Below, in pieces: positions 1-62,933 of a stretch of 62,933 nt of DNA. The notes beneath the pieces are model-generated. The model saw nothing but the letters and a program-made list of their open reading frames with translations. It had not been told where the DNA came from and did no database searches. The stretch is from the NCBI GenBank assembly GCA_038888155.1, contig JAWAJB010000005.1:1-62933 (forward strand), in the 5' to 3' direction. Both the position numbers and the translations under genes were made by a program. Each line of letters begins with the position of its first letter. Within the stretch, counting starts at the first letter, position 1. Origin of the DNA: Desulfurococcaceae archaeon (GTDB taxonomy: Archaea; Thermoproteota; Thermoprotei_A; Sulfolobales; Desulfurococcaceae).

Positions 1-127
1 GAGCCAGTTAGGGGGCTCAGCGCTGTAGACCTCTTTGTAGGCCTCAACTAGGTCGACTACGAAATTGCCGTACAGGACTCCAACTCTTGGATGGCTGCAC
101 CAACAGTGAGAGAAGTAAACGAACTTC
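1..127. repeat. Terminal inverted repeat, left copy (127 bp, identical to reverse complement of 62807-62933)
   Basis: Direct comparison: 1-127 equals revcomp(62807-62933); identity breaks at base 128 (ata vs gtg). Confidence 0.97.
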
Positions 128-129
128 AT
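1..129 (-). CDS. 5' fragment of probable fumarylacetoacetate hydrolase (FAH) family protein, runs off window
   Basis: ATG at 129-127 after GTGAGG SD; open frame MKFVYFSHCWCSHPRVGVLYGNFVVDLVEAYKEVYSAEPPNWL resembles the FAH N-terminal pattern (MK.v.f...R.Gv..g..vvDL). Only 43 aa visible. Confidence 0.55.
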   Translation of the reverse strand, partial: MKFVYFSHCWCSHPRVGVLYGNFVVDLVEAYKEVYSAEPPNWL

Positions 130-238
130 AGATTATCCCTCACTATGACCGTAATATCCTCTCTTAGGATAATAAGCCAATCCCCCTTAGTGTAGGGCAT
201 AATGCTTTCCTATTTAACAGCAAAAACTTAGCTTGGGC

Positions 239-1230
239 TTACATTGTTTTCTTTCCTGTTACAGCTTCCATATGCCTTAGAACCTCGGGATCCTGTGCGC
301 CTGCTCACAGGGGGATTTACGGCAGGGATAGTTACAAGCATTGTGTTTATACAAATGTGCTACCTCAGCGGATGTTAATGGAATTCTGCTCTCTATGTCT
401 ACCGTTACAACAAGTTAGGGAAAAGAGGTATATTTTTCCAATATTAAACCCGCCCCTTCTTTCCAAGGTGGCTTCGCTGACAATACCTCTATCCACAATC
501 TGTCCTCCACCTAGATACTCTATCACCTTGTAGTACCTCTCCTCAACGCTACCTTCATGGCGCGTTAAGATCTCGCCAACTTTTAGCGCCTTAGTTAGCC
601 CGCAAACGGCAACATTGGCTTGAAGTAATTTGGGAGGGACAGGGCTGGCTGTGTGTAACTGCCACAAGGCCCCCTGCTTGGACAGCTGCCTCTCTTGCCA
701 ATTTATCTACCCTTTCGAGATTGCCCCGAACAAACATCTCTATGTACATTATCTTCGCTTTGTTTTCGCTAACAACGGCTTGAGCTGAGATGTGCATTTC
801 AATTCTATGAAGACCCATAAAGATCATTACTCCTTTCAGGTGAGCCCTCCTGTCGCAAGTGTGTCAACAATCGGTAGATCAAAGATAACGGCATGAGCCC
901 AGCCGTTAATGGACGCTGTTACGCCATTCTCACGGAGGATAAAGCCTGCAACTTCGAATCTGCCTAAACCTTATTAAAATCTCAGCAGACTTAATAGCGT
1001 GTGCTATTGTAACTTATTTATCTTTTGTTGCGGGAGCCCTAAGCTGTGAGGTTATTGCTATGTTACTTTCCACTCGTAATTCATAAACGTTGACAATGCT
1101 CAAATCGCCCATCCCAATTACTAATTTAGCTGTGCTTGGACCCAATTTCAGGCTCTCCCTCCGTGTCCAAGGAATGATCCTCCAAAGGCTATAGACTCGG
1201 CTATTTTTTATCTACTTTAATTTTTATTAC
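239..1230 (-). pseudogene. Degraded DUF917-family gene with multiple frameshifts and stops
   Basis: Colinear fragments in different frames: AESIAFGGSFLG, ENGVTASINGWAHAVIFDLPIVD, AREAAVQAGGLVAV (ORF 591-827), GGGQIVDRG..RGGFNIG (ORF 365-667), PLTSAE..DPE..TGK. Boundaries approximate. Confidence 0.75.
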
Positions 1231-1578
1231 AGGGTTTGGACCTATTACGCAACCAATATGTAGACCCTAAAGCACGTAAGCATTTGCCCTTGGGGATGTA
1301 TTTTAAGAATATATTATGCTTAGCGTTAGGACGTTAATTGTCAGGACGGCAGATAGGGGGTACATTGGTTAATTGTTGCCATGATTTCCGAAGACGCTCG
1401 TCCTGAAGTATTGCCGCTCCCAACCCAAGGTGGTAACATCCGGAATTTTAATTAAGTAAGTTGTTTATTTAGCGATTAAGCTACAATAAGTGCCTAAATT
1501 TGACATCGACCTTTAATCGAACCGAATTTTTACCGGGGTTTAAATAGGCGTCGTTTTAATATATTAATTTAGGGCAAA

Positions 1579-2967
1579 ATGCCGGATTTAACCACTGGCT
1601 TACGCGAACTCGACTTGCTCATGGGCGAATTAAGACCCAAGTCCATGCTTCTAATTGTAGGTCACCCCGGCTCCGGAAAGACTACTCTTGCCTCCAAGAT
1701 CTGCTACTCAAATGCTCTCAGGGGCCACAAGTGCCTCTTCATAACTTTCTACGAGGATAAAGAAAAGCTGTACAGGAACATGGGAAAGCTGGGAATAAAC
1801 TTGCAGGAAGCGGAGAGCAAGCAGCTACTAACTTACGTTAAACTACCAGTAGCCTCACCCGAAGAGATAATGAACATCATTTCGACTTTAGTAGTCAAGG
1901 ACCTGCATAAAGTCGTTGTCATAGATTCCATTAATACAGCTTTAGAACTACTTCCCCAAAAGCAGGTCCAAAAAGCAGTTCTCTTAAACTATTTTTATCA
2001 GCTAATCAACGTTATAGGCGGTTTGTTAATTCTCGTGGCTGAGATACCGCTTGGAAGCGAGGAACTAGACCTAGGGTCAGTGGAATTTATAGCAGATTGC
2101 ATACTGTACTTAAAGCATAGAGTAGCTAGAGGTCTGCTATCACGAGTTCTTGAGGTTAGAAAATTGCGCGGATCTCCAATATCTGTTGTAGAGTTGCCGT
2201 TTGATATATTAGAGAAGGAGGGCGTTAAAGTTTTCTTGCCGCCGAGGCCGTTAAGAGCAATAAGCATAGAGGAAAATCCCCTTAATTCAACGTTGACGCT
2301 AACTGGGGAGATGGTGGGAAGTATTCGTAGAGGGGATGTGATCTACATTGAGTACCCTGCAGCATATAGGTCTCCTATAATTATCATCCCTATGATCGAT
2401 GTCCTTGTGACGAACAAACTAAAGGGTTTATTTATTTCATATAAATACTCAGTAGATGAAGTATACGATGCTATAACCAGCGGTCTCTTAATACACACTG
2501 GGCTCTCGAGGGAGACAATAGGTAAGATCTTAGGAGAGCACATGCTTGCTGAGTCCATCAATCCTGGAAGTTCTGCTTTGCCGCACCTGCATGCCAAAGC
2601 AGTTGATGTTATTGAGCGCTTCAAGCCAGATGTTATCTTTTTCCATGGAGTTGAGCTATTTAGCGCTTTAGCTGAACCAAGAGAGTACTGGACCGCCTTA
2701 ATTAACGAATTGCTCTGGCTCAAGAATAACGGCAAGCTAGTTGTAAGGCTTGGCTCAAGGGTTCACCCTTACTGGTCAGGCATTAACTCATCGATCTCTG
2801 ATTTGGTTATTAGATTATACTACAGGCGGAAACATGGGAGTTTAGCACCAATAATTGCATGCTGGAGACGTGGACACGAGCCCACCGAAATTGAGATAGA
2901 CGAGGGGGTTATTAGGAAACTGAAGGAGGACGCTAGGAAGCTTGAATCAATAATACAAGGATGTTGA
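1579..2967 (+). CDS. KaiC/RAD55-like RecA-superfamily ATPase; active N-terminal domain plus degenerate C-terminal domain
   Basis: TTGLRELD start, Walker A GHPGSGKT, Walker B VVIDS, EVRKLRG motif; second half lacks Walker A. Confidence 0.85.
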   Translation: MPDLTTGLRELDLLMGELRPKSMLLIVGHPGSGKTTLASKICYSNALRGHKCLFITFYEDKEKLYRNMGKLGINLQEAESKQLLTYVKLPVASPEEIMNIISTLVVKDLHKVVVIDSINTALELLPQKQVQKAVLLNYFYQLINVIGGLLILVAEIPLGSEELDLGSVEFIADCILYLKHRVARGLLSRVLEVRKLRGSPISVVELPFDILEKEGVKVFLPPRPLRAISIEENPLNSTLTLTGEMVGSIRRGDVIYIEYPAAYRSPIIIIPMIDVLVTNKLKGLFISYKYSVDEVYDAITSGLLIHTGLSRETIGKILGEHMLAESINPGSSALPHLHAKAVDVIERFKPDVIFFHGVELFSALAEPREYWTALINELLWLKNNGKLVVRLGSRVHPYWSGINSSISDLVIRLYYRRKHGSLAPIIACWRRGHEPTEIEIDEGVIRKLKEDARKLESIIQGC

Positions 2968-3226
2968 TATTTAGTACTAGGAAATTTTACATATATGGTG
3001 GATTTCTCTAGAGGCAGGTATTCATCAACAATTATTTCTCCGAGTTTCTTGTTTTCTCCTATTCTCACAGAAAACTGTCACTAACTTTAACATGTTCGAA
3101 CCACTTTCTCCTTAATTTTTCGTTAAGCCGTTCTAGGTAAGTAGTGCAGGTACCTCATATAGGCCTTAGAATTAATGTCCTCGTTTAGATGCTTTTCGTT
3201 GGAACAAGTCTTCTAAGATGCTTTAG

Positions 3227-3586
3227 TTAATGGTGCTTCGACTGTTTTTCGTTGCTTTCAACCTTTTGATCGAAATTATGAGAGTAAGCACCAGTTAGCC
3301 CCTCGACCTCCTTTTCCCCTCTCGCCAATTCCTCGGCTTGCTCTTCGTCTAGCGACCTTAAAACTGCAAGAAATTCGCCTACGTGTGTTTTCTCTTCTTT
3401 TGCAACATCCTCAAACACTTTCCTTATTTTTTCATCATCAATAGATCTTGCGATCTGCAGATATAGGCTTACTGCGTCTAGCTCAGCCATCATTGAAAGC
3501 CTTAGGGCATCTTTAATCTCTTCTTTGGATAGCTTCTTATTTGAAGATAAGTCAATTGGGTTTTTGGATAACAATTTCTGCACCAT
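3227..3586 (-). CDS. Encapsulin-type ferritin-like (EncFtn/Flp) protein
   Basis: LSKNP..ALRLSMMAELDAVSLY..DVAKEEKTHVGEF..LDEEQ..G..EV..LTG matches the ferritin-like domain fused to archaeal encapsulins; ExxH di-iron motif. Confidence 0.8.
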   Translation of the reverse strand: MVQKLLSKNPIDLSSNKKLSKEEIKDALRLSMMAELDAVSLYLQIARSIDDEKIRKVFEDVAKEEKTHVGEFLAVLRSLDEEQAEELARGEKEVEGLTGAYSHNFDQKVESNEKQSKHH

Positions 3587-3991
3587 ATTACAATAGTTGA
3601 CTTTGCACTAATAAATCATTTAGTGTTCAAGAAACTCCACCAAGTTGGTCGATCGTTGCTCACTATTACCTGAGACACTTCGCTCGTGTAGTCTCGTTTA
3701 GGGGACATACGATGCCAGTTTAACTAATAGATGAAACTACGTGGAGAATAGGATAAAGCATTTATACACACATCTTTCTACAGCCATCTATGAACTACTG
3801 GTAACGCGACGTTGTTTTGAGCTTCTAGTATAATAGCTTCTTCTCGCACCTGCCTCGAAACCGTCGATGACTCCAAAACAATAAACCGACATTAAATGAA
3901 ACTGAGACATTGTTGGATTAGAAGGTAGTAGTGTAGAAGCTAGAGACTATTTATAGACTCTTCGCCATTCATTATCATTGGTGAGTTTCAT

Positions 3992-5374
3992 ATGACAGAC
4001 TCGTTGCCAACTAAGCTTAAGCTTAGTGAGGCTGTTAAGGTAGTAAAACTTACAGAAAACTTGTTTCCCAAATGTGCATTCCTTAAGTACTATCCATTAG
4101 TTGTTACAAGAGCGCTTGGATCAAAGCTATGGGACGCTGACGGAAATGAATATGTTGACTTTATTTCTGGGGCAGCCGTCTTTAACATTGGGCATCTCCA
4201 TCCAGATGTTGTATCATCAATAGAGAAGCAGCTCAAGCTATATCTTGCCTATCCCATAGTGTATTTCTATACTATAGGGTCATGCGAGCTAGCCAAAAAA
4301 CTCATTGAAATTACGCCAGGATCAAGTAACAAAAAAGTCTTATTCGGGTTTTCAGGCTCGGACGCGATGGATATGGCGCTGATGATCTCGAGAGCATCAA
4401 CCCAGCGAAAGTATGTTGTATCATTTAAGGGTTCTTTTCACGGATCGACTTACTTGTCAATGGCGGCATCAGGAATTATCAGCGATGAGCACAGAAAGCT
4501 ATTTCAACTACCTACCGATATTTTATTTGCAGATTACCCCAATCCCTACCGAAATCCCTGGAATATAGATGGATATGAAAATCCACAAGATTTATCAAAT
4601 TTAGCGCTAGAGGACGTTGAGAATCAAATAAAAAGAGTGGGGGGAGATGTTGCAGCAATTACAATCGAGGCTATACAGGGAGACGGCGGAATTGTTGTCC
4701 CACCCAGCAACTTCTTGCGAGATCTAAGTAGGCTAGCTAAAGAGTATGGTGCAGTCTTCGTGGTAGATGAAGTGAAGACGGGATTTGGTAGAACGGGCAA
4801 ATGGTGGGCAATAGAGCATTTTAACGTAGAGCCCGATATAGTTGTGTCAGGAAAAGCCCTTGGAGGAGGTATGCCCATCTCTGCCATAATAGCACGCGCT
4901 GAAATAGTTGACAACTTGCCTCCCAGCGGCTTATCATTTACATTATCTCCACATGCTCTGTCGGCTGTTGCCGCACTAACTACTATAGAAATAATCAAGA
5001 GAGATAACCTACTAGAGAGAGCTACACGCATGGGCGATTACGTATATAGGAGGCTCTCAGAGATCAAAGAGAGTAGCAATATCGTGGGCGATGTACGTGG
5101 AAAGGGACTACTTATGGGAATAGAGATAGTGCGCGATAAGAAGAATAAACTTCCAGATAAGCCGTCTACGTTGAAATCGCTGTGGAGGGCGTGGGAGCTA
5201 GGAGTTGTTCTATTGTCGGTTGGTCAGCATGGAAACGTCATTAGAATTGCCCCGCCACTAAACATACCCATGGATGATTTAGAACTAGCTCTCAGAGTGA
5301 TCGAGAGATCCATAAAGGATGTTGAGCGCGGAGAGATACCCGATAACGTCTTGGAGTATATGACTGGGTGGTAG
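3992..5374 (+). CDS. Class III PLP-dependent aminotransferase-fold enzyme, probable amino-acid racemase
   Basis: FHGSTY, EAIQGDGG, DEVKTGFGRTG, PLP lysine in SGKALGGG, C-terminal GW as in Thermococcales racemase/GABA-AT homologues. Confidence 0.85.
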   Translation: MTDSLPTKLKLSEAVKVVKLTENLFPKCAFLKYYPLVVTRALGSKLWDADGNEYVDFISGAAVFNIGHLHPDVVSSIEKQLKLYLAYPIVYFYTIGSCELAKKLIEITPGSSNKKVLFGFSGSDAMDMALMISRASTQRKYVVSFKGSFHGSTYLSMAASGIISDEHRKLFQLPTDILFADYPNPYRNPWNIDGYENPQDLSNLALEDVENQIKRVGGDVAAITIEAIQGDGGIVVPPSNFLRDLSRLAKEYGAVFVVDEVKTGFGRTGKWWAIEHFNVEPDIVVSGKALGGGMPISAIIARAEIVDNLPPSGLSFTLSPHALSAVAALTTIEIIKRDNLLERATRMGDYVYRRLSEIKESSNIVGDVRGKGLLMGIEIVRDKKNKLPDKPSTLKSLWRAWELGVVLLSVGQHGNVIRIAPPLNIPMDDLELALRVIERSIKDVERGEIPDNVLEYMTGW

Positions 5375-5396
5375 CCTCACTCGGTCGCTCCTTTTC

Positions 5397-5465
5397 TTTA
5401 AACTTGATGTGATATTTGTAACATAAATTATGGTAGGTTGTTATAAATATTACATCAAGTTTAAA
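5397..5465 (+). promoter_or_regulatory. 27-bp inverted repeat (hairpin or operator pair) between the racemase and the ABC operon
   Basis: Arms 5397-5423 and 5439-5465, 15-nt spacer, 25/27 Watson-Crick pairs; both mismatches are G.T on the + strand. Confidence 0.7.
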
Positions 5466-5503
5466 ATGTTGTTGCGTTGTTGTTTAAAAAAACAAGCTAA
5501 ATT

Positions 5504-7123
5504 TTGAAAGGAATGGCAAATATGGTATATAAAGCTCTATCAAAAACGCTGGGAATAATTATTGTAGTAGCTGTCGTAGTTATAGCTTTAGTTTCATACA
5601 TTTTCATATTGCCTACTTCAACGCAACCCCAGTACTCTAAAACGCTTATTTTTGCTACCACGATAGAGCCTACATCACTTGATATACAACAGGTAACATG
5701 GGCTACTATTATTCACAGCTTATTATTTCAGCCGCTAGTTACTATAGACAGCAATATGAACATTGTTCCGGATCTATCGGATCATTGGGAGATAAGTAGT
5801 GATGGTACTGAAATTACATTTCACATTCCAGAAAACGCTAAATTCTCAAACGGAGATCCAATAACTGCTCAAGCCATAAAAAAATCAATAGAGCGGTATA
5901 TAGAGATCTCCCCCTACTCTGATGACTATTCAGACCTTGCTGAAATTGAAGTTATAAATAACAACACATTAAAATTAGTTTTTAATAACCCCGTCCCGTA
6001 CATATGGCCTGTGCTCGTATCATCCTACGGTGCACCAGTAAACGCTTACGTTGCCGAGAAAATAGGGAACGAGGCTTTTGGTAGAGAGGCTGTTGGTAGC
6101 GGACCATATAAAGTCAAGGAATGGGTAAAGGGCTCACATGTAGTTCTAGTTAGGAATGAAAACTATAAGACCAACATTCCCTTTGTACAGAACAAGGGAC
6201 CGAGCCAATACATAGATGAGATTATCGTTAGGTTTATACCTGAAGATTTGACTAGGGTCACAGAGCTAGAGGCAGGTCGTGTAAATATAGTGCTCGATGT
6301 TCCACTAGATATGGTAGATAGACTTGAGGGCAATCCCAACATTAAATTATACAGTACGATATCCCCAGGAGTTTACTATTTAATGCTCAACTTAAAAAAC
6401 GAGAAATTAAGCGATTTAAAGGTAAGGCAGGCAATTATGATTGGGATTAATAGGACAGAGTTAGCACTAGCACTTGGGAACAAAATTTTGCCATGGTATA
6501 GCCTTCTTTCGCCAACTCAATTCTGCTACAACTCCACATTAGCGAAAAAGTATGAGGAAGTATACGCATATAACCCTGAAAAGGCCAAGCAACTTCTTAG
6601 GGAAGCTGGTTGGGTTGATACGAACGGGGATGGGGTAGTTGATAAGGAAGGTGTCCCGCTAAAGATAACGCTTCTCTCTGCAGTAGACGATGTTGCAATG
6701 AAGAAAGTGGTGCCCCTTATTCAGGCACAACTAAAGAAAATAGGGATTGATGTGGAGATAAGAGAGTTTACATTCAGTTACATAAGGGCTCTAAGCAGGA
6801 ACTGGGACTTTGAGATAGCATTTCATAGGATGTCGTGGATGGATCCTGACATACTAATATATAGGCTTCACAGCAAGATAGGAAACTTCACGTATGCCAA
6901 CCCCGAAGTTGATAGACTGCTAGAGCTTGGCCGTGTGATCTCGGACGAAACAGAGAGAGCTAAGGTATATTCGAAAGTTCAAGAGATCGTCCTTGAGGAT
7001 CTGCCGTTCTTGCCGATCTTCGTTCTAAAGAACTACATTGGAGTTAATAAGAATGTAGAAGGTTTAATCGTGCATCCAAATGGCAATATCTTTCTGAACG
7101 ATGCTCGAGTAAAGCAAGGCTGA
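5504..7123 (+). CDS. dppA: Peptide/nickel ABC transporter substrate-binding protein (family 5)
   Basis: N-terminal TM anchor, PDLSDHWE, FSNGDPITA, GSGPYKV, KVRQAI motifs; start may be ATG 5513 or 5522. Confidence 0.9.
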   Translation: MKGMANMVYKALSKTLGIIIVVAVVVIALVSYIFILPTSTQPQYSKTLIFATTIEPTSLDIQQVTWATIIHSLLFQPLVTIDSNMNIVPDLSDHWEISSDGTEITFHIPENAKFSNGDPITAQAIKKSIERYIEISPYSDDYSDLAEIEVINNNTLKLVFNNPVPYIWPVLVSSYGAPVNAYVAEKIGNEAFGREAVGSGPYKVKEWVKGSHVVLVRNENYKTNIPFVQNKGPSQYIDEIIVRFIPEDLTRVTELEAGRVNIVLDVPLDMVDRLEGNPNIKLYSTISPGVYYLMLNLKNEKLSDLKVRQAIMIGINRTELALALGNKILPWYSLLSPTQFCYNSTLAKKYEEVYAYNPEKAKQLLREAGWVDTNGDGVVDKEGVPLKITLLSAVDDVAMKKVVPLIQAQLKKIGIDVEIREFTFSYIRALSRNWDFEIAFHRMSWMDPDILIYRLHSKIGNFTYANPEVDRLLELGRVISDETERAKVYSKVQEIVLEDLPFLPIFVLKNYIGVNKNVEGLIVHPNGNIFLNDARVKQG

Positions 7124-7141
7124 TATACGGGTATCGCGAAA

Positions 7142-8086
7142 ATGGGTCTGGCAAGGTACATTATCAAAAAAGTTTTGATCGGTATACCTATTGTTTTTGG
7201 GGCGACAATTATTCTTTTTTACGTAATGTTCCTGCTCCCTGGAGATCCTATTCAGCTTTTGCTCGCGGGCGAGAGGGTTACACCCGAGAAACTTGAAGAG
7301 CTGAGGGTTACTTGGGGGCTTGATAAGCCTGTCTTTGTTCAATATTTTTACTGGCTGTGGAGAGTTGTGCAAGGCGACTTAGGGGTTTCTATAACAACCA
7401 AACAAGCAGTAAGCTATCTAATATCCACAAGGATACCATATACCTTAGCACTGATGTTGCTATCGACAATTTTATCTTACTCTATTGGGGTGATAGCAGG
7501 CATAATAAGTGCCCTAAAGAAGGGCACCTTGTTGGACAATGTCGTATCTATAACAGCTATCACGTTGTACTCAATACCAAGCTTCTGGCTTGGTCTAGTC
7601 TTAATGCTACTAATAGGATATACATTGAGGTTACTGCCTATTTCTGGCTATGAAGGCCCACAGTCGTTTGTTCTCCCAGCGTTAACTCTTGCACTTCCTT
7701 CGTCGGCGTCTATAATGAGGTTGACTAGATCAGAGATGATCGAAACGCTCAACGAGGACTATGTAAAAACAGCGTGGGCAAAAGGACTACCTCAAAACCG
7801 CATTATTTTGGCTCACGCCCTAAGAAATGCCCTTCTCCCAGTCGTAGTAATGTTCTTTTTAAATCTACCTTGGCTTATAGGTGGAGCAGTTATTGTAGAA
7901 ACACTATTTGCTCTTCCGGGCATGGGCAGACTACTTTACGTTTCAATTATTAACCAGGATTACGCAGTAGTCCAGGGGATAGTGCTTATAATTACTGTTC
8001 TCACGGTCATTTCGAACACGCTTGGAGACATAGCGGTGGCTTTATTAGATCCAAGGATCAGAGTTGAGGTGAAGGGAGCCCAATGA
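7142..8086 (+). CDS. dppB: Peptide ABC transporter permease
   Basis: PGDP, GLDKP..QY, GDLG, DYVKTAWAKGL..HALRNA, VETLFALPGMG. Confidence 0.93.
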   Translation: MGLARYIIKKVLIGIPIVFGATIILFYVMFLLPGDPIQLLLAGERVTPEKLEELRVTWGLDKPVFVQYFYWLWRVVQGDLGVSITTKQAVSYLISTRIPYTLALMLLSTILSYSIGVIAGIISALKKGTLLDNVVSITAITLYSIPSFWLGLVLMLLIGYTLRLLPISGYEGPQSFVLPALTLALPSSASIMRLTRSEMIETLNEDYVKTAWAKGLPQNRIILAHALRNALLPVVVMFFLNLPWLIGGAVIVETLFALPGMGRLLYVSIINQDYAVVQGIVLIITVLTVISNTLGDIAVALLDPRIRVEVKGAQ

Positions 8087-8967
8087 AACATTTCAATAAA
8101 GTAGTCCCCAAAATTGAGTTGGGAACACTGACTAACAACGAGAAAATAGCTGCACTCTTAAGACATGGGCGCGGCATTTCGGGAATCTCTATATTGTTAA
8201 TCATTATCTTTTTAGCAACCGCTGCCGATTTTCTCTCTACATATAAATATGAGGAGGTTGATCCCGCCTCTAGGCTGTTGCCCCCTTCTTTTGAGCATCC
8301 ATTTGGTACTGATCACTTGGGTCGCGACGTCTTCACTAGGCTAATTCACGGTGCACGTATAGCTATTTGGGTTGGAATTCTCGTAGTGTTGATCGAGGCA
8401 GTCATAGGAGTGCCCCTGGGGCTCATTGCTGGATACTACAACGGCTTAGTAGATAAATTTATATCTGCATTAACAGACATGATATGGGCTCTGCCCCCAA
8501 TTGTTCTTGCCCTTGCAATAATAACCATACTTGGTCCCGGGCTAACTAACGCCGTTATTGCGGTTGCCGCGGTTAGCTGGGCGCCCTACGCAAGGATCGT
8601 CAGGGCAAAGACTCAATCACTTGTTAGCAGGGAGTTCGTCCTAGCAGCAAGGGCAATTGGAGAAGATAGTATAAGCATAATGCTGAGGTATATATTACCG
8701 AACCTGGCGCCATCGATTGTTGTTCTAGCTACGCTGACAATACCATCCGCTATACTTTACACAACTGCTCTCAGCTTCCTAGGTCTTGGAGCTCAACCGC
8801 CTACACCAGACTGGGGAGCGATGCTGAGCGAGGCAAAGGATTATATCCTTATAGCGCCTTGGTGCTCTGTAATTCCAGGCATCTTCATAACTATAACTGC
8901 TCTAGGTTTCAACCTATTGGGAGATGCCCTAAGGGATAGCTTGGATCCTAAGCTCAAGGTCAGGTGA
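8083..8967 (+). CDS. dppC: Peptide ABC transporter permease
   Basis: HPFGTDHLGRD, EFVLAARAIG, LSFLGLG.QPPTPDWG; ATGA overlap with dppB. Confidence 0.93.
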   Translation: MKHFNKVVPKIELGTLTNNEKIAALLRHGRGISGISILLIIIFLATAADFLSTYKYEEVDPASRLLPPSFEHPFGTDHLGRDVFTRLIHGARIAIWVGILVVLIEAVIGVPLGLIAGYYNGLVDKFISALTDMIWALPPIVLALAIITILGPGLTNAVIAVAAVSWAPYARIVRAKTQSLVSREFVLAARAIGEDSISIMLRYILPNLAPSIVVLATLTIPSAILYTTALSFLGLGAQPPTPDWGAMLSEAKDYILIAPWCSVIPGIFITITALGFNLLGDALRDSLDPKLKVR

Positions 8968-8973
8968 TCTTGC

Positions 8974-9966
8974 TTGGACACACTACTGGAAATAAACAAC
9001 CTAAAGGTAATTTACGAAACAGAAAGAGGACCACTTACTCCAGTGGATAGGGTTACACTAAAAGTATTGAGAGGAGAAACCCTCTGTCTAGTTGGCGAGT
9101 CGGGTTGTGGCAAAAGTACCCTAGCCCTCGCTATACCAAGGTTACTTCCACCAAATGCAAAGATCGTATCCGGGCAAATTATTTACAAGGGGAACGATCT
9201 CCTTAAACTCGACTACAACCAGCTTCAAAAAGTCAGGGGCCGAGAAATCGCTATAATATTTCAAAATCCCATGTCATCTCTTAACCCTGTGATGCGCGTA
9301 GGACACCAGGTAGCAGAGGTGCCGGTATTTCAAAATAATATGACATGGAGCAAGGCTGTACTCCTAGCTATTGATCAACTGGGAAAGGTTGGTCTGCCTG
9401 ACCCAGCAGTTCGAGCAAGAGATTTTCCTCACGCTTTTAGCGGAGGAATGAAGCAGAGGTCGATGATAGCTATGATGACAGTAGCCAAGCCGGATTTATT
9501 AATTGCAGATGAGCCTACTACTGCTTTGGATGTCACAATTCAGGCACAAATTATTGAACTTTTACAAACATTTAAGGTGGAGTACCAACTAACGCTTATT
9601 TTAATTACGCATAATTTTGGCATTGTTGCCGAAATATGCGACAGAGTGGCAGTAATGTACAGCGGGAAGGTCATTGAAATAGCTAATACTTTTGAGCTGT
9701 TTAAAGAACCTATTCACCCATATACAAGGGGGCTCATAGAGTGTGCTAAAGTTCGGGCAAAGCCTAAAACTAAGCTCTATCAAATACCAGGAAGTCCGCC
9801 AGATATGATTAACCCTCCACCTGGTTGTAGGTTTCACCCCAGGTGCCCATTCGCTACAGAGAAGTGCAGCAGGGAGGAACCCCCTCTAATGGAAGTGAAC
9901 AAAAACCACTTTGTGGCGTGTCACTTAAATAGCTCCACCGGCGATAAACAGTGGATTTACTCGTAG
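8974..9966 (+). CDS. dppD: Peptide ABC transporter ATPase
   Basis: GESGCGKS, FSGGMKQR, ADEPTTALD, HPYT, Cys-rich C-terminus CRFHPRC..C..ACH. Confidence 0.93.
   Translation: MDTLLEINNLKVIYETERGPLTPVDRVTLKVLRGETLCLVGESGCGKSTLALAIPRLLPPNAKIVSGQIIYKGNDLLKLDYNQLQKVRGREIAIIFQNPMSSLNPVMRVGHQVAEVPVFQNNMTWSKAVLLAIDQLGKVGLPDPAVRARDFPHAFSGGMKQRSMIAMMTVAKPDLLIADEPTTALDVTIQAQIIELLQTFKVEYQLTLILITHNFGIVAEICDRVAVMYSGKVIEIANTFELFKEPIHPYTRGLIECAKVRAKPKTKLYQIPGSPPDMINPPPGCRFHPRCPFATEKCSREEPPLMEVNKNHFVACHLNSSTGDKQWIYS
9811..9924 (+). repeat. 114-bp exact direct repeat, copy 1 (in dppD)
   Basis: aaccctccacctggttg...gtggcgtgtcac identical to 10794-10907. Confidence 0.95.
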
Positions 9967-10946
9967 TCAAAGAGCTTAAAAAGTACTTCCCCGTTAAACT
10001 AGGACTATTATCTAGGCCGAAATACATACGTGCAGTAGATGGCGTTAGCTTCAGCCTTCAAAGAGGATGTACTATTGGTGTTGTCGGCGAGTCTGGCTCA
10101 GGGAAGAGCACACTAGGCTTAACTATTTTGAGGTTGTTGGAGCCATCTTCAGGTGACATAATTTTCGAAGGCATAGACATTACAAGGTTGCCCCAAAGTG
10201 AACTAAAGTTCTTCAGGAAATCTACCGGTATCGTTTTTCAGGATCCTTTTTCTTCCTTGAACCCTAGGATGAAAATTAAGAACATCCTTGAAAGGCCTCT
10301 GAGAATACATATGCCTTACTTAGATCAAGATAGTACCTTAGACATCATAGCTAAGGCTTTAGAGGACGTTGGCTTAAGTTGTGAGCACCTTGATAGATAC
10401 CCTCACGAACTGTCTGGGGGACAACAACAACGCGTAGCCATAGCGAGAGCAATCGTGCTCAAGCCTAAGTTGATTGTTCTAGATGAGCCAACGTCATCTC
10501 TAGATGTGTCTATACAGTCTCAAATACTCAATCTACTCTTAGAACTCCAGGGAAAGTACGAATTGGCATATATATTTATTACACATGATTTGCTGATGGC
10601 TAGACACGTAAGTGATGTACTGCTAGTAATGTACGCAGGTAAAATAATTGAGTTTGGTGGCTCCTCATTAGTCTATACCGCCCCAAAGCACCCCTATACG
10701 GCTTTGCTGATTTCTTCGATACCTTACCCAGAACCTAAAGTAGCTAAATTACGGAAAGAGCTATCAATCCGAGGGGAACCTCCAAGCCTAGTAAACCCTC
10801 CACCTGGTTGTAGGTTTCACCCCAGGTGCCCATTCGCTACAGAGAAGTGCAGCAGGGAGGAACCCCCTCTAATGGAAGTGAACAAAAACCACTTTGTGGC
10901 GTGTCACCGCGCTTCCGAGCTAAGCTTTGATCTCGATTTGCACTAA
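9951..10946 (+). CDS. dppF: Peptide ABC transporter ATPase
   Basis: AVDGVSF, GESGSGKS, YPHELSGGQQQR, LDEPTSSLD, HPYT, Cys-rich tail. Confidence 0.93.
   Translation: MDLLVVKELKKYFPVKLGLLSRPKYIRAVDGVSFSLQRGCTIGVVGESGSGKSTLGLTILRLLEPSSGDIIFEGIDITRLPQSELKFFRKSTGIVFQDPFSSLNPRMKIKNILERPLRIHMPYLDQDSTLDIIAKALEDVGLSCEHLDRYPHELSGGQQQRVAIARAIVLKPKLIVLDEPTSSLDVSIQSQILNLLLELQGKYELAYIFITHDLLMARHVSDVLLVMYAGKIIEFGGSSLVYTAPKHPYTALLISSIPYPEPKVAKLRKELSIRGEPPSLVNPPPGCRFHPRCPFATEKCSREEPPLMEVNKNHFVACHRASELSFDLDLH
10794..10907 (+). repeat. 114-bp exact direct repeat, copy 2 (in dppF)
   Basis: Identical to 9811-9924, including synonymous positions. Confidence 0.95.
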
Positions 10947-10952
10947 TAACAA

Positions 10953-12542
10953 TCAGTGTTTATTGAATTTTCTCAAAATAGCACCTGGTCTCTGCTCACT
11001 ATTAACTCTACCGTTTTCAACTACTGCTTTACCGTTTACTATTACCCACTTTATCCCAGTTGGATAAGAGTGTGGATTATTGAAGGTTGCAGTGTCATTT
11101 ATCTTAAAGTAATCGAAGATCACGAGATCTGCCTTGAAACCCGGCCTAATTAAACCTCTGTCCCAGATCTTCAATTTCCTGGCTGGTAAGAGCGTCATTT
11201 TTCTAATAGCCTCAGTCAAAGAGACAGCCTTTCTCTCTCTGACGTATTTTGCAATTACTCTTGGAAATGTCCCATAAGACCTCGGATGGGGCTTTCCCTC
11301 TCCTAGCTTCCTTATCGACCCATCACTACCTATAGCTATAAGAGGATGAGAAATAACTTTTTCAACTTCCTCTGGATTTATAGTGAATCCAACTATATCC
11401 GTTGCAAGTTCATCATCTATTAGGAGCCTTACCATTACTTCGACTGGATCAATGCCAAGTTTTTCTGCTATTTGTGCAATCCTCAAGCCCTCGAATTCTT
11501 TATGTTTGAGCGAGAAAGCTACCTCTATGTCCTCCCATGAAATAGTTCCCTCCTCTGCAGCTAGTTTGCCAGGCTTCCTCTTTAGCTCCTCAATAATGTT
11601 AGGGGCCGAGAGCTTTCTCAAAACATCCTGAGATGGACCTTCCCTATAATCGTCCGGCAGCAGAGCAGTCAGTGATGTAGACCACGCTTCATATGGATAC
11701 GCATCTGCGCTAACATCATACCCTCTTGTGGCATAATCAGATATTAGGTCTAAAGCTATTCTAACCTTGCCCCAGTTGGCTCTTCCTACTGATTTTAAAT
11801 GAGATATTTCTACGCCAACGCCGGCCTCAAGCCCTACTTCAATTGTTTCGATTATCGAATCTATTAACGCAACCCCTTCGCCCCTCATATGGGTTGTATA
11901 TATACCTCCACGCTTCGCTACTACCTGGGTTAAACTGACGATTTCCCACTTGTTACCGTATGAGCTTGGAACGTATATTAGACCTGTGCTCAACCCGAAT
12001 GCTCCCGCATCCATTGCCTCTTCAACGTACATTTTCATTTGTTCTATATCTCTCTCAAGCGGTTTAACGTCATTGAACCCAAGAACAGCTGATCTAACAG
12101 TTCCATGACCAACTAATGGGATAACGTTTAAGGAGGGCTTCGAGTTATCTAATGCATCTAAGTACTCTTTGAAGCTATTCCAAGTAACATTAACTTCGGG
12201 GTATATGATTTTAATTTCACGCATATACTCTGCTCTGTTTATGTCTGTAAGGGGAGCCGGAGAGTAGCCGCAGTTTCCAATGACAATTGATGTAACGCCC
12301 TGCATAATATAATTGTCCCCAGTTGGTAACTCAAGTATGGATACATCGCTGTGGTTGTGCATATCTATGAAGCCCGGAGCTAAGATTAGATCACTTGCGT
12401 CTATAATGCTATCGGCCTTTTCCCCGGAGAGATCTCCTATAGTTTTGATTGTATCTCCGGCAATTCCTACGTCCGCTTTAAAAGGAGGGGCTCCCGAGCC
12501 ATCAACTACTATAGCTCTTTTAATGATGAGATCTAACTCCAA
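10953..12542 (-). CDS. N-acyl-D-amino-acid deacylase (D-aminoacylase) family amidohydrolase, paralog A
   Basis: PGFIDMHNHSD, GNCG, GLSTGLIY, HMR, SHLK, YPY, GSDG, HPRSYGTFPR. Confidence 0.9.
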   Translation of the reverse strand: MELDLIIKRAIVVDGSGAPPFKADVGIAGDTIKTIGDLSGEKADSIIDASDLILAPGFIDMHNHSDVSILELPTGDNYIMQGVTSIVIGNCGYSPAPLTDINRAEYMREIKIIYPEVNVTWNSFKEYLDALDNSKPSLNVIPLVGHGTVRSAVLGFNDVKPLERDIEQMKMYVEEAMDAGAFGLSTGLIYVPSSYGNKWEIVSLTQVVAKRGGIYTTHMRGEGVALIDSIIETIEVGLEAGVGVEISHLKSVGRANWGKVRIALDLISDYATRGYDVSADAYPYEAWSTSLTALLPDDYREGPSQDVLRKLSAPNIIEELKRKPGKLAAEEGTISWEDIEVAFSLKHKEFEGLRIAQIAEKLGIDPVEVMVRLLIDDELATDIVGFTINPEEVEKVISHPLIAIGSDGSIRKLGEGKPHPRSYGTFPRVIAKYVRERKAVSLTEAIRKMTLLPARKLKIWDRGLIRPGFKADLVIFDYFKINDTATFNNPHSYPTGIKWVIVNGKAVVENGRVNSEQRPGAILRKFNKH

Positions 12543-12680
12543 AATCCCAGCCTTAAAACGACATTTTACCTAATCGTGCCTCAGCCTTATAAGTATCGAG
12601 TCATCGTTCATAGTCGCACCCACCCAAAGTCAAACAATTTAATAATTTCTAGTTCACATATGTCTTGCAGGGGATATAAT

Positions 12681-14276
12681 GTGGCGACTTACGACATCGT
12701 AATAAAGCATGGTAAGGTGTTCTCAGGATCTGGTTCTTCCTGGTTTTATGCAGATATTGGGATCAAAAATGGTATAATAAAGAAAGTCGGCTACATAAAA
12801 AACCCGCAGGCTGATACTATCATTGATGCGAGCGGAAAGATAGTTTCTCCTGGCTTCATTGATTCTCACAATCATTCTGACCTAAGCATCATGGCTTATC
12901 CCGATGCCACAAATGCACTTCTTCAAGGTGTTACTACTATTATTATTGGAAACTGCGGCTTCTCAGCGGCGCCAGCACTGAGTAAAAAGAGAGATCTCCT
13001 CTATAGGTACTGGTCAACTCTAGGACCTCTTCCAGTTGAAATAACTTGGAATAGCTTTGGCGAATATCTAGATCAACTTGAGAGAGTAAAACCTGCAGTG
13101 AATATAGCACCATTGGTTGGTCATGGAACGCTTAGAATTGCCGCTATGGGATTTGACGCTAGATCTCCTGATCAACAGGAGATGAATTTGATTAAATCTC
13201 TACTTGTTGAATCTCTAAACGCTGGAGCTTTTGGCATTTCAACGGGACTAATATATCCTCCTGGAAGCTTTTCTAGTACTTCTGAGCTAATAGAATTAGC
13301 AAAAGTGGTGGCCGAGCACGGGGGAATTTACGTTTCCCACATAAGAGGAGAGTCGCACACTTTAATTCCGGCCGTTCAAGAAGCAATTGAGATAGGTAAG
13401 CAAGCTAAAATCCCCGTAGAGATAAGCCATCACAAAGCCTCTGGTAAAGACAATTGGGGCAAAGTTAAGGAGACCTTAAAGCTTATTGAGGACGCCAGAG
13501 GCGCTGGCGTGGAGGTTAATTGCGATGTATACCCATATACTGCTGGTATGACAATGCTATCGGCTGTCCTACCTAAGTGGGCGCACGAGGGAGGTATCGA
13601 GGCATTGATCTCAAGGTTAAGAGACCCCTTAATGCGAGCTAGAATTCGAGAGCAAATGGAGAAGGATACCTCCACATGGGAGAACTTCGCAAGACAAATC
13701 GGGTGGGAAAACATTGTTGTTTCTTACTCTGATAAGTGTAAATATTGCGAAGGCAAAAGCATTGCTGAGATAAGCAAAGCATGGAATTTAGATCCATACG
13801 ATGTTGTATTTGAAATATTAATTAAGGATGAATGCAAGTCTACAATGATTACTCACTCTATGCGAGAAGAGGATGTTGTAGAGGTCATAAAAAGTCCTTT
13901 TAGCATGATCGGCTCCGATTCGTGGGTTCTGCCAACAGAGGGAAGGGCCCACCCGCGGTTCTTTGGCACTTTTCCTAGAATAATCAAAAGGTATGTTAAG
14001 GAATTGGGAGCCCTGAGGTTAGAGGAGGCAGTTAGAAAAATGACAACGCTTCCAGCTGAGAAGTTTAGATTGTTTGATCGTGGATATATAGGACTTGGGT
14101 ATAAGGCAGATATTGTAATATTTGACTTCAAAAAAATAAGCGATCAAGCCACATTCGAAGAGCCTACGAAGCTCCCTATAGGAATTGAGTACGTTATAGT
14201 CAATGGAACTCTAGCTGTAGAAGAAGGAGTAGTAACTAAAGTCAGATCTGGCGAAGTTATACGTAGATCCGAGTAG
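12681..14276 (+). CDS. N-acyl-D-amino-acid deacylase (D-aminoacylase) family amidohydrolase, paralog B
   Basis: PGFIDSHNHSD, GNCG, STGLIYPPG, HIR, SHHK, YPY, GSD, HPRFFGTFPR; start moved from 12576 to GTG 12681 (purine-rich SD-like GGGGA, alignment with paralog A). Confidence 0.9.
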   Translation: MATYDIVIKHGKVFSGSGSSWFYADIGIKNGIIKKVGYIKNPQADTIIDASGKIVSPGFIDSHNHSDLSIMAYPDATNALLQGVTTIIIGNCGFSAAPALSKKRDLLYRYWSTLGPLPVEITWNSFGEYLDQLERVKPAVNIAPLVGHGTLRIAAMGFDARSPDQQEMNLIKSLLVESLNAGAFGISTGLIYPPGSFSSTSELIELAKVVAEHGGIYVSHIRGESHTLIPAVQEAIEIGKQAKIPVEISHHKASGKDNWGKVKETLKLIEDARGAGVEVNCDVYPYTAGMTMLSAVLPKWAHEGGIEALISRLRDPLMRARIREQMEKDTSTWENFARQIGWENIVVSYSDKCKYCEGKSIAEISKAWNLDPYDVVFEILIKDECKSTMITHSMREEDVVEVIKSPFSMIGSDSWVLPTEGRAHPRFFGTFPRIIKRYVKELGALRLEEAVRKMTTLPAEKFRLFDRGYIGLGYKADIVIFDFKKISDQATFEEPTKLPIGIEYVIVNGTLAVEEGVVTKVRSGEVIRRSE

Positions 14277-14438
14277 ATGTCTGCTGTTAGTTTTTCTATT
14301 AATTGACCTTTTACATAAGAATATATAGCTGAGTTTTTATTCACATCCAAGAAATTGACTGTTATCTCACTCAGCATTATTAATTAAAAACAACACTTAA
14401 TACCTTGGTTTACCTTCAATCTCATAGGGGCTAAATAA

Positions 14439-15203
14439 ATGACCCGGAACATTAAGATCCTAGATGTTGTACCAGTGATTTTAACTGAAATGAGCAGGCT
14501 CGAGTACAGGAAAGAGTTATTCAGAGAGATACGCAACGCTACTAACGGGCTAGTATCAATAGATGTAATCTACCTCGAGAAAGGGGTCGCGTCGATCGAA
14601 TCTGCATACGATGAGTACGTCAGCGCTCCCTACATTCTCGAGAAAGTTGTGTGGGCCGAAGAAAACAGCTACGACGCTGTAATCATTGATTGCTTTGGAG
14701 ATCCAGCGCTGGATGCAGCGCGGGAGCTTGTCAGGATACCTGTAGTGGGCCCAAATCAGGCATCAACCCACTTAGCAGCACTAATTGCCTCTAGGTTTTC
14801 AATAATTAATATCCTGAGAGAAACGGAGAATTTGGTAAGATCATTAGTAACTAAGTATGGTTTAGTAAATCATCTTGCATCTATAGAGAACATCGAAATG
14901 CCTGTTTTAGATCTTAGAAAAGATCCAGATAAACTTCTTGAAAAGATCGTGGAATCGGCTAAGAGGGCTTTCAATGAACACTCGGCTAATGCTGTAGTTC
15001 TAGGGTGCACTGGTATGTCATTTGTAGCAGATATGGCTGAAGAGAGGCTACGTTCCATCGGTATAGAAATGCCTGTAATAGACCCGCTTAGAACAGCGAT
15101 TCATACCGCTGTTTCGTTGGTATTGCTAGGCAAGTCGCATAGTAAACTGGCATACAGTAGACCTAGGAGAAAGCACAGAGTGGCTGATTTTAAAATTGTT
15201 TAA
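14439..15203 (+). CDS. Hydantoin/allantoin racemase (Asp/Glu/hydantoin racemase family)
   Basis: SIES..DE, two catalytic Cys motifs DCFGDP and LGCTGM, PVIDP. Confidence 0.88.
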   Translation: MTRNIKILDVVPVILTEMSRLEYRKELFREIRNATNGLVSIDVIYLEKGVASIESAYDEYVSAPYILEKVVWAEENSYDAVIIDCFGDPALDAARELVRIPVVGPNQASTHLAALIASRFSIINILRETENLVRSLVTKYGLVNHLASIENIEMPVLDLRKDPDKLLEKIVESAKRAFNEHSANAVVLGCTGMSFVADMAEERLRSIGIEMPVIDPLRTAIHTAVSLVLLGKSHSKLAYSRPRRKHRVADFKIV

Positions 15204-15420
15204 ATAGAAAACCCGCTAGAATTTTAATATTTATCTGAAGCCTTTTTCTTGGACACAGTCTCATTTAATCATAAGCATAGCACTTTAATGTGCGTTAAAG
15301 TCAACATAAGTCTTTAAACCTTAGCAATACCAACAACAGCTCGAGAAATTAGCCTTTTTTTATGTATGGGTTTAATTTTGCTTTTTAGTTATTCTACACA
15401 TAATTCCTGACGGTGTTTGC

Positions 15421-16650
15421 ATGAAAAGCAAGAGCGTTTTACTAGTAGGAGTCGGCAAACAAGGTAGAGCTGCATTGTGGGATTTAATAAATAGCAATGT
15501 CGTTTCGAAGGTAATAGCCGTAGACACGGTGAGTAGTGCCGAGGAGTACGTCAGGAGGTTGGGGTCAGATAAAGCATCTTTTGTTAACGCTGACTTAAGA
15601 GATCGCACTAAGATATTAGAGTTGGCCAAAGAAGTAGACTTAATCGTGTATTTAGGCCCAGCTAAATACACGCATGATATGATCAGATTGGCAGTCGAGG
15701 CCGGAAAACACTTAGTCAACGCAAACTACTTAATACCTCCTGATACCTCGTTAGACCCTGTAAGGTATCGAGCCCTTAAGGAGAACATAGATAAGCTGAA
15801 CTCGATCGCAGAAGAAGCTGGTATAACTGTTCTACCCGAGTTCGGCTTAGATCCCGGCATAGATCTAGTCCTAGTTGGTCAAGCTATTAGAGAGCTCAGC
15901 GTTGTAGAAGAGCTATATACCTATGGAACTGGTATACCAGATCATCAAGCAGCTGCCACAAATCCCCTTAAATACAAAGTCACTTGGACCTTCGAGGGCG
16001 TTCTAAACGCGTATAAACGACCTGCTCGTATAATTCGTGAAAGCAACATTGAAGTGATACCAGCTACTGAAATATTTTCTAAACAATACTGTCACGAAGA
16101 GGAATTTGAAGGGCTTGGAAAGCTTGATGTGTATCCTAATGGGGATGCTGTAGAGTTTGCTGCAATTTTCAACATATTAGGAGACCTTAAGCATTCAGCT
16201 CGATATAGCGCTAGGTGGCCTGGACACTGCGATTTCTGGAAGAAACTTGTAGATCTTCACTTCTTAGACGAAGAGCCTATAAGGGTAGACAGCGCCTCTG
16301 TATCCCCCAGGAAGTTCCTAGCAGCTCTGCTCGAGCCCCAGCTGCAGCTAAAGGAGGGCGAGAGGGACATAGCGCTAGTTCGCGTCGACGCTCGAGGGGT
16401 TAAGGGAGGCAAGTACGCTAGAGTAGTTTACCAGCTCTTAGACTACAGGGACCTCGAGACTGGGTTCACTGCAATGCAGAGGACAACTGGCTTTACTGCT
16501 AGCGTTGGGGCGCAGATGATCTTAAGGGGGGATATAAGCAAGAGGGGGATACTGTTCCCGGGCACAGATGTGCCGTTCGATGTATTAACAGCAGAACTTG
16601 AAAAAAGAGGCATGAAAATTACCCACATAGTAGAAGAACAACATAGGTAG
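15421..16650 (+). CDS. Saccharopine dehydrogenase / L-lysine 6-dehydrogenase family oxidoreductase
   Basis: Rossmann GVGKQG, GLDPG, NPLKYKVTW..EG, RWPGH, TAMQRTTGF. Confidence 0.85.
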   Translation: MKSKSVLLVGVGKQGRAALWDLINSNVVSKVIAVDTVSSAEEYVRRLGSDKASFVNADLRDRTKILELAKEVDLIVYLGPAKYTHDMIRLAVEAGKHLVNANYLIPPDTSLDPVRYRALKENIDKLNSIAEEAGITVLPEFGLDPGIDLVLVGQAIRELSVVEELYTYGTGIPDHQAAATNPLKYKVTWTFEGVLNAYKRPARIIRESNIEVIPATEIFSKQYCHEEEFEGLGKLDVYPNGDAVEFAAIFNILGDLKHSARYSARWPGHCDFWKKLVDLHFLDEEPIRVDSASVSPRKFLAALLEPQLQLKEGERDIALVRVDARGVKGGKYARVVYQLLDYRDLETGFTAMQRTTGFTASVGAQMILRGDISKRGILFPGTDVPFDVLTAELEKRGMKITHIVEEQHR

Positions 16651-16815
16651 AGTTCCTCTCTTCTATAATGAGCGTTCAAAAGTCTTCAAAAATGATTTTT
16701 CGAGGCTCAATCTCCTCAATATTTTTCCATCCAAGTATTTGTCGCACAGCTACCAGTGCGTTATTAGCGTACGTAGGCATATCATATGGGCTTTAACTTA
16801 GAGCTTCCATAATAG

Positions 16816-17592
16816 CTATTGAAAGGCTATATTCCTAAGTGAGAACACATAGTTCCGCATAATGGCAATAACAAGGGAAATTGATAAAATCCAAATAGCT
16901 ATAAAGAGCGCATACCTCCATGGCTTATTTACTGAGAGCCAATCAGGCAAATTAAACTTTATATATGGTACTAAAAATGGAACCTTAGTAGCGTAAGTTA
17001 AGTACCTTTCCCCGTAGGTATTTATTAAAGATTTTTCCTCGAGACTTGCCATAATTAGGTAGCTCACGAGAAGAGTAATCCACCCTATTATAGAGGCCGG
17101 CCTTAGAGACTTAATTGTTAACCCTAATGCTAGGAGAATCAAACCCAAGTACTGAGGGTGCCGCACTAACCTATACATCCCCCCGGTCATTAATCCGCGT
17201 CTCTTCTTCAAGTTGATCAACCACTGAGTGAAAGAATACACAAAAATTATAGACCCAGCGCAAACTAGTATTAAGTCTATCAGTCCCCAATTGAAAATGG
17301 TAGGAAGCAAAATTCCATGTTCTTCATTGAGCTGTATTGCATATGTTAGCCAATACAAGCTCTCGCCAGGTCGAAAAGGATCTGGTATATCTTTAAGGAC
17401 TGGCCAGGGCCACGTAAGAAATGCGTATAAGCCTATCGGTATAAACATGATGAAGAGCAGTGGATTCAAAATAACAGCTAGGGATGGAAGAATGTTAACT
17501 AAGGTAATTGCGAGCAGGATAATCCTGTTGATGAATTTAATTTTAATCTTCAACAAACTCACCCTGAGCCTCGATTTGCTAGCAATGAACAT
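16816..17592 (-). CDS. ICMT/PEMT-family integral membrane methyltransferase
   Basis: Multiple TM segments; G.Y..VRHPQYLG and EE..L..YG..Y..Y...VP motifs. Confidence 0.75.
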   Translation of the reverse strand: MFIASKSRLRVSLLKIKIKFINRIILLAITLVNILPSLAVILNPLLFIMFIPIGLYAFLTWPWPVLKDIPDPFRPGESLYWLTYAIQLNEEHGILLPTIFNWGLIDLILVCAGSIIFVYSFTQWLINLKKRRGLMTGGMYRLVRHPQYLGLILLALGLTIKSLRPASIIGWITLLVSYLIMASLEEKSLINTYGERYLTYATKVPFLVPYIKFNLPDWLSVNKPWRYALFIAIWILSISLVIAIMRNYVFSLRNIAFQ

Positions 17593-17649
17593 AAAGCTAT
17601 AATTATACCAACCTTACGATTAATAAAGTGTAAAAGAGGTGTTAAATTC

Positions 17650-18798
17650 GTGCTAAGGCTTCAAACGAAGTTGGATGTTGAGGACTTCGTTAGGGGTTGC
17701 GCTTTCCTTGGTACAGGCGGAGGTGGGGCACCTCAACGGGGCCTTAAGTTGCTGTTAGAAGACCTCGAGAAATTTGGAGAGATTTTAATACATGAACCTC
17801 AGAGCATAAGAGATGAGGCATACGTTGTAACTCCATTTGGTATGGGATCAATTGCCCCAAGAACACCTGAAACTGAGTCGAGGATGCATGCGCTAGGGCT
17901 TGTCAAGAGGATTGGTATAGCCGAAAGAAGGCTTGTTCATGCTGTCATAGAACTTGAAAAATATCTGGGCATAGAATTCGAGGCTATTGTCCCAATAGAG
18001 CTTGGCGGCTCCAATACGCCTGCCCCAGTTGACGTTGCAGTAACGCTTGGTAAAACAGCTGTAGATGGCGATTACGCTGGGAGGGCTATTCCGGAAATAT
18101 CCCAGACAACGCCCTACCTTTACAATATTCCGCCTTACCCTAGCTCCTACGTCGATGAGTATGGAAATAAAATTGTTGTTACAAAGGCTATAAACTACTT
18201 AATGGCAGAAAGAATTGGTAAACTTTACAGCGTGGCAGTTTTCTCGCCTGTGGGCAGCGCTTCATTTGCTATAACCGGTAAAGAAATGAAGAAAATTATT
18301 ATCCCAGGCACGTTAACTGAGTCATATAACATAGGTAAAACTTTGCGTAGGGCGGTAGAAACAGGTAAAGATCCAGCACTAGAAGTCGCGAAGTCGAGGG
18401 ACGGCTTTGTCCTCTTCAAAGGGACTGTTGTAAGAAAGGAATGGGAAGACCGCGAGGGGTATATGTGGGGAACTACCTATATAAGGGGGGTAGAAGAGTT
18501 CGAAGGCCACGATGCTAAAATTTGGTTCAAGAATGAAAACCACATCATGTGGTTTGACGATAAGGTTATTGCCACAAGCCCAGATATTATCGCCGTAATC
18601 GAATCACATAGTGGAGATCCTATTACTAATACGGACATAAAAGAGGGAAAAAGAGTTTCGGTTGTTGGTCTTAAGGCCAGGGATCAGTTTAGAACACCCA
18701 GGGGTATTGAAATATTAGGACCGAGGCATTTCGGCTTTAACATAGATTACATACCAATAGAGATAAGGGCAAAGGAATTCCCATTGTTAAAGCCTTGA
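17650..18798 (+). CDS. DUF917 family protein (thiohydantoin desulfurase-like family)
   Basis: GCAFLGTGGGG, ELGGSNT, DGDYAGRAIPE, FKNENH, PDII, GPRHFG. Confidence 0.85.
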   Translation: MLRLQTKLDVEDFVRGCAFLGTGGGGAPQRGLKLLLEDLEKFGEILIHEPQSIRDEAYVVTPFGMGSIAPRTPETESRMHALGLVKRIGIAERRLVHAVIELEKYLGIEFEAIVPIELGGSNTPAPVDVAVTLGKTAVDGDYAGRAIPEISQTTPYLYNIPPYPSSYVDEYGNKIVVTKAINYLMAERIGKLYSVAVFSPVGSASFAITGKEMKKIIIPGTLTESYNIGKTLRRAVETGKDPALEVAKSRDGFVLFKGTVVRKEWEDREGYMWGTTYIRGVEEFEGHDAKIWFKNENHIMWFDDKVIATSPDIIAVIESHSGDPITNTDIKEGKRVSVVGLKARDQFRTPRGIEILGPRHFGFNIDYIPIEIRAKEFPLLKP

Positions 18799-18914
18799 TC
18801 CAAAGGCATTTTTACTATAACTTTTACAAATCTACATCAAGGAATTCAGTTTTGTGTTGCGGGGTAAATAAACCGAATGTGCGTAGATATGCATATGATG
18901 ATGTTGATGGCTTT

Positions 18915-20174
18915 TCATGTTTTTTGTTTTCTGTTCATTAAATCTACAGATTTGATGAGTAATTCCCTCATAAGTTTAGACATCAGGAAAGCGCTCGCCC
19001 TTTCTCTTGCATTTTTACCCATTTCATCTCTTTTTTCTCCATTTCGCACGAGTGACTTTATCGCATTAGCTGCTCCTTCGATGTCCTCTGGGCCATTCAG
19101 GTGAACTCCGTCAACGTTGTTTCGTATTAGCCATTTTTGACCGTAAACTGCACTAGTTATAACTGGTACACCGCCGTACATAAACTCAAGCTGCGTTAGA
19201 CCAAATGCCTCTAGCTTGGACATTATAATGTTTAAATAAGTGGCTTTAATTAGCGATGCCGTCATGTCTTCAGACAACTCTCCTGTTATAACAACATTCC
19301 CCGCATCCTTGGATTCGGAGATAATGTCATCCCACTGATCTCCAGGCCTACCAGCTATCACGAATAGAATTTCCCTTGTTGACCTCATTCTCTTGGCAAC
19401 TCTTACGACGGCGAGGGGATTTTTGCGCGTTTCCAGAGTGCCTAGATACGATATTAGTATCCTATTTTCAGGGATATCAAATTTCTCCAAGAAGGCAGTG
19501 GCATTTGCGTTATCAATTTTTTGCGCTAATTCATCGTCAAGACCGCCGGGAAATAAATGTATTTGCTCCTGTCTTGCACCAAGTGAAATCATTTCCTCTG
19601 CCTCGATCCCCGTTAGACAAATTATTAAAGAGGCAGCCCTGAATATTGATGGGAACGCGGAAATATTCCAAGCCATTCTATAAGTTCTCTCAACTAATGA
19701 ATATCGCGATGGATCGGGAGGTTGATAGTGCGACATGTGCCCATATATAGTATCTCTGGTCTCCTCTCCTAGCGAATTCATTAAGTTTTTCCACAATATC
19801 CACCTAGAGACTTCTTCAGGCGCGTTCCACAGAGTTGAGTGGGTTATAATGAGATCTACTCCAATGTTCTCATCAATATCCCTAAGCACAGAGATAAAGT
19901 CCCTCAAAACAATTCGCCTAGGCGGCCATAGTGTTTTTGAACTACTGACCCTTATAGTGGGGAGCCCCAAAACTGGGTCTTCTTTAAATATTACATACCC
20001 CCGCTCCAGCCTAGTTAATTCAACCTCGGGTAGCACAGGTTCGCTATCGTGGTAAATGCTCGTGATAAGCCATGCCTCGTGTCCTAGTTTAACAGCCCAT
20101 TTGACCATGCGCTGAGCGAGAAGCTCTTGTCCTTTCGATGTCGATGTCTGGTACATTACGGAGAAAAATTTCAT
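18915..20174 (-). CDS. GT4 glycosyltransferase
   Basis: RKN, EAFGLTQLE(F)M.GVPVI GT-B signature; overlaps the upstream gene (ATGA). Confidence 0.85.
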   Translation of the reverse strand: MKFFSVMYQTSTSKGQELLAQRMVKWAVKLGHEAWLITSIYHDSEPVLPEVELTRLERGYVIFKEDPVLGLPTIRVSSSKTLWPPRRIVLRDFISVLRDIDENIGVDLIITHSTLWNAPEEVSRWILWKNLMNSLGEETRDTIYGHMSHYQPPDPSRYSLVERTYRMAWNISAFPSIFRAASLIICLTGIEAEEMISLGARQEQIHLFPGGLDDELAQKIDNANATAFLEKFDIPENRILISYLGTLETRKNPLAVVRVAKRMRSTREILFVIAGRPGDQWDDIISESKDAGNVVITGELSEDMTASLIKATYLNIIMSKLEAFGLTQLEFMYGGVPVITSAVYGQKWLIRNNVDGVHLNGPEDIEGAANAIKSLVRNGEKRDEMGKNARERASAFLMSKLMRELLIKSVDLMNRKQKT

Positions 20175-20791
20175 TTTTTGAGAGCCTCTCTTATGATTTC
20201 GCTAATTGATATAACAACCATAATGATAATCAAACCCCAAACAACAGGCGTAATTAGCATCCAAAGAGTCTGAATAGGTATTCCGCCCTGCTCTAATGAG
20301 AACATCAGCACAACGATGTAGAGAATTACCCTTAGATACTCGGCAGCTGGTGCCATAGTAAACAGTGCGCTTTCTTTTTCCAGCTCGGAGCTCTTGTATA
20401 TGTAGCCAATAAATGAATCTACGAGTATGTAGCCCACTACAATGATAATAAATGCCCTCACAAAGCTATATAAGTAGCCGAGTAAGGAGCTGAATACATC
20501 GTACACATACCACAAAGCTAGCTGTTGCGACAAATACATTGCAGATAAGAAAAAGGATAGAATGTATATAACCCACGAGGCAACCATGCCGAAAAATTCG
20601 CTTGGGGCATACCCACTTCTAATAATAGCTCTCCCGATTGCAAATCTCTTGAACCACTCATTTACGCCAAGCCTAAAGATCAAATATGTCAAAGTCCTCT
20701 TAACGCCCTTGCCTATAATAAAGCCTGCTACAATTATCAAAGCTGAGATGAAAGTATTAACGAAGACCTCAAGCCACAAAAGCTGAGACAC
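20171..20791 (-). CDS. Membrane protein with MscS-type conserved TM helices (msc-like)
   Basis: About 5 TM helices; GTG start at 20791 preferred over 20884 (removes most of the overlap with the phosphatase); operon position as in the Thermoproteus tenax trehalose locus. Confidence 0.6.
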   Translation of the reverse strand: MSQLLWLEVFVNTFISALIIVAGFIIGKGVKRTLTYLIFRLGVNEWFKRFAIGRAIIRSGYAPSEFFGMVASWVIYILSFFLSAMYLSQQLALWYVYDVFSSLLGYLYSFVRAFIIIVVGYILVDSFIGYIYKSSELEKESALFTMAPAAEYLRVILYIVVLMFSLEQGGIPIQTLWMLITPVVWGLIIIMVVISISEIIREALKK

Positions 20792-21485
20792 TCCAAAGCC
20801 ACCTTGCCAGCTCCTCCAGTCTGACCCTGTACTTAATATACAGCGGATTAAAGTCTCTATTATAGTTATGCTCAACCAGTACACTTATATTTGATTCGCG
20901 AAAAGCTGGAATGTCGTTGTGGCTGTCCCCGAAATAAACCACCTTATCTACGCCCAGTAAAGCTTTGAGAATTCTCACTGAGTCTCCCTTATTTCTGCGA
21001 GATGCGTAAAAATCCACGAACCATAAGTTTGGATGATCGACAACATAGAGACCATAACTCTCAGCTTTGACGATCAAGTTTTCAATTTCAGCTGGCCTAG
21101 ACCCAAGGTCTCTCCAATTTAACGAGAGTCCCCCAATGTACCCTAAAATAGAGCGCTTTATTTCTACTTTGATTCCAAGCCTAGATGATTCTTCCATTAA
21201 CTCCTTAAAAGCACATGACAAAGAGCTGTTAATCAAAGATTCGTCTAAGATAATATAACCAGAGGCAATTACCTCACCGCCATTAATGCAACTAAGACCA
21301 TGAATGAAGTGCGGAACGTTCTTCTTAAGAAACCAGCAGTCCTTAGCACTAATGACCGCGATTTTATATTCATCGCTCAACTTGCAGAGAGCTCTTTTTA
21401 GATCTTCGCCTAATTTAGCACTCTCGGGACTTGCATCCAAAGGCGAGAGAGTACCATCGAAGTCAAAGAATAGACCAACGCGCAT
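20769..21485 (-). CDS. HAD-IIB phosphatase, trehalose-6-phosphate phosphatase-like
   Basis: FFDFDGTLSP, NGGE, EIK, NKG, GDSHND; stand-alone (no GT20 synthase domain). Confidence 0.75.
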   Translation of the reverse strand: MRVGLFFDFDGTLSPLDASPESAKLGEDLKRALCKLSDEYKIAVISAKDCWFLKKNVPHFIHGLSCINGGEVIASGYIILDESLINSSLSCAFKELMEESSRLGIKVEIKRSILGYIGGLSLNWRDLGSRPAEIENLIVKAESYGLYVVDHPNLWFVDFYASRRNKGDSVRILKALLGVDKVVYFGDSHNDIPAFRESNISVLVEHNYNRDFNPLYIKYRVRLEELARWLWSVSAFVA

Positions 21486-21582
21486 AATTACACCATTTTA
21501 ATGGTACTAATTTTTACTATTTTAATCTTAAATCTCAAGGTAATTGACTACATTTAGATGGTCGGGGTCTTTATGAGGCTTT

Positions 21583-22935
21583 TCACGCAATAATAGACAT
21601 GAAAATATCATTGACATTCGTTCCAGTAGTCCCTGTAATAATGCTCTGACCGAGCTGACTGAAAAAGCTAAAGCTGTCATTCTCTTCCAGATATCTAATG
21701 GGGTTTAATCCCTTACGCGTTGCTAGTTTTAGTGTTTCACTATCAACGATCGCCCCTGCAACTGGGCTGACGCCGTCAACTCCATCTGTAGCTAAACATG
21801 CTGCCACTGTATTAGGCAATGAATTAATATATGTTGCCAACGATAGGCACAGTTCTTGATTTCTCCCTCCTACACCACTTCCCTTAACGGTTACCACGGT
21901 CTCGCCTCCAGCTATAATAGCCGCAGGCTTATTTACCGGGACTCCATATGCGTGAACGCTTTTAATCACAGAGGCCAGAAATCTACCAGCTTCTCTAGCT
22001 TCTCCTTCAAGCATGGATGTTAAAATAACAGCCTTAAAACCTAGGCTTTCAAAATACTCAGCTAATAGCTTCAGGACCTTGGCATTGCTTAAGATAACAT
22101 AATTAAATACTTTGCTTGGCTGCAATTCCTCTAGCTCGAATGGGCTTTCCTGCACTTTCGGGTGCGTTTCATTAAGCAATTTTTTGACATTCGATAGTTC
22201 GCCGGACAGTCCATATTTTTGTAATATATTTTTCACTTCTCGAAGGCTTACCTGACTAGGAACTGTGGGACCTGAGGCTACAATCTCTATTTGATCTCCT
22301 ATGACATCGCTGACAATAAGAGAAATAGTGCTCTTTGAGTTAATGTATTTTAACAGTTTACCCCCTTTTACACGGGAAAGGTATTTACGCACACAATTGA
22401 GCTCATATATGTTAGCGCCGCGTCGCATCAGCTCCATTGAAATGCGTGCGATATCGTTTACTGAAATGCCGTCCTCTGGTACCTCAAAAAGGGAGGAACC
22501 GCCTCCAGAAACTAGTACTAAGACTATGTCCTTCTCGTTTATAGAATTCAGGTAGTCTAGCAACTGGGAGGAGGACCTCAATGTGTTGTAACTAGGAAGT
22601 GGGTGGTCCCCCCTTAGCAATTTAATCGGGCCAATATATCCCTCAGTATCAGGGGTAATTAATATTCCACCCGAAACGTAGTCTCCCACAACGTCATTAA
22701 CAGCCTCGCCCATTCTCCTGACCGCTTTTCCGAAACCTACAACATGTACCTTCCCCTCAAGACTAAACAGATCATTTCCAACCTTTAGCTTATTGTCATC
22801 TATCGTAAGATAATTAACAACTGCTTTATACGGATCAGCTACATCGAAAACATACTCAATTGCGCCTACAAGGATTTCGTGCAATCTGCTTCTAGTGAGG
22901 CTGTTCGCGTTTTTTACGCGCATTATGCTTACCAT
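21583..22935 (-). CDS. Glycerate 2-kinase (MOFRL family)
   Basis: GFGKA, HPLP, SGGGSSL, KGG, SDVIGD..ASGPT, GGET, GGRNQE, TDGVDG, TGTNVND. Confidence 0.92.
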   Translation of the reverse strand: MVSIMRVKNANSLTRSRLHEILVGAIEYVFDVADPYKAVVNYLTIDDNKLKVGNDLFSLEGKVHVVGFGKAVRRMGEAVNDVVGDYVSGGILITPDTEGYIGPIKLLRGDHPLPSYNTLRSSSQLLDYLNSINEKDIVLVLVSGGGSSLFEVPEDGISVNDIARISMELMRRGANIYELNCVRKYLSRVKGGKLLKYINSKSTISLIVSDVIGDQIEIVASGPTVPSQVSLREVKNILQKYGLSGELSNVKKLLNETHPKVQESPFELEELQPSKVFNYVILSNAKVLKLLAEYFESLGFKAVILTSMLEGEAREAGRFLASVIKSVHAYGVPVNKPAAIIAGGETVVTVKGSGVGGRNQELCLSLATYINSLPNTVAACLATDGVDGVSPVAGAIVDSETLKLATRKGLNPIRYLEENDSFSFFSQLGQSIITGTTGTNVNDIFMSIIA

Positions 22936-23019
22936 AGTACCGATAGCTCTAGAGGGATAATAAATCCTAAATAACCGTTTCTAGTAAGGGGTTTCTATAA
23001 GCCCTTTAAGGTATAACTA

Positions 23020-23910
23020 TCAATTTTCAATTTCATGTAGTAGCCTTTTATAAGTTCGCGGCTCTTTTCGCTCAGCTACGAATTCAACAACTTTATGCTT
23101 AAATCTGGGATCTAAACTTCTGATTTCCTTTTCAATTTGACTAGATAACTTCTCTAGGACCTCTACGTCTTTATCCTTATCAACCTCTACCTCCAACACG
23201 AGCATGTATTCATCTTCGGTCATCATTATCGCATTAAATATATTTACATCTCCAATTTCATGAATGGAAAGCACTCTCTCCAGGACAGTCTTCAAAATAA
23301 TCCTTGGCGGAGCTCTGCCTATTAGTATTAAAAAGTATCTGTAGCCCATTGTCGCAGCTGAGATTAAAATTATGAATGAAAGTAATATGCTTCCAATGAC
23401 ATTCACCAAATAATTTCGTAGCAATACAGATGAAAGAGCTATTGTGCTCCCAGATATGTCTCCCATCGAATCTATTAATCCGCTGACAATAGAGGGATCC
23501 CTGTGGTTGCTACTCTTAATGTTGAAATACATAATTATTAAACTAGCTAAGTTGACTATGAAGGCAACAATGAACATATATAATGAGTATGCGTGCACCA
23601 CGAGATCGTCTTGCTCTTGGGCTAGTTTACTTATTTTAATTAAAGCTACTGTGAAAATTAATCCGCTAAATATAGACATCGAAATTAAACCCATCACGTA
23701 AAGCGCTCTACGCCTGCCGTAAGGGTAGACAATACTCTTTTTCTTCTTCTCAAAGCTCAATCCAATCAACGGTAACCCGAGACCAACCGCGTCGCCAACA
23801 TCGTTAAGCAAATCAATAAACACGCTTGTAGAATTAGTGCCTGTGATGCTTATTCCCTTTAGTAAAGCAGACAGTGAATTTATAATAAAAAGAGCTGTTA
23901 TTGGATGCAA
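23020..23910 (-). CDS. Cation diffusion facilitator, atypical ND-DD site
   Basis: 6 TM, YPYG loop, C-terminal cytosolic domain; TM2 NDVGD and TM5 DSMGD. Confidence 0.75.
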   Translation of the reverse strand: MHPITALFIINSLSALLKGISITGTNSTSVFIDLLNDVGDAVGLGLPLIGLSFEKKKKSIVYPYGRRRALYVMGLISMSIFSGLIFTVALIKISKLAQEQDDLVVHAYSLYMFIVAFIVNLASLIIMYFNIKSSNHRDPSIVSGLIDSMGDISGSTIALSSVLLRNYLVNVIGSILLSFIILISAATMGYRYFLILIGRAPPRIILKTVLERVLSIHEIGDVNIFNAIMMTEDEYMLVLEVEVDKDKDVEVLEKLSSQIEKEIRSLDPRFKHKVVEFVAERKEPRTYKRLLHEIEN

Positions 23911-24487
23911 ATCTCAGCAGTCACCAGCCTGGATATACAACCAATGTCAACTTTTTAAAGTTTGTCTAAATTAAGTCCTAATGAATGGATGGAGGTAGTA
24001 AACGGTAAGTATGAGTTTCGTTCCACTTAATCATTCCCCGAGATAACTCGTCCGATTTTTAGTAAAATGATCAAACTTATGCGCGGTATCCTTAGCGTAT
24101 TGCAAAGCTATTTTTGCTAAATTGAACTCGTGATCTGATTAATTGTAAAGTCACTACTTGCCCAAGATTATAATAGTGGATTTCCTAAAATCTAAAATCC
24201 CAAGTGCATTTTGAAGACAGACGAAGGGCGTACTCAGTCATGTTAGGAATGTCAAAATTAAATTATCTGAGGAATTTAATAAGTTAATTTTGGCGAATGG
24301 AAGACGCCATGTATGTATGAGATTAGACATAGCGTGATGAATTACATTACATAATAGAAGAATAGCACAATTATTATCCCCATTTATACATTTCTAGCCA
24401 TTTACCTCATGGAATGCATCCTATTGAAGAGGGGTAACAAAAAGTGCAAAGCTTCAATGCAATAAGGCGAGGAGCAAGTTAAGTCAG

Positions 24488-25519
24488 TCAATCCAAGTGA
24501 TGTTTTAGGACTCTTAATGCGTTTAAATGCGTTATTTTTTGTATATCTCCCTCAGTAAAGCCTTTTTCAAGCAATTTACTGTAAAGTAACGATAATTTGC
24601 CTATGTTGTCTAGGCTCTCTGGGGACGGCAAGCCGAGCAGTCCAAGAAAATCTGTTCCTATAGCTAAAATGTCTACACTAAAGGATTCCTTAATGTAAGT
24701 GAAGTGTTTAGCTAGGTCATCGAGAGTGGGCTTAGGGGCATTGGATACTAGCACCCCTATAACAGAGATTCCTATTAGACCTCCGCTTTTATAAATAAGC
24801 TCTAACACTTCGTCATCAATATTTCTCTTTTTATCTACAATTGCTTTTACATTGGCATGACTTATAATAACTGGTTTCTTTGAGACCTGAAGGGCGTCAA
24901 GAGCAGTTCTCTTACTTGAGTGGGCAAGATCAATTACTATGCCAAGTTTGTTTGCCATTTTGATTAGATCCTCGCCTTCACTCGTTAGACCTACATCTTT
25001 CCTTGCAGCACAACCGGTAGCGTATTTATTCGTGTAGTTCCAGGTTAAACCAAGGCTTCTAAGTCCCATTCTTTTTAAAAGAACCAGATCGTATGGATCA
25101 TCAATGGGCTCTGCGCCTTCGAGATGGAGGATAAAACACAGCCCTTCTCCCTTTATACACCTTTCCAAATCGCTAAAGTTTTCAACCAGTTTTATTCCGT
25201 ATGCTTCCATGAGCTTGTAATATATAGTGAAGTGCTCCCAGATAACGGTTTGGGGGACTCTATATTTTATTGCAGGTAACCATTTTCCATAAAGCTCCTT
25301 TAATCCTTTGGATTCCTCGTAGCTGTAGCTCTCAATGCCTGGAAAAACTGAAGCAAAAATGCAGCGGACATTGGACTTGCGATACTTGGGAAGATCGGCA
25401 TCGCGCCCTAGGATATCTTCATTAAAGTCTCCGAGTGGCAATCCCCCTCCATGCATCATATAGTACCCGGAAATATCTTCGTGTAAATCTATGACGGGTG
25501 GAAGATCCTTTTGGCTCAT
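24488..25519 (-). CDS. Membrane dipeptidase family M19 (renal dipeptidase-like)
   Basis: DLHED, LHLEG, LTWN..N, DLAH, SHAN, RNIDD, GTDF, NALRV. Confidence 0.9.
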   Translation of the reverse strand: MSQKDLPPVIDLHEDISGYYMMHGGGLPLGDFNEDILGRDADLPKYRKSNVRCIFASVFPGIESYSYEESKGLKELYGKWLPAIKYRVPQTVIWEHFTIYYKLMEAYGIKLVENFSDLERCIKGEGLCFILHLEGAEPIDDPYDLVLLKRMGLRSLGLTWNYTNKYATGCAARKDVGLTSEGEDLIKMANKLGIVIDLAHSSKRTALDALQVSKKPVIISHANVKAIVDKKRNIDDEVLELIYKSGGLIGISVIGVLVSNAPKPTLDDLAKHFTYIKESFSVDILAIGTDFLGLLGLPSPESLDNIGKLSLLYSKLLEKGFTEGDIQKITHLNALRVLKHHLD

Positions 25520-25711
25520 AAGTTATACACCGACTATAAATACGGCGAAATGAGATTAATAACAAGTTCTCAAACTAATGAGCTACGCGATAGAGTTGCG
25601 TATCTATAACCGAAAGTGTAAACTCTGTTATCATAGTTGCACTATTAATTTTAATTGATACGCTTGATCTCAATCGATATGCTCAAATAAAACTAAAATT
25701 GTATGATAACG

Positions 25712-26617
25712 TCAATCAACATGACCTTCCACGCGCTCAGATGGCTCCACATGCACTGTTACTTCATAACCTAGCTTCTCCCTTATGCCGTTCTCAATAG
25801 CAGTTGCTACATCGTGGGCCTCTTTGAGCGTTATACTGCCAGGTAAATTGATGTGTAGCGTTACCTCAACGTGTTCGCCGTATCTGTGGAAGTGAACGTG
25901 GTGTACTTCAGCTGGTTTCCTATATACCTCTCCTATTACTGTAATAAGCCTGTCTAACTCTATTTTGCGGGGGGCTTTACCAAGTACTTCGCTTGATGCC
26001 TCGTACAATACCTTACCTGCAGTTGCGAAAATTAACAGAGAGACGCATATACCCAATGCGCCATCGAGCCACCAGTAGTCCCTTCCCATGTATATTGTTA
26101 ATGTAAGGAGACCACTAGCAAAGGTGTCACTTGCGTGGTGCAAAGCGTCTGCTTTAATCGGCTGACTGGAGTGCCTAGTTCCAAGTTTGTAAGCCCATAC
26201 AGTCATAGCTAGCTTAATGCCCGTTGATATAGAGAGAACGAGCACCAATAGACCGGAGTAAATTAAGGAAATTCCGGAGAGCAACTTTTCATAGCTCGAT
26301 ATAGTGAAATCGTACGCTATCACGCCGAGCAGTACTCCAATTACAAGACCGCCTATTGATTCTGCCCTACCGTGACCAAAGGGATGTTCCTTATCCGGCG
26401 GCCTATCCGCGATTTTATATCCCATTATTAAAACAACAGAAGTGAGTGAATCCGATAGCGTATGAAAGGAGTCAGCTACAACTGCTATTGAATTAAATAA
26501 CACTCCAACGTGATATTTTAAAAAGAAAAGCAAAGTATTAGATAGAATAGATAAGATTCCTTCAAGGTATGCGGCCCTCTTCTTTAACCCCCAATTGCTC
26601 AACTCCATTTCTAACAC
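25712..26617 (-). CDS. Cation diffusion facilitator (FieF/CzcD-like, HD-HD site)
   Basis: DSFHTLSD, PPDKEHPFGHGRAE, HHASD, His-rich C-terminal domain, VHVEP. Confidence 0.92.
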   Translation of the reverse strand: MLEMELSNWGLKKRAAYLEGILSILSNTLLFFLKYHVGVLFNSIAVVADSFHTLSDSLTSVVLIMGYKIADRPPDKEHPFGHGRAESIGGLVIGVLLGVIAYDFTISSYEKLLSGISLIYSGLLVLVLSISTGIKLAMTVWAYKLGTRHSSQPIKADALHHASDTFASGLLTLTIYMGRDYWWLDGALGICVSLLIFATAGKVLYEASSEVLGKAPRKIELDRLITVIGEVYRKPAEVHHVHFHRYGEHVEVTLHINLPGSITLKEAHDVATAIENGIREKLGYEVTVHVEPSERVEGHVD

Positions 26618-27040
26618 TAAATGACTTCTGCAAATTGTTATGAACAGAGGACTTATATATCTGGGCTATAAATTTAGAGGAATCTTAATTTTCCTAGCTT
26701 TAAGTCCACATCGCTTAACTGAGCATCGAATGTAAACCTCATTTTATTCTTATTTAAGCGCCAACTTTTCACCTGCGGAATTATTAGTAGGCGTAAGAAC
26801 CTCTATAATTTGGCTCGAGACCACATTGTTAAAGATTCGATGTGTTCGATTGAGTAGAGCGGGCGAATTTGAATGCCTTTAACAGGTCTTATGTTGTTAA
26901 GTTAATAGAAACAAATACCATGTACATTTATCTGGTGATTGCTGTCCCTTCAATAGATATTGATTTTCAAGTAAATGAGATGCATCTTACTCGACTCCGA
27001 AGTCTAAACAAAGTAATGCGGTTTTATAATAATTTTCCAA

Positions 27041-27874
27041 CTAGCTAAGATCTTCTTGTTGTATTTTCATCTCAAGTTTACTCACATAAGAAATCAACAC
27101 GGACACTTGTTGATTTAATGACGCAATTGTGCTTTGGAGAGCTTTGAATTGTTGTTCGAGCAATTTCACGTGCTCTATTAGTTTTCTAGCTTCTTCTAGG
27201 GCGCTTCTTACGCTTTCCCTATGAAGTATTATTTGGGCTATTCGCCTAATGTTTCCGTACTTATTTACCCACTTTGGTATAATTCCTTGCCTTTTCAGAT
27301 CCTCTATTTTCTTAGCTAGAGAGGGTATATCAAGGTTTAGCTTATCAGCTGCCTCATCTATATTTGATGAAGTATAAACTGCGTCTAGAAGTTCACAGTG
27401 CTCTAATTTGAGTTGCACGCTATACCCATAGAAGAGCTCTAAATAATCTGTAAGCGTCTCCTCAATAACCTCTCTTACAATAGTATAGAGCTCTTCGTTT
27501 TCCACTAGAAATATATCAGAGAGCAGTATAGTTTTTATTTCTAGTTTTTCGGCTAGCTCGCGTGCAGCCTCGTCTGCGAAGCCTTTGCATACAACCATTG
27601 GCTTGGCCCCTGCGAGAAGAGAGTTTACGTAGGCTTGTCTAATTCCGCCAATATCTAGCCGACCCGCTTTGACCTCTACTGCATACAAGTTGCCGCTATC
27701 ATCCGCTGCTATGACATCCACTTCTCCGACAACAATTCCGTTTAATTCTACGCGTTTGTTAGTTTCAATTACTCTATAGCCTAGTTCCTCGAGAACGCTT
27801 AGCGCAATTCTCTCGCTGGCAACTTTTTTCCTCTGTGAAGATACATTCTTCGCCGAGGACCCCTCCCTGCTCAT
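27041..27874 (-). CDS. PD-(D/E)XK nuclease-domain protein with HTH-like and coiled-coil C-terminus
   Basis: E..A...LEELGY, GEVDVIA, VEVKAG, Q...Y; heptad-rich tail; ATG 27874 or GTG 27895 start. Confidence 0.7.
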   Translation of the reverse strand: MSREGSSAKNVSSQRKKVASERIALSVLEELGYRVIETNKRVELNGIVVGEVDVIAADDSGNLYAVEVKAGRLDIGGIRQAYVNSLLAGAKPMVVCKGFADEAARELAEKLEIKTILLSDIFLVENEELYTIVREVIEETLTDYLELFYGYSVQLKLEHCELLDAVYTSSNIDEAADKLNLDIPSLAKKIEDLKRQGIIPKWVNKYGNIRRIAQIILHRESVRSALEEARKLIEHVKLLEQQFKALQSTIASLNQQVSVLISYVSKLEMKIQQEDLS

Positions 27875-28148
27875 CGTGAGTAACCCGCCAAACACGTTAG
27901 ATGGTTTTGCTTATGCATTAATACCTTAATAACTGCTTGAACAACTGCTATAGCTCTCTTCGGCTACACTGTATTGCCTAAATTTCAATTATTTACGTAA
28001 TAAACTTATGGCTCATTTTGATTGGTTCGATTCAAACAGCATTAGAGAGTACAAGGGAAAACCTAACTTATAAACTAAGAAAACCTATATGTAAACTCAC
28101 TAGTTGGTTGTCAAAACTTATAGCCGCTGTACTTGCCCCCGCTAGCAC

Positions 28149-29117
28149 TTAACTGAGCTTAAACCTCTCCTCTTTCCAAACTCTTCCGCGTGGATGATAT
28201 CCAAGCGATTCCCAATAGCCATCAGAGTACTTACCTGTGAATACTAACCTGGATACCCATTTTGCACTCTTCCAACCGTAAAGATGGGGAAATATAAGCC
28301 TAGCGGGATACCCATGTAGTATATCGAGGGGCTGACCATTCATTTCAAGGGCAACGAGAGACTTGGACTTGTTGAGCTCTGCATATGGGACTATCGTAGA
28401 GTACTTGTCCAGGCTCTCAGCGTAAATCCATTCAACATCTTTCTTTGGTCTTACAAGCTCAACTATCTTGAAAAGTGGAGTCCCAGCAAAGTTGACAGAC
28501 CTGACGCTCCAGCCTGTAACGCAGTGAAAATCTGTAGTTATTTCTTCAATTCCAAGTTTGTAGAGGTCCGTTAATGTTAGTTCTATCGGATTTTCCACTT
28601 CTCCTTCGACTTTTAAGGACCAGCTAGAGGCGTCTACTTCAGGAACGCCCAAAATGGTGTAAATTACGGGTATATCGATGAAGTATTGACCTGGAGGGGC
28701 TCCAGACTCAACCGAACTACTTGCTGCATGCCCCTCTACCATATCTCTCCCCGGTGAGTACTTTTCTGCCCGTCTGCTCAAAGATTTATCTATGCCCTCT
28801 GGGATAGTGTATAGTACTCTTATAACGTTTTGACCTCTAGCAACTACTCTAACACCCAAATAGCGCGTATCGCTAATGTAGATCCTAAATCCGTGTAGTG
28901 TATGTGTATAGCCAATGGGCTCGTTTGACTCAAAGGCGATTAGGCCTTTTATATCCTTGAAAACTAACGAGAAAACTGTTGATACTAGTTCGCGCAAATC
29001 ACTGATCCTATTTGTAGCAAAGCCCTCAATAGCGCAGTCCACTACGCTTTTAACGCCCTTCTTAATTAAGCCCCCACTAATTGTTTCGTAGCAACGTGTG
29101 ATCTCCAGCTTAACCAC
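28149..29117 (-). CDS. Sulfite-oxidase-family molybdopterin oxidoreductase with unknown N-terminal domain
   Basis: PPGQ, W.L.V.G.V, DFHCVTGWS (Mo-ligating Cys), HGYPARL..P.LYGWKSAKW, GYWE.LGYH.RG. Confidence 0.88.
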   Translation of the reverse strand: MVKLEITRCYETISGGLIKKGVKSVVDCAIEGFATNRISDLRELVSTVFSLVFKDIKGLIAFESNEPIGYTHTLHGFRIYISDTRYLGVRVVARGQNVIRVLYTIPEGIDKSLSRRAEKYSPGRDMVEGHAASSSVESGAPPGQYFIDIPVIYTILGVPEVDASSWSLKVEGEVENPIELTLTDLYKLGIEEITTDFHCVTGWSVRSVNFAGTPLFKIVELVRPKKDVEWIYAESLDKYSTIVPYAELNKSKSLVALEMNGQPLDILHGYPARLIFPHLYGWKSAKWVSRLVFTGKYSDGYWESLGYHPRGRVWKEERFKLS

Positions 29118-29432
29118 CCCGAATCCTAATATATTTTTGAGATGTTGTTGTATTTAAGTAATTGTGATCGCTAAATTTCAATTAGAGGATCATTTTAGAA
29201 ATTGATTCACGATTTTACGGCCGGTGTGAAATGTCTAATGTAACAATTGGGAAAGGGGCCAATGTCCTTTGATAATTGCAAGTGAAATTATAACACGGGG
29301 ACAAAATCCAATACATTTACGTTTTATTTGGGTGAGGTCTAATTGCAATGGATTTAACTAAGTGTATGTCATTTTCCATAGTCGGAGTTTAATATTTGTT
29401 TCTAAGATTATTGTAACCTAAACGCTCAATAA

Positions 29433-30134
29433 GTGGGGATGTCTATGTCCAACACGAACGTTATAACGCTAAATGATGTTTGGAAAATATATAAAGTGGG
29501 CAAGGTTAGTTACCCAGCGTTAAGAGGAGTCTCGCTAGAGGTTATGAAGGGAGAATTCTTGTGTGTTATAGGTCCTTCTGGATCCGGGAAATCAACTCTT
29601 CTAAACATAGTCGGACTTTTAGATAGGCCAACTAAAGGGATCATAGAGTTTGAGAATACGCTGTTGAGCAAGTTGCCCGATGACAAACTAGCTGAAGTTA
29701 GGAATAGGAGACTGGGTTTCGTGTTTCAAACTTTTAACTTACTCAATCACCTCACAGTTGTTGAGAATGTAGAGTTACCTATGATACCCCTTGGCATCAT
29801 GCCCAAACATCGCAGAAAGAGGGCCATTGAGGTGTTAAGCAAATTCTTGCCTGAGTCTGCGTTTTACAAAAGGCCAGTAGAAATGAGTGGGGGTGAACAG
29901 CAACGTGTGGCGATAGCAAGAGCGTTGGTGAACAACCCCGATGTGATATTGGCAGATGAACCTACCGGAAACTTGGACTCAGCCAATGCTCACTTGATAG
30001 CCAAAATATTCAAAGATCTTAGAGATGAAGGCAGAACTGTAGTCATGGTGACCCACAACACAGATTTGACCACATATGCAGATAGAATTATTAAAATGAG
30101 AGATGGGTTGATTGTCGAAGTAATTAGCAGGTAG
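29433..30134 (+). CDS. ABC ATPase, LolD/MacB type
   Basis: GPSGSGKS, GFVFQTFNL, MSGGEQQR, ADEPTGNLD, VTH. Confidence 0.92.
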   Translation: MGMSMSNTNVITLNDVWKIYKVGKVSYPALRGVSLEVMKGEFLCVIGPSGSGKSTLLNIVGLLDRPTKGIIEFENTLLSKLPDDKLAEVRNRRLGFVFQTFNLLNHLTVVENVELPMIPLGIMPKHRRKRAIEVLSKFLPESAFYKRPVEMSGGEQQRVAIARALVNNPDVILADEPTGNLDSANAHLIAKIFKDLRDEGRTVVMVTHNTDLTTYADRIIKMRDGLIVEVISR

Positions 30135-30140
30135 GGATCC

Positions 30141-32519
30141 GTGCGTGTAAATGCTTTCGGGAAAGACTTGTTAGTTGGTATTTTAATAACAATGGTAGTA
30201 TTTCAAGCCTACCAACTAACGTATATAACAACGGCATCTAATTCTCATGTCTTTCAGGTAATAGGAGCGGTGTGGGGGACAACTAGTTCTCCTGTTTGTG
30301 TTGGACCTGGTGCATCGCAACAGAGGTTAACACTTTTGTTAAAATATACTGGTAGTGAACCGTTGTTTGGAATTAAGGCCATGATTCTTCTTCCACAGCA
30401 TATCAAGGACGCGCTGAGTAAATCTAACTCGGCACTAGTAACTTATGCTCAGTTGATAGCTCCCAACCAAATAGTTGAGTTAACCTTTTGGTTAAACGTA
30501 GATGAAAACGCAACCACAGGCGACTATGCGGATCTTAATATATACACATATGATTACAAGCTAATAGATACATTAAAACTTTACATAGATATAGCTTACT
30601 ATACAGAAAAGCTCTCAATTCAACCTTCTTTGCCAGTCCAGGTTGATCCAGGTTATTCTAATATTGAGTTTTACGTGGTTAACTCTGGCCTAGGATTTGC
30701 ATATTCCGGTTCACTTGAGATTTCAACCACAGCTCAACAACTGTATCTATTCGAGCGCAGCATTAAAGTGGGGGATATGCCTCCTAATAGCAGCTTAAAG
30801 TTGGACATTCCCGCCTACATAAGCCCTACTCTTATTGGTTCATTAATACCGCTAAACCTTAAACTCAACTACATAGATGAGTGCGGATTTAGTAGACAAT
30901 TAAATGCGCTCTTATATATTAATGTAAGGCAGCCAACTGAGCCCAATATTATCCTCACGGCGGATCCAGCAACACTACTTGCAGGTGATGAGAACAAAGT
31001 AATTATACGTGTATTAAACGATGGAGATATTGCATTAAAAAGTATTGATCTCCAGTTCAACTTTCCACAGGGGTTAATTTTGCGCAATGACGCAACGCGA
31101 ATTTCTATTGGAGAGTTAGGGCCAGGTTCTTCAATTAATCTACCGTTAGTTCTAGTACCCACCGGGACTATAAACAATGGGACAGTTGTGCAGGCTTCCG
31201 TGATTTTGAGCTACAAAGATGAATATGACCTGGTAAGAACCAGTAATAAGTTTTTAACTTTTATTGTAATTAGACCTAGAGTGATAATAGCTACAGATCT
31301 TAGTCCTAAGATAGTTAATCCGGGCGAGAACGTCATCGCTATACAAGTTAAGAACTACGGCGATATTCCGCTGTTCGATGTTTTATCAACTGTTTCATTC
31401 CAGCAGGCTGTACCCATCGGTTTTGACGGAAAATGGTACATAGGCTCTTTGAGCCCTGGCGAGATAAAGAGCATAGAAGTTCCCATCATGGTCCCATCTA
31501 CTGCTAGCAATATTCAAGCCTCTTTGACATTGAGCTATGTTGATCCCACTGGCTCGACAAAGAGCGAGACTAGGTTGATGAATATCTTAGTTAGCGGCGA
31601 GAAGGCCTTGACTGTGAACATCTACCCTCAAGTGGTTATGTCAGGTCAGCCCAATACGCTTAAAGTATTAGTTAGGAATCCAAACAATTTCACGGCTTGG
31701 TCTGCAATCTTAACAATTATGCCTCAATCTGACGCGCTGTTATTAAACGCTCAAGACACTTACTACTTAGATTCGATAAAGCCAGGCGAAGAAATTTCGC
31801 TTGAGATCCCCGTATATGTTCTTAGGACGGCAGGAACAACTATTTCAGTTCCAGTCACGCTAAAGTACTCTCCCGATAAGCTTGTCACAGTTACATTAAC
31901 AAGGAATGTGGTTCTGCTTGTTTCCCATCAGCCATTACTTAAAGTGACTAATTATGCTACGCAACCTCAAACAATAGCCCCAGGTCAGATCTTTTCTACC
32001 TCGCTTACAATAGCTAATACTGGGCTTGGCACAGCTTTCAACGTCACAGTGTTGGCCTTACCGAGCGCACTGTACACTCCTCTTCTAGGCAACGAGGCGT
32101 TTTTAGGAGATATCGGCAAAGGTACATCAACTACGGTATCGTTTAGTTTCCGGCTGTCTAGTGAAATTAACTCAACGCTTCTTCCAGCAACTGGCAATTT
32201 AACGAGAGCTCCGCACATAAATGTTACGGAGCTTCCACAAGCTACGGCGGGCAATTCATCAATAGAAACTAAGCCATTAAGCCTATCTGCGAAGCCTTCA
32301 GTCAATGTATTGATCTTATACAGTGATAATGTGGGGAGGCAGTATAACGTTACTCTATCAATACCATTAGCAATAGGGAACTATAACACAACTACGTCTA
32401 ACATAAGTGGAAGGGCTGGCTTTAATACAAGCTTACTCATAGTAGTTATCTCTCTCCTCGCTGTTCCAATTGCAGCATACACACTATTTAAGCGGAGGAG
32501 GAAACTTGAGAGTGCGTGA
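30141..32519 (+). CDS. Secreted Ig/CARDB-repeat S-layer-like protein (COG1361 type) with C-terminal TM anchor
   Basis: Signal/TM N-terminus, repeated beta-rich units (N.G.., IG.L.PG, L.Y.D), many NxS/T sites, C-terminal TM plus basic tail. Confidence 0.75.
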   Translation: MRVNAFGKDLLVGILITMVVFQAYQLTYITTASNSHVFQVIGAVWGTTSSPVCVGPGASQQRLTLLLKYTGSEPLFGIKAMILLPQHIKDALSKSNSALVTYAQLIAPNQIVELTFWLNVDENATTGDYADLNIYTYDYKLIDTLKLYIDIAYYTEKLSIQPSLPVQVDPGYSNIEFYVVNSGLGFAYSGSLEISTTAQQLYLFERSIKVGDMPPNSSLKLDIPAYISPTLIGSLIPLNLKLNYIDECGFSRQLNALLYINVRQPTEPNIILTADPATLLAGDENKVIIRVLNDGDIALKSIDLQFNFPQGLILRNDATRISIGELGPGSSINLPLVLVPTGTINNGTVVQASVILSYKDEYDLVRTSNKFLTFIVIRPRVIIATDLSPKIVNPGENVIAIQVKNYGDIPLFDVLSTVSFQQAVPIGFDGKWYIGSLSPGEIKSIEVPIMVPSTASNIQASLTLSYVDPTGSTKSETRLMNILVSGEKALTVNIYPQVVMSGQPNTLKVLVRNPNNFTAWSAILTIMPQSDALLLNAQDTYYLDSIKPGEEISLEIPVYVLRTAGTTISVPVTLKYSPDKLVTVTLTRNVVLLVSHQPLLKVTNYATQPQTIAPGQIFSTSLTIANTGLGTAFNVTVLALPSALYTPLLGNEAFLGDIGKGTSTTVSFSFRLSSEINSTLLPATGNLTRAPHINVTELPQATAGNSSIETKPLSLSAKPSVNVLILYSDNVGRQYNVTLSIPLAIGNYNTTTSNISGRAGFNTSLLIVVISLLAVPIAAYTLFKRRRKLESA

Positions 32520-33762
32520 TGTTTTTTACTTGGCATTTAAGGCGCTGTGGACTCGCAGAGTGAGAACAATATTGTTGATTCTTAGCGTCATGGTGGGTAT
32601 AACAGCGATAATTTCTTTAACTTCACAGGCTGAGGGTGTTGGAAGGAGCATAACCTCTATGTTGCAGAAGTTAGGCCCTGACACCCTAATAATATCTATG
32701 AGCGGTAGACGATTAACAGATTCAGATGTTTTTCTTATTGCAAATGTAGACGAGGTTAAAGTAGTTATACCTATTGTGAGAGATACTTGGATCATGACTA
32801 TAGGAGGCTCTTGGACAGGTATAACAATATATGGAATAAACCCAAATCAGCTTAGCGAAATCTTAGGCGATGTAAAGATCATCGAAGGCTCTCTTTACCC
32901 CGATACACCAATACCGCTAGCACTTATAGGTTACCAAGTGGCGTATCCTAATGGCACGGACCGGCCCTTAATAGTTCCAGGACAGGCTATAACGCTACAA
33001 CCCAGGAGCGTGGGGTCTCTTTCCTCCGGTGCGTCGATAACCCTAATAGCATCTGGAATACTCGAAACTTATGGGGCAATGAGCATTATTTCGCCCGATA
33101 CAAGTATATTTATTCCCCTTCAGGCAGCAAAGTTGATACTAAACAGAGGATGGTATGACCTCTTGATCGTTAAAGTCAACAATGTGGATTCATTGGGGGT
33201 CATTGAGAATAACCTTAGAAACATATATGGAAACAGCATTAATGTTATGTCCCCAGTTCAAATGGCTCAAACTATGCAGAGCGTAGTCGCGCAAATAACG
33301 CTATTATTGGGTGGCATAGCAGCAATATCCTTAATTTCAGCTTCTATGGGAATACTCAACATGATGCTTGTGACAGTAACTGAAAGGACAAGGGAAATCG
33401 GCACAATGAAGGCCCTGGGCTTTAAGAACAAATCTATTTTAACGCAAATAGTCGCCGAGGGGCTATTAATAGGTCTTTTCGGCGGTATACTTGGCGTAGC
33501 GGTTGGGACGGCGACATCTTATCTCATACCGGCTTTCCTCATAGGCGGCACAAGCGCTACACAAATAGGTGGTCCAGGTAGGCAAACAGGGGCAGTGATT
33601 GCATCTGGGCTGAGAATTAACATCAACTATGAACCGTACATAAACCCCACAGTGATACTGATTTCGCTTGCAATTGCTCTAATAGTGAGCATAGCTTCAA
33701 GCATATACCCAGCGTGGAGAGCCGCTAAAATGGATCCTGTCAAGGCTTTAAGGTATGAGTAA
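32506..33762 (+). CDS. ABC permease, MacB/FtsX type
   Basis: RTILLILSVMVG, VTERTREIGTMKALG, YPAWRAAKMDPV.ALR; start TTG 32506 or GTG 32512 after GGAGGAGG. Confidence 0.92.
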   Translation: MRVRDVFYLAFKALWTRRVRTILLILSVMVGITAIISLTSQAEGVGRSITSMLQKLGPDTLIISMSGRRLTDSDVFLIANVDEVKVVIPIVRDTWIMTIGGSWTGITIYGINPNQLSEILGDVKIIEGSLYPDTPIPLALIGYQVAYPNGTDRPLIVPGQAITLQPRSVGSLSSGASITLIASGILETYGAMSIISPDTSIFIPLQAAKLILNRGWYDLLIVKVNNVDSLGVIENNLRNIYGNSINVMSPVQMAQTMQSVVAQITLLLGGIAAISLISASMGILNMMLVTVTERTREIGTMKALGFKNKSILTQIVAEGLLIGLFGGILGVAVGTATSYLIPAFLIGGTSATQIGGPGRQTGAVIASGLRININYEPYINPTVILISLAIALIVSIASSIYPAWRAAKMDPVKALRYE

Positions 33763-34034
33763 ATCCAATGTAATACTACTTCAACCTATTCGTTGGGATT
33801 TTCAATCATTAATTATGAATTTGAAGGAATTCTATAGTCATTTCCAGCAAATTTTTAAATTTGTGCGCTAAATACCATTTTAATCCCAGTAAAAGTAAAT
33901 ATTGTTTATAAAAATCGTGCCACACTATCATAAGAAGAATTTAATCCAATACTGGGCCTTAAGTATTAGTTCTTAAGTCTAGCGTTATTATATACGGCTA
34001 TACTTCTAAGGATTATAATAAGCAAGGTGCAAGA

Positions 34035-34574
34035 ATGGAAAATACTGATCTGATAAATTTGATTAATAGCTGCTCTAGGTGTAGTGGATTAATTGTAGAT
34101 AAACCATGTATCAAGCATGGAGTTTATCACAGATTCATGCCACCGAATCCTTTAATATTGGTTGTAAGTGAATCTCCTCCACCAGGTTTTAAGCAAGATT
34201 ACCTCTACAACCTAGAGCACAGAGATAACCTTAGGTTGGCTCTTTCGAAGGCGCTTAACATATCGGAGAGGCGCGTGGTGGAATACCTTCAATCTCACCA
34301 TATCTTATGGTCTACGGCGATTAAGTGTCGACCGGTTAGTAAAGATCATCTTAAAAAGATGAGAATAAACTGCCTTCGCGTACTAAAGGTCGAGCTGAAA
34401 AATATTAAGCCTGCAATAACAGTTGCCCTAGGAAAAACCGCTCAGTCATCATTTCGCGACCTAGGAGTAAAATTTGACTATTCGGGATACCATCCACTAT
34501 ACTACATGAGAATGAACAATCTCGGCAAGCTTAAAACAATACTTGAGGAGGCGACTTTGAGGATCAAGGATTAG
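34035..34574 (+). CDS. Uracil-DNA glycosylase superfamily protein (Fe-S, family 4/5-like)
   Basis: CxxC, SESPP, TAIKCRP..C, VALGKTA, YHP. Confidence 0.75.
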   Translation: MENTDLINLINSCSRCSGLIVDKPCIKHGVYHRFMPPNPLILVVSESPPPGFKQDYLYNLEHRDNLRLALSKALNISERRVVEYLQSHHILWSTAIKCRPVSKDHLKKMRINCLRVLKVELKNIKPAITVALGKTAQSSFRDLGVKFDYSGYHPLYYMRMNNLGKLKTILEEATLRIKD

Positions 34575-35023
34575 ATCTGAGTGGCACTGGGGGTCTCAAT
34601 AAAATCTTCGTCAGCTTTGAAACCGGTAAACGTGATCCAGCCATTCTCGGAGCTTTAGAACACTCCTTGCCTTGCCAATCTGCTCTAAATGCCTAGTTTT
34701 CCTTGCTTAGCAATTTCTCGATAGACTCTAATACTTTTCTCCTAACTTGGATTGATGCGCTCGGCTTAATAATCCACTTGTGAAGCAACTTATGGCACCT
34801 CTCTCGAGACCTAGAAGGGCCTCTTCGACTTCTCCCCTTCGAGTATTTTAATTTTACATCATTCGTAATTGAGCACCTCTGGTTACAAAACCAACGGTTC
34901 CACACTGTAAGTATTTTACTTTAGTAGTTTATAAACCCAAGGGAAGTTATATTTTGAGTAGTGTTTCACCTTCGATAAAGCAAATTACCGATTTTAATTA
35001 GTTTGTTTATTTTCTCCATGTCG

Positions 35024-36001
35024 CTAAGAGCTTATTTCTTTTAGTACTCCATCAATTATATGGCCCAGCACCTTTTTACACTTACCTTGATTGCTGAAAC
35101 TGCACTGATCTACAACATAACTATAGTGTTTTGAGAGCTCAGAAAATTGTTCATCACTTAAGTGCCTAAAAGTTACCAATGCGGATTTTAATCCAGATCC
35201 GCTGTATTTTAATGCCTGTTTTATTGCTTTATTTATCCAAGTCTTTGGTGGGCCCTGTTTACACTCAATGAGTATCTTTATGCCCCCGTGGAAATCTAGT
35301 TCTATGTCAGGAGCTACTGATCCTGCTCGGCTTTCTAACTTAACTCTTAAGCAGATACCGCTACAATCGTATTCAATGTTAATGCCTCTCCAAGATGCTT
35401 TATTTGCTTCACTAATCGATTTGCACACACCTTCAAGATGGTCGTTTTCTAGTGTCTTACACCCAGATTCAGTGAGTATTTCATGTATTAAGGCATACAC
35501 GAATCCAACGTACTCTAAAGACAGCTCCTGCCAAACCCCTTTAATCCTCTTGAACAAATAATAGTCAAGTGCCGCATCGGCTTTTAAAAAAGAGTTGTAA
35601 AAATGGATAAAGTTCTCGTCGCTCATGCAGATCAAGGTGCTCCATTTTGACCTGTACATAGATATTTCGTCAACTAACTTGTCTATATTCGTATATCCCG
35701 TTGATGCTTCATGTGCTTGACCTATTCTACCCAAATGATAGATCTCCCCATTACGACCTAGGCGGTAGAGCTCTACATATAGCAAGCCGTTGTTGTAAGT
35801 GTACTCATATATAATTGTGTTTCTCTTCACCAAACTTTCTGTATCGATTAAGTACTCAACTCTATCGCCGCGAAACATGACTTCGCGTAGCGCCCCTGTT
35901 TCGTATAGGTGGGAAATATGAGTTGGTTGCCCTAAGTCCTCGTACTTTGTAAAGAGCCTAGTTTTATATGCCACGCCCGTTAACTCACTAAAACTAACCA
36001 A
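35024..36001 (-). CDS. Hypothetical protein with C-terminal PD-(D/E)XK nuclease motif
   Basis: APDIEL..IKILIECKQG..QALKY. Confidence 0.6.
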   Translation of the reverse strand: MVSFSELTGVAYKTRLFTKYEDLGQPTHISHLYETGALREVMFRGDRVEYLIDTESLVKRNTIIYEYTYNNGLLYVELYRLGRNGEIYHLGRIGQAHEASTGYTNIDKLVDEISMYRSKWSTLICMSDENFIHFYNSFLKADAALDYYLFKRIKGVWQELSLEYVGFVYALIHEILTESGCKTLENDHLEGVCKSISEANKASWRGINIEYDCSGICLRVKLESRAGSVAPDIELDFHGGIKILIECKQGPPKTWINKAIKQALKYSGSGLKSALVTFRHLSDEQFSELSKHYSYVVDQCSFSNQGKCKKVLGHIIDGVLKEISS

Positions 36002-36023
36002 GCGTATGTCCCTATTCGCCTCT

Positions 36024-36971
36024 CTAATTGTTGGTATGCTCCCTCATAAAGGATAGGCCACGAAGAAGTTTTTCAAACGTTAACAAGCTTTTCGGTATAC
36101 GAGCCCATACTGTTTTTCTTGGATCTACAAGCTGGCTTATACCTATGTCTACAGTTAAACTGGCGAGCATGTATGCATCGTGCCACTCTAGCTTGAGGCT
36201 ACGTGAAAGAGCTTCGACTGCCACTGATATAGCCTCCTCTAGGGCTACGCTAACATTTTCTCTAGATACTAATATATATAGTGAGTTCTCGTAGTCGACT
36301 ATAGGCCAAAGAGGTGCTAGGCCTTTGATCACGCTAAACTCAAGCTCCACGCTACCAGATACCTCGCATGCAGCCACGCAAACCTCTCCATCGCCCATAG
36401 CCGCGTGAAGATCGCCAACGCCGAGGAGGGCGCCGGGATATTCTACTGGTAGAATAACGCTGGCGCCTTGGGTAATAAATCTTGTATCCAAGTTTCCGCC
36501 ATGTCTGCCTGGAACACCAGTTGAAGTTCTCTCGCTAGTGGCAACGCCTATTACGCCAATCATCTTTCTGGTAGGTAGTCTGAGGTTGAGGAACTCGACT
36601 ACATCACCTTTTACATAGCACGTCCTCGTTTTAGCCTTTTTTACGAGATGTGATAGCGCGCCTGCCCCCGGAGCTGTTGCAATAAAGCCTTTCTCGGCTA
36701 CGTTAACCGACTTAACCCGAATGAGTAGAGCGTCTCCAGCATCAGCTCCTTCTATGTAGATAGGTCCTGTAGCTGGATTAACCCTCGAAAAATCCACAGA
36801 TGAAATGGTATGTTCCTCACTGGTGATCTGCCCTCCAAGAGCGTCTTGAGTGTAAATAACGACACTTGTATCCACTTCAACTCTAGCTGTAGGAGGTACC
36901 TCAGGGCTAAACACATAATAGACTTTATCGCTTGGAACAATAACTGAGCTCTTCACTGTTTTCCCCTCCAT
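36024..36971 (-). CDS. Acetamidase/formamidase family protein
   Basis: NPATGPIYIEGA..GD, PGRHGGNLD, GDLHAAMGDGEV, AYMLAS. Confidence 0.92.
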   Translation of the reverse strand: MEGKTVKSSVIVPSDKVYYVFSPEVPPTARVEVDTSVVIYTQDALGGQITSEEHTISSVDFSRVNPATGPIYIEGADAGDALLIRVKSVNVAEKGFIATAPGAGALSHLVKKAKTRTCYVKGDVVEFLNLRLPTRKMIGVIGVATSERTSTGVPGRHGGNLDTRFITQGASVILPVEYPGALLGVGDLHAAMGDGEVCVAACEVSGSVELEFSVIKGLAPLWPIVDYENSLYILVSRENVSVALEEAISVAVEALSRSLKLEWHDAYMLASLTVDIGISQLVDPRKTVWARIPKSLLTFEKLLRGLSFMREHTNN

Positions 36972-37109
36972 TAAAACTAGTCGTAGAGCATAAATAAAAA
37001 AGTTGCTGTAACCATTTATTGCTTTGGCTCATTTTTATAGTGACACATAGCTTTGAAAGTGCATGAGCCTTACTGAGGTTGAGCTGTTAAATGATAAGTT
37101 GTGTTTTGC

Positions 37110-38279
37110 TTAACAAGAGCTTACATGCCTTTGGGAGAGCTTGAGTCGCGAGATTCTTTCATATATTATCATAAGCATTATAGATACTAGGCATGAATAC
37201 GTTACAATTGAACCGACAAAGTCTAAATCCAGTTCGTCGAGTAACAGAAGTGGAGTTAAAAGGAGGCCGCCAATCGCTATAAATGCTTGAGTCGCTCCAA
37301 AGCCTGTTGTTAGCTCTTCGCGTAGGAGCCTTTGGGCTATGTAAACATTGAAAGAGGTATCTAAATATGGGTATAGGCTAATCTGCCAAACTAAAATTGA
37401 TGCCAGGCCTACTGTTTTTGTAAAACACCAATATATTAAAATGTACGCTATGATCGTAGATATGTACACTTTAACAGCGCCGTATTTGTCAACGAGGCGC
37501 CCAGCGATTATCCTAACTATAGGGGATACTATTGAACCGCCGGAGTAAGCCAAACCATAAATACTGTACTTAGCCCACTCTGGCAACTCAGGTAAAACCA
37601 AATCTATACTGATGCTTAACTTCCTAGGAGCAATAGTGTATAAAACCTCCCTACAAAAAACAACCAATGTTAGGGATAAAAGCGCTATTGCAACCTTTTT
37701 AACTACGTTAATTGTATTTTCACTGCTAGGCGCTTCATTGTCTACCTTTGTGTAGAAGAGATAATATATTGCGAAAACCAACGGTGGAAGAGTTGCGTTT
37801 AGTGCAAAAACAGCAAACGCTTGTCCTAAATTGTACACGGGGCCTGAGATCACGGAACCTGCAACATATCCAATGCCAGATCCAACTGTGAACTTGCTGT
37901 ATTCCCACCCTAAGTTGTCTTTAGCTCGGGAGAATACGATCTTCAGGACGACGGGCCATGATATAAACCACGGAAAACTGGATATAGAAAGTAAGAATGC
38001 CAGTACAAGGGGGTCTCGAATAAACAGCCCTGTAATAATAGGAATAGAGCAAGTAGACCCCAACAGTAATGCGTTTTTCTCGCCCAAGGACTTAGATACT
38101 TTGCCAGCTAGAAGTGCTAACAGCGTAAATGACCAACTGGCCACTGTGTATATAATAATAGCCTTTGTGCCTCCTTCTAGCTCTACTGCTAGATAGCGCG
38201 TTACAAAACCGAGGTGTAGGCCCCACGTCAAGCTTCCCAACGTTGCGGCTATTGTGTACGCTATCTTTTCCCTGGCCAT
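37110..38279 (-). CDS. MFS transporter
   Basis: About 12 TM; GKVSKSLG and GRLVDKYG loop motifs. Confidence 0.8.
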   Translation of the reverse strand: MAREKIAYTIAATLGSLTWGLHLGFVTRYLAVELEGGTKAIIIYTVASWSFTLLALLAGKVSKSLGEKNALLLGSTCSIPIITGLFIRDPLVLAFLLSISSFPWFISWPVVLKIVFSRAKDNLGWEYSKFTVGSGIGYVAGSVISGPVYNLGQAFAVFALNATLPPLVFAIYYLFYTKVDNEAPSSENTINVVKKVAIALLSLTLVVFCREVLYTIAPRKLSISIDLVLPELPEWAKYSIYGLAYSGGSIVSPIVRIIAGRLVDKYGAVKVYISTIIAYILIYWCFTKTVGLASILVWQISLYPYLDTSFNVYIAQRLLREELTTGFGATQAFIAIGGLLLTPLLLLDELDLDFVGSIVTYSCLVSIMLMIIYERISRLKLSQRHVSSC

Positions 38280-38297
38280 TTCGATTAACCTTCAACG

Positions 38298-39197
38298 CTA
38301 CTGAAAGACATACAGCTCTTCATCATATCTTCTATCGAGGACAGTCCCAGGTGGGAGGCGTTTAATGCTCTTCTTGACCAGATGTTCTAATAACATTCTC
38401 CTTGCTTCATCTATTGTATATTTTCCTGAAAGCCAGTCCAGTGGAATGTTGACATTTAATGGACGCGCTGGGATGACGTGCCTTGTTGATTTGTGGACAA
38501 AAACTTCTCCACTTAACGCAAGTGACCTCACCTCGCTTTTACTAATAGGAGGGGGCACTATTGCCATTATGTTTGCTCCTCCCTCCAGCATAAGCATTGA
38601 ATCTTTTTCTGTCTGATAGCTTATCTCGAAGCCTCTCATTTCGAGAGCTTTCTCGGCTTTTTTGATTTGTTCATACATCGACTTTATGCCCGATGTCGGA
38701 TATCGAATACCGAGGAGAGTTCGCCCTGTGTAGATCAATGCAATTAATTCCCTTCTAGACAGCATTGCTTTGCCGGCATTGTAGTTAGCTATATTTACAA
38801 GCCTAAAGCCCAGCCTAGAAATGGTGTACAGTGCCGCTGAGCGGGCCTCTTCAATGTTCTTATAGGTTCCCCTTAGTTCGTCCTTGACGCTGACCAACCT
38901 ACTCCAAGAGTACAGCTCTATTCTTGGGTTGTCGTAATCTACTAAGCAAACTGGAATGTACTTAAAGCCCAGCTCGCGAGAGGCAGCTACCCTATGCATT
39001 CCATCTAAAACAACCATAGTTTTTTCGTCTACTATAATAGGATCCTTGAAGAAGTTGTCGGCTCTTATTTTATTTACAAGCCATGATTTTCTTTTCTCCA
39101 ATATTTCTTCGTGTATATAGAGTTTATCGACTTCATTTAGGGTTATTTTCAAAGCTATAATGGGGGTCGTTATTTCGTAAGCAACTATGCTTGACAA
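38298..39197 (-). CDS. serK: ParB/Srx-fold protein similar to free L-serine kinase SerK
   Basis: HEE, VLDGMHR, VDY..W, GEVF..K(S/T)TRHV.P, as recalled for Thermococcus SerK. Confidence 0.65.
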   Translation of the reverse strand: MSSIVAYEITTPIIALKITLNEVDKLYIHEEILEKRKSWLVNKIRADNFFKDPIIVDEKTMVVLDGMHRVAASRELGFKYIPVCLVDYDNPRIELYSWSRLVSVKDELRGTYKNIEEARSAALYTISRLGFRLVNIANYNAGKAMLSRRELIALIYTGRTLLGIRYPTSGIKSMYEQIKKAEKALEMRGFEISYQTEKDSMLMLEGGANIMAIVPPPISKSEVRSLALSGEVFVHKSTRHVIPARPLNVNIPLDWLSGKYTIDEARRMLLEHLVKKSIKRLPPGTVLDRRYDEELYVFQ

Positions 39198-39340
39198 TAA
39201 GCACCACCAATATTGATATTCTGGCTACCTAAGCTTGAAAAACGCCCATCGGGGATATATGCTTTATACATTGTATTAAAGTCAAAGAAAGGGATTTAAT
39301 AGCTAAAAGTCATCTATACATTATTGAATTTCACAGAATC

Positions 39341-39390
39341 ATGATGAGTGCACGTCAGATAGATATAGTGATGACCCTCCACCGAACTGA
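39341..39390 (+). ncRNA. Box C/D methylation-guide sRNA (double guide)
   Basis: C ATGATGA 39341-47; 12-nt guide GTGCACGTCAGA; D' TAGA; C' GTGATGA 39368-74; 12-nt guide CCCTCCACCGAA; D CTGA 39387-90; intergenic; guides complementary to conserved LSU rRNA motifs. Confidence 0.85.
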
Positions 39391-39393
39391 ACT

Positions 39394-42069
39394 TTAGATC
39401 CTAATCTTCAGTGCTTTTCTAACCTCATCTACAAGAAGGACTATTAGCGGAGATACTATTATTACTCCCCAGACCTCTAGACTGAGTGGAGCTGTGTGAA
39501 ACAAACTTGAAAGCGGTGTGTATAGAACCACTAATTGCAGACCAAGTGAAATTAACAAAGCAAGTAAGAGCCATTTATTTAGCGGTAGTTTCCAAATTGA
39601 GCGATTTTCGCTTCTCGATGAAAGGCCCCTTCCGAACTCAGATAATACTATAGATGTGAATGCGGCAGTTCTCCCTAAGAGGAGATCAGCCATGAAGTAA
39701 ATAGAGTAGATCCCGAGAACTAAACTGCCTAGCAAAGCTCCCATAGCGAGATAATACAAAATTTTGTTCCGCGTTATAAACCTTTCTGAAGGACTTCTAG
39801 GTGGTCTCTCCATGATGCCTGGCTCGGGCGGTTCTACTCCAAGGGACAGAGCTGGCAGAGAGTCTGTCACTACGTTGATCCACAGCAAGTGTATTGGCTC
39901 GAGTGGCGGAGGCATATTGAGTAGCTGAGCCCCAAACACTGTAATGATTTCCCCCATATTGCAAGTCAACAGGTAGTTAATTGGTTTTTTCAGGTTCTCA
40001 AATATTATCCTTCCTTCCTTAATGGCCTCCACAATAGTTACGTAGTTGTCGTCCATAAGCACTAATTGCGAGGCTTCCTTTGCTACATCAGTGCCCTTTA
40101 TGCCCATTGCTATTCCTACATGAGCTTCCTTGAGGGCAGGGGCATCGTTAACTCCGTCGCCCGTCATTGCAACTCGATAACCCCTGGCCTTGAGCAATCG
40201 TACTATTCTCGCTTTATGTTCAGGTGTAACTCTAGCAAATACAGATACTTTATCTATTAGCTTTAACAGATCATTATCATTCATCCGATCTAGGTCCTTC
40301 CCCTCCAGGACCATGTGGCTGTCTACATCTAATCCAATTATTTTAGCTACCGTTGTAGCTGTCAGCTTGTGGTCACCTGTAATCAAAATTGTTTTAACCC
40401 CAGCCCTTTTAGCTAGCTCGACCGCTTCCTTAACTCCATCGCGGGGAGGATCTATTATACCGAGTACCGCGTGAAAGGTTAAGTCCTTTTCTATTTCATC
40501 GGAGGATAACTCAGAGCTGTAAGAATTCAGTACTTTATATGCCACTGCGAAAACTCTATAGCCGCTTCCAGCTATCTCTTCAATAAATTTCATAACGTTT
40601 TCTCTTAACCCCTCGTTGAGCTCAAGAACCCCATTTGGAGTCCACACCTGTTTAGAAATTTCAAGCAGTCGCTCCGGGGCCCCCGAGACTACAATTAAGT
40701 AGCTGTCTCCGAACCTGTGTACTGTGCTTTTTCGCTTCCTAAACCTATCGAATGGGTATATCTTCAACAGCTCCAGCTCTTCGATCGCGCTCTCAACTCC
40801 CTTTTCGCCTAGGGCTTTATAGGCCAAGACTAACGCGGCGCCTTCCGTTGGAGATCCCTTTGCGATCCATTTTCCTCCCTCCTCAATCAGTTTAACATCC
40901 GCGACAGTGTGAGCAGCTAGAGTCCTGTAAAGTAGCGACATGTCACAATTTGGGTTGCACTTAATTCTCCCAATTGGAATGTAGCCTGAACCTTCTACAG
41001 TACACTCTAGTCCTAAGGAGCGTACAACTTTGACAGTCATTTCTCCCTTTGTTATTGTGCCAGTCTTATCTGAACAAATTACATCAACAGACCCTAGCGC
41101 CTCGACAGCTGAGAGCCTCCTCACTAGAGCGTTTTTCTTGGCCATTCTATACGCGCCAACTGCTAGCACAGCAGTAGCAATAGCAGGTAGCCCCTCTGGG
41201 ACAGCTGCTACTGCCAAAGCCACAGCTATCATTAATGATTCCACCAAGTTCGCGTAACCTTCAATTAATGAAAGCGCAAAAACGACAACGGCAATGGCGA
41301 GATAAATAGCTCCAATTCTCTTTCCAAAGTGATCTAACTCTAACTCTAGGGGGGTTTTCTCCTCTTTAACCTCTGCGACAGCCTTGGCTATTTTACCTAG
41401 CTCTGTTTTCATTCCCGTTGAAACAACTACACCCTTACCTATGCCTCGAACAACATACGTCCCAGCAAAAGCCATATTTTTTCTTTCCCCTATAGGGATG
41501 TCCTCTTCTAGTATTAGGTTGTGTTCTTTTTCAACTGGCGTGCTCTCACCTGTCAGGGGGGCTTCGTCTACTTCTAAATTATCAGAGTCAATGAGCCTGA
41601 GATCTGCTGGAACTCTATCCCCTTCTCTTAACAATACAATATCTCCAGGGACAACATTTATTGTATCGATCTCAACTTCAACGCCATTTCTCAAAACGCG
41701 GCACTTAGGTGAGGACATTTTTCTAAGTGCTTCAAGGGTCCTATCGGCTCTATACTCTTGAATAAAACCAAAAATTCCCATGATAATTATAATGATAAAT
41801 ATTACAACGGCGTCAACGACTTCGCCTATAAAGGCGGACATAATTGTAGCAATAATTAATATACCAATCAGGAAATTGTAGAATTGTCTAGCTAATAGCC
41901 TTATAGGGTGTTTCCTTCTAGTTACAATCTCGTTGAGGCCATACTTATTAATTCTCCGTCTAACTTCACTTTCGCTCAAGCCTACGTTAGGGTCTACATC
42001 AAATTCCCTTAGGGCTTCATCTATTCTCATTGCATGCCATAGCGAGACTTCTCTTGCGATTTTAACCAC
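39394..42069 (-). CDS. P-type II (Ca2+-type) cation-transporting ATPase
   Basis: TGES, PEGL, CSDKTGT, DPPR, TGD, GDGVND, NMGE, WINVVTD. Confidence 0.93.
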
Positions 42070-42125
42070 CCGTAGCTTTTCTATCTACTTTTTAATTCCT
42101 AAAATCGGGAACTTCTTTGTTCTTC

Positions 42126-43034
42126 CTAGATCTTTTGGGGATATCTGGTTCTAAGTTCTCTATGCAAATTTATTAATTTTTCGAGGATCTTGCTTCTATA
42201 TTCGCGTATCTTAAATCCCCTGGGCTTATCCGCCATTACGATTAAAATATAGTAGCTCTTGTCGCTTTGTTCCTCTACGTATACTTCGACTTGTCCCGGC
42301 AATTCTGAGAGTGCCTTTTTAGATAAGTTGAGTACGAGCTCCGGTTCATAGTCTATGGGAAGTTCGTACCTAACCTGCACCCGTGGAGACCCTATCTCTT
42401 CTTCTTCCTCCTCGAACACTACTGCACTTGTGAACAGCATAGAATTGGCCACTTTAATCAGTTCGCCCGTCTCTAGGGCTATTTTAGTGTACATCAGGCC
42501 GACCTCTACTACTGTTCCCCTTAGTGTTGGCGTTTGTACATCTCGGCTAAATGCCTTGTATGCGGGAAAGGCTATGCTTGTTATGGGTATAGAAGTGCTT
42601 GCGATTCTTATCATTTTACCTGGCCTCAAGAAGCCTGACCCTAGAATAATCAACCCTGAGAAGAAATTAGAGAGCACGGACTGCATCCCTAGACCTATAA
42701 TTAAGCCCGAGAATGTAGCACTAGCTAAGAGAGACTCTCCGCTCAGTCCAAGTAAGCTGAGAACTATCACTCCTACAACGACGTAACCAAGTATTAAGAT
42801 AACGTTCCTAACAAGTAAGGCCTCGTGACCTAGCCTCTTAATTTGCCACATAATTTTCTTGGCCAAGTACTCAATAAATAGAACGCCCACAACTAATGAA
42901 ACAATTGATTGAACAACTCGAGTTCCCATGTAAGTCTTATATGGCTCGGGTAGAAAGAAGTAAAGCGTAGAATAGGTTATGGCAATAGATATAAGCACTA
43001 ACAAATAATAAGTGTATGCCCTCAAGCACATCAC
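42126..43034 (-). CDS. Small-conductance mechanosensitive channel (MscS family)
   Basis: TM helices, GLGMQSVLSNFFSG, GTVVEVGLMYT, KVAN. Confidence 0.85.
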   Translation of the reverse strand: MMCLRAYTYYLLVLISIAITYSTLYFFLPEPYKTYMGTRVVQSIVSLVVGVLFIEYLAKKIMWQIKRLGHEALLVRNVILILGYVVVGVIVLSLLGLSGESLLASATFSGLIIGLGMQSVLSNFFSGLIILGSGFLRPGKMIRIASTSIPITSIAFPAYKAFSRDVQTPTLRGTVVEVGLMYTKIALETGELIKVANSMLFTSAVVFEEEEEEIGSPRVQVRYELPIDYEPELVLNLSKKALSELPGQVEVYVEEQSDKSYYILIVMADKPRGFKIREYRSKILEKLINLHRELRTRYPQKI

Positions 43035-43150
43035 CTCGAATAATGCGAGAGTGCCTCATAAGATATAAATTGAAGTTACCTAATAATAGCTAAGAATTTT
43101 TAACATGTGATTACACAATAGATCTCGCGCCGAGAGTAGGTGAGAATATC

Positions 43151-44113
43151 TTGAAGGTTGTATACTTGTTCCAGCCGCCTCAAATTGGGCTCGATATTCT
43201 AAGCAAAGAGGGCATAAACTACGTTGTATACAGGGGGGAGCGCCAACAGCTCGCTGACTGGCTAAGGAGAGAGGCAACAGACGCGGGAGTTATAGTAGCA
43301 TCGCCTCGCGACTCAGTCGACAAAGGGGTACTGGACATTGCTCGAGGTGTCAAGCTTATTATAGTTAATGGCTCAGGTGTAGACAAGGTTGACCTAAATG
43401 AAGCCACAAAGAGGAACATATGCGTTGCCAATGCACCGGATTCAATTGCCGAGTCTGTTGCCGACCATATAATTGCCCTCATATTAGCACACTATCGAAA
43501 TATTGTGAGGGGAGATAGGTACGTCAGGGAAGGAAAGTGGACAGGAGGTCCTCCATTTCTCTGTCATTCACTTAAAGGTAAGCAAGTAGGAATCGTAGGT
43601 ATGGGGAGAATTGGTTCTGCATTAGTGAGAAGGCTTAAACCATTTGAACCTAAAGTGGTATACTGGGATCGGAAGACTAAAGTGGAAGTAGAGCACGGCT
43701 TGAGCGTCATGTGGATGGATTTAGATGAGCTCCTGGAGACGAGCGATGTTATAGCTATCACGTTAGCTTTGACACAAGAAACGCGGGGATTGATTAATAG
43801 GGAGCGCATATATAAGTTAAAAAGTGGCACACTTTTAGTTAATACGTCCAGGGGAGCAATCGTAGATGAGGAAGCCTTAATAGAGAGACTAATTAAGGGA
43901 GAGATATACGCCGCCTTAGATGTTTTCACGCAAGAGCCTCTGCCATCTACAAGCCCCCTGATCTCATTAAAGGAGGCTATTCTAACGCCACATATTGGGG
44001 GAGTTTCGATTGAAGCAGCCGTTCAGACATCTCAATATGTATCGGAGATCATTGTGAACTACGTAAAGAAAAACAAACTGCCAAAAACGTTAGTAAATAC
44101 GTGTACGCCCTGA
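43151..44113 (+). CDS. D-2-hydroxyacid dehydrogenase (glyoxylate/hydroxypyruvate reductase-like)
   Basis: SGVDKVD, GIVGMGRIG, NTSRG, LDVFTQEP, TPHIG. Confidence 0.9.
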   Translation: MKVVYLFQPPQIGLDILSKEGINYVVYRGERQQLADWLRREATDAGVIVASPRDSVDKGVLDIARGVKLIIVNGSGVDKVDLNEATKRNICVANAPDSIAESVADHIIALILAHYRNIVRGDRYVREGKWTGGPPFLCHSLKGKQVGIVGMGRIGSALVRRLKPFEPKVVYWDRKTKVEVEHGLSVMWMDLDELLETSDVIAITLALTQETRGLINRERIYKLKSGTLLVNTSRGAIVDEEALIERLIKGEIYAALDVFTQEPLPSTSPLISLKEAILTPHIGGVSIEAAVQTSQYVSEIIVNYVKKNKLPKTLVNTCTP

Positions 44114-44210
44114 GATGCCTTAGTGCGACCATGAGCTAGCAGGCGACTACTGATCCTCATTTATGCTAGGAAAGTTAAAAAGAATTTTTATTTTTTAACA
44201 ATTAAACAGA

Positions 44211-44663
44211 CTACTTACTCTCAAGAGATATTTCCAACGGAGTTGGCTCAATAATAGTTCCTGCTACTGGACATCTACGCTCGACTTCTTTAATCCACCT
44301 CTCGAGGTCGCCGCGTGCATTGGGCGAGCTAACCCTGAGCTTTACTTTAATGCTCTTCAATCCTGCCTTTTCGCCTCTACCTGTGTACAACCTCTCGGGA
44401 CTATATGCTCCCTCTATATCTATCTCCCAAGACTCAATTACTATTCCCATTGCCTGTGCTATTGTATATCCTACTACGTTCATACACCCAGCAAGAGAGA
44501 CTAATAGAAGCTCCATGGGGCGTGGGGCTTCCCCATCACCTTTATCGGTACACACCTGAAATTTTCCGGCTTCAAAGCACGCGTACGTGGGCGGCTTTCC
44601 TTTAACCCATGACCCTCTGACGCTTACAACGATATCTTTGAACTGAATAGAACTCATAGCCAA
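44211..44663 (-). CDS. OsmC/Ohr family protein
   Basis: PMELLLVSLAGC and RRCPV two-Cys motifs. Confidence 0.88.
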   Translation of the reverse strand: MAMSSIQFKDIVVSVRGSWVKGKPPTYACFEAGKFQVCTDKGDGEAPRPMELLLVSLAGCMNVVGYTIAQAMGIVIESWEIDIEGAYSPERLYTGRGEKAGLKSIKVKLRVSSPNARGDLERWIKEVERRCPVAGTIIEPTPLEISLESK

Positions 44664-45363
44664 AGCCTTAAGGTATTGTTGTGTATAAAGTATGTCTGTC
44701 CAAGTTTAAAAAACATAAATAAATGATCGATGGGGAGCAACAACCGTCTGTGTGTGATTCTCTGTAGAACAGGATATAAGCCACTCTAGAGACGCAATTA
44801 GCTTTAAAGCCCAGCTAAATCTAAAGCCAAAGTTGCTAGAGGTATTTAATTACCAAACAATGAAGCCACCTTAACAGCAATCAACAGAAAAATATTTGAT
44901 CATATGCGAGTTCTTTACAGATCCATGAATTTTAAGTTCTTAATTCAGTTTACACGTACGTAGACCCTGAGTCAGCTACGGGAAAAATAGATAATTGTGA
45001 TATCAAAGTTCTAATAGACTTCTTTCATGCAGGAGAAATTGAAGTTGAGTCCCCTAACAGTATACTGTATTAACGTGGTCGCTCAAATTAGAGAGTGAAA
45101 ACCATATAAATCCATATACACCTTATAGCAAATTGTCTATGGAGAGGGTGTTTTACATTGCCAAGCGCTCCGGAGGGGCTTGCTTATTTGCTGTTAGCTC
45201 AACACTATAACTACATTGGCTTGAATCCAAAGTCAAGGCGATTATACTGTTTAAATTGTAAGGTATCTATCTATGCATATCTTTAGCTTGGAGAGGTTAG
45301 GTTTAGATTGTCTCAACACATGGCCCCGCGCCATTTTAGTTGATTGACTTCCAAGGTGATTTT

Positions 45364-46353
45364 ATGCCTTACGCTATTGAAGTAAAAAACGTCTTCAAGA
45401 GCTACAGAGTTAAGCAAAAAAGAGGCATACTCAATGCTGGCGTAGAGGTCGTAGAGGCATTAAGAGGTATTAGCTTTAATGTCGACTATGGGGAGGTAGT
45501 AGGGCTCCTTGGACCTAATGGAGCTGGTAAAACAACCACAATAAAGATACTGGCTACACTGCTTCTCCCCGACAAAGGCGAAGCCCGAGTAGCCGGTTTT
45601 GATGTTTTCAAGGAACCCCAGGAAGCGAGGAAGCACATTGGGATAATGCTCACTGTGGAGAAGGGGTTTTATGGAAAGTTGACGGGGCGAGAAAATCTAG
45701 AGTACTTTGCGGCTTTATATGGCTTAAGCAGAAGTGCCACAAAGAGAAGAGTAGATTACTTGATCGAGCTTCTTGAGCTAGATAAGCTGGGAGGGGACTG
45801 TAAGTCATTTGAGGAGTTCAGTTTAGGAATGAAGGCAAGGCTCAGCCTAGCTAGAGCTCTACTAAGTGACGCTCCAATACTGCTTCTAGACGAGCCAACG
45901 CTGGGCTTAGATCCGCCGAGTGCGCGTAGAATAAGGGAACTAGTTAGGGAGCTAGCTCACAGAGAAAAAAAGGCAATACTGTACACAACTCACAACATGT
46001 TTGAAGCGGAGCAAGTTTGCGACAGAATAATTATTATTAATGGGGGGACCATTGTCGCCGAGGGAACACAAGACGATTTGAAAAAGCGCATACCAAAAGT
46101 TAGAGTGTTGAGTCTACTGGTTCATGGAAGCGATGATGCTCAGAAGCCGTTGGCAAAATACAACCTGAAATTTTCGCTAAAAAAGGAGAATGGCAATACC
46201 TACAATATCCAACTACACTCCGAGAGACCAGAGGAGATCCTCAGTACAGTATTAAAAGATTACATAGTCAGCGGCTTTGAAGTTCTGTCAGTGAAAATAG
46301 AGGAGCCTACGTTGGAAGACGTCTTTATTTACTTTAGCGGCGGGGCAAAATGA
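45364..46353 (+). CDS. ABC exporter ATPase (DrrA-like)
   Basis: GPNGAGKTT, FSLGMK, LDEPTLGLD, TTH, PTLEDVF; ATG 45364 after GGTGA. Confidence 0.92.
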   Translation: MPYAIEVKNVFKSYRVKQKRGILNAGVEVVEALRGISFNVDYGEVVGLLGPNGAGKTTTIKILATLLLPDKGEARVAGFDVFKEPQEARKHIGIMLTVEKGFYGKLTGRENLEYFAALYGLSRSATKRRVDYLIELLELDKLGGDCKSFEEFSLGMKARLSLARALLSDAPILLLDEPTLGLDPPSARRIRELVRELAHREKKAILYTTHNMFEAEQVCDRIIIINGGTIVAEGTQDDLKKRIPKVRVLSLLVHGSDDAQKPLAKYNLKFSLKKENGNTYNIQLHSERPEEILSTVLKDYIVSGFEVLSVKIEEPTLEDVFIYFSGGAK

Positions 46354-47150
46354 CTTTCTTCGATATTTTGAAGGCCGAGTATACTCTAGTTTACAGTGAA
46401 TTATTTAGAAGAAGATCTGCCCTTATTGCAATGGTCGCATATCCTTATTTGTTCGCTGGATTTACTTTATTTTTTGGCTACTCAATGGGATCTCCAGATG
46501 CGTTTCTAGAGAGATTAAAAGTAGATCCTATCGTGTACTTGATAACAGCGAGCTATATGCTAATGGCCCTTATTGTGACTGTCGATGACTTATTCTGGAG
46601 ACCGCTGTCAGACCTCATGATAGGCACGTTGCCCTATATTATAGCATCTCCTGTAAACAAACTACTCCTTTACTTTATTATACCTCTTCCTAGGGCTACT
46701 TGTTTGTTGCTTATGGGTTTTACTTGTCTAATCCCTGTGTACTTGCTCAACTACGGCGTGGAGGGTATCTTCATTTCGATGCTCATAATTGGGTTGGTTG
46801 CACTCGGATGTATTTTAATGACGCCCCTTGCGGTAATAATAGCGAGCACTGTTCACAACATAAGTGAGAGCTGGAGAGCTCTGGATGTCATAAGGCCTTT
46901 TATAATGATCTTATTGGGCGTTTATTACCCCCGACTGTACATGCCCCTAATCGGCTATTTCCTGAGCTACCTTATACCTCCATCTCACGTTGTTGAAGCT
47001 GTTCAAATTTTGTTATCTGGCGTCTCTAGCGGGGTTTACAATCTGGTTGTATTAGCAATTACTGTCACACTCCTTTACGTTCCGGTAAGTCAGTATAGCC
47101 TCAGGAAGTGGGAGCTACGGAGGGTGAGAGAAGGTGTCAAAACTTCTTAG
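46350..47150 (+). CDS. ABC-2 type permease
   Basis: 6 TM, GTLPYIIASP, GVYYP..P; ATGA overlap with the ATPase. Confidence 0.8.
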   Translation: MTFFDILKAEYTLVYSELFRRRSALIAMVAYPYLFAGFTLFFGYSMGSPDAFLERLKVDPIVYLITASYMLMALIVTVDDLFWRPLSDLMIGTLPYIIASPVNKLLLYFIIPLPRATCLLLMGFTCLIPVYLLNYGVEGIFISMLIIGLVALGCILMTPLAVIIASTVHNISESWRALDVIRPFIMILLGVYYPRLYMPLIGYFLSYLIPPSHVVEAVQILLSGVSSGVYNLVVLAITVTLLYVPVSQYSLRKWELRRVREGVKTS

Positions 47151-47943
47151 GAGGGCTTGGGCTGTCTTCAAAGCATACCTATTAACGGAGCTTATTCGAA
47201 GCAAAAGCGCAGTGTTCGCGTTTTTAGGCATAGCTCTGTGGATCGTTTTATTCACGTCGCCAACTAAGCTCTTTTTACCCTTTGGGGAGAGTTTGAGTCA
47301 AATGGCTACAGGCATGTTTATTGGTATATCAATTTTCTTACTTTATGGTACTGCAACGTGGGATTGGGCAACGGAACTACGTTTTATGATAAATGATGGG
47401 AGATTGGAGTATTACATTGCAAGCGGGTGCGGTTTTATGCCTCACTTTATCGGGATATTACCTGTGTCCTTAATATGGGTTGGAATAGCGCTTGTGATTA
47501 ATTACGTTGTGCTGTCAATAATATGGGGATCTCCAAATTTGGCAGTGAATAACCCGCCTGCGTTGATATTAGGCTTTATTCTCTTATTACTTAACCTTGT
47601 TTCATACGCTTTAATCTTGGGAGGATTTATTATTTCAAGCGGAACCAGTGGATTTATTGTGGAGATCCTAGGCTTCGTTATGCCTGTAATCACGGGCGGG
47701 TTTACACCTCTTAGGACAGTAAATGAACCTCTGAGGACGCTGGCTCTCTTAACCCCCTTTAGTTATTCTGCTGAGATAATCAGGTACTCTACTATAGGGA
47801 TCAAACCAGCGTTAGAGGAACCGTTATTGGAGATCATTGGTTGTTTTTATGCAACAGCGTTCCTACTTGTAGGAGTTGCTTTCTTTAATTACCAGCTAAA
47901 GAAGGTTATGAGAGAGGGGTTCAGAGCCACATCAATGTGGTAG
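47134..47943 (+). CDS. ABC-2 type permease
   Basis: 6 TM, GRLEYYIAS, GGFTP..P; overlaps the previous gene. Confidence 0.8.
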   Translation: MSKLLRRAWAVFKAYLLTELIRSKSAVFAFLGIALWIVLFTSPTKLFLPFGESLSQMATGMFIGISIFLLYGTATWDWATELRFMINDGRLEYYIASGCGFMPHFIGILPVSLIWVGIALVINYVVLSIIWGSPNLAVNNPPALILGFILLLLNLVSYALILGGFIISSGTSGFIVEILGFVMPVITGGFTPLRTVNEPLRTLALLTPFSYSAEIIRYSTIGIKPALEEPLLEIIGCFYATAFLLVGVAFFNYQLKKVMREGFRATSMW

Positions 47944-48121
47944 GATTTGCGCTAGTTGTCTACAACTTGGAACTTGTAATTCAATAGCTCTTAGTAAAAT
48001 TGTAAATGAGTGGAGATCTAGGCGAATCAGCTACCCAACTACAATCTAGAAACTTTAGTAAACCCGCTTTCCTCTAAAAATTTATAACTAAGTGCTCATC
48101 TACTTCATAATTGGTGATATA

Positions 48122-49120
48122 ATGCTTGGCAAGGTTTTGTCTTTTCCGCGCTATAAGCTAATAACCCTTCCTACCCCCATGGAAAAAGCCCCTGCGTTGA
48201 GCAAAGAGCTTGGCATGGAACTTTGGATCAAGCGGGACGATGCTGTTGAATTGGCTATGGGCGGTAATAAGGCCAGGAAACTCGAATTCATATTAGGACA
48301 CATCGTTCCACAAGGCTACGACTCAATAATAACAGCTGGTGCTTATATCTCGAACTGCGTCAGGCTAGCTATTGCAGCTGCTAATAAAGCTGGTCTAGAG
48401 TCCTACGTTGTAGTCTACAAGCACCTCCCAGATCTCCCCCTCATCATGCAAGGCAACATGCTGCTAAACAAAATCTTGGGCGGGAATATTATAATCGCTG
48501 AAAAAAGAGAACAGCTAGACACGCTGATGATGAAAACGTTCGAGGAGCTAAAGGCCAAAGGTAAACGCCCATACATAATACCGATAGGTGCTGCCACAGA
48601 GCATGGTACACTAGGCTATGTTCTGGCGGCGCTGGAGATATTGCAACAATCGCTAGACAGAGGGTTTAAGCCGAAATACGTTGTTCACTCTACGGGATCC
48701 GTTGCTACTCAAGTTGGACTTATACTAGGATTCAAGATTCTGGGCATGGACGATGTTAAAGTTATAGGCATTGCTTCTGGCGGTGCTGCCAAAGCCCTTA
48801 AGGAGCGCGGTCTAGCACTGGCAAAGTCAACAAATGAGTTGCTAGGCGCAAATATAAATGTTACACCCGACGACTTCACAATATATGATCAATATAGCTT
48901 TGGAGGCTACGGAGTTATAACTAAAGAAGTCGTAGAAGTAATAGCGAGAGTCGCTAAAAAGGAAGGAATTCTATTAGATCCTGTGTACACAGCTAAAGCA
49001 ATGTACGGGCTCATGGACTTGGCGCAGAAAGGCGAGATAAAGGGACCTGCTATATTTGTTCATACAGGCGGAGGTCCAATATTGTTCCAACACGCCGATG
49101 ATCTTCTTAAGTTTATGTAG
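48122..49120 (+). CDS. D-cysteine desulfhydrase / ACC deaminase family PLP enzyme
   Basis: PTP, IKRDD, GGNKARKL, GN.LL, LDPVYTAK, HTGG; ATG 48122 after GGTGA. Confidence 0.9.
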   Translation: MLGKVLSFPRYKLITLPTPMEKAPALSKELGMELWIKRDDAVELAMGGNKARKLEFILGHIVPQGYDSIITAGAYISNCVRLAIAAANKAGLESYVVVYKHLPDLPLIMQGNMLLNKILGGNIIIAEKREQLDTLMMKTFEELKAKGKRPYIIPIGAATEHGTLGYVLAALEILQQSLDRGFKPKYVVHSTGSVATQVGLILGFKILGMDDVKVIGIASGGAAKALKERGLALAKSTNELLGANINVTPDDFTIYDQYSFGGYGVITKEVVEVIARVAKKEGILLDPVYTAKAMYGLMDLAQKGEIKGPAIFVHTGGGPILFQHADDLLKFM

Positions 49121-49456
49121 CTGTTGAATTGACACCACTTAGACAAGCTTATTGGGACAGCTTTTTATTTTCCCGGGCATCTAATTCTAAATCCCTCTTC
49201 CTGGGAAAGTTAATTTGGCCCTAAATATTAGCATGGACTGTAAACCTCATCTCGCTTACTCGAGGAGATTGGCGCCTACCTCTATTTATATTGCTTTATG
49301 TTTTCCATTACACCTAATTTTCGATTATGCCTTAATAGTGCAAGCGAATTAAGGTCCATACACAACACTTTAATTCTGAGATTTGGGAAGCTGTAACAAT
49401 TCACGATAAAATGGGGAGATAAGTTAACATAGCTTAAAGCCACTAGATTATTATAC

Positions 49457-50389
49457 GTGGTGGTTGACCTGACCAATTGCAGAGGCTTTCTCGGCAAACT
49501 CGAGGTCGGTGACGGTTTACCCGTAAGGGTAATGGGCGTTATAAACGTGTCACCGGAGTCCTTTTTCAAGGGATCTATCGCCTTTAAAGCTGAGGAACTT
49601 CCTAAAAGAGTTGAAGCCTTAGTCGATGAGGGGGCAGATCTGATCGATATTGGGGGGATGTCTACTGCTCCTTACTTGAATACAATGATCACCGTCGAGG
49701 AGGAGCTGGAGCGCGTGACTAGAGCCGTACGTATAATCAAGGACATCACAGATATACCAATATCGGTTGACACTTTTAGATCAAAAGTCGCAGACGCTGC
49801 CCTCAAACTGGGAGCAGAAGTGATCAACGATGTTACAGGGCTTCGCGGAGATCCAAAAATGGTCGACGTGTTACTAAATTATAGACCATCTCTCGTGGTT
49901 TGCCCTAAGATAAATTCGGTAAAATTAAACAGCGACCCTGTCAATCTCGTAATAGAAACTTTACGGGAGACTCTAGATATAATTACATCAAGAGGGCTTA
50001 ACCCAAGTAAAGTAATCGTAGATCCTTGCATTGGTTTCCACAGGTTTAAGGAGATACCTTGGTACATTTGGGATCTAACGTTAATATCCAAATTAGACAG
50101 ACTGAAGGTGCTCAGCAGACCAATACTTATAGGAGTATCAAGGAAGTCCTTTATAGGGGCAGTACTAGGAAAGGAGAGACCTGAAGAGAGACTTTATAGT
50201 AGCCTAGCCTACACTGCCATCGCAGTACTAAAGGGAGCTCACGTTATTCGAACACACGACGTTGCTGCTAGTAAAGACGTCATAAAGGCCGTAGAGTCAT
50301 TTAAGCACTATAATTTAACTCTTGTAGTTGATTACCCGTTCGTTGAAAATAACTCTAATTCGCGACGAGATGGGCCTTCAAAAGCTTAA
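49457..50389 (+). CDS. folP: Dihydropteroate synthase
   Basis: MGVINVSPESF, DIGGMST, SVDT, INDV, DP.IGF, SRKSF, IRTHDV. Confidence 0.92.
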   Translation: MVVDLTNCRGFLGKLEVGDGLPVRVMGVINVSPESFFKGSIAFKAEELPKRVEALVDEGADLIDIGGMSTAPYLNTMITVEEELERVTRAVRIIKDITDIPISVDTFRSKVADAALKLGAEVINDVTGLRGDPKMVDVLLNYRPSLVVCPKINSVKLNSDPVNLVIETLRETLDIITSRGLNPSKVIVDPCIGFHRFKEIPWYIWDLTLISKLDRLKVLSRPILIGVSRKSFIGAVLGKERPEERLYSSLAYTAIAVLKGAHVIRTHDVAASKDVIKAVESFKHYNLTLVVDYPFVENNSNSRRDGPSKA

Positions 50390-50419
50390 CTGTCTATATG
50401 CTATGGGGGGGGACAGACT

Positions 50420-50746
50420 TTATTTCTTGACTAACGAAGCCAGCGCGCCAATTATAAATCCCAACGTAACAGGTCCCATTGTTGTTAAACCTAGTAGAAC
50501 GATAAGGGAATTTATTGATTCTACTGTAAGGCCAATAACGCTCAATACTTCACTTGGCGTTATCCCAAGGCTCCACACAGATAGTGCAGCCCCTAAGGCA
50601 AGTATAGCCAATAACGCCAGAATGTATTTAAATGCCTTCAAAGCAACGTATCCAAGCGCTAAACCTAAGAAAAACTGCACTAAAATAACTACAGCCAATT
50701 GAGGATTAGAGATCGCTGCGTTGAGAATCCACCCTATGTCTGCCAT
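50420..50746 (-). CDS. Small 3-TM membrane protein (FUN14-like)
   Basis: Hydrophobic; GLALGYVALKAFK and GFIIG motifs; GGGGT SD. Confidence 0.6.
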   Translation of the reverse strand: MADIGWILNAAISNPQLAVVILVQFFLGLALGYVALKAFKYILALLAILALGAALSVWSLGITPSEVLSVIGLTVESINSLIVLLGLTTMGPVTLGFIIGALASLVKK

Positions 50747-51389
50747 GTAAGTAACCCCGATATATATTATTTAAACGATACTTAAATATTGAAGCACGTT
50801 AATTAGGGGGTGAACTAGAGCTAGTGGAATTGTGGATCGGAAAATAGCACTATAAATACTCCTCTTTGTTGAGCAGGAGTGATGCTTACTGTACTTGGTT
50901 AATTGTGCTACATTATTCTACCGAAAGAAACGAAGACGTTGGCAATGCTTGTATTGAACGTATATTGAAATTTTATATCTTGGTTTACACTGTAGCCCAA
51001 GATGAGGGGGGTAAAACTGCCTTCATGTTACTCTGAGGCCTGTGACTGTAGTCACCAATTTAGAGAGGGTGTAGGGCTTAAAGGGAAGTTCTTCTAAGAT
51101 TGATCAATCACTACGTTATATTTGCTTAATTTAATTACTTAGCTAAAAACGCTTTGATCTTTACGAAGAGGTTCGTTGGGCATGACTACGCAAAATACTT
51201 TGACCATATTTAACAATCCTGCATCAAACTCGTTATAATGTGATGGTTGCATGGAATCGGGACAAGCTTTTAATATAGGTTAATAACAAATTGTACGAGA
51301 ATAGATGGAATGGCTATCTTGATCGCTTAATTACTTAATTTAGGTCAGCCATTCCCAGCTTTAGTTGTCATTCAACTTTTAACTAGTAA

Positions 51390-51893
51390 CTATTGTTCTT
51401 CGGGAACACATTTCTCTTTGAGTCTCTTGTGGATTTCTTCCGCCCATCTAGGTACCTTAATTTCAGTAATTAACCTACCATAGTCATAAGGCTTTATATC
51501 TAATACAGGTGTTCCATCAAATACATCTATACCATCTACGAATATCTTGCATCCCTCAACCTTTACTACCCTTACTATAGACAACCCGATAGTGTTGGGT
51601 CTATGAGGACTATCGGTCGAGAAAACTCCTACCTCAGGAAGATCGTTTATATCAATTCCCATCTTTAATAACCGCCTATGCTTTACCTTGAGAACTCGCC
51701 TTTGTTCCTCACCGACTTTGTGTAAATATGTAATCAGAATAATGTGAGAGAAGCCCTCGAGATCTGAAATGCCAGCAACGTACTCAGGCAATATTTCAAT
51801 GTATCCGCTAACTCCTCTAGGGTAGCTCTTTACCTCTTCGTCACTATAGGTATGTTTAACGAACCCAATAGGCTTAAAGCATATCTCCATCAT
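51390..51893 (-). CDS. tsaA: TsaA/TrmO-like tRNA t6A N6-methyltransferase (SAM-binding UPF0066)
   Basis: KPIG, GFSHI, GVFST.SPHRPN.IG, DGTPVLDIKPY. Confidence 0.88.
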   Translation of the reverse strand: MMEICFKPIGFVKHTYSDEEVKSYPRGVSGYIEILPEYVAGISDLEGFSHIILITYLHKVGEEQRRVLKVKHRRLLKMGIDINDLPEVGVFSTDSPHRPNTIGLSIVRVVKVEGCKIFVDGIDVFDGTPVLDIKPYDYGRLITEIKVPRWAEEIHKRLKEKCVPEEQ

Positions 51894-52062
51894 TACACCC
51901 TAATAGAACGGTGCAACTATGCCGCTTTCAAACACAATTATTCTAAGCAGTTTACGCTTAAAATAGGTTAACCTCTTTCTATGGCGAGAATTTCAATTGA
52001 GTGCTTGAAAGAACTGAAGGTATTTATTTACCCTCTGGAATCATTATTAATGGGGTAATTAT

Positions 52063-53202
52063 ATGAGCAGGTCTCTCCTAATTGCCATGTTAGCAGTTGT
52101 TGTAATTGTAATTGGCGTAATCGCCTACCAAGCCTATCAACCCGCAACAACCCCTACGCCAACGCAAACTCAAACCCCAACACTTACACCAACAACTCCT
52201 ATCACTACAACTACTCCAACAACTACGCCCTTAACTAAGATAACACTGCAGTGGGGGACAGCTTCTGTAGGAAGTGCGGGGTATGTTACGTTATCGCTAA
52301 TAGCCGAAGTAGTAAATAGAAACATGCCCGACCTTGAAGTAGTGGTGGTTCCAACAGCGGGTGCCGTAGCCAGTATAAAGTCTTATACTACATATCAGTT
52401 GGACGGCTGTTACGCGTCAACGCCTTCGTTTACAGAGCTTTACACGCTCACTGGAAGGTTTGCAGGCTTCCAGCCACAGAGATATCCTCTTCAGACTTTC
52501 TGGGTGTTCACAAATGAGGTAACCATAGCAATACACCAACGCAATTTAGGTAAGTACAAGTGCTGGGCTGACTTAAACGGAACTAAGATGTTTACTGGCC
52601 CAATGGGATGGGACGTCGGTGTAGCGCTTAGAACAGCCCTCAGCCTATTAAATATATCATACGAGCACATTGAGTTAGACTGGGCTATGCTCGCTGATGC
52701 GTTGGAAAGAGGCACTGTTGAGGCGACAATTTTGTACACCAACGGTAGATATGGGATCACAGATTTCTTTAGACAACTCGAGCTAGGCGCTCCAATCGCC
52801 ATATTGAATCCGTGCCCTAACGAGCTAGCTACACTAAAGGAAAGGGCGCCAGGAACAGGCATAATATATGTAGCCGAAAACTATGTAGATCCAAAGCAGG
52901 TTTTCACTACCGACGTTAAGCTGAACTATGGAACCAAAATGTCTGCAGTAGCATTCTTCTATGGCTTCCACGTGGGGCCTGAAGTATCTGAAGATGTTGT
53001 ATATAGATTTATTAAGACTTTAGAGGCAAAGGCAGGTGAGCTAGCTAATTTAAACCCTATGTTAAGGTTGCTTTCCGAGGACTTTATTGGATTACAGGCT
53101 GGAGGAATCGAGGCCAATAAGAATGTACCAGTGCATCCAGGACTTGCGAAGTACATGAAGGAGCGCGGTATATGGAACAATGAGTGGAGGGTTGGGAGTT
53201 AG
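52063..53202 (+). CDS. TAXI-family TRAP solute-binding protein with Pro/Thr linker
   Basis: TM anchor, PT-rich linker, GTASVGSAGY, TAGAVA, VSEDVVY, PVHPG.AKY.KERG.W. Confidence 0.85.
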   Translation: MSRSLLIAMLAVVVIVIGVIAYQAYQPATTPTPTQTQTPTLTPTTPITTTTPTTTPLTKITLQWGTASVGSAGYVTLSLIAEVVNRNMPDLEVVVVPTAGAVASIKSYTTYQLDGCYASTPSFTELYTLTGRFAGFQPQRYPLQTFWVFTNEVTIAIHQRNLGKYKCWADLNGTKMFTGPMGWDVGVALRTALSLLNISYEHIELDWAMLADALERGTVEATILYTNGRYGITDFFRQLELGAPIAILNPCPNELATLKERAPGTGIIYVAENYVDPKQVFTTDVKLNYGTKMSAVAFFYGFHVGPEVSEDVVYRFIKTLEAKAGELANLNPMLRLLSEDFIGLQAGGIEANKNVPVHPGLAKYMKERGIWNNEWRVGS

Positions 53203-53349
53203 CGCAGATAACTTTAATTAACTATTGCCCGATAAGTGTCTCAACCAAAATAATCTGATTTTTTGTCTTGCATCATAGCGAATTCACGAGCTATAAATAC
53301 TAATGCACGCCTAATTATATCATGAGATTTCCTCCCACGGGGTGGCTGT

Positions 53350-55353
53350 ATGAGTAAAGGGGGAGAAAGGGAAGAGAGGGTTATTGCACTCTATAAACAC
53401 TTGAGGACTTTGACACTTTTGCTTTACTCAAGCTGCATTCTATACTACCTCACGACAGGGTGGGAGGGGGCAAGGAAGTTCATGGTTTTAATGATCCCGC
53501 TTTCAATTGTCCTGTGGGTTGCCGATTCTCTGTCTAGAGGCGAGAGATTAATCCCAAAAATAAAAAACATATATGTCAACTCAGCTATAGGTCTCACTTT
53601 TATCTTTATAGCGCTAGCATCTTGGTACTACTTAAACGCCAACTTCTGGGACTTAGTTAGTATAAGAATGGGGTTCTATACGGATATAGATTTAATAGTC
53701 GGCGGTCTACTGTCCTTGCTCGTTCTCTGGTACGGTGCACTAAAGTACCCAATAATATTTGTTATTGTGGTTTTCTTCATTATACATGTATTGTACGGCA
53801 GATTTTTTCCGGGAATTCTCTACCACCCCGGTATTTCGTTTCAGAGAATGGTCGCGGCTTTTAGCGTAGACTTCTCCACCGGTATATTTGAGAGCTTACC
53901 ACAGATAGGTGCAACTATTATAAGCGCTTTTATGCTATTAGTTGGAATCATAAATGGGTTCGGTGTAGTCCGTTCAATTAATAATATAGTGGTAGCTAAA
54001 CTTCATAAACGACCAGAGCTCATACCTCAATCCAATATTCTCGTTGGGACCCCTATAGGTATGGTAACTGGAAGCGCGGGCGCAGCTACAGCCACTGTTG
54101 GGAGCGTGACTGTTCCCCTCATAAAAAGCTTAGGCATTACGTTGCCAGCTGCGGCTGCCATGGCAGCTGCCTCGGGAATTGGGGCCCAGCTGATGCCTCC
54201 AGTTATGGGGGCCTCTGCTTTCATTATGGCAGATGCTTTGGGTGTATCGTATTTCGATGTAATGATAAGGGGATTTATTCCAGCGCTCGTTTATTTTGGC
54301 GGCATATCTGTAGCCATGTTCTATTTAACTCTTAGAAGTGTAAAGAAGAGTACCTCTAAGTTGAATGTAAGTAGCGGAAGACCCGGCAATGAGTCCTCAT
54401 TAATTTCTAGTAAGGCTTATCGTTTAGACTATGTTAATACTGCTATTTTCGCAATGGGAATTGGCTTTTTAGTTATACTAATGGCATACTGGGTTTATGC
54501 ACCTATAGCTGCGCTCAGAGCTGCTCTGTTTGTGCTTGGGCTTCTTGTAATAACAAAAGCAGTATACAACTTCGGCAGAGCTAAAAGGGAGACTAGCATT
54601 AAATTGACAACTAGCGAAGTAATCGGCAGTTTGTGGAAGAGCTTGAACTTCTTTGCAGTTGAAACTTGTAATATCACTTTACTCTTATCGTTCTTGGCAC
54701 TCCTTAAGGTTCTGCTTACAATAACTGGCCTTTCTTTCAAAGTGGGATTTGCTATAGTATCCGCATCAGGAGGAAACGTTTACCTAGCCGCTCTCTTAAC
54801 GTATTTATTTGGGTATCTCTTGGGAACAGGTATTCCTCCCGCGGGAACATATGTAATAATGTTTCCAATAGTAGTTCCCGCACTAATGCGATTAGGCGTC
54901 CCAGCGTGGGCAGCACATTTCGCGACCTTTTTTGCAGGAGTTCACGCAGAGTTTGCGCCTCCTATGTCAGTTTCTGCTGCGACAATTTCAAGGGTAGCAC
55001 AGGTCCCGTACACATCGGTTCTCAAGGAGCTTGTTAAAATGGGAATAGGTTTGCCCATATTGATACTCGTCACTCCCATAAAGCCAGAGCTAGTTATACA
55101 GCCGGGCATCAATCAGATTATAAGTGGCCTCGTAATTGGATTGGGCATAATAGGCTTGGAGTCAGTAGCGTATTGGGATCTCCATCGCTCGAAGCCCATC
55201 AATTTACTACTTAAATGCATTTTAGCGACGGGGTCTGTAATGACGATATTCACTAAAGGCTTCTACGAGCTTTTAGGGTTGTTGATAACATCACCGTTAG
55301 TAATTTATTCGTTAATTACAGCGTTTAGGACATACAGATCGACTGGAAAGTGA
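53350..55353 (+). CDS. TRAP transporter fused DctQM permease (TAXI type)
   Basis: GMVTGSAGA..ATVG..T.P, AASG.GAQLMPPVMGA.AF.MA, LGTG.P, PP motifs. Confidence 0.9.
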   Translation: MSKGGEREERVIALYKHLRTLTLLLYSSCILYYLTTGWEGARKFMVLMIPLSIVLWVADSLSRGERLIPKIKNIYVNSAIGLTFIFIALASWYYLNANFWDLVSIRMGFYTDIDLIVGGLLSLLVLWYGALKYPIIFVIVVFFIIHVLYGRFFPGILYHPGISFQRMVAAFSVDFSTGIFESLPQIGATIISAFMLLVGIINGFGVVRSINNIVVAKLHKRPELIPQSNILVGTPIGMVTGSAGAATATVGSVTVPLIKSLGITLPAAAAMAAASGIGAQLMPPVMGASAFIMADALGVSYFDVMIRGFIPALVYFGGISVAMFYLTLRSVKKSTSKLNVSSGRPGNESSLISSKAYRLDYVNTAIFAMGIGFLVILMAYWVYAPIAALRAALFVLGLLVITKAVYNFGRAKRETSIKLTTSEVIGSLWKSLNFFAVETCNITLLLSFLALLKVLLTITGLSFKVGFAIVSASGGNVYLAALLTYLFGYLLGTGIPPAGTYVIMFPIVVPALMRLGVPAWAAHFATFFAGVHAEFAPPMSVSAATISRVAQVPYTSVLKELVKMGIGLPILILVTPIKPELVIQPGINQIISGLVIGLGIIGLESVAYWDLHRSKPINLLLKCILATGSVMTIFTKGFYELLGLLITSPLVIYSLITAFRTYRSTGK

Positions 55354-55639
55354 TCAAAACGTTTTTACGATCATTTGTAGAGCCTTATTTTCCTAGCTCG
55401 GGATGAGTTTTCTCGCTGGCTGTGCTCAATTAATTTAAGGTAAGCTAAACAAAAGATACTGTGAATTTTTTATTTCTCCAATAGCCAATACAGAGCGGCT
55501 ACATAAGCATTTAAGTGCTCGAAAGTGGAATTTATAAATATCCCTTAATGGCATATTTGGAACCCTGGAACATTTTCGAAGAAAAGTAGATTAATCCTAC
55601 AAGCTAAATGTAGAAATTGGTAGGAAGGGCGGGGAGAAT

Positions 55640-56401
55640 ATGGTAGATGTCTCAACTTGGGCTAGAAAGCACGGCACCACGACGAGGTTGTATCTTACAG
55701 ACTCGTACATAAAGAAAACTTTTGCAAGCGTAGCAGATTACATTTGTGAAAGGAATGATCGTTGCTATGTAATACTCGATAAAACCATACTACACCCCAA
55801 GAGTGGGGGGCAATCAAGTGATACAGGAACAATACAGAACAATAACTTAGAGCTCAAGGTGACAAAAGTAATGGAAGTAGATGACGTGCTAGTCCACTAT
55901 GGTAAGCTATTAAGCGGAGAACTTAACGTAGGAGAAAGAGTCGGCGTTTTAGTTGATTGGGAACAGAGATACAATATCATGAAGAACCACACAGCCGGTC
56001 ACATAATCGACTATGCATTGCTGTTAACGTATAAAAGGAATGTAAATACTTTTGAAGCAAGCCATGGACCCAGCGAATCGTATGTTGCTTATGAAGCTGA
56101 TATGCCAAGCGCGGAGATGCTCAGAGAGATAGAGTTGCTTGCAAATAAGATCACCAAAGAGGCGAGAGAAGTTAAAGCTATTTGGGTTCCACGTAAGGAC
56201 TTACAAGGAGTTTTGTACAATGCTCCAAATCTATTAAGGTTACCTGAGAGGGACTTTTATAGAGTTGTCGAGATTCAAGGGATAAATGCAATGCCCTGCA
56301 CTGGAACACATGTGAAAAACACGGGCGAAATTAAAGAGATTAAAATCACCAAAGCTGAACCACATTTAAATGGATACAAGCTTTTCTACATAGCTCGCTG
56401 A
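55640..56401 (+). CDS. alaXM: AlaX-M alanyl-tRNA editing protein
   Basis: LYLTDSY, HPKSGGQ.SD.G, HTAGH, CTGTHV Zn ligands. Confidence 0.88.
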   Translation: MVDVSTWARKHGTTTRLYLTDSYIKKTFASVADYICERNDRCYVILDKTILHPKSGGQSSDTGTIQNNNLELKVTKVMEVDDVLVHYGKLLSGELNVGERVGVLVDWEQRYNIMKNHTAGHIIDYALLLTYKRNVNTFEASHGPSESYVAYEADMPSAEMLREIELLANKITKEAREVKAIWVPRKDLQGVLYNAPNLLRLPERDFYRVVEIQGINAMPCTGTHVKNTGEIKEIKITKAEPHLNGYKLFYIAR

Positions 56402-56525
56402 GGTCTATTGGCTAAAATGCGCCCCATGTTGGCGAATTTTGCTCACTAGACTATCTAAATAGTTGAGGAACGCTCGCAAATTAAAATTAAGATTTATGAA
56501 AAACGTTAGCTAGTTAATTGTCTAG

Positions 56526-57803
56526 CTAAAATCGCAGTCCCGTAAGGTTTTTCAGTACCTGACCCTCCTTGAGTACTACGACTATGTTTTCCCTGTCTAG
56601 AAGGGCCTTGATATCGTTTAGGGGATTGCTTCTCAACACTATGAGATCTGCGAATTTGCCTGCTTCTATCGTTCCCGTGACTTTTTCTAAGCCAGCCGCC
56701 TCAGCGGCGTGCTTAGTTGCTGATATTATTGCCTCGTGAGATGTCATGCCTAATTTCTCGGTAAATAACAGCAGCTCTAGGGCGTTATCTCCCTGCCTAA
56801 GGGCCTTAACCCCTCCGCAGAAATCTGTTCCTGTAGCTAGCTTGGCGCCACTCCTGTAAGCTTTTCTAACGTTGTTAATATGGGCATCGTATACTTCTCT
56901 GGACTTTTCGAGTCCCCACTTTGGAGTGCCGAGCTCTTCGCCGTATTTTAATATGTGCTCTACTATGGAGAAAGTTGGAACAATAACGGCATTCTTCTCC
57001 TTGGAAAGCTGCGTTCCTTCCTCATCGATATAAATAGCGTGAGCGATAACCTTGACTCCGCCTATGAGGGCGTTAATTATCCCCTTACTACCCTGCGCGT
57101 GGGCGTGGACAAATCTGCCAGCATGTTCAGCCTCCTCTACTATGGCCTTGATCTCCTCGAGCGTGAACTGAATGTACTCGGGTCTGTCTCTCTCGGATAG
57201 AACGCCTCCTGTTGCCATTATCTTGATAAAGTCAGCGCCTTCCCTAAGGGCAAACCTTGCTGCTTTTCTGCACTCCTCCACTCCATCGCATATTAAACTG
57301 CCCCTCCCTAACTTAGTGGTTCTTGCATCAACGTATTCAATCGGCAGGTAGTGTGCATCGCCATGACCAAATGTCTGGCTTAGGCTTAGACCTGCTGTAA
57401 TTACCCGCGGACCAATAATTGTTCCCTCATTAATTGCACGCTTAACTCCGGGTCCTATATAGCCACTACCAGCGTCAACTACTGTTGTGAAACCTGCATC
57501 GATCAACGATTTTAAATCTTGAATAACACGGGCCACTCTTGTCACGAATGGAACTATCAATGGCTCTTTTACCATGTCAAGCGATCTAATTCCGAACAAG
57601 TGCAGGTGAGCGTCTATTAGGCCCGGCATAACAGTGTAGCCCTTTAAGTCAACTACGTTAGCGTTAGAGGGTATATCTGTCGAGCCCTCGCTTCCAACTT
57701 CTTTAATGTAGCGATCTTGGATAATTACCACACCGTTCTCTATGGGGGGCTCATCGGTCCCCTTAATAATTCTCACACTCCTTAGGACTAAGGGTTGAGG
57801 CAT
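56526..57803 (-). CDS. Amidohydrolase (prolidase-like / Xaa-Pro dipeptidase-like subgroup)
   Basis: PGLIDAHLH, GHGD, GADFIKIMATGG, HAHA, AHA, GTD, G.ADL..NPL. Confidence 0.88.
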   Translation of the reverse strand: MPQPLVLRSVRIIKGTDEPPIENGVVIIQDRYIKEVGSEGSTDIPSNANVVDLKGYTVMPGLIDAHLHLFGIRSLDMVKEPLIVPFVTRVARVIQDLKSLIDAGFTTVVDAGSGYIGPGVKRAINEGTIIGPRVITAGLSLSQTFGHGDAHYLPIEYVDARTTKLGRGSLICDGVEECRKAARFALREGADFIKIMATGGVLSERDRPEYIQFTLEEIKAIVEEAEHAGRFVHAHAQGSKGIINALIGGVKVIAHAIYIDEEGTQLSKEKNAVIVPTFSIVEHILKYGEELGTPKWGLEKSREVYDAHINNVRKAYRSGAKLATGTDFCGGVKALRQGDNALELLLFTEKLGMTSHEAIISATKHAAEAAGLEKVTGTIEAGKFADLIVLRSNPLNDIKALLDRENIVVVLKEGQVLKNLTGLRF

Positions 57804-57995
57804 ATATCTACACCTTTCATGCTCAAACGTATATAAAGATTAGAGCTACAAGGTAGTTAATAAACTTTAATAAAATCGCAGGTATCAATACTACGAACTC
57901 AGTCTTTGCTGGCTAACCTTTCAATAGCCATTACGTTGAGGTTTAAGATCTTCGTAAAATAGGTAGCCTGAACATTTGTGTCAAGTCAATATCCC

Positions 57996-59186
57996 TCATA
58001 CATGTCCCTTTACTGTTAGCATAATAAGAAGCGCTGAAAAAGTCAGTAAACTAGTTGCAATACAAGCTACGTATAAGCCGTAAACATCGAACAGATGTCC
58101 TATTAGGGGCGTAGATACGTACGAGCCGTAAATGAAAACGCCTGTAATTCCCATAGCTAGCCCGCGTTCTTTTAAACTAACGAAACTTAGGGGGATTGAG
58201 AACGATGCTGTCACAATTAAACCAACTCCAAAGCCCATAAACGCTGTTATTGCCATTGTCAGGGGGCCTCCATCAACTACAGCATAGAGAATTGTTGAAA
58301 CAAAGGATATTAGTGCCCCTAGCATGAACAAAGGTCGGCGTTTTCCACCCAATATTCTATCAGAGATATATCCAGAGCTTACTTTCGATATCATGGCCCC
58401 TACGCTTATCAATGTGCCGAGATAAGATGAGAGCATATAGTCGCATCCCTTGATCATTCCCCATTTTACAATGTATGTGCTAATAACTGCAATATATCCC
58501 ATGCCCAGGAAAATAGCCAAAGAAGCTAAAAGATATGGGGGTTTTCTCAACAAACTAGTAGCTCTTAATTCTCCACCTTGGGGCCTATGAAGCGGATAAG
58601 GTGACGGACAACTCAACACGAAAAAAGCTGGGATTACTATAGTCAAGCTGAGAGTACCAAATAAAGCGTAGGCGTATCTCCACCCCCAGTTTGACATAAC
58701 CCAGGCAGCTAGAGGGATTTCCCATATAAGCCCTGTATCCATTGCAGTAGTCCATATTCCTAGAGCGATTCCTATCTGCTCCTTAGGAAACCACTCGGAT
58801 AATATCAGCGGTCCAATTGATGTTACAATCCCACCCCCCAGTCCCAGTACAAATTGGCCCATAAGTACAGACCAGTAACTGTGAGATAAGGATATTAAAA
58901 TCCAACCAGTGAATGAAAGCAATACGCCTAGCACTAAACTAATTCTAGTGCCTGCCACGGACGCCATCTTAGCTGCAGGGAGGGAAACCGTTGTTCTCGC
59001 TAACGCCCACACACCTGTTAGTAGTCCGACAGCCATGGCTGAGATCTGGAATACGCTTTGGAAAATAGGTATAGAAGGAGCAATTACGGCCATTTGCGTT
59101 GCTACAACTAATGTGAAAGTTAGGAAACAACACAGAAGAACTCTCCACTTATATCGACTTGATAAACACTTTCCCATTATTTTCAA
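57996..59186 (-). CDS. MFS transporter
   Basis: 12 TM; EWFP..Q.G.A.G, WGWRYAY, GYISDR..GKRR, ERGLAMG. Confidence 0.88.
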   Translation of the reverse strand: MKIMGKCLSSRYKWRVLLCCFLTFTLVVATQMAVIAPSIPIFQSVFQISAMAVGLLTGVWALARTTVSLPAAKMASVAGTRISLVLGVLLSFTGWILISLSHSYWSVLMGQFVLGLGGGIVTSIGPLILSEWFPKEQIGIALGIWTTAMDTGLIWEIPLAAWVMSNWGWRYAYALFGTLSLTIVIPAFFVLSCPSPYPLHRPQGGELRATSLLRKPPYLLASLAIFLGMGYIAVISTYIVKWGMIKGCDYMLSSYLGTLISVGAMISKVSSGYISDRILGGKRRPLFMLGALISFVSTILYAVVDGGPLTMAITAFMGFGVGLIVTASFSIPLSFVSLKERGLAMGITGVFIYGSYVSTPLIGHLFDVYGLYVACIATSLLTFSALLIMLTVKGHV

Positions 59187-59693
59187 CCTTCTTATTCGTA
59201 AACATAAAAATCTAAGCTTACCAAGATTTTAAGCGAGGTTTTTAGGGGAGCATACCCTCGTGTTCGGTTATTGCTGGTGAACGAAAGCACTAATTTTTGT
59301 ATCATAATAGCTTCAGTGCTAATTTTTCAATATGGCGCAAACTGAAAAAGCGCCATTTAAAACACTGAACTTGTAAACCCCATACTCCATATGACATAAG
59401 ATGTCAATATGGATAGCTAAAATAACTGAATTGGTCTAAACATCATAGAGTAAGATCGTTTGTCCCCCAAAAGATGTGTTACCTAAATGCTAACATAACA
59501 AATGCCATCTCATCCGATTAACCGCGTGGAAACTTAACTTGGCAACAAGCCTGCACTAAGAACAAGCTTTCACGAAAGCTACGCGTTTTCTTAAATGGGC
59601 ATAAAATCTAATTTATGTGAAAGGAAAAATGTAAGATTTTTAAGTGCATCAAAAAAGATAATAAGCTTTATGGTTGCGACTTGGTTATAGCTC

Positions 59694-61148
59694 ATGGTGA
59701 TGATAAGAGGCAGTAGCATTATAAAATCGGTCTCTATGCTCCTCTGTCTACTTGGCTTACTAGCTTTATCTGTACCTATAATAGACTTCCTTACTGGTTT
59801 TGAAGTGTGTGTCCCGTTTCTGCTATTATCTTTTGTGTTAACCCCATTGGGCGTAGTGGCTTACGGAGTCAAGGTAGATGAGGGTTTAAATCCCACTGAA
59901 GCCTTGATCTCCTCGTTGTTGGCGTGGGTTCTCTTACCATTAATTTCGGCTATACCACTTTCCGTTGCAACTGGGATAAGCTACGTGGATGCAATATTTG
60001 AGAGCATATCAGGCTTCACAGGAACTGGTTTAACAGTATTGACTGGTCTTGATTACTTAAGGCCTAGCCTCCTATTCTGGAGAGCCTTAATGCAATGGGT
60101 TGGGGAACTGGGTTTCGTTGTATTTGCAATGGTTTTCTTCCCCTTTTTCTACAGGTACGGGTTGCTAATATATGGCATTGAAAGGCCCGTTAGAATCGAG
60201 GCCTCAATGTATAGGACGGCGAGGAGACTTTTTGAAATTTATATAATGTTAACAATAATAGGCGCTTTGTCGCTTTACTACACAGGCATGAACATTTTTG
60301 ATGCATTAGTGCACTCAATGACTGGGATAGCAACAGGGGGTATGAGCAACTACGACGCCAATTACGAAGCCATTTACAGGGCATCGCCATTCACATCAAT
60401 ACCGCTAGTGTTAATCATGGTTCTAGGTGCTACAAATTTTCTCCTCATAGATCGCCTTATGAGAGGGGAGGTCAGCTATATTTTTAATAACGAGGAGTTC
60501 AAGACTTACGTAGTCTTAATACTCTTAATTTCAACTATGTCTTCTGCCAGTTTTATTGCCTCTAATCAACACACTGCTATCCAAGAGGCGCTTGTATCTA
60601 GTGTTTTCAACGCAATCTCGGCGCTGACTACAACTGGGTTCAACATAGGTCCTATTTCAAATCTCCCGTCTGCAACGAAGTTGACCTTAACATTTGGCAT
60701 GGTGGTTGGCGGGATGACTTTCGCGACGGTTGGAGGAATAAAGGTTCTACGCCTCCTAATATTGCTAAAGAAAATTAAGGCAACATCTATAATGCTTGTA
60801 ACAGCTGGTAAAATAGACGTTACCGTAAAGCTTAGCGGAAAAATACTCGAGGACTCAGAGATAGCGTCTGCACTAATACTAGTGTTTCTCCACTTAGTTG
60901 CGATATTCACGGGAGCGTCGGTAATTAAGGCCTTCATGCATGAGCGCGACTTTGTTGATATAATATTCGAGGCAACTTCGGCTGCTAGTTGTGTAGGTCT
61001 ATCTTCTGGAGTTACTTCGCCAGTTGCTCCCCTGGGGGTTAAGGTCACTTTAATGGCGCTCATGGTTCTAGGCAGACTAGAATATCTGCCAGTGTTACTA
61101 CTAGCAGGTTACGTTTTAGGCAGAAAAACCATTAAATTAATAAAATAG
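59694..61148 (+). CDS. trkH: Trk potassium uptake membrane protein
   Basis: Four P-loops FESISGFTGTG, GIATGGMS, SALTTTGF, SAASCVGLS; MVLGRLE. Confidence 0.93.
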   Translation: MVMIRGSSIIKSVSMLLCLLGLLALSVPIIDFLTGFEVCVPFLLLSFVLTPLGVVAYGVKVDEGLNPTEALISSLLAWVLLPLISAIPLSVATGISYVDAIFESISGFTGTGLTVLTGLDYLRPSLLFWRALMQWVGELGFVVFAMVFFPFFYRYGLLIYGIERPVRIEASMYRTARRLFEIYIMLTIIGALSLYYTGMNIFDALVHSMTGIATGGMSNYDANYEAIYRASPFTSIPLVLIMVLGATNFLLIDRLMRGEVSYIFNNEEFKTYVVLILLISTMSSASFIASNQHTAIQEALVSSVFNAISALTTTGFNIGPISNLPSATKLTLTFGMVVGGMTFATVGGIKVLRLLILLKKIKATSIMLVTAGKIDVTVKLSGKILEDSEIASALILVFLHLVAIFTGASVIKAFMHERDFVDIIFEATSAASCVGLSSGVTSPVAPLGVKVTLMALMVLGRLEYLPVLLLAGYVLGRKTIKLIK

Positions 61149-61184
61149 TCCTTGCACATATAGTAAGCCGTAAGCAACGCAGCG

Positions 61185-61841
61185 GTGTTCAAAGTGAAAA
61201 TTCTCATCGTAGGCGGTGGAGAGCTTGCAGAAACGATTGTTCAGCTCATAGGTTCAGAGGGAAATGAAATCATAGTAATTGAGAAAGACGAAGCGAGAAA
61301 AAGAGAGCTAGAAACAAAGTATGACATATTGGTAATTAGGCGCGACGCTACAGACGTGGAAGTTTACACCCGAGAGGTCAAAATGGATGAGATAGACGCC
61401 GTGCTTGCTTTAACAAATAGCGACGAGATTAACATGTTGGTTCTTGCTATTGCAAAACTAAACAACATCCCCATAAGAATTGGAAGGTTTGCCGAAGAGA
61501 AAATAGGAGAGCTTGTCAGAGAGATGGGGCTGGGAATATCTGTAGTTCAGCCAAAGGTCTTAGCTAGCATATTAGCTAACTACATGCTGAGTGTGAGGGC
61601 GCCCCTAACTCTAGGTAAAGTCAACGATTTAAACTTATATTTAGTAGGCGTAACTGAAGGAGATCAAGCGTCTGGTATGAAGATCTCAGAACTTGGCTTA
61701 GACCCTAAGACCTGCAAAGTCATATTGATACTTGACGGAAAGGGTTTTAGGGTTCCAAGCGAAGACGACACGTTGAAGGCCGGAGACTCCGTGTTTATAC
61801 TTGCGCCTAACGATGACTTTGTGAAATACATTAAGGGATAA
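61185..61841 (+). CDS. trkA: Trk regulatory subunit (RCK-N plus RCK-C)
   Basis: IVGGG, VIEKD, DATD, LTNSDEIN, L..GD.V. Confidence 0.88.
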   Translation: MFKVKILIVGGGELAETIVQLIGSEGNEIIVIEKDEARKRELETKYDILVIRRDATDVEVYTREVKMDEIDAVLALTNSDEINMLVLAIAKLNNIPIRIGRFAEEKIGELVREMGLGISVVQPKVLASILANYMLSVRAPLTLGKVNDLNLYLVGVTEGDQASGMKISELGLDPKTCKVILILDGKGFRVPSEDDTLKAGDSVFILAPNDDFVKYIKG

Positions 61842-61843
61842 TC

Positions 61844-62623
61844 ATGATAAGTGAAGCAAGAGACATAGTCCAGGGGGTATTGTGGAAGCTTCAAGTCCCA
61901 TTCATTATTATATTAACACTTATAGCTGTGCGGGTTCTACTAAAGAGAGTCCTTGACACCTTAAACACTAAAAAAATACTGTCCTTTGAAGCAAAGGAGA
62001 CAATAATCAGAGTCCTTGACATATTCATAATTATAATAGCTTTCCTGATGCTCCTATCTCAGTTCATTGAGGTCTACTCAGTTTTGATCGCTGTTGGGGT
62101 CCTTGGGCTCTCTATAGCCGTTATACTGTTTGATCGAATCAAGGGCTTTATTGTATATTTAAGGCTTCAAGCTGATCGCCGAGTCCTAAATAAACCCTAT
62201 ATGATTATTCTTCCAGGGTTCGGAAAATCAATTTACGGAAGAGTTACAAATATTTCCTCAACTTATTGCACTATAGAAGATATCTTTGGAGATAGGTATA
62301 TGGTCCCAAACACTTTAATATACAATGCTGTTCTAAAGCCATATACGCCCTACTTAGTGTTTAGGCTAAGGGTAAAGCTATCAAGTGAAGAAGATAAAAA
62401 GCAGGTTCTAGAGCTCATAAAGAACCTTAGATCAGACGTTTTCAGGGTGGATGAGAGAAAGTGTATAGTTGATAGAATAAGTAAGGATGAAGTAGATTTA
62501 AAGATCGCTCTACACCCGCTCTCGACAACAATTAGGTCAGCTGATATTCAGAACTTCATAGCCGAGCAACTTGAGCGCTTCAAAGAATATGAAGTGGAAA
62601 TAGAGCTCATAGAAATATATTAA
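61844..62623 (+). CDS. Divergent MscS-family membrane protein
   Basis: 3 N-terminal TM, GRVTNIS..CTIED..G..MVPN; 2-bp gap after trkA. Confidence 0.65.
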   Translation: MISEARDIVQGVLWKLQVPFIIILTLIAVRVLLKRVLDTLNTKKILSFEAKETIIRVLDIFIIIIAFLMLLSQFIEVYSVLIAVGVLGLSIAVILFDRIKGFIVYLRLQADRRVLNKPYMIILPGFGKSIYGRVTNISSTYCTIEDIFGDRYMVPNTLIYNAVLKPYTPYLVFRLRVKLSSEEDKKQVLELIKNLRSDVFRVDERKCIVDRISKDEVDLKIALHPLSTTIRSADIQNFIAEQLERFKEYEVEIELIEIY

Positions 62624-62795
62624 TTCATGTGGGTTAAATTTCCCGTAAACCTAGTGTATCCTTAGTTTACCGCGTAGATTGGACATAAACAACATTAAAT
62701 TACTTTGGGCATCTGTGCCTAGCGTTACCCGTAACCAACGAAAATAATTGCACTCAACTTACAGTTAAATATGTGCAAAAATAAAATGTAGATAG

Positions 62796-62933
62796 GTGAG
62801 GTACACGAAGTTCGTTTACTTCTCTCACTGTTGGTGCAGCCATCCAAGAGTTGGAGTCCTGTACGGCAATTTCGTAGTCGACCTAGTTGAGGCCTACAAA
62901 GAGGTCTACAGCGCTGAGCCCCCTAACTGGCTC
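62796..62933 (+). CDS. 5' fragment of the second copy of the FAH-like gene, runs off window
   Basis: Same frame KFVYFSHCWC..PPNWL; the ATG position reads ACG (62805-07), with an in-frame GTG at 62796. Confidence 0.5.
   Translation, partial: MRYTKFVYFSHCWCSHPRVGVLYGNFVVDLVEAYKEVYSAEPPNWL
62807..62933. repeat. Terminal inverted repeat, right copy (127 bp)
   Basis: Exact reverse complement of 1-127. Confidence 0.97.

Follow-up and report, generated by a model that had tools for sequence, protein, structure and literature searches.

Putative salvage modules for D-configured, N-blocked and cyclised amino acid derivatives in a gene neighbourhood of a Desulfurococcaceae-like archaeon

The neighbourhood described here occupies positions 3992 to 18798 of the window, which is the whole 62,933-nucleotide stretch of DNA that was analysed, and its host is a Thermoproteota (Desulfurococcaceae-like) archaeon. 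Every gene listed in the initial annotation of this region is found as an intact ORF at the position given there, and the family assignments are correct as judged by profile and sequence matches to Pfam, NCBIfam and the PDB (Table 1). One gene was overlooked, that of a membrane methyltransferase, which sits between the dehydrogenase gene and the DUF917 gene. The methyltransferase has weak NCBIfam matches only and probably lies outside the salvage theme of its neighbours. The scan for other families covered 51 ORFs, 19 of them in positions 1–24000 and 32 elsewhere (31 in 24000–62933 and one at 365–667). None of these matches Hydantoinase_A/B, the D-hydantoinase equivalog, CN_hydrolase or M20, and the earlier statement that no classical hydantoinase or carbamoylase is present holds across the whole window. 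Across the window, hydrolases and transporters of assorted kinds are common.

Table 1. Genes and features of the neighbourhood, with positions in the window
Feature	Position	Strand	Match or context
BAR-type class III (fold-type I) PLP amino-acid racemase homologue, 460 aa	3992..5374	+	PF00202, E 4.5e-102
Inverted repeat, 27-nt arms, 15-nt spacer	5397..5465	+	In the 129-bp gap between racemase gene and binding-protein gene
Family-5 (Dpp/Opp/Nik class) substrate-binding protein, N-terminal membrane anchor	5504..7123	+	SBP_bac_5 PF00496, E 2.5e-85
Two ABC permeases (DppB/DppC-like)	7142..8086 and 8083..8967	+	4-bp overlap; BPD_transp_1 with OppC_N
Two ABC ATPases (DppD/DppF-like)	8974..9966 and 9951..10946	+	ABC_tran and oligo_HPY C-terminal region, each
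D-aminoacylase-family Zn amidohydrolase, paralogue 1, 529 aa	10953..12542	-	1m7j, E 6.3e-81; convergent with importer
D-aminoacylase-family Zn amidohydrolase, paralogue 2, 531 aa	12681..14276	+	1m7j, E 2.8e-96; divergent from paralogue 1
Two-Cys Asp/Glu/hydantoin (allantoin) racemase-family protein, 254 aa	14439..15203	+	PF01177, E 3.8e-37
Saccharopine-dehydrogenase-family NAD(P) oxidoreductase, 409 aa	15421..16650	+	PF16653 and PF03435
PEMT/ICMT-like membrane methyltransferase	16816..17592	-	PF04191, E 2.2e-10, and PF04140; divergent from DUF917
DUF917 (S-Me-THD-like) protein, 382 aa	17650..18798	+	PF20906, E 1.4e-57; PF06032, E 2.1e-41

The class III PLP enzyme had been called racemase-type, and this is borne out by its best solved match, the broad-specificity racemase BAR of Pyrococcus horikoshii (9wrf), which scores 541 bits compared with 383 bits for the next, an Ala/Ser racemase; 7vno (318 bits) and Ile 2-epimerase (317 bits) follow. 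The top solved matches are racemases and epimerases, ahead of all transaminases but one, and by bit scores the enzyme is nearer to BAR than to transaminase or other racemase paralogues. It falls under all NCBIfam cut-offs, the best model being PRK08360 (467 bits, cut-off 608). The PLP lysine in SGKALGGGM and the aspartate in VVDEV are conserved in alignments with BAR and the Ala/Ser racemase; in PH0782, PMC6047364 gives K291 as the PLP-binding Lys and D234 as the Asp that contacts PLP. The inverted repeat downstream of the racemase gene has arms that are 93% complementary and an RNA fold of -32.5 kcal/mol (z -7.7), a stability reached by 0 of 200 shuffles. Its arm sequence is absent elsewhere in the window and it matches no Rfam family; it may be a terminator, a processing hairpin or an operator.

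The five importer genes form a full Dpp/Opp-type set, with a family-5 binding protein that carries a hydrophobic stretch at its N-terminus, two permeases and two ATPases with oligo_HPY tails. The ATPases match the OppD and DppF models best. The nearest NCBIfam models of the binding protein are nickel_nikA (179 bits), Opp4A (160 bits), OppA (128 bits) and DppA (97 bits), all far under their cut-offs, and its PDB matches are a mix of peptide, nickel and opine binders. Archaeal members of this binding-protein class also carry sugars. Since nickel and opine binders are among the matches and sugar carriers are known, the importer may be unrelated to D-residues. The genes could also be chance neighbours. 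In that case the ABC transporter would take up nickel chelates, sugars or opines, and the class III enzyme would be a racemase of biosynthesis or an aminotransferase; the racemase-like protein and DUF917 would act on a purine- or ureide-derived ring, and the dehydrogenase would belong to lysine or polyamine metabolism. The permeases, too, are nearest to the nickel-type models Opp2B (309 bits, cut-off 350) and Opp2C (289 bits, cut-off 300). However, all the NCBIfam nickel scores lie under the cut-offs, and the racemases and epimerases among the best solved matches of the class III enzyme argue against an aminotransferase, the single transaminase excepted. On balance, chance neighbourhood is doubtful, if worth keeping in view.

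The two D-aminoacylase paralogues share 45% identity. In both, the metal and catalytic set (HxH, Cys, His, His and Asp) is intact, as is the YPY motif of D-aminoacylases described in PMC12149444. The pairwise alignment shows HxH, NCG, THMRGE, SH(L)K, GSDG and YPY conserved in paralogue 1; in paralogue 2, the set aligns to 1m7j, and every residue mutated in the deposited structures 1v4y and 1rjq is conserved. Since the database form of paralogue 2 has 531 residues, translation probably starts at the GTG at 12681 and not at 12576, where the longest ORF begins. The hydrophobic-type and the D-Glu-type enzymes score almost the same (326 and 301 bits for one comparison, 276 and 271 bits for the other), and the hydrophobic, D-Glu, D-Asp and ureido-cleaving subtypes are not separated by score for either paralogue. 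An archaeal member listed as characterised in PMC12149444 is the N-acyl-D-Asp deacylase of P. abyssi. The nearest relative of paralogue 1 in the genome collection, at 54% identity, is also from a Desulfurococcaceae archaeon (locus L031). The nearest aminoacylase relatives in that collection each adjoin a different importer: a TAXI-TRAP system (L001), a Na:dicarboxylate-symporter-family gene (L031), an SSF symporter (L009) and a family-5 binding protein (L043). This pattern is consistent with a catabolic function acting on substrates brought into the cell. In published work, the D-aminoacylase homologue UacY is described as removing the carbamoyl group once the hydantoin ring has been opened; by analogy, decarbamoylation of the UacY kind would fill the place of the missing carbamoylase.

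The two-Cys racemase-like protein matches PDB entry 3qvj (E 1.6e-35, about 126 bits) and allantoin racemase 5lfd (91 bits), and matches no NCBIfam model. The cysteines in its IIDCFGDP and VLGCTGM motifs align with those cysteines of 3qvj that are serines in the 3qvk variant. DUF917 has both S-Me-THD domains (PF06032 and PF20906), and its scores of 44.6 and 43.1 bits miss the cut-offs of the thiohydantoin and S-methyl-thiohydantoin desulfurase equivalogs (450 and 440 bits). Its AlphaFold model (pLDDT 94.5), compared with the PDB by Foldseek, matches 2o3i (TM 0.75) and no other entry at E <= 0.001. Since the cut-offs are missed and the model resembles no solved hydrolase, the ring opening by DUF917 that had been proposed is still a guess. 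Public annotation of the racemase-like relatives as 'allantoin racemase', together with the allantoin racemase among the nearest solved homologues, would suit the purine- or ureide-derived ring of the chance-neighbour reading; against this, no other purine-catabolic gene is found among the window ORFs scanned.

Of the genes at this locus, the racemase-like gene and DUF917 are the only two that remain together in other genomes. Nine contigs, paired by equal length and with matching sources, are common to the lists of the best 120 relatives of the two proteins (10,480, 391,329, 9,322, 11,396, 13,146, 15,074, 7,875, 25,179 and 126,585 bp), and control comparisons with the aminoacylase relative list gave one and two matches of this kind. 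On four bacterial plasmids, both genes of the pair lie within 9 kb and encode proteins 31–38% identical to those here; in two of the four, the pair, a hydantoinase/oxoprolinase-family gene and transporter genes together make up a single operon-like array. This hydantoinase/oxoprolinase-family partner of DUF917 is present at loci L081, L083 and L084, and is absent from the window ORFs scanned. The pairing itself is not new, having already appeared in print: 10.1101/2023.09.25.559410 reports the families of these bacterial arrays as enriched near cyclodipeptide oxidases, with their function uncharacterised.

The dehydrogenase matches saccharopine reductase 1e5l (E 1.7e-29) and PH1688 (3abi, E 4e-21) in the PDB. 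It has no NCBIfam match at 1e-5, and its nearest ESM Atlas clusters are families with no named function, mostly from Synergistota and Bacillota. The oxidation step that had been assigned to it finds no support in these matches.

The coding strand changes four times between 3992 and 18798. Gaps between genes on the same strand measure 129, 162 and 217 bp, and the spacers between divergent genes 57 and 138 bp. From strand and spacing, we infer that the stretch consists of at least six transcription units and is not one operon. The upstream regions of the units have no common motif beyond what shuffled sequences give, and the 51 window ORFs scanned include no FFRP/Lrp regulator (AsnC/Lrp Pfam). 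In other genomes, 80 loci with a D-aminoacylase gene were compared: the racemase-like gene is a neighbour in none, DUF917 in two, the dehydrogenase in one, a class III PLP gene in three and SBP_bac_5 in five; for the common families, these counts are roughly at chance level. The aminoacylase and DUF917 relative lists have only one real contig in common. Co-location beyond the pair is retained in the nearest relative only (75–80% identity), in which aminoacylase 2, the racemase-like gene and DUF917 lie on one 10,480-bp contig.

These results bear directly on the claim that the region is a single system. Such a system would be one co-regulated pathway over 3992–18798, in which import is followed by ring opening by DUF917, deacylation or decarbamoylation, racemisation by two racemases and oxidation by the dehydrogenase. 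Every enzyme type that it needs is found within 15 kb, with active-looking residues, UacY supplies a precedent for a decarbamoylase in the D-aminoacylase family, and the racemase-DUF917 array of Aureimonas contains an ABC importer. The three genes on the contig of the nearest relative point the same way, as do two Bathyarchaeia loci with distant DUF917 proteins (directly upstream of the D-aminoacylase in L021, about 4 kb away in L015), and a Clostridia locus (L004) that has two aminoacylase genes together with a class III PLP gene and one of the saccharopine-dehydrogenase family. Yet the number of transcription units, the strand changes, the lack of a shared upstream motif, the low co-occurrence at the 80 loci, the single shared contig and the unsupported role of the dehydrogenase all speak against one pathway, which we consider unlikely. 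Of the initial interpretation, the families and catalytic residues stand; the one-system pathway, ring opening by DUF917 and oxidation by the dehydrogenase are not supported, and co-conservation, the absence of which was to refute the idea, largely fails for the aminoacylases. The same lack of co-conservation at the D-aminoacylase loci would be expected of chance neighbours, and in a window of this composition thematic clustering may be overread; the three genes held together in the nearest relative argue the other way.

The explanation that we prefer, with a probability of about 0.5, is that two or three thematically related salvage modules, transcribed separately, lie side by side in an intact neighbourhood and do not form one operon-like system. 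Their shared theme would be amino-acid derivatives with the 'wrong' stereochemistry or with a blocked or cyclised amino group. In the first module, the membrane-anchored binding protein and the DppBCDF-type subunits would import small peptides or amino-acid derivatives, and the BAR-type racemase encoded just upstream would, by analogy with its P. horikoshii homologue, convert freed D-amino acids to the L-form. In the second module, the two anciently diverged Zn hydrolases may strip an N-acyl, N-carbamoyl or N-terminal aminoacyl group from a D-amino acid, an activity suggested by their intact catalytic residues and characterised relatives. In the third module, for which all the chemistry is conjectural, the racemase-like/DUF917 pair would have as its substrate a small cyclic amide resembling a hydantoin, allantoin or a diketopiperazine, with the racemase equilibrating the ring stereocentre and DUF917 taking the next step, probably ring opening. 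Products of the third module could feed the second and then the first. Three results weigh against this reading: the missing hydantoinase/oxoprolinase-family partner, the lack of resemblance between the DUF917 model and any solved hydrolase, and the missing FFRP/Lrp regulator. Since the nearest relative keeps genes of the second and third modules together, these two may be linked and the division into modules may be too strict.

At high temperature, peptides spontaneously give rise to diketopiperazines and hydantoins, which also epimerise. The racemase-like/DUF917 pair, which here has no hydantoinase/oxoprolinase-family partner, could conceivably provide a route for such heat-made compounds through the aminoacylases and the BAR homologue, served by the Dpp-type importer, a bolder proposal that we hold to be improbable. 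Along this route, the ring stereocentres would be equalised by the racemase, and ring opening by DUF917 would yield L-D dipeptides or N-carbamoyl-D-amino acids; both D-aminoacylases would cleave these products, and the BAR homologue would return the D-amino acids to the L pool. If it were true, genes could be assigned to diketopiperazine and hydantoin breakdown in hyperthermophiles and DUF917 would gain a function.

Several known systems are close to parts of this neighbourhood. With the classical hyu operons (hydantoinase, carbamoylase, racemase and permease), it shares the two-Cys racemase of the HyuE/allantoin-racemase family; unlike them, the window has no D- or L-hydantoinase, HyuA/HyuB, carbamoylase or NCS1 permease. 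The bacterial DUF917 arrays of Novosphingobium (pABRDHK22) and Aureimonas (pAU20b) combine DUF917, a two-Cys racemase-family gene (PF01177) and a nearby importer, as here. A hydantoinase/oxoprolinase-family protein is the usual neighbour of DUF917 in bacteria, whereas the window has none, and the pair here is split by the dehydrogenase gene and the methyltransferase gene on the opposite strand. The two aminoacylases belong to the same fold family as characterised D-aminoacylases and have the complete set of metal and catalytic residues as well as YPY, but they are head-to-head paralogues, only 45% identical, and lie outside any uric-acid cluster.

The closest parallel for the first module is the BAR cluster of P. 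horikoshii, which, according to PMC13628549, contains the YkvI-family transporter PH0137, the broad-specificity racemase PH0138 and the FFRP regulator DARP (PH0140); BAR adjoins the importer there and mediates the use of D-amino acids, and the cluster with DARP is given for three Pyrococcus strains only. A second racemase-transporter pair is described in PMC6047364. The BAR cluster has a divergent FFRP (Lrp/AsnC) gene, which is not found in the window, and its host belongs to the Thermococcales, whereas the host here belongs to the Thermoproteota. Here, a five-component family-5 ABC transporter takes the place of a YkvI-type secondary carrier, and a strong hairpin lies between the racemase and importer genes. 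In both, the gene directly adjoining the importer encodes a class III PLP racemase, the two enzymes belonging to one clade, and the use of external D-amino acids is the proposed role.

The stretch from 3992 to 18798 is most likely a group of neighbouring modules that share a theme: an ABC importer with a class III PLP enzyme related to BAR, the broad-specificity racemase of Pyrococcus horikoshii; two D-aminoacylase paralogues; and a pair formed by a two-Cys PF01177 protein (the racemase-like protein) and DUF917. Every gene that the initial annotation named for this stretch is present, as is a methyltransferase gene that it did not mention, and neither a classical hydantoinase nor a carbamoylase occurs here, as it had stated. 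Its reading of these genes as one system is not borne out. The stretch is not one unit, because the coding strand switches four times, the intergenic gaps are wide and the upstream regions have no k-mer in common above the level of shuffles. The same-strand gaps are 129 bp between the class III enzyme and the binding protein, 162 bp between aminoacylase 2 and the racemase-like protein, and 217 bp between the latter and the dehydrogenase, while the divergent spacers measure 138 bp and 57 bp. Operon-like packing is confined to the five importer genes. The search of six upstream regions for a shared operator (exact 8-mers, 10-mers with one mismatch and 12-mers with two) is a weak test based on mononucleotide shuffles, in which no k-mer rises above 20 shuffles each. 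The G+C content across the window is even (0.40-0.45 per 2 kb) and thus gives no sign that the stretch is an island.

Genes between 3992 and 18798, from the ORF listing and Pfam/NCBIfam scans
Gene	Position	Strand
Class III PLP enzyme	3992-5374	+
Family-5 binding protein	5504-7123	+
Permease B	7142-8086	+
Permease C	8083-8967	+
ATPase D, oligo_HPY tail	8974-9966	+
ATPase F, oligo_HPY tail	9951-10946	+
D-aminoacylase paralogue 1	10953-12542	-
D-aminoacylase paralogue 2	12576/12681-14276	+
PF01177 racemase-family gene	14439-15203	+
Saccharopine-dehydrogenase-family gene	15421-16650	+
PEMT/ICMT-like methyltransferase	16816-17592	-
DUF917	17650-18798	+

The class III enzyme has BAR as its best solved match (541 bits), followed by the Ala/Ser racemase (383 bits) and Ile 2-epimerase (317 bits). 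The PLP Lys and the Asp, which are described as essential in the Ala/Ser racemase (PMC6047364), align with those of that enzyme and are conserved. Since all NCBIfam equivalog cut-offs are missed, the enzyme is, by sequence, an unnamed member of the BAR and Ala/Ser racemase clade. The binding protein of the importer has a membrane anchor at its N-terminus, and its scores in NCBIfam and the PDB mix nickel, peptide and opine binders. The gap between these two genes contains a 27-nt inverted repeat with a 15-nt spacer (5397-5465), which folds into a very stable hairpin (-32.5 kcal/mol, fold z -7.7) with no second copy in the window. This hairpin could be a terminator, a processing hairpin or an operator; an Rfam search of 3000-26000, which included it, gave no matches. 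By analogy with P. horikoshii, the importer and the BAR-type racemase would serve the uptake and use of D-amino acids; in that organism BAR is reported to enable growth on D-amino acids, and D-allo-Ile to induce BAR and the neighbouring transporter (PMC13628549).

The two D-aminoacylase paralogues match the Alcaligenes D-aminoacylase with E values of 6e-81 (aminoacylase 1) and 3e-96 (aminoacylase 2), and both also match the N-acyl-D-Glu deacylase 3gip; their scores against hydrophobic-type and D-Glu-type structures lie too near each other to tell these specificities apart. Both retain the HxH motif, the Cys of the NCG motif, two His, the Asp and a YPY segment. The HxH, Cys, His, His and Asp are presumably the metal-binding and catalytic set; in the variants deposited as 1v4y and 1rjq, exactly two of these residues are changed relative to the wild type. 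The paralogues are 45% identical to each other, which makes the duplication an old one. For aminoacylase 2, the longest ORF begins 105 bp ahead of the start used in the 531-aa database form, and since this extension (12576-12680) has no match in relatives, 138 bp is probably the true length of the divergent spacer to paralogue 1. Both hydrolases may release D-amino acids from compounds that carry an N-acyl or N-carbamoyl group. Some members of the family reportedly also cleave L-Xaa-D-Xaa dipeptides, and UacY of C. difficile is described as a member able to cleave the ureido group after opening of the hydantoin ring.

Further genes of related type lie elsewhere in the window. A gene of the M19 'membrane dipeptidase' family (24488-25519, minus strand; PF01244, E 4e-78) is located 5.7 kb past DUF917. 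M19 relatives cleave dipeptides with a C-terminal D-residue, and this gene may therefore share the theme. Another D-amino-acid-type enzyme is the PLP enzyme at 48092-49120 (plus strand), of the D-cysteine desulfhydrase, ACC deaminase and D-cysteate sulfo-lyase family, whose best NCBIfam score of 294 bits is under the cut-off of 450. An acetamidase/formamidase-family gene adjoining an MFS carrier (36024-38279, minus strand) forms a further pair of small-amide hydrolase and transporter. A GT4 glycosyltransferase, a family-less 237-aa protein, a HAD-IIB phosphatase (trehalose-phosphatase-like) and glycerate 2-kinase follow in a row (18915-22935, minus strand), which may be a compatible-solute gene set of the glycosyl-glycerate type. 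An encapsulin-cargo-type, EncFtn-like ferritin-like protein (3227-3586, minus strand; EncB_fam 84 bits, cut-off 90) adjoins a single-domain KaiC-like ATPase (1579-2967, plus strand), and the window ORFs scanned include no gene for an encapsulin shell.

The gene context of D-aminoacylases was surveyed with the aminoacylase 2 alignment in a scan that covered a single genome of each species and took in flanks of up to 10 kb. The 80 loci kept, of at least 488 confirmed among at least 603 stretches, are 33-55% identical and by title comprise 17 archaeal and 63 bacterial ones; they were searched with the window proteins by tblastn and by profile and single-sequence HMMER. Since they are mostly distant relatives and close ones are absent, the counts describe the family at large, not orthologues. 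The racemase-like protein is found near the aminoacylase at none of the 80 loci, the saccharopine-dehydrogenase family at one (L004), DUF917 at two (L015 and L021, both Bathyarchaeia), class III PLP enzymes at three (L004, L009 and L043) and family-5 binding proteins at five (L010, L024, L043, L052 and L066). Where a genome has several copies of a family, chance would produce roughly such counts, by our own estimate rather than a calculation. In L021 a distant DUF917 (8621-9691) lies directly upstream of the D-aminoacylase; in L015 it lies about 4 kb away (5008-6081), and an Lrp/AsnC regulator adjoins the aminoacylase.

Among these loci, the nearest relatives of the two paralogues adjoin different importers. 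A Desulfurococcaceae locus (L031, 54% identical to paralogue 1) has a Na:dicarboxylate-symporter-family gene and a PALP enzyme. A Sulfolobales locus (L001, 53% identical to paralogue 2) has a TAXI-TRAP pair directly after the aminoacylase. The window also has a TAXI-TRAP pair (NMT1_3 and a fused DctM), followed by an amidohydrolase with an MFS carrier (52063-55353, plus strand, and 56526-59186, minus strand); the amidohydrolase resembles the Caulobacter-type Xaa-Pro dipeptidase with 300 bits, the cut-off being 500. Recurring combinations are hinted at by two loci. In a Clostridia MAG (L004), the sole locus of the 80 that echoes several window families, 5569-16115 brings together a PALP enzyme, a saccharopine-dehydrogenase-family gene, two tandem D-aminoacylase genes, a MatE exporter, a class III PLP gene and a D-peptidase-like gene of the beta-lactamase family. 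In Synergistaceae (L009), a symporter and an aminoacylase occur with a class III gene at 40% identity.

Conservation of the gene neighbourhood, which the initial annotation had proposed as a check, is seen for the racemase-like/DUF917 pair. Both Cys of the racemase-like protein line up with the Cys pair of 3qvj, which is replaced by Ser in the variant 3qvk, and DUF917 has both family domains. Among the best 120 relatives listed for each protein, the closest named ones are Desulfurococcaceae MAGs for the racemase-like protein (66%) and DUF917 (76%), and Sulfolobales MAGs for aminoacylase 2 (55%). These relatives make the host probably a Desulfurococcaceae-like member of the Thermoproteota. As a proxy for context, the longest contigs of clusters in these lists, best 120 rows each, were compared for the same size and a consistent source. 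The racemase-like and DUF917 lists have at least nine contigs in common (lengths in bp: 10480, 391329, 9322, 11396, 13146, 15074, 7875, 25179 and 126585), the aminoacylase 2 and racemase-like lists at least two (10480 and 321002), and the aminoacylase 2 and DUF917 lists at least one (10480). The chance level is given by impossible matches from different sources: 1495 bp for racemase-like/DUF917, 1914 bp for aminoacylase 2/DUF917 and none for aminoacylase 2/racemase-like. The contig of 10480 bp is common to all three lists, and thus the nearest relative, at 75-80% identity, keeps the three genes within 10.5 kb. Past it, only the racemase-like protein and DUF917 stay linked, to about 50% identity among the best 120 of each list. 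Both genes also occur within 9 kb on at least four plasmid records (Novosphingobium, Aureimonas, Parageobacillus and Rhodococcus), from 30 and 60 rows considered of 128 and 362 records. Where the plasmid arrays are annotated, a hydantoinase/oxoprolinase-family gene, DUF917 and an Asp/Glu-racemase-family gene follow one another, accompanied by either a TonB receptor or an ABC importer. A paper on cyclodipeptide oxidase reports joint enrichment of PF01177, DUF917 and AroM genes and terms DUF917 uncharacterised (10.1101/2023.09.25.559410).

DUF917 scores 44.6 and 43.1 bits against the thiohydantoin-desulfurase models, whose cut-offs are 450 and 440. Its predicted model is confident (pLDDT 94.5), and in a Foldseek search of the PDB two of at least 500 matches have E <= 0.001, both being chains of the structural-genomics entry 2o3i (TM 0.75). 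The suggestion that DUF917 is hydantoinase-like (10.1101/2023.09.25.559410) is thus not reproduced with this predicted model, since no entry besides 2o3i reaches that threshold. Literature searches found no functional study of DUF917, no paper on thiohydantoin desulfurase and nothing relevant on ergothioneine, thiohydantoin or PF06032. The pair may act on a small cyclic amide, and the chemistry of DUF917 with a racemase partner is the point of real interest. The dehydrogenase between them, read initially as a lysine 6-/saccharopine dehydrogenase, does belong to the saccharopine-dehydrogenase family, and searches of NCBIfam, the PDB and the ESM Atlas place it in no characterised subfamily; its nearest Atlas clusters are all families of unnamed function. 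The proposed modules include neither this enzyme nor the methyltransferase.

The proposed salvage of D-amino acids and hydantoins thus retains its genes, their intact catalytic residues, the relationship to BAR and the conservation of the pair, and loses the single unit and wide co-conservation. All substrates, the sequence in which the steps occur and a passage of products from one module to another are inferred. Heat continuously makes racemised, N-blocked and cyclised amino acids, and to our knowledge their handling by hyperthermophilic peptide fermenters is largely unknown. That the locus breaks down diketopiperazines or hydantoins from such thermal damage has a low probability; a bench test is worthwhile because microbial breakdown of diketopiperazines is described as little known (PMC3852281). 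In the one well-studied case, the habitat source of D-amino acids is called unclear (PMC13628549). At present the locus supplies good targets for expression rather than a proven system. It ties a BAR-type racemase to an ABC importer and two D-aminoacylases in a phylum other than that of Pyrococcus, and it holds a compact form of a widespread, uncharacterised racemase/DUF917 pair. If the modules cooperate, the locus would parallel in nature what industry runs as the 'hydantoinase process', and DUF917 would gain a function.

A literature search covering few subscription journals found no description of this gene combination, and, among the papers listed, nothing on an archaeal N-acyl-D-amino acid/racemase gene cluster. 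Classical hyu operons differ from the stretch more than the Pyrococcus BAR cluster does, because the stretch is without a hydantoinase or carbamoylase. What sets the bacterial DUF917 arrays apart is a hydantoinase/oxoprolinase-family partner, which the window lacks. The Pyrococcus BAR cluster, described as confined to three Pyrococcus strains (PMC13628549), has, unlike the window, a carrier of the YkvI family and an FFRP regulator. Each part of the stretch belongs to a known family; compared with these systems, it is the arrangement that is new, not the modules.
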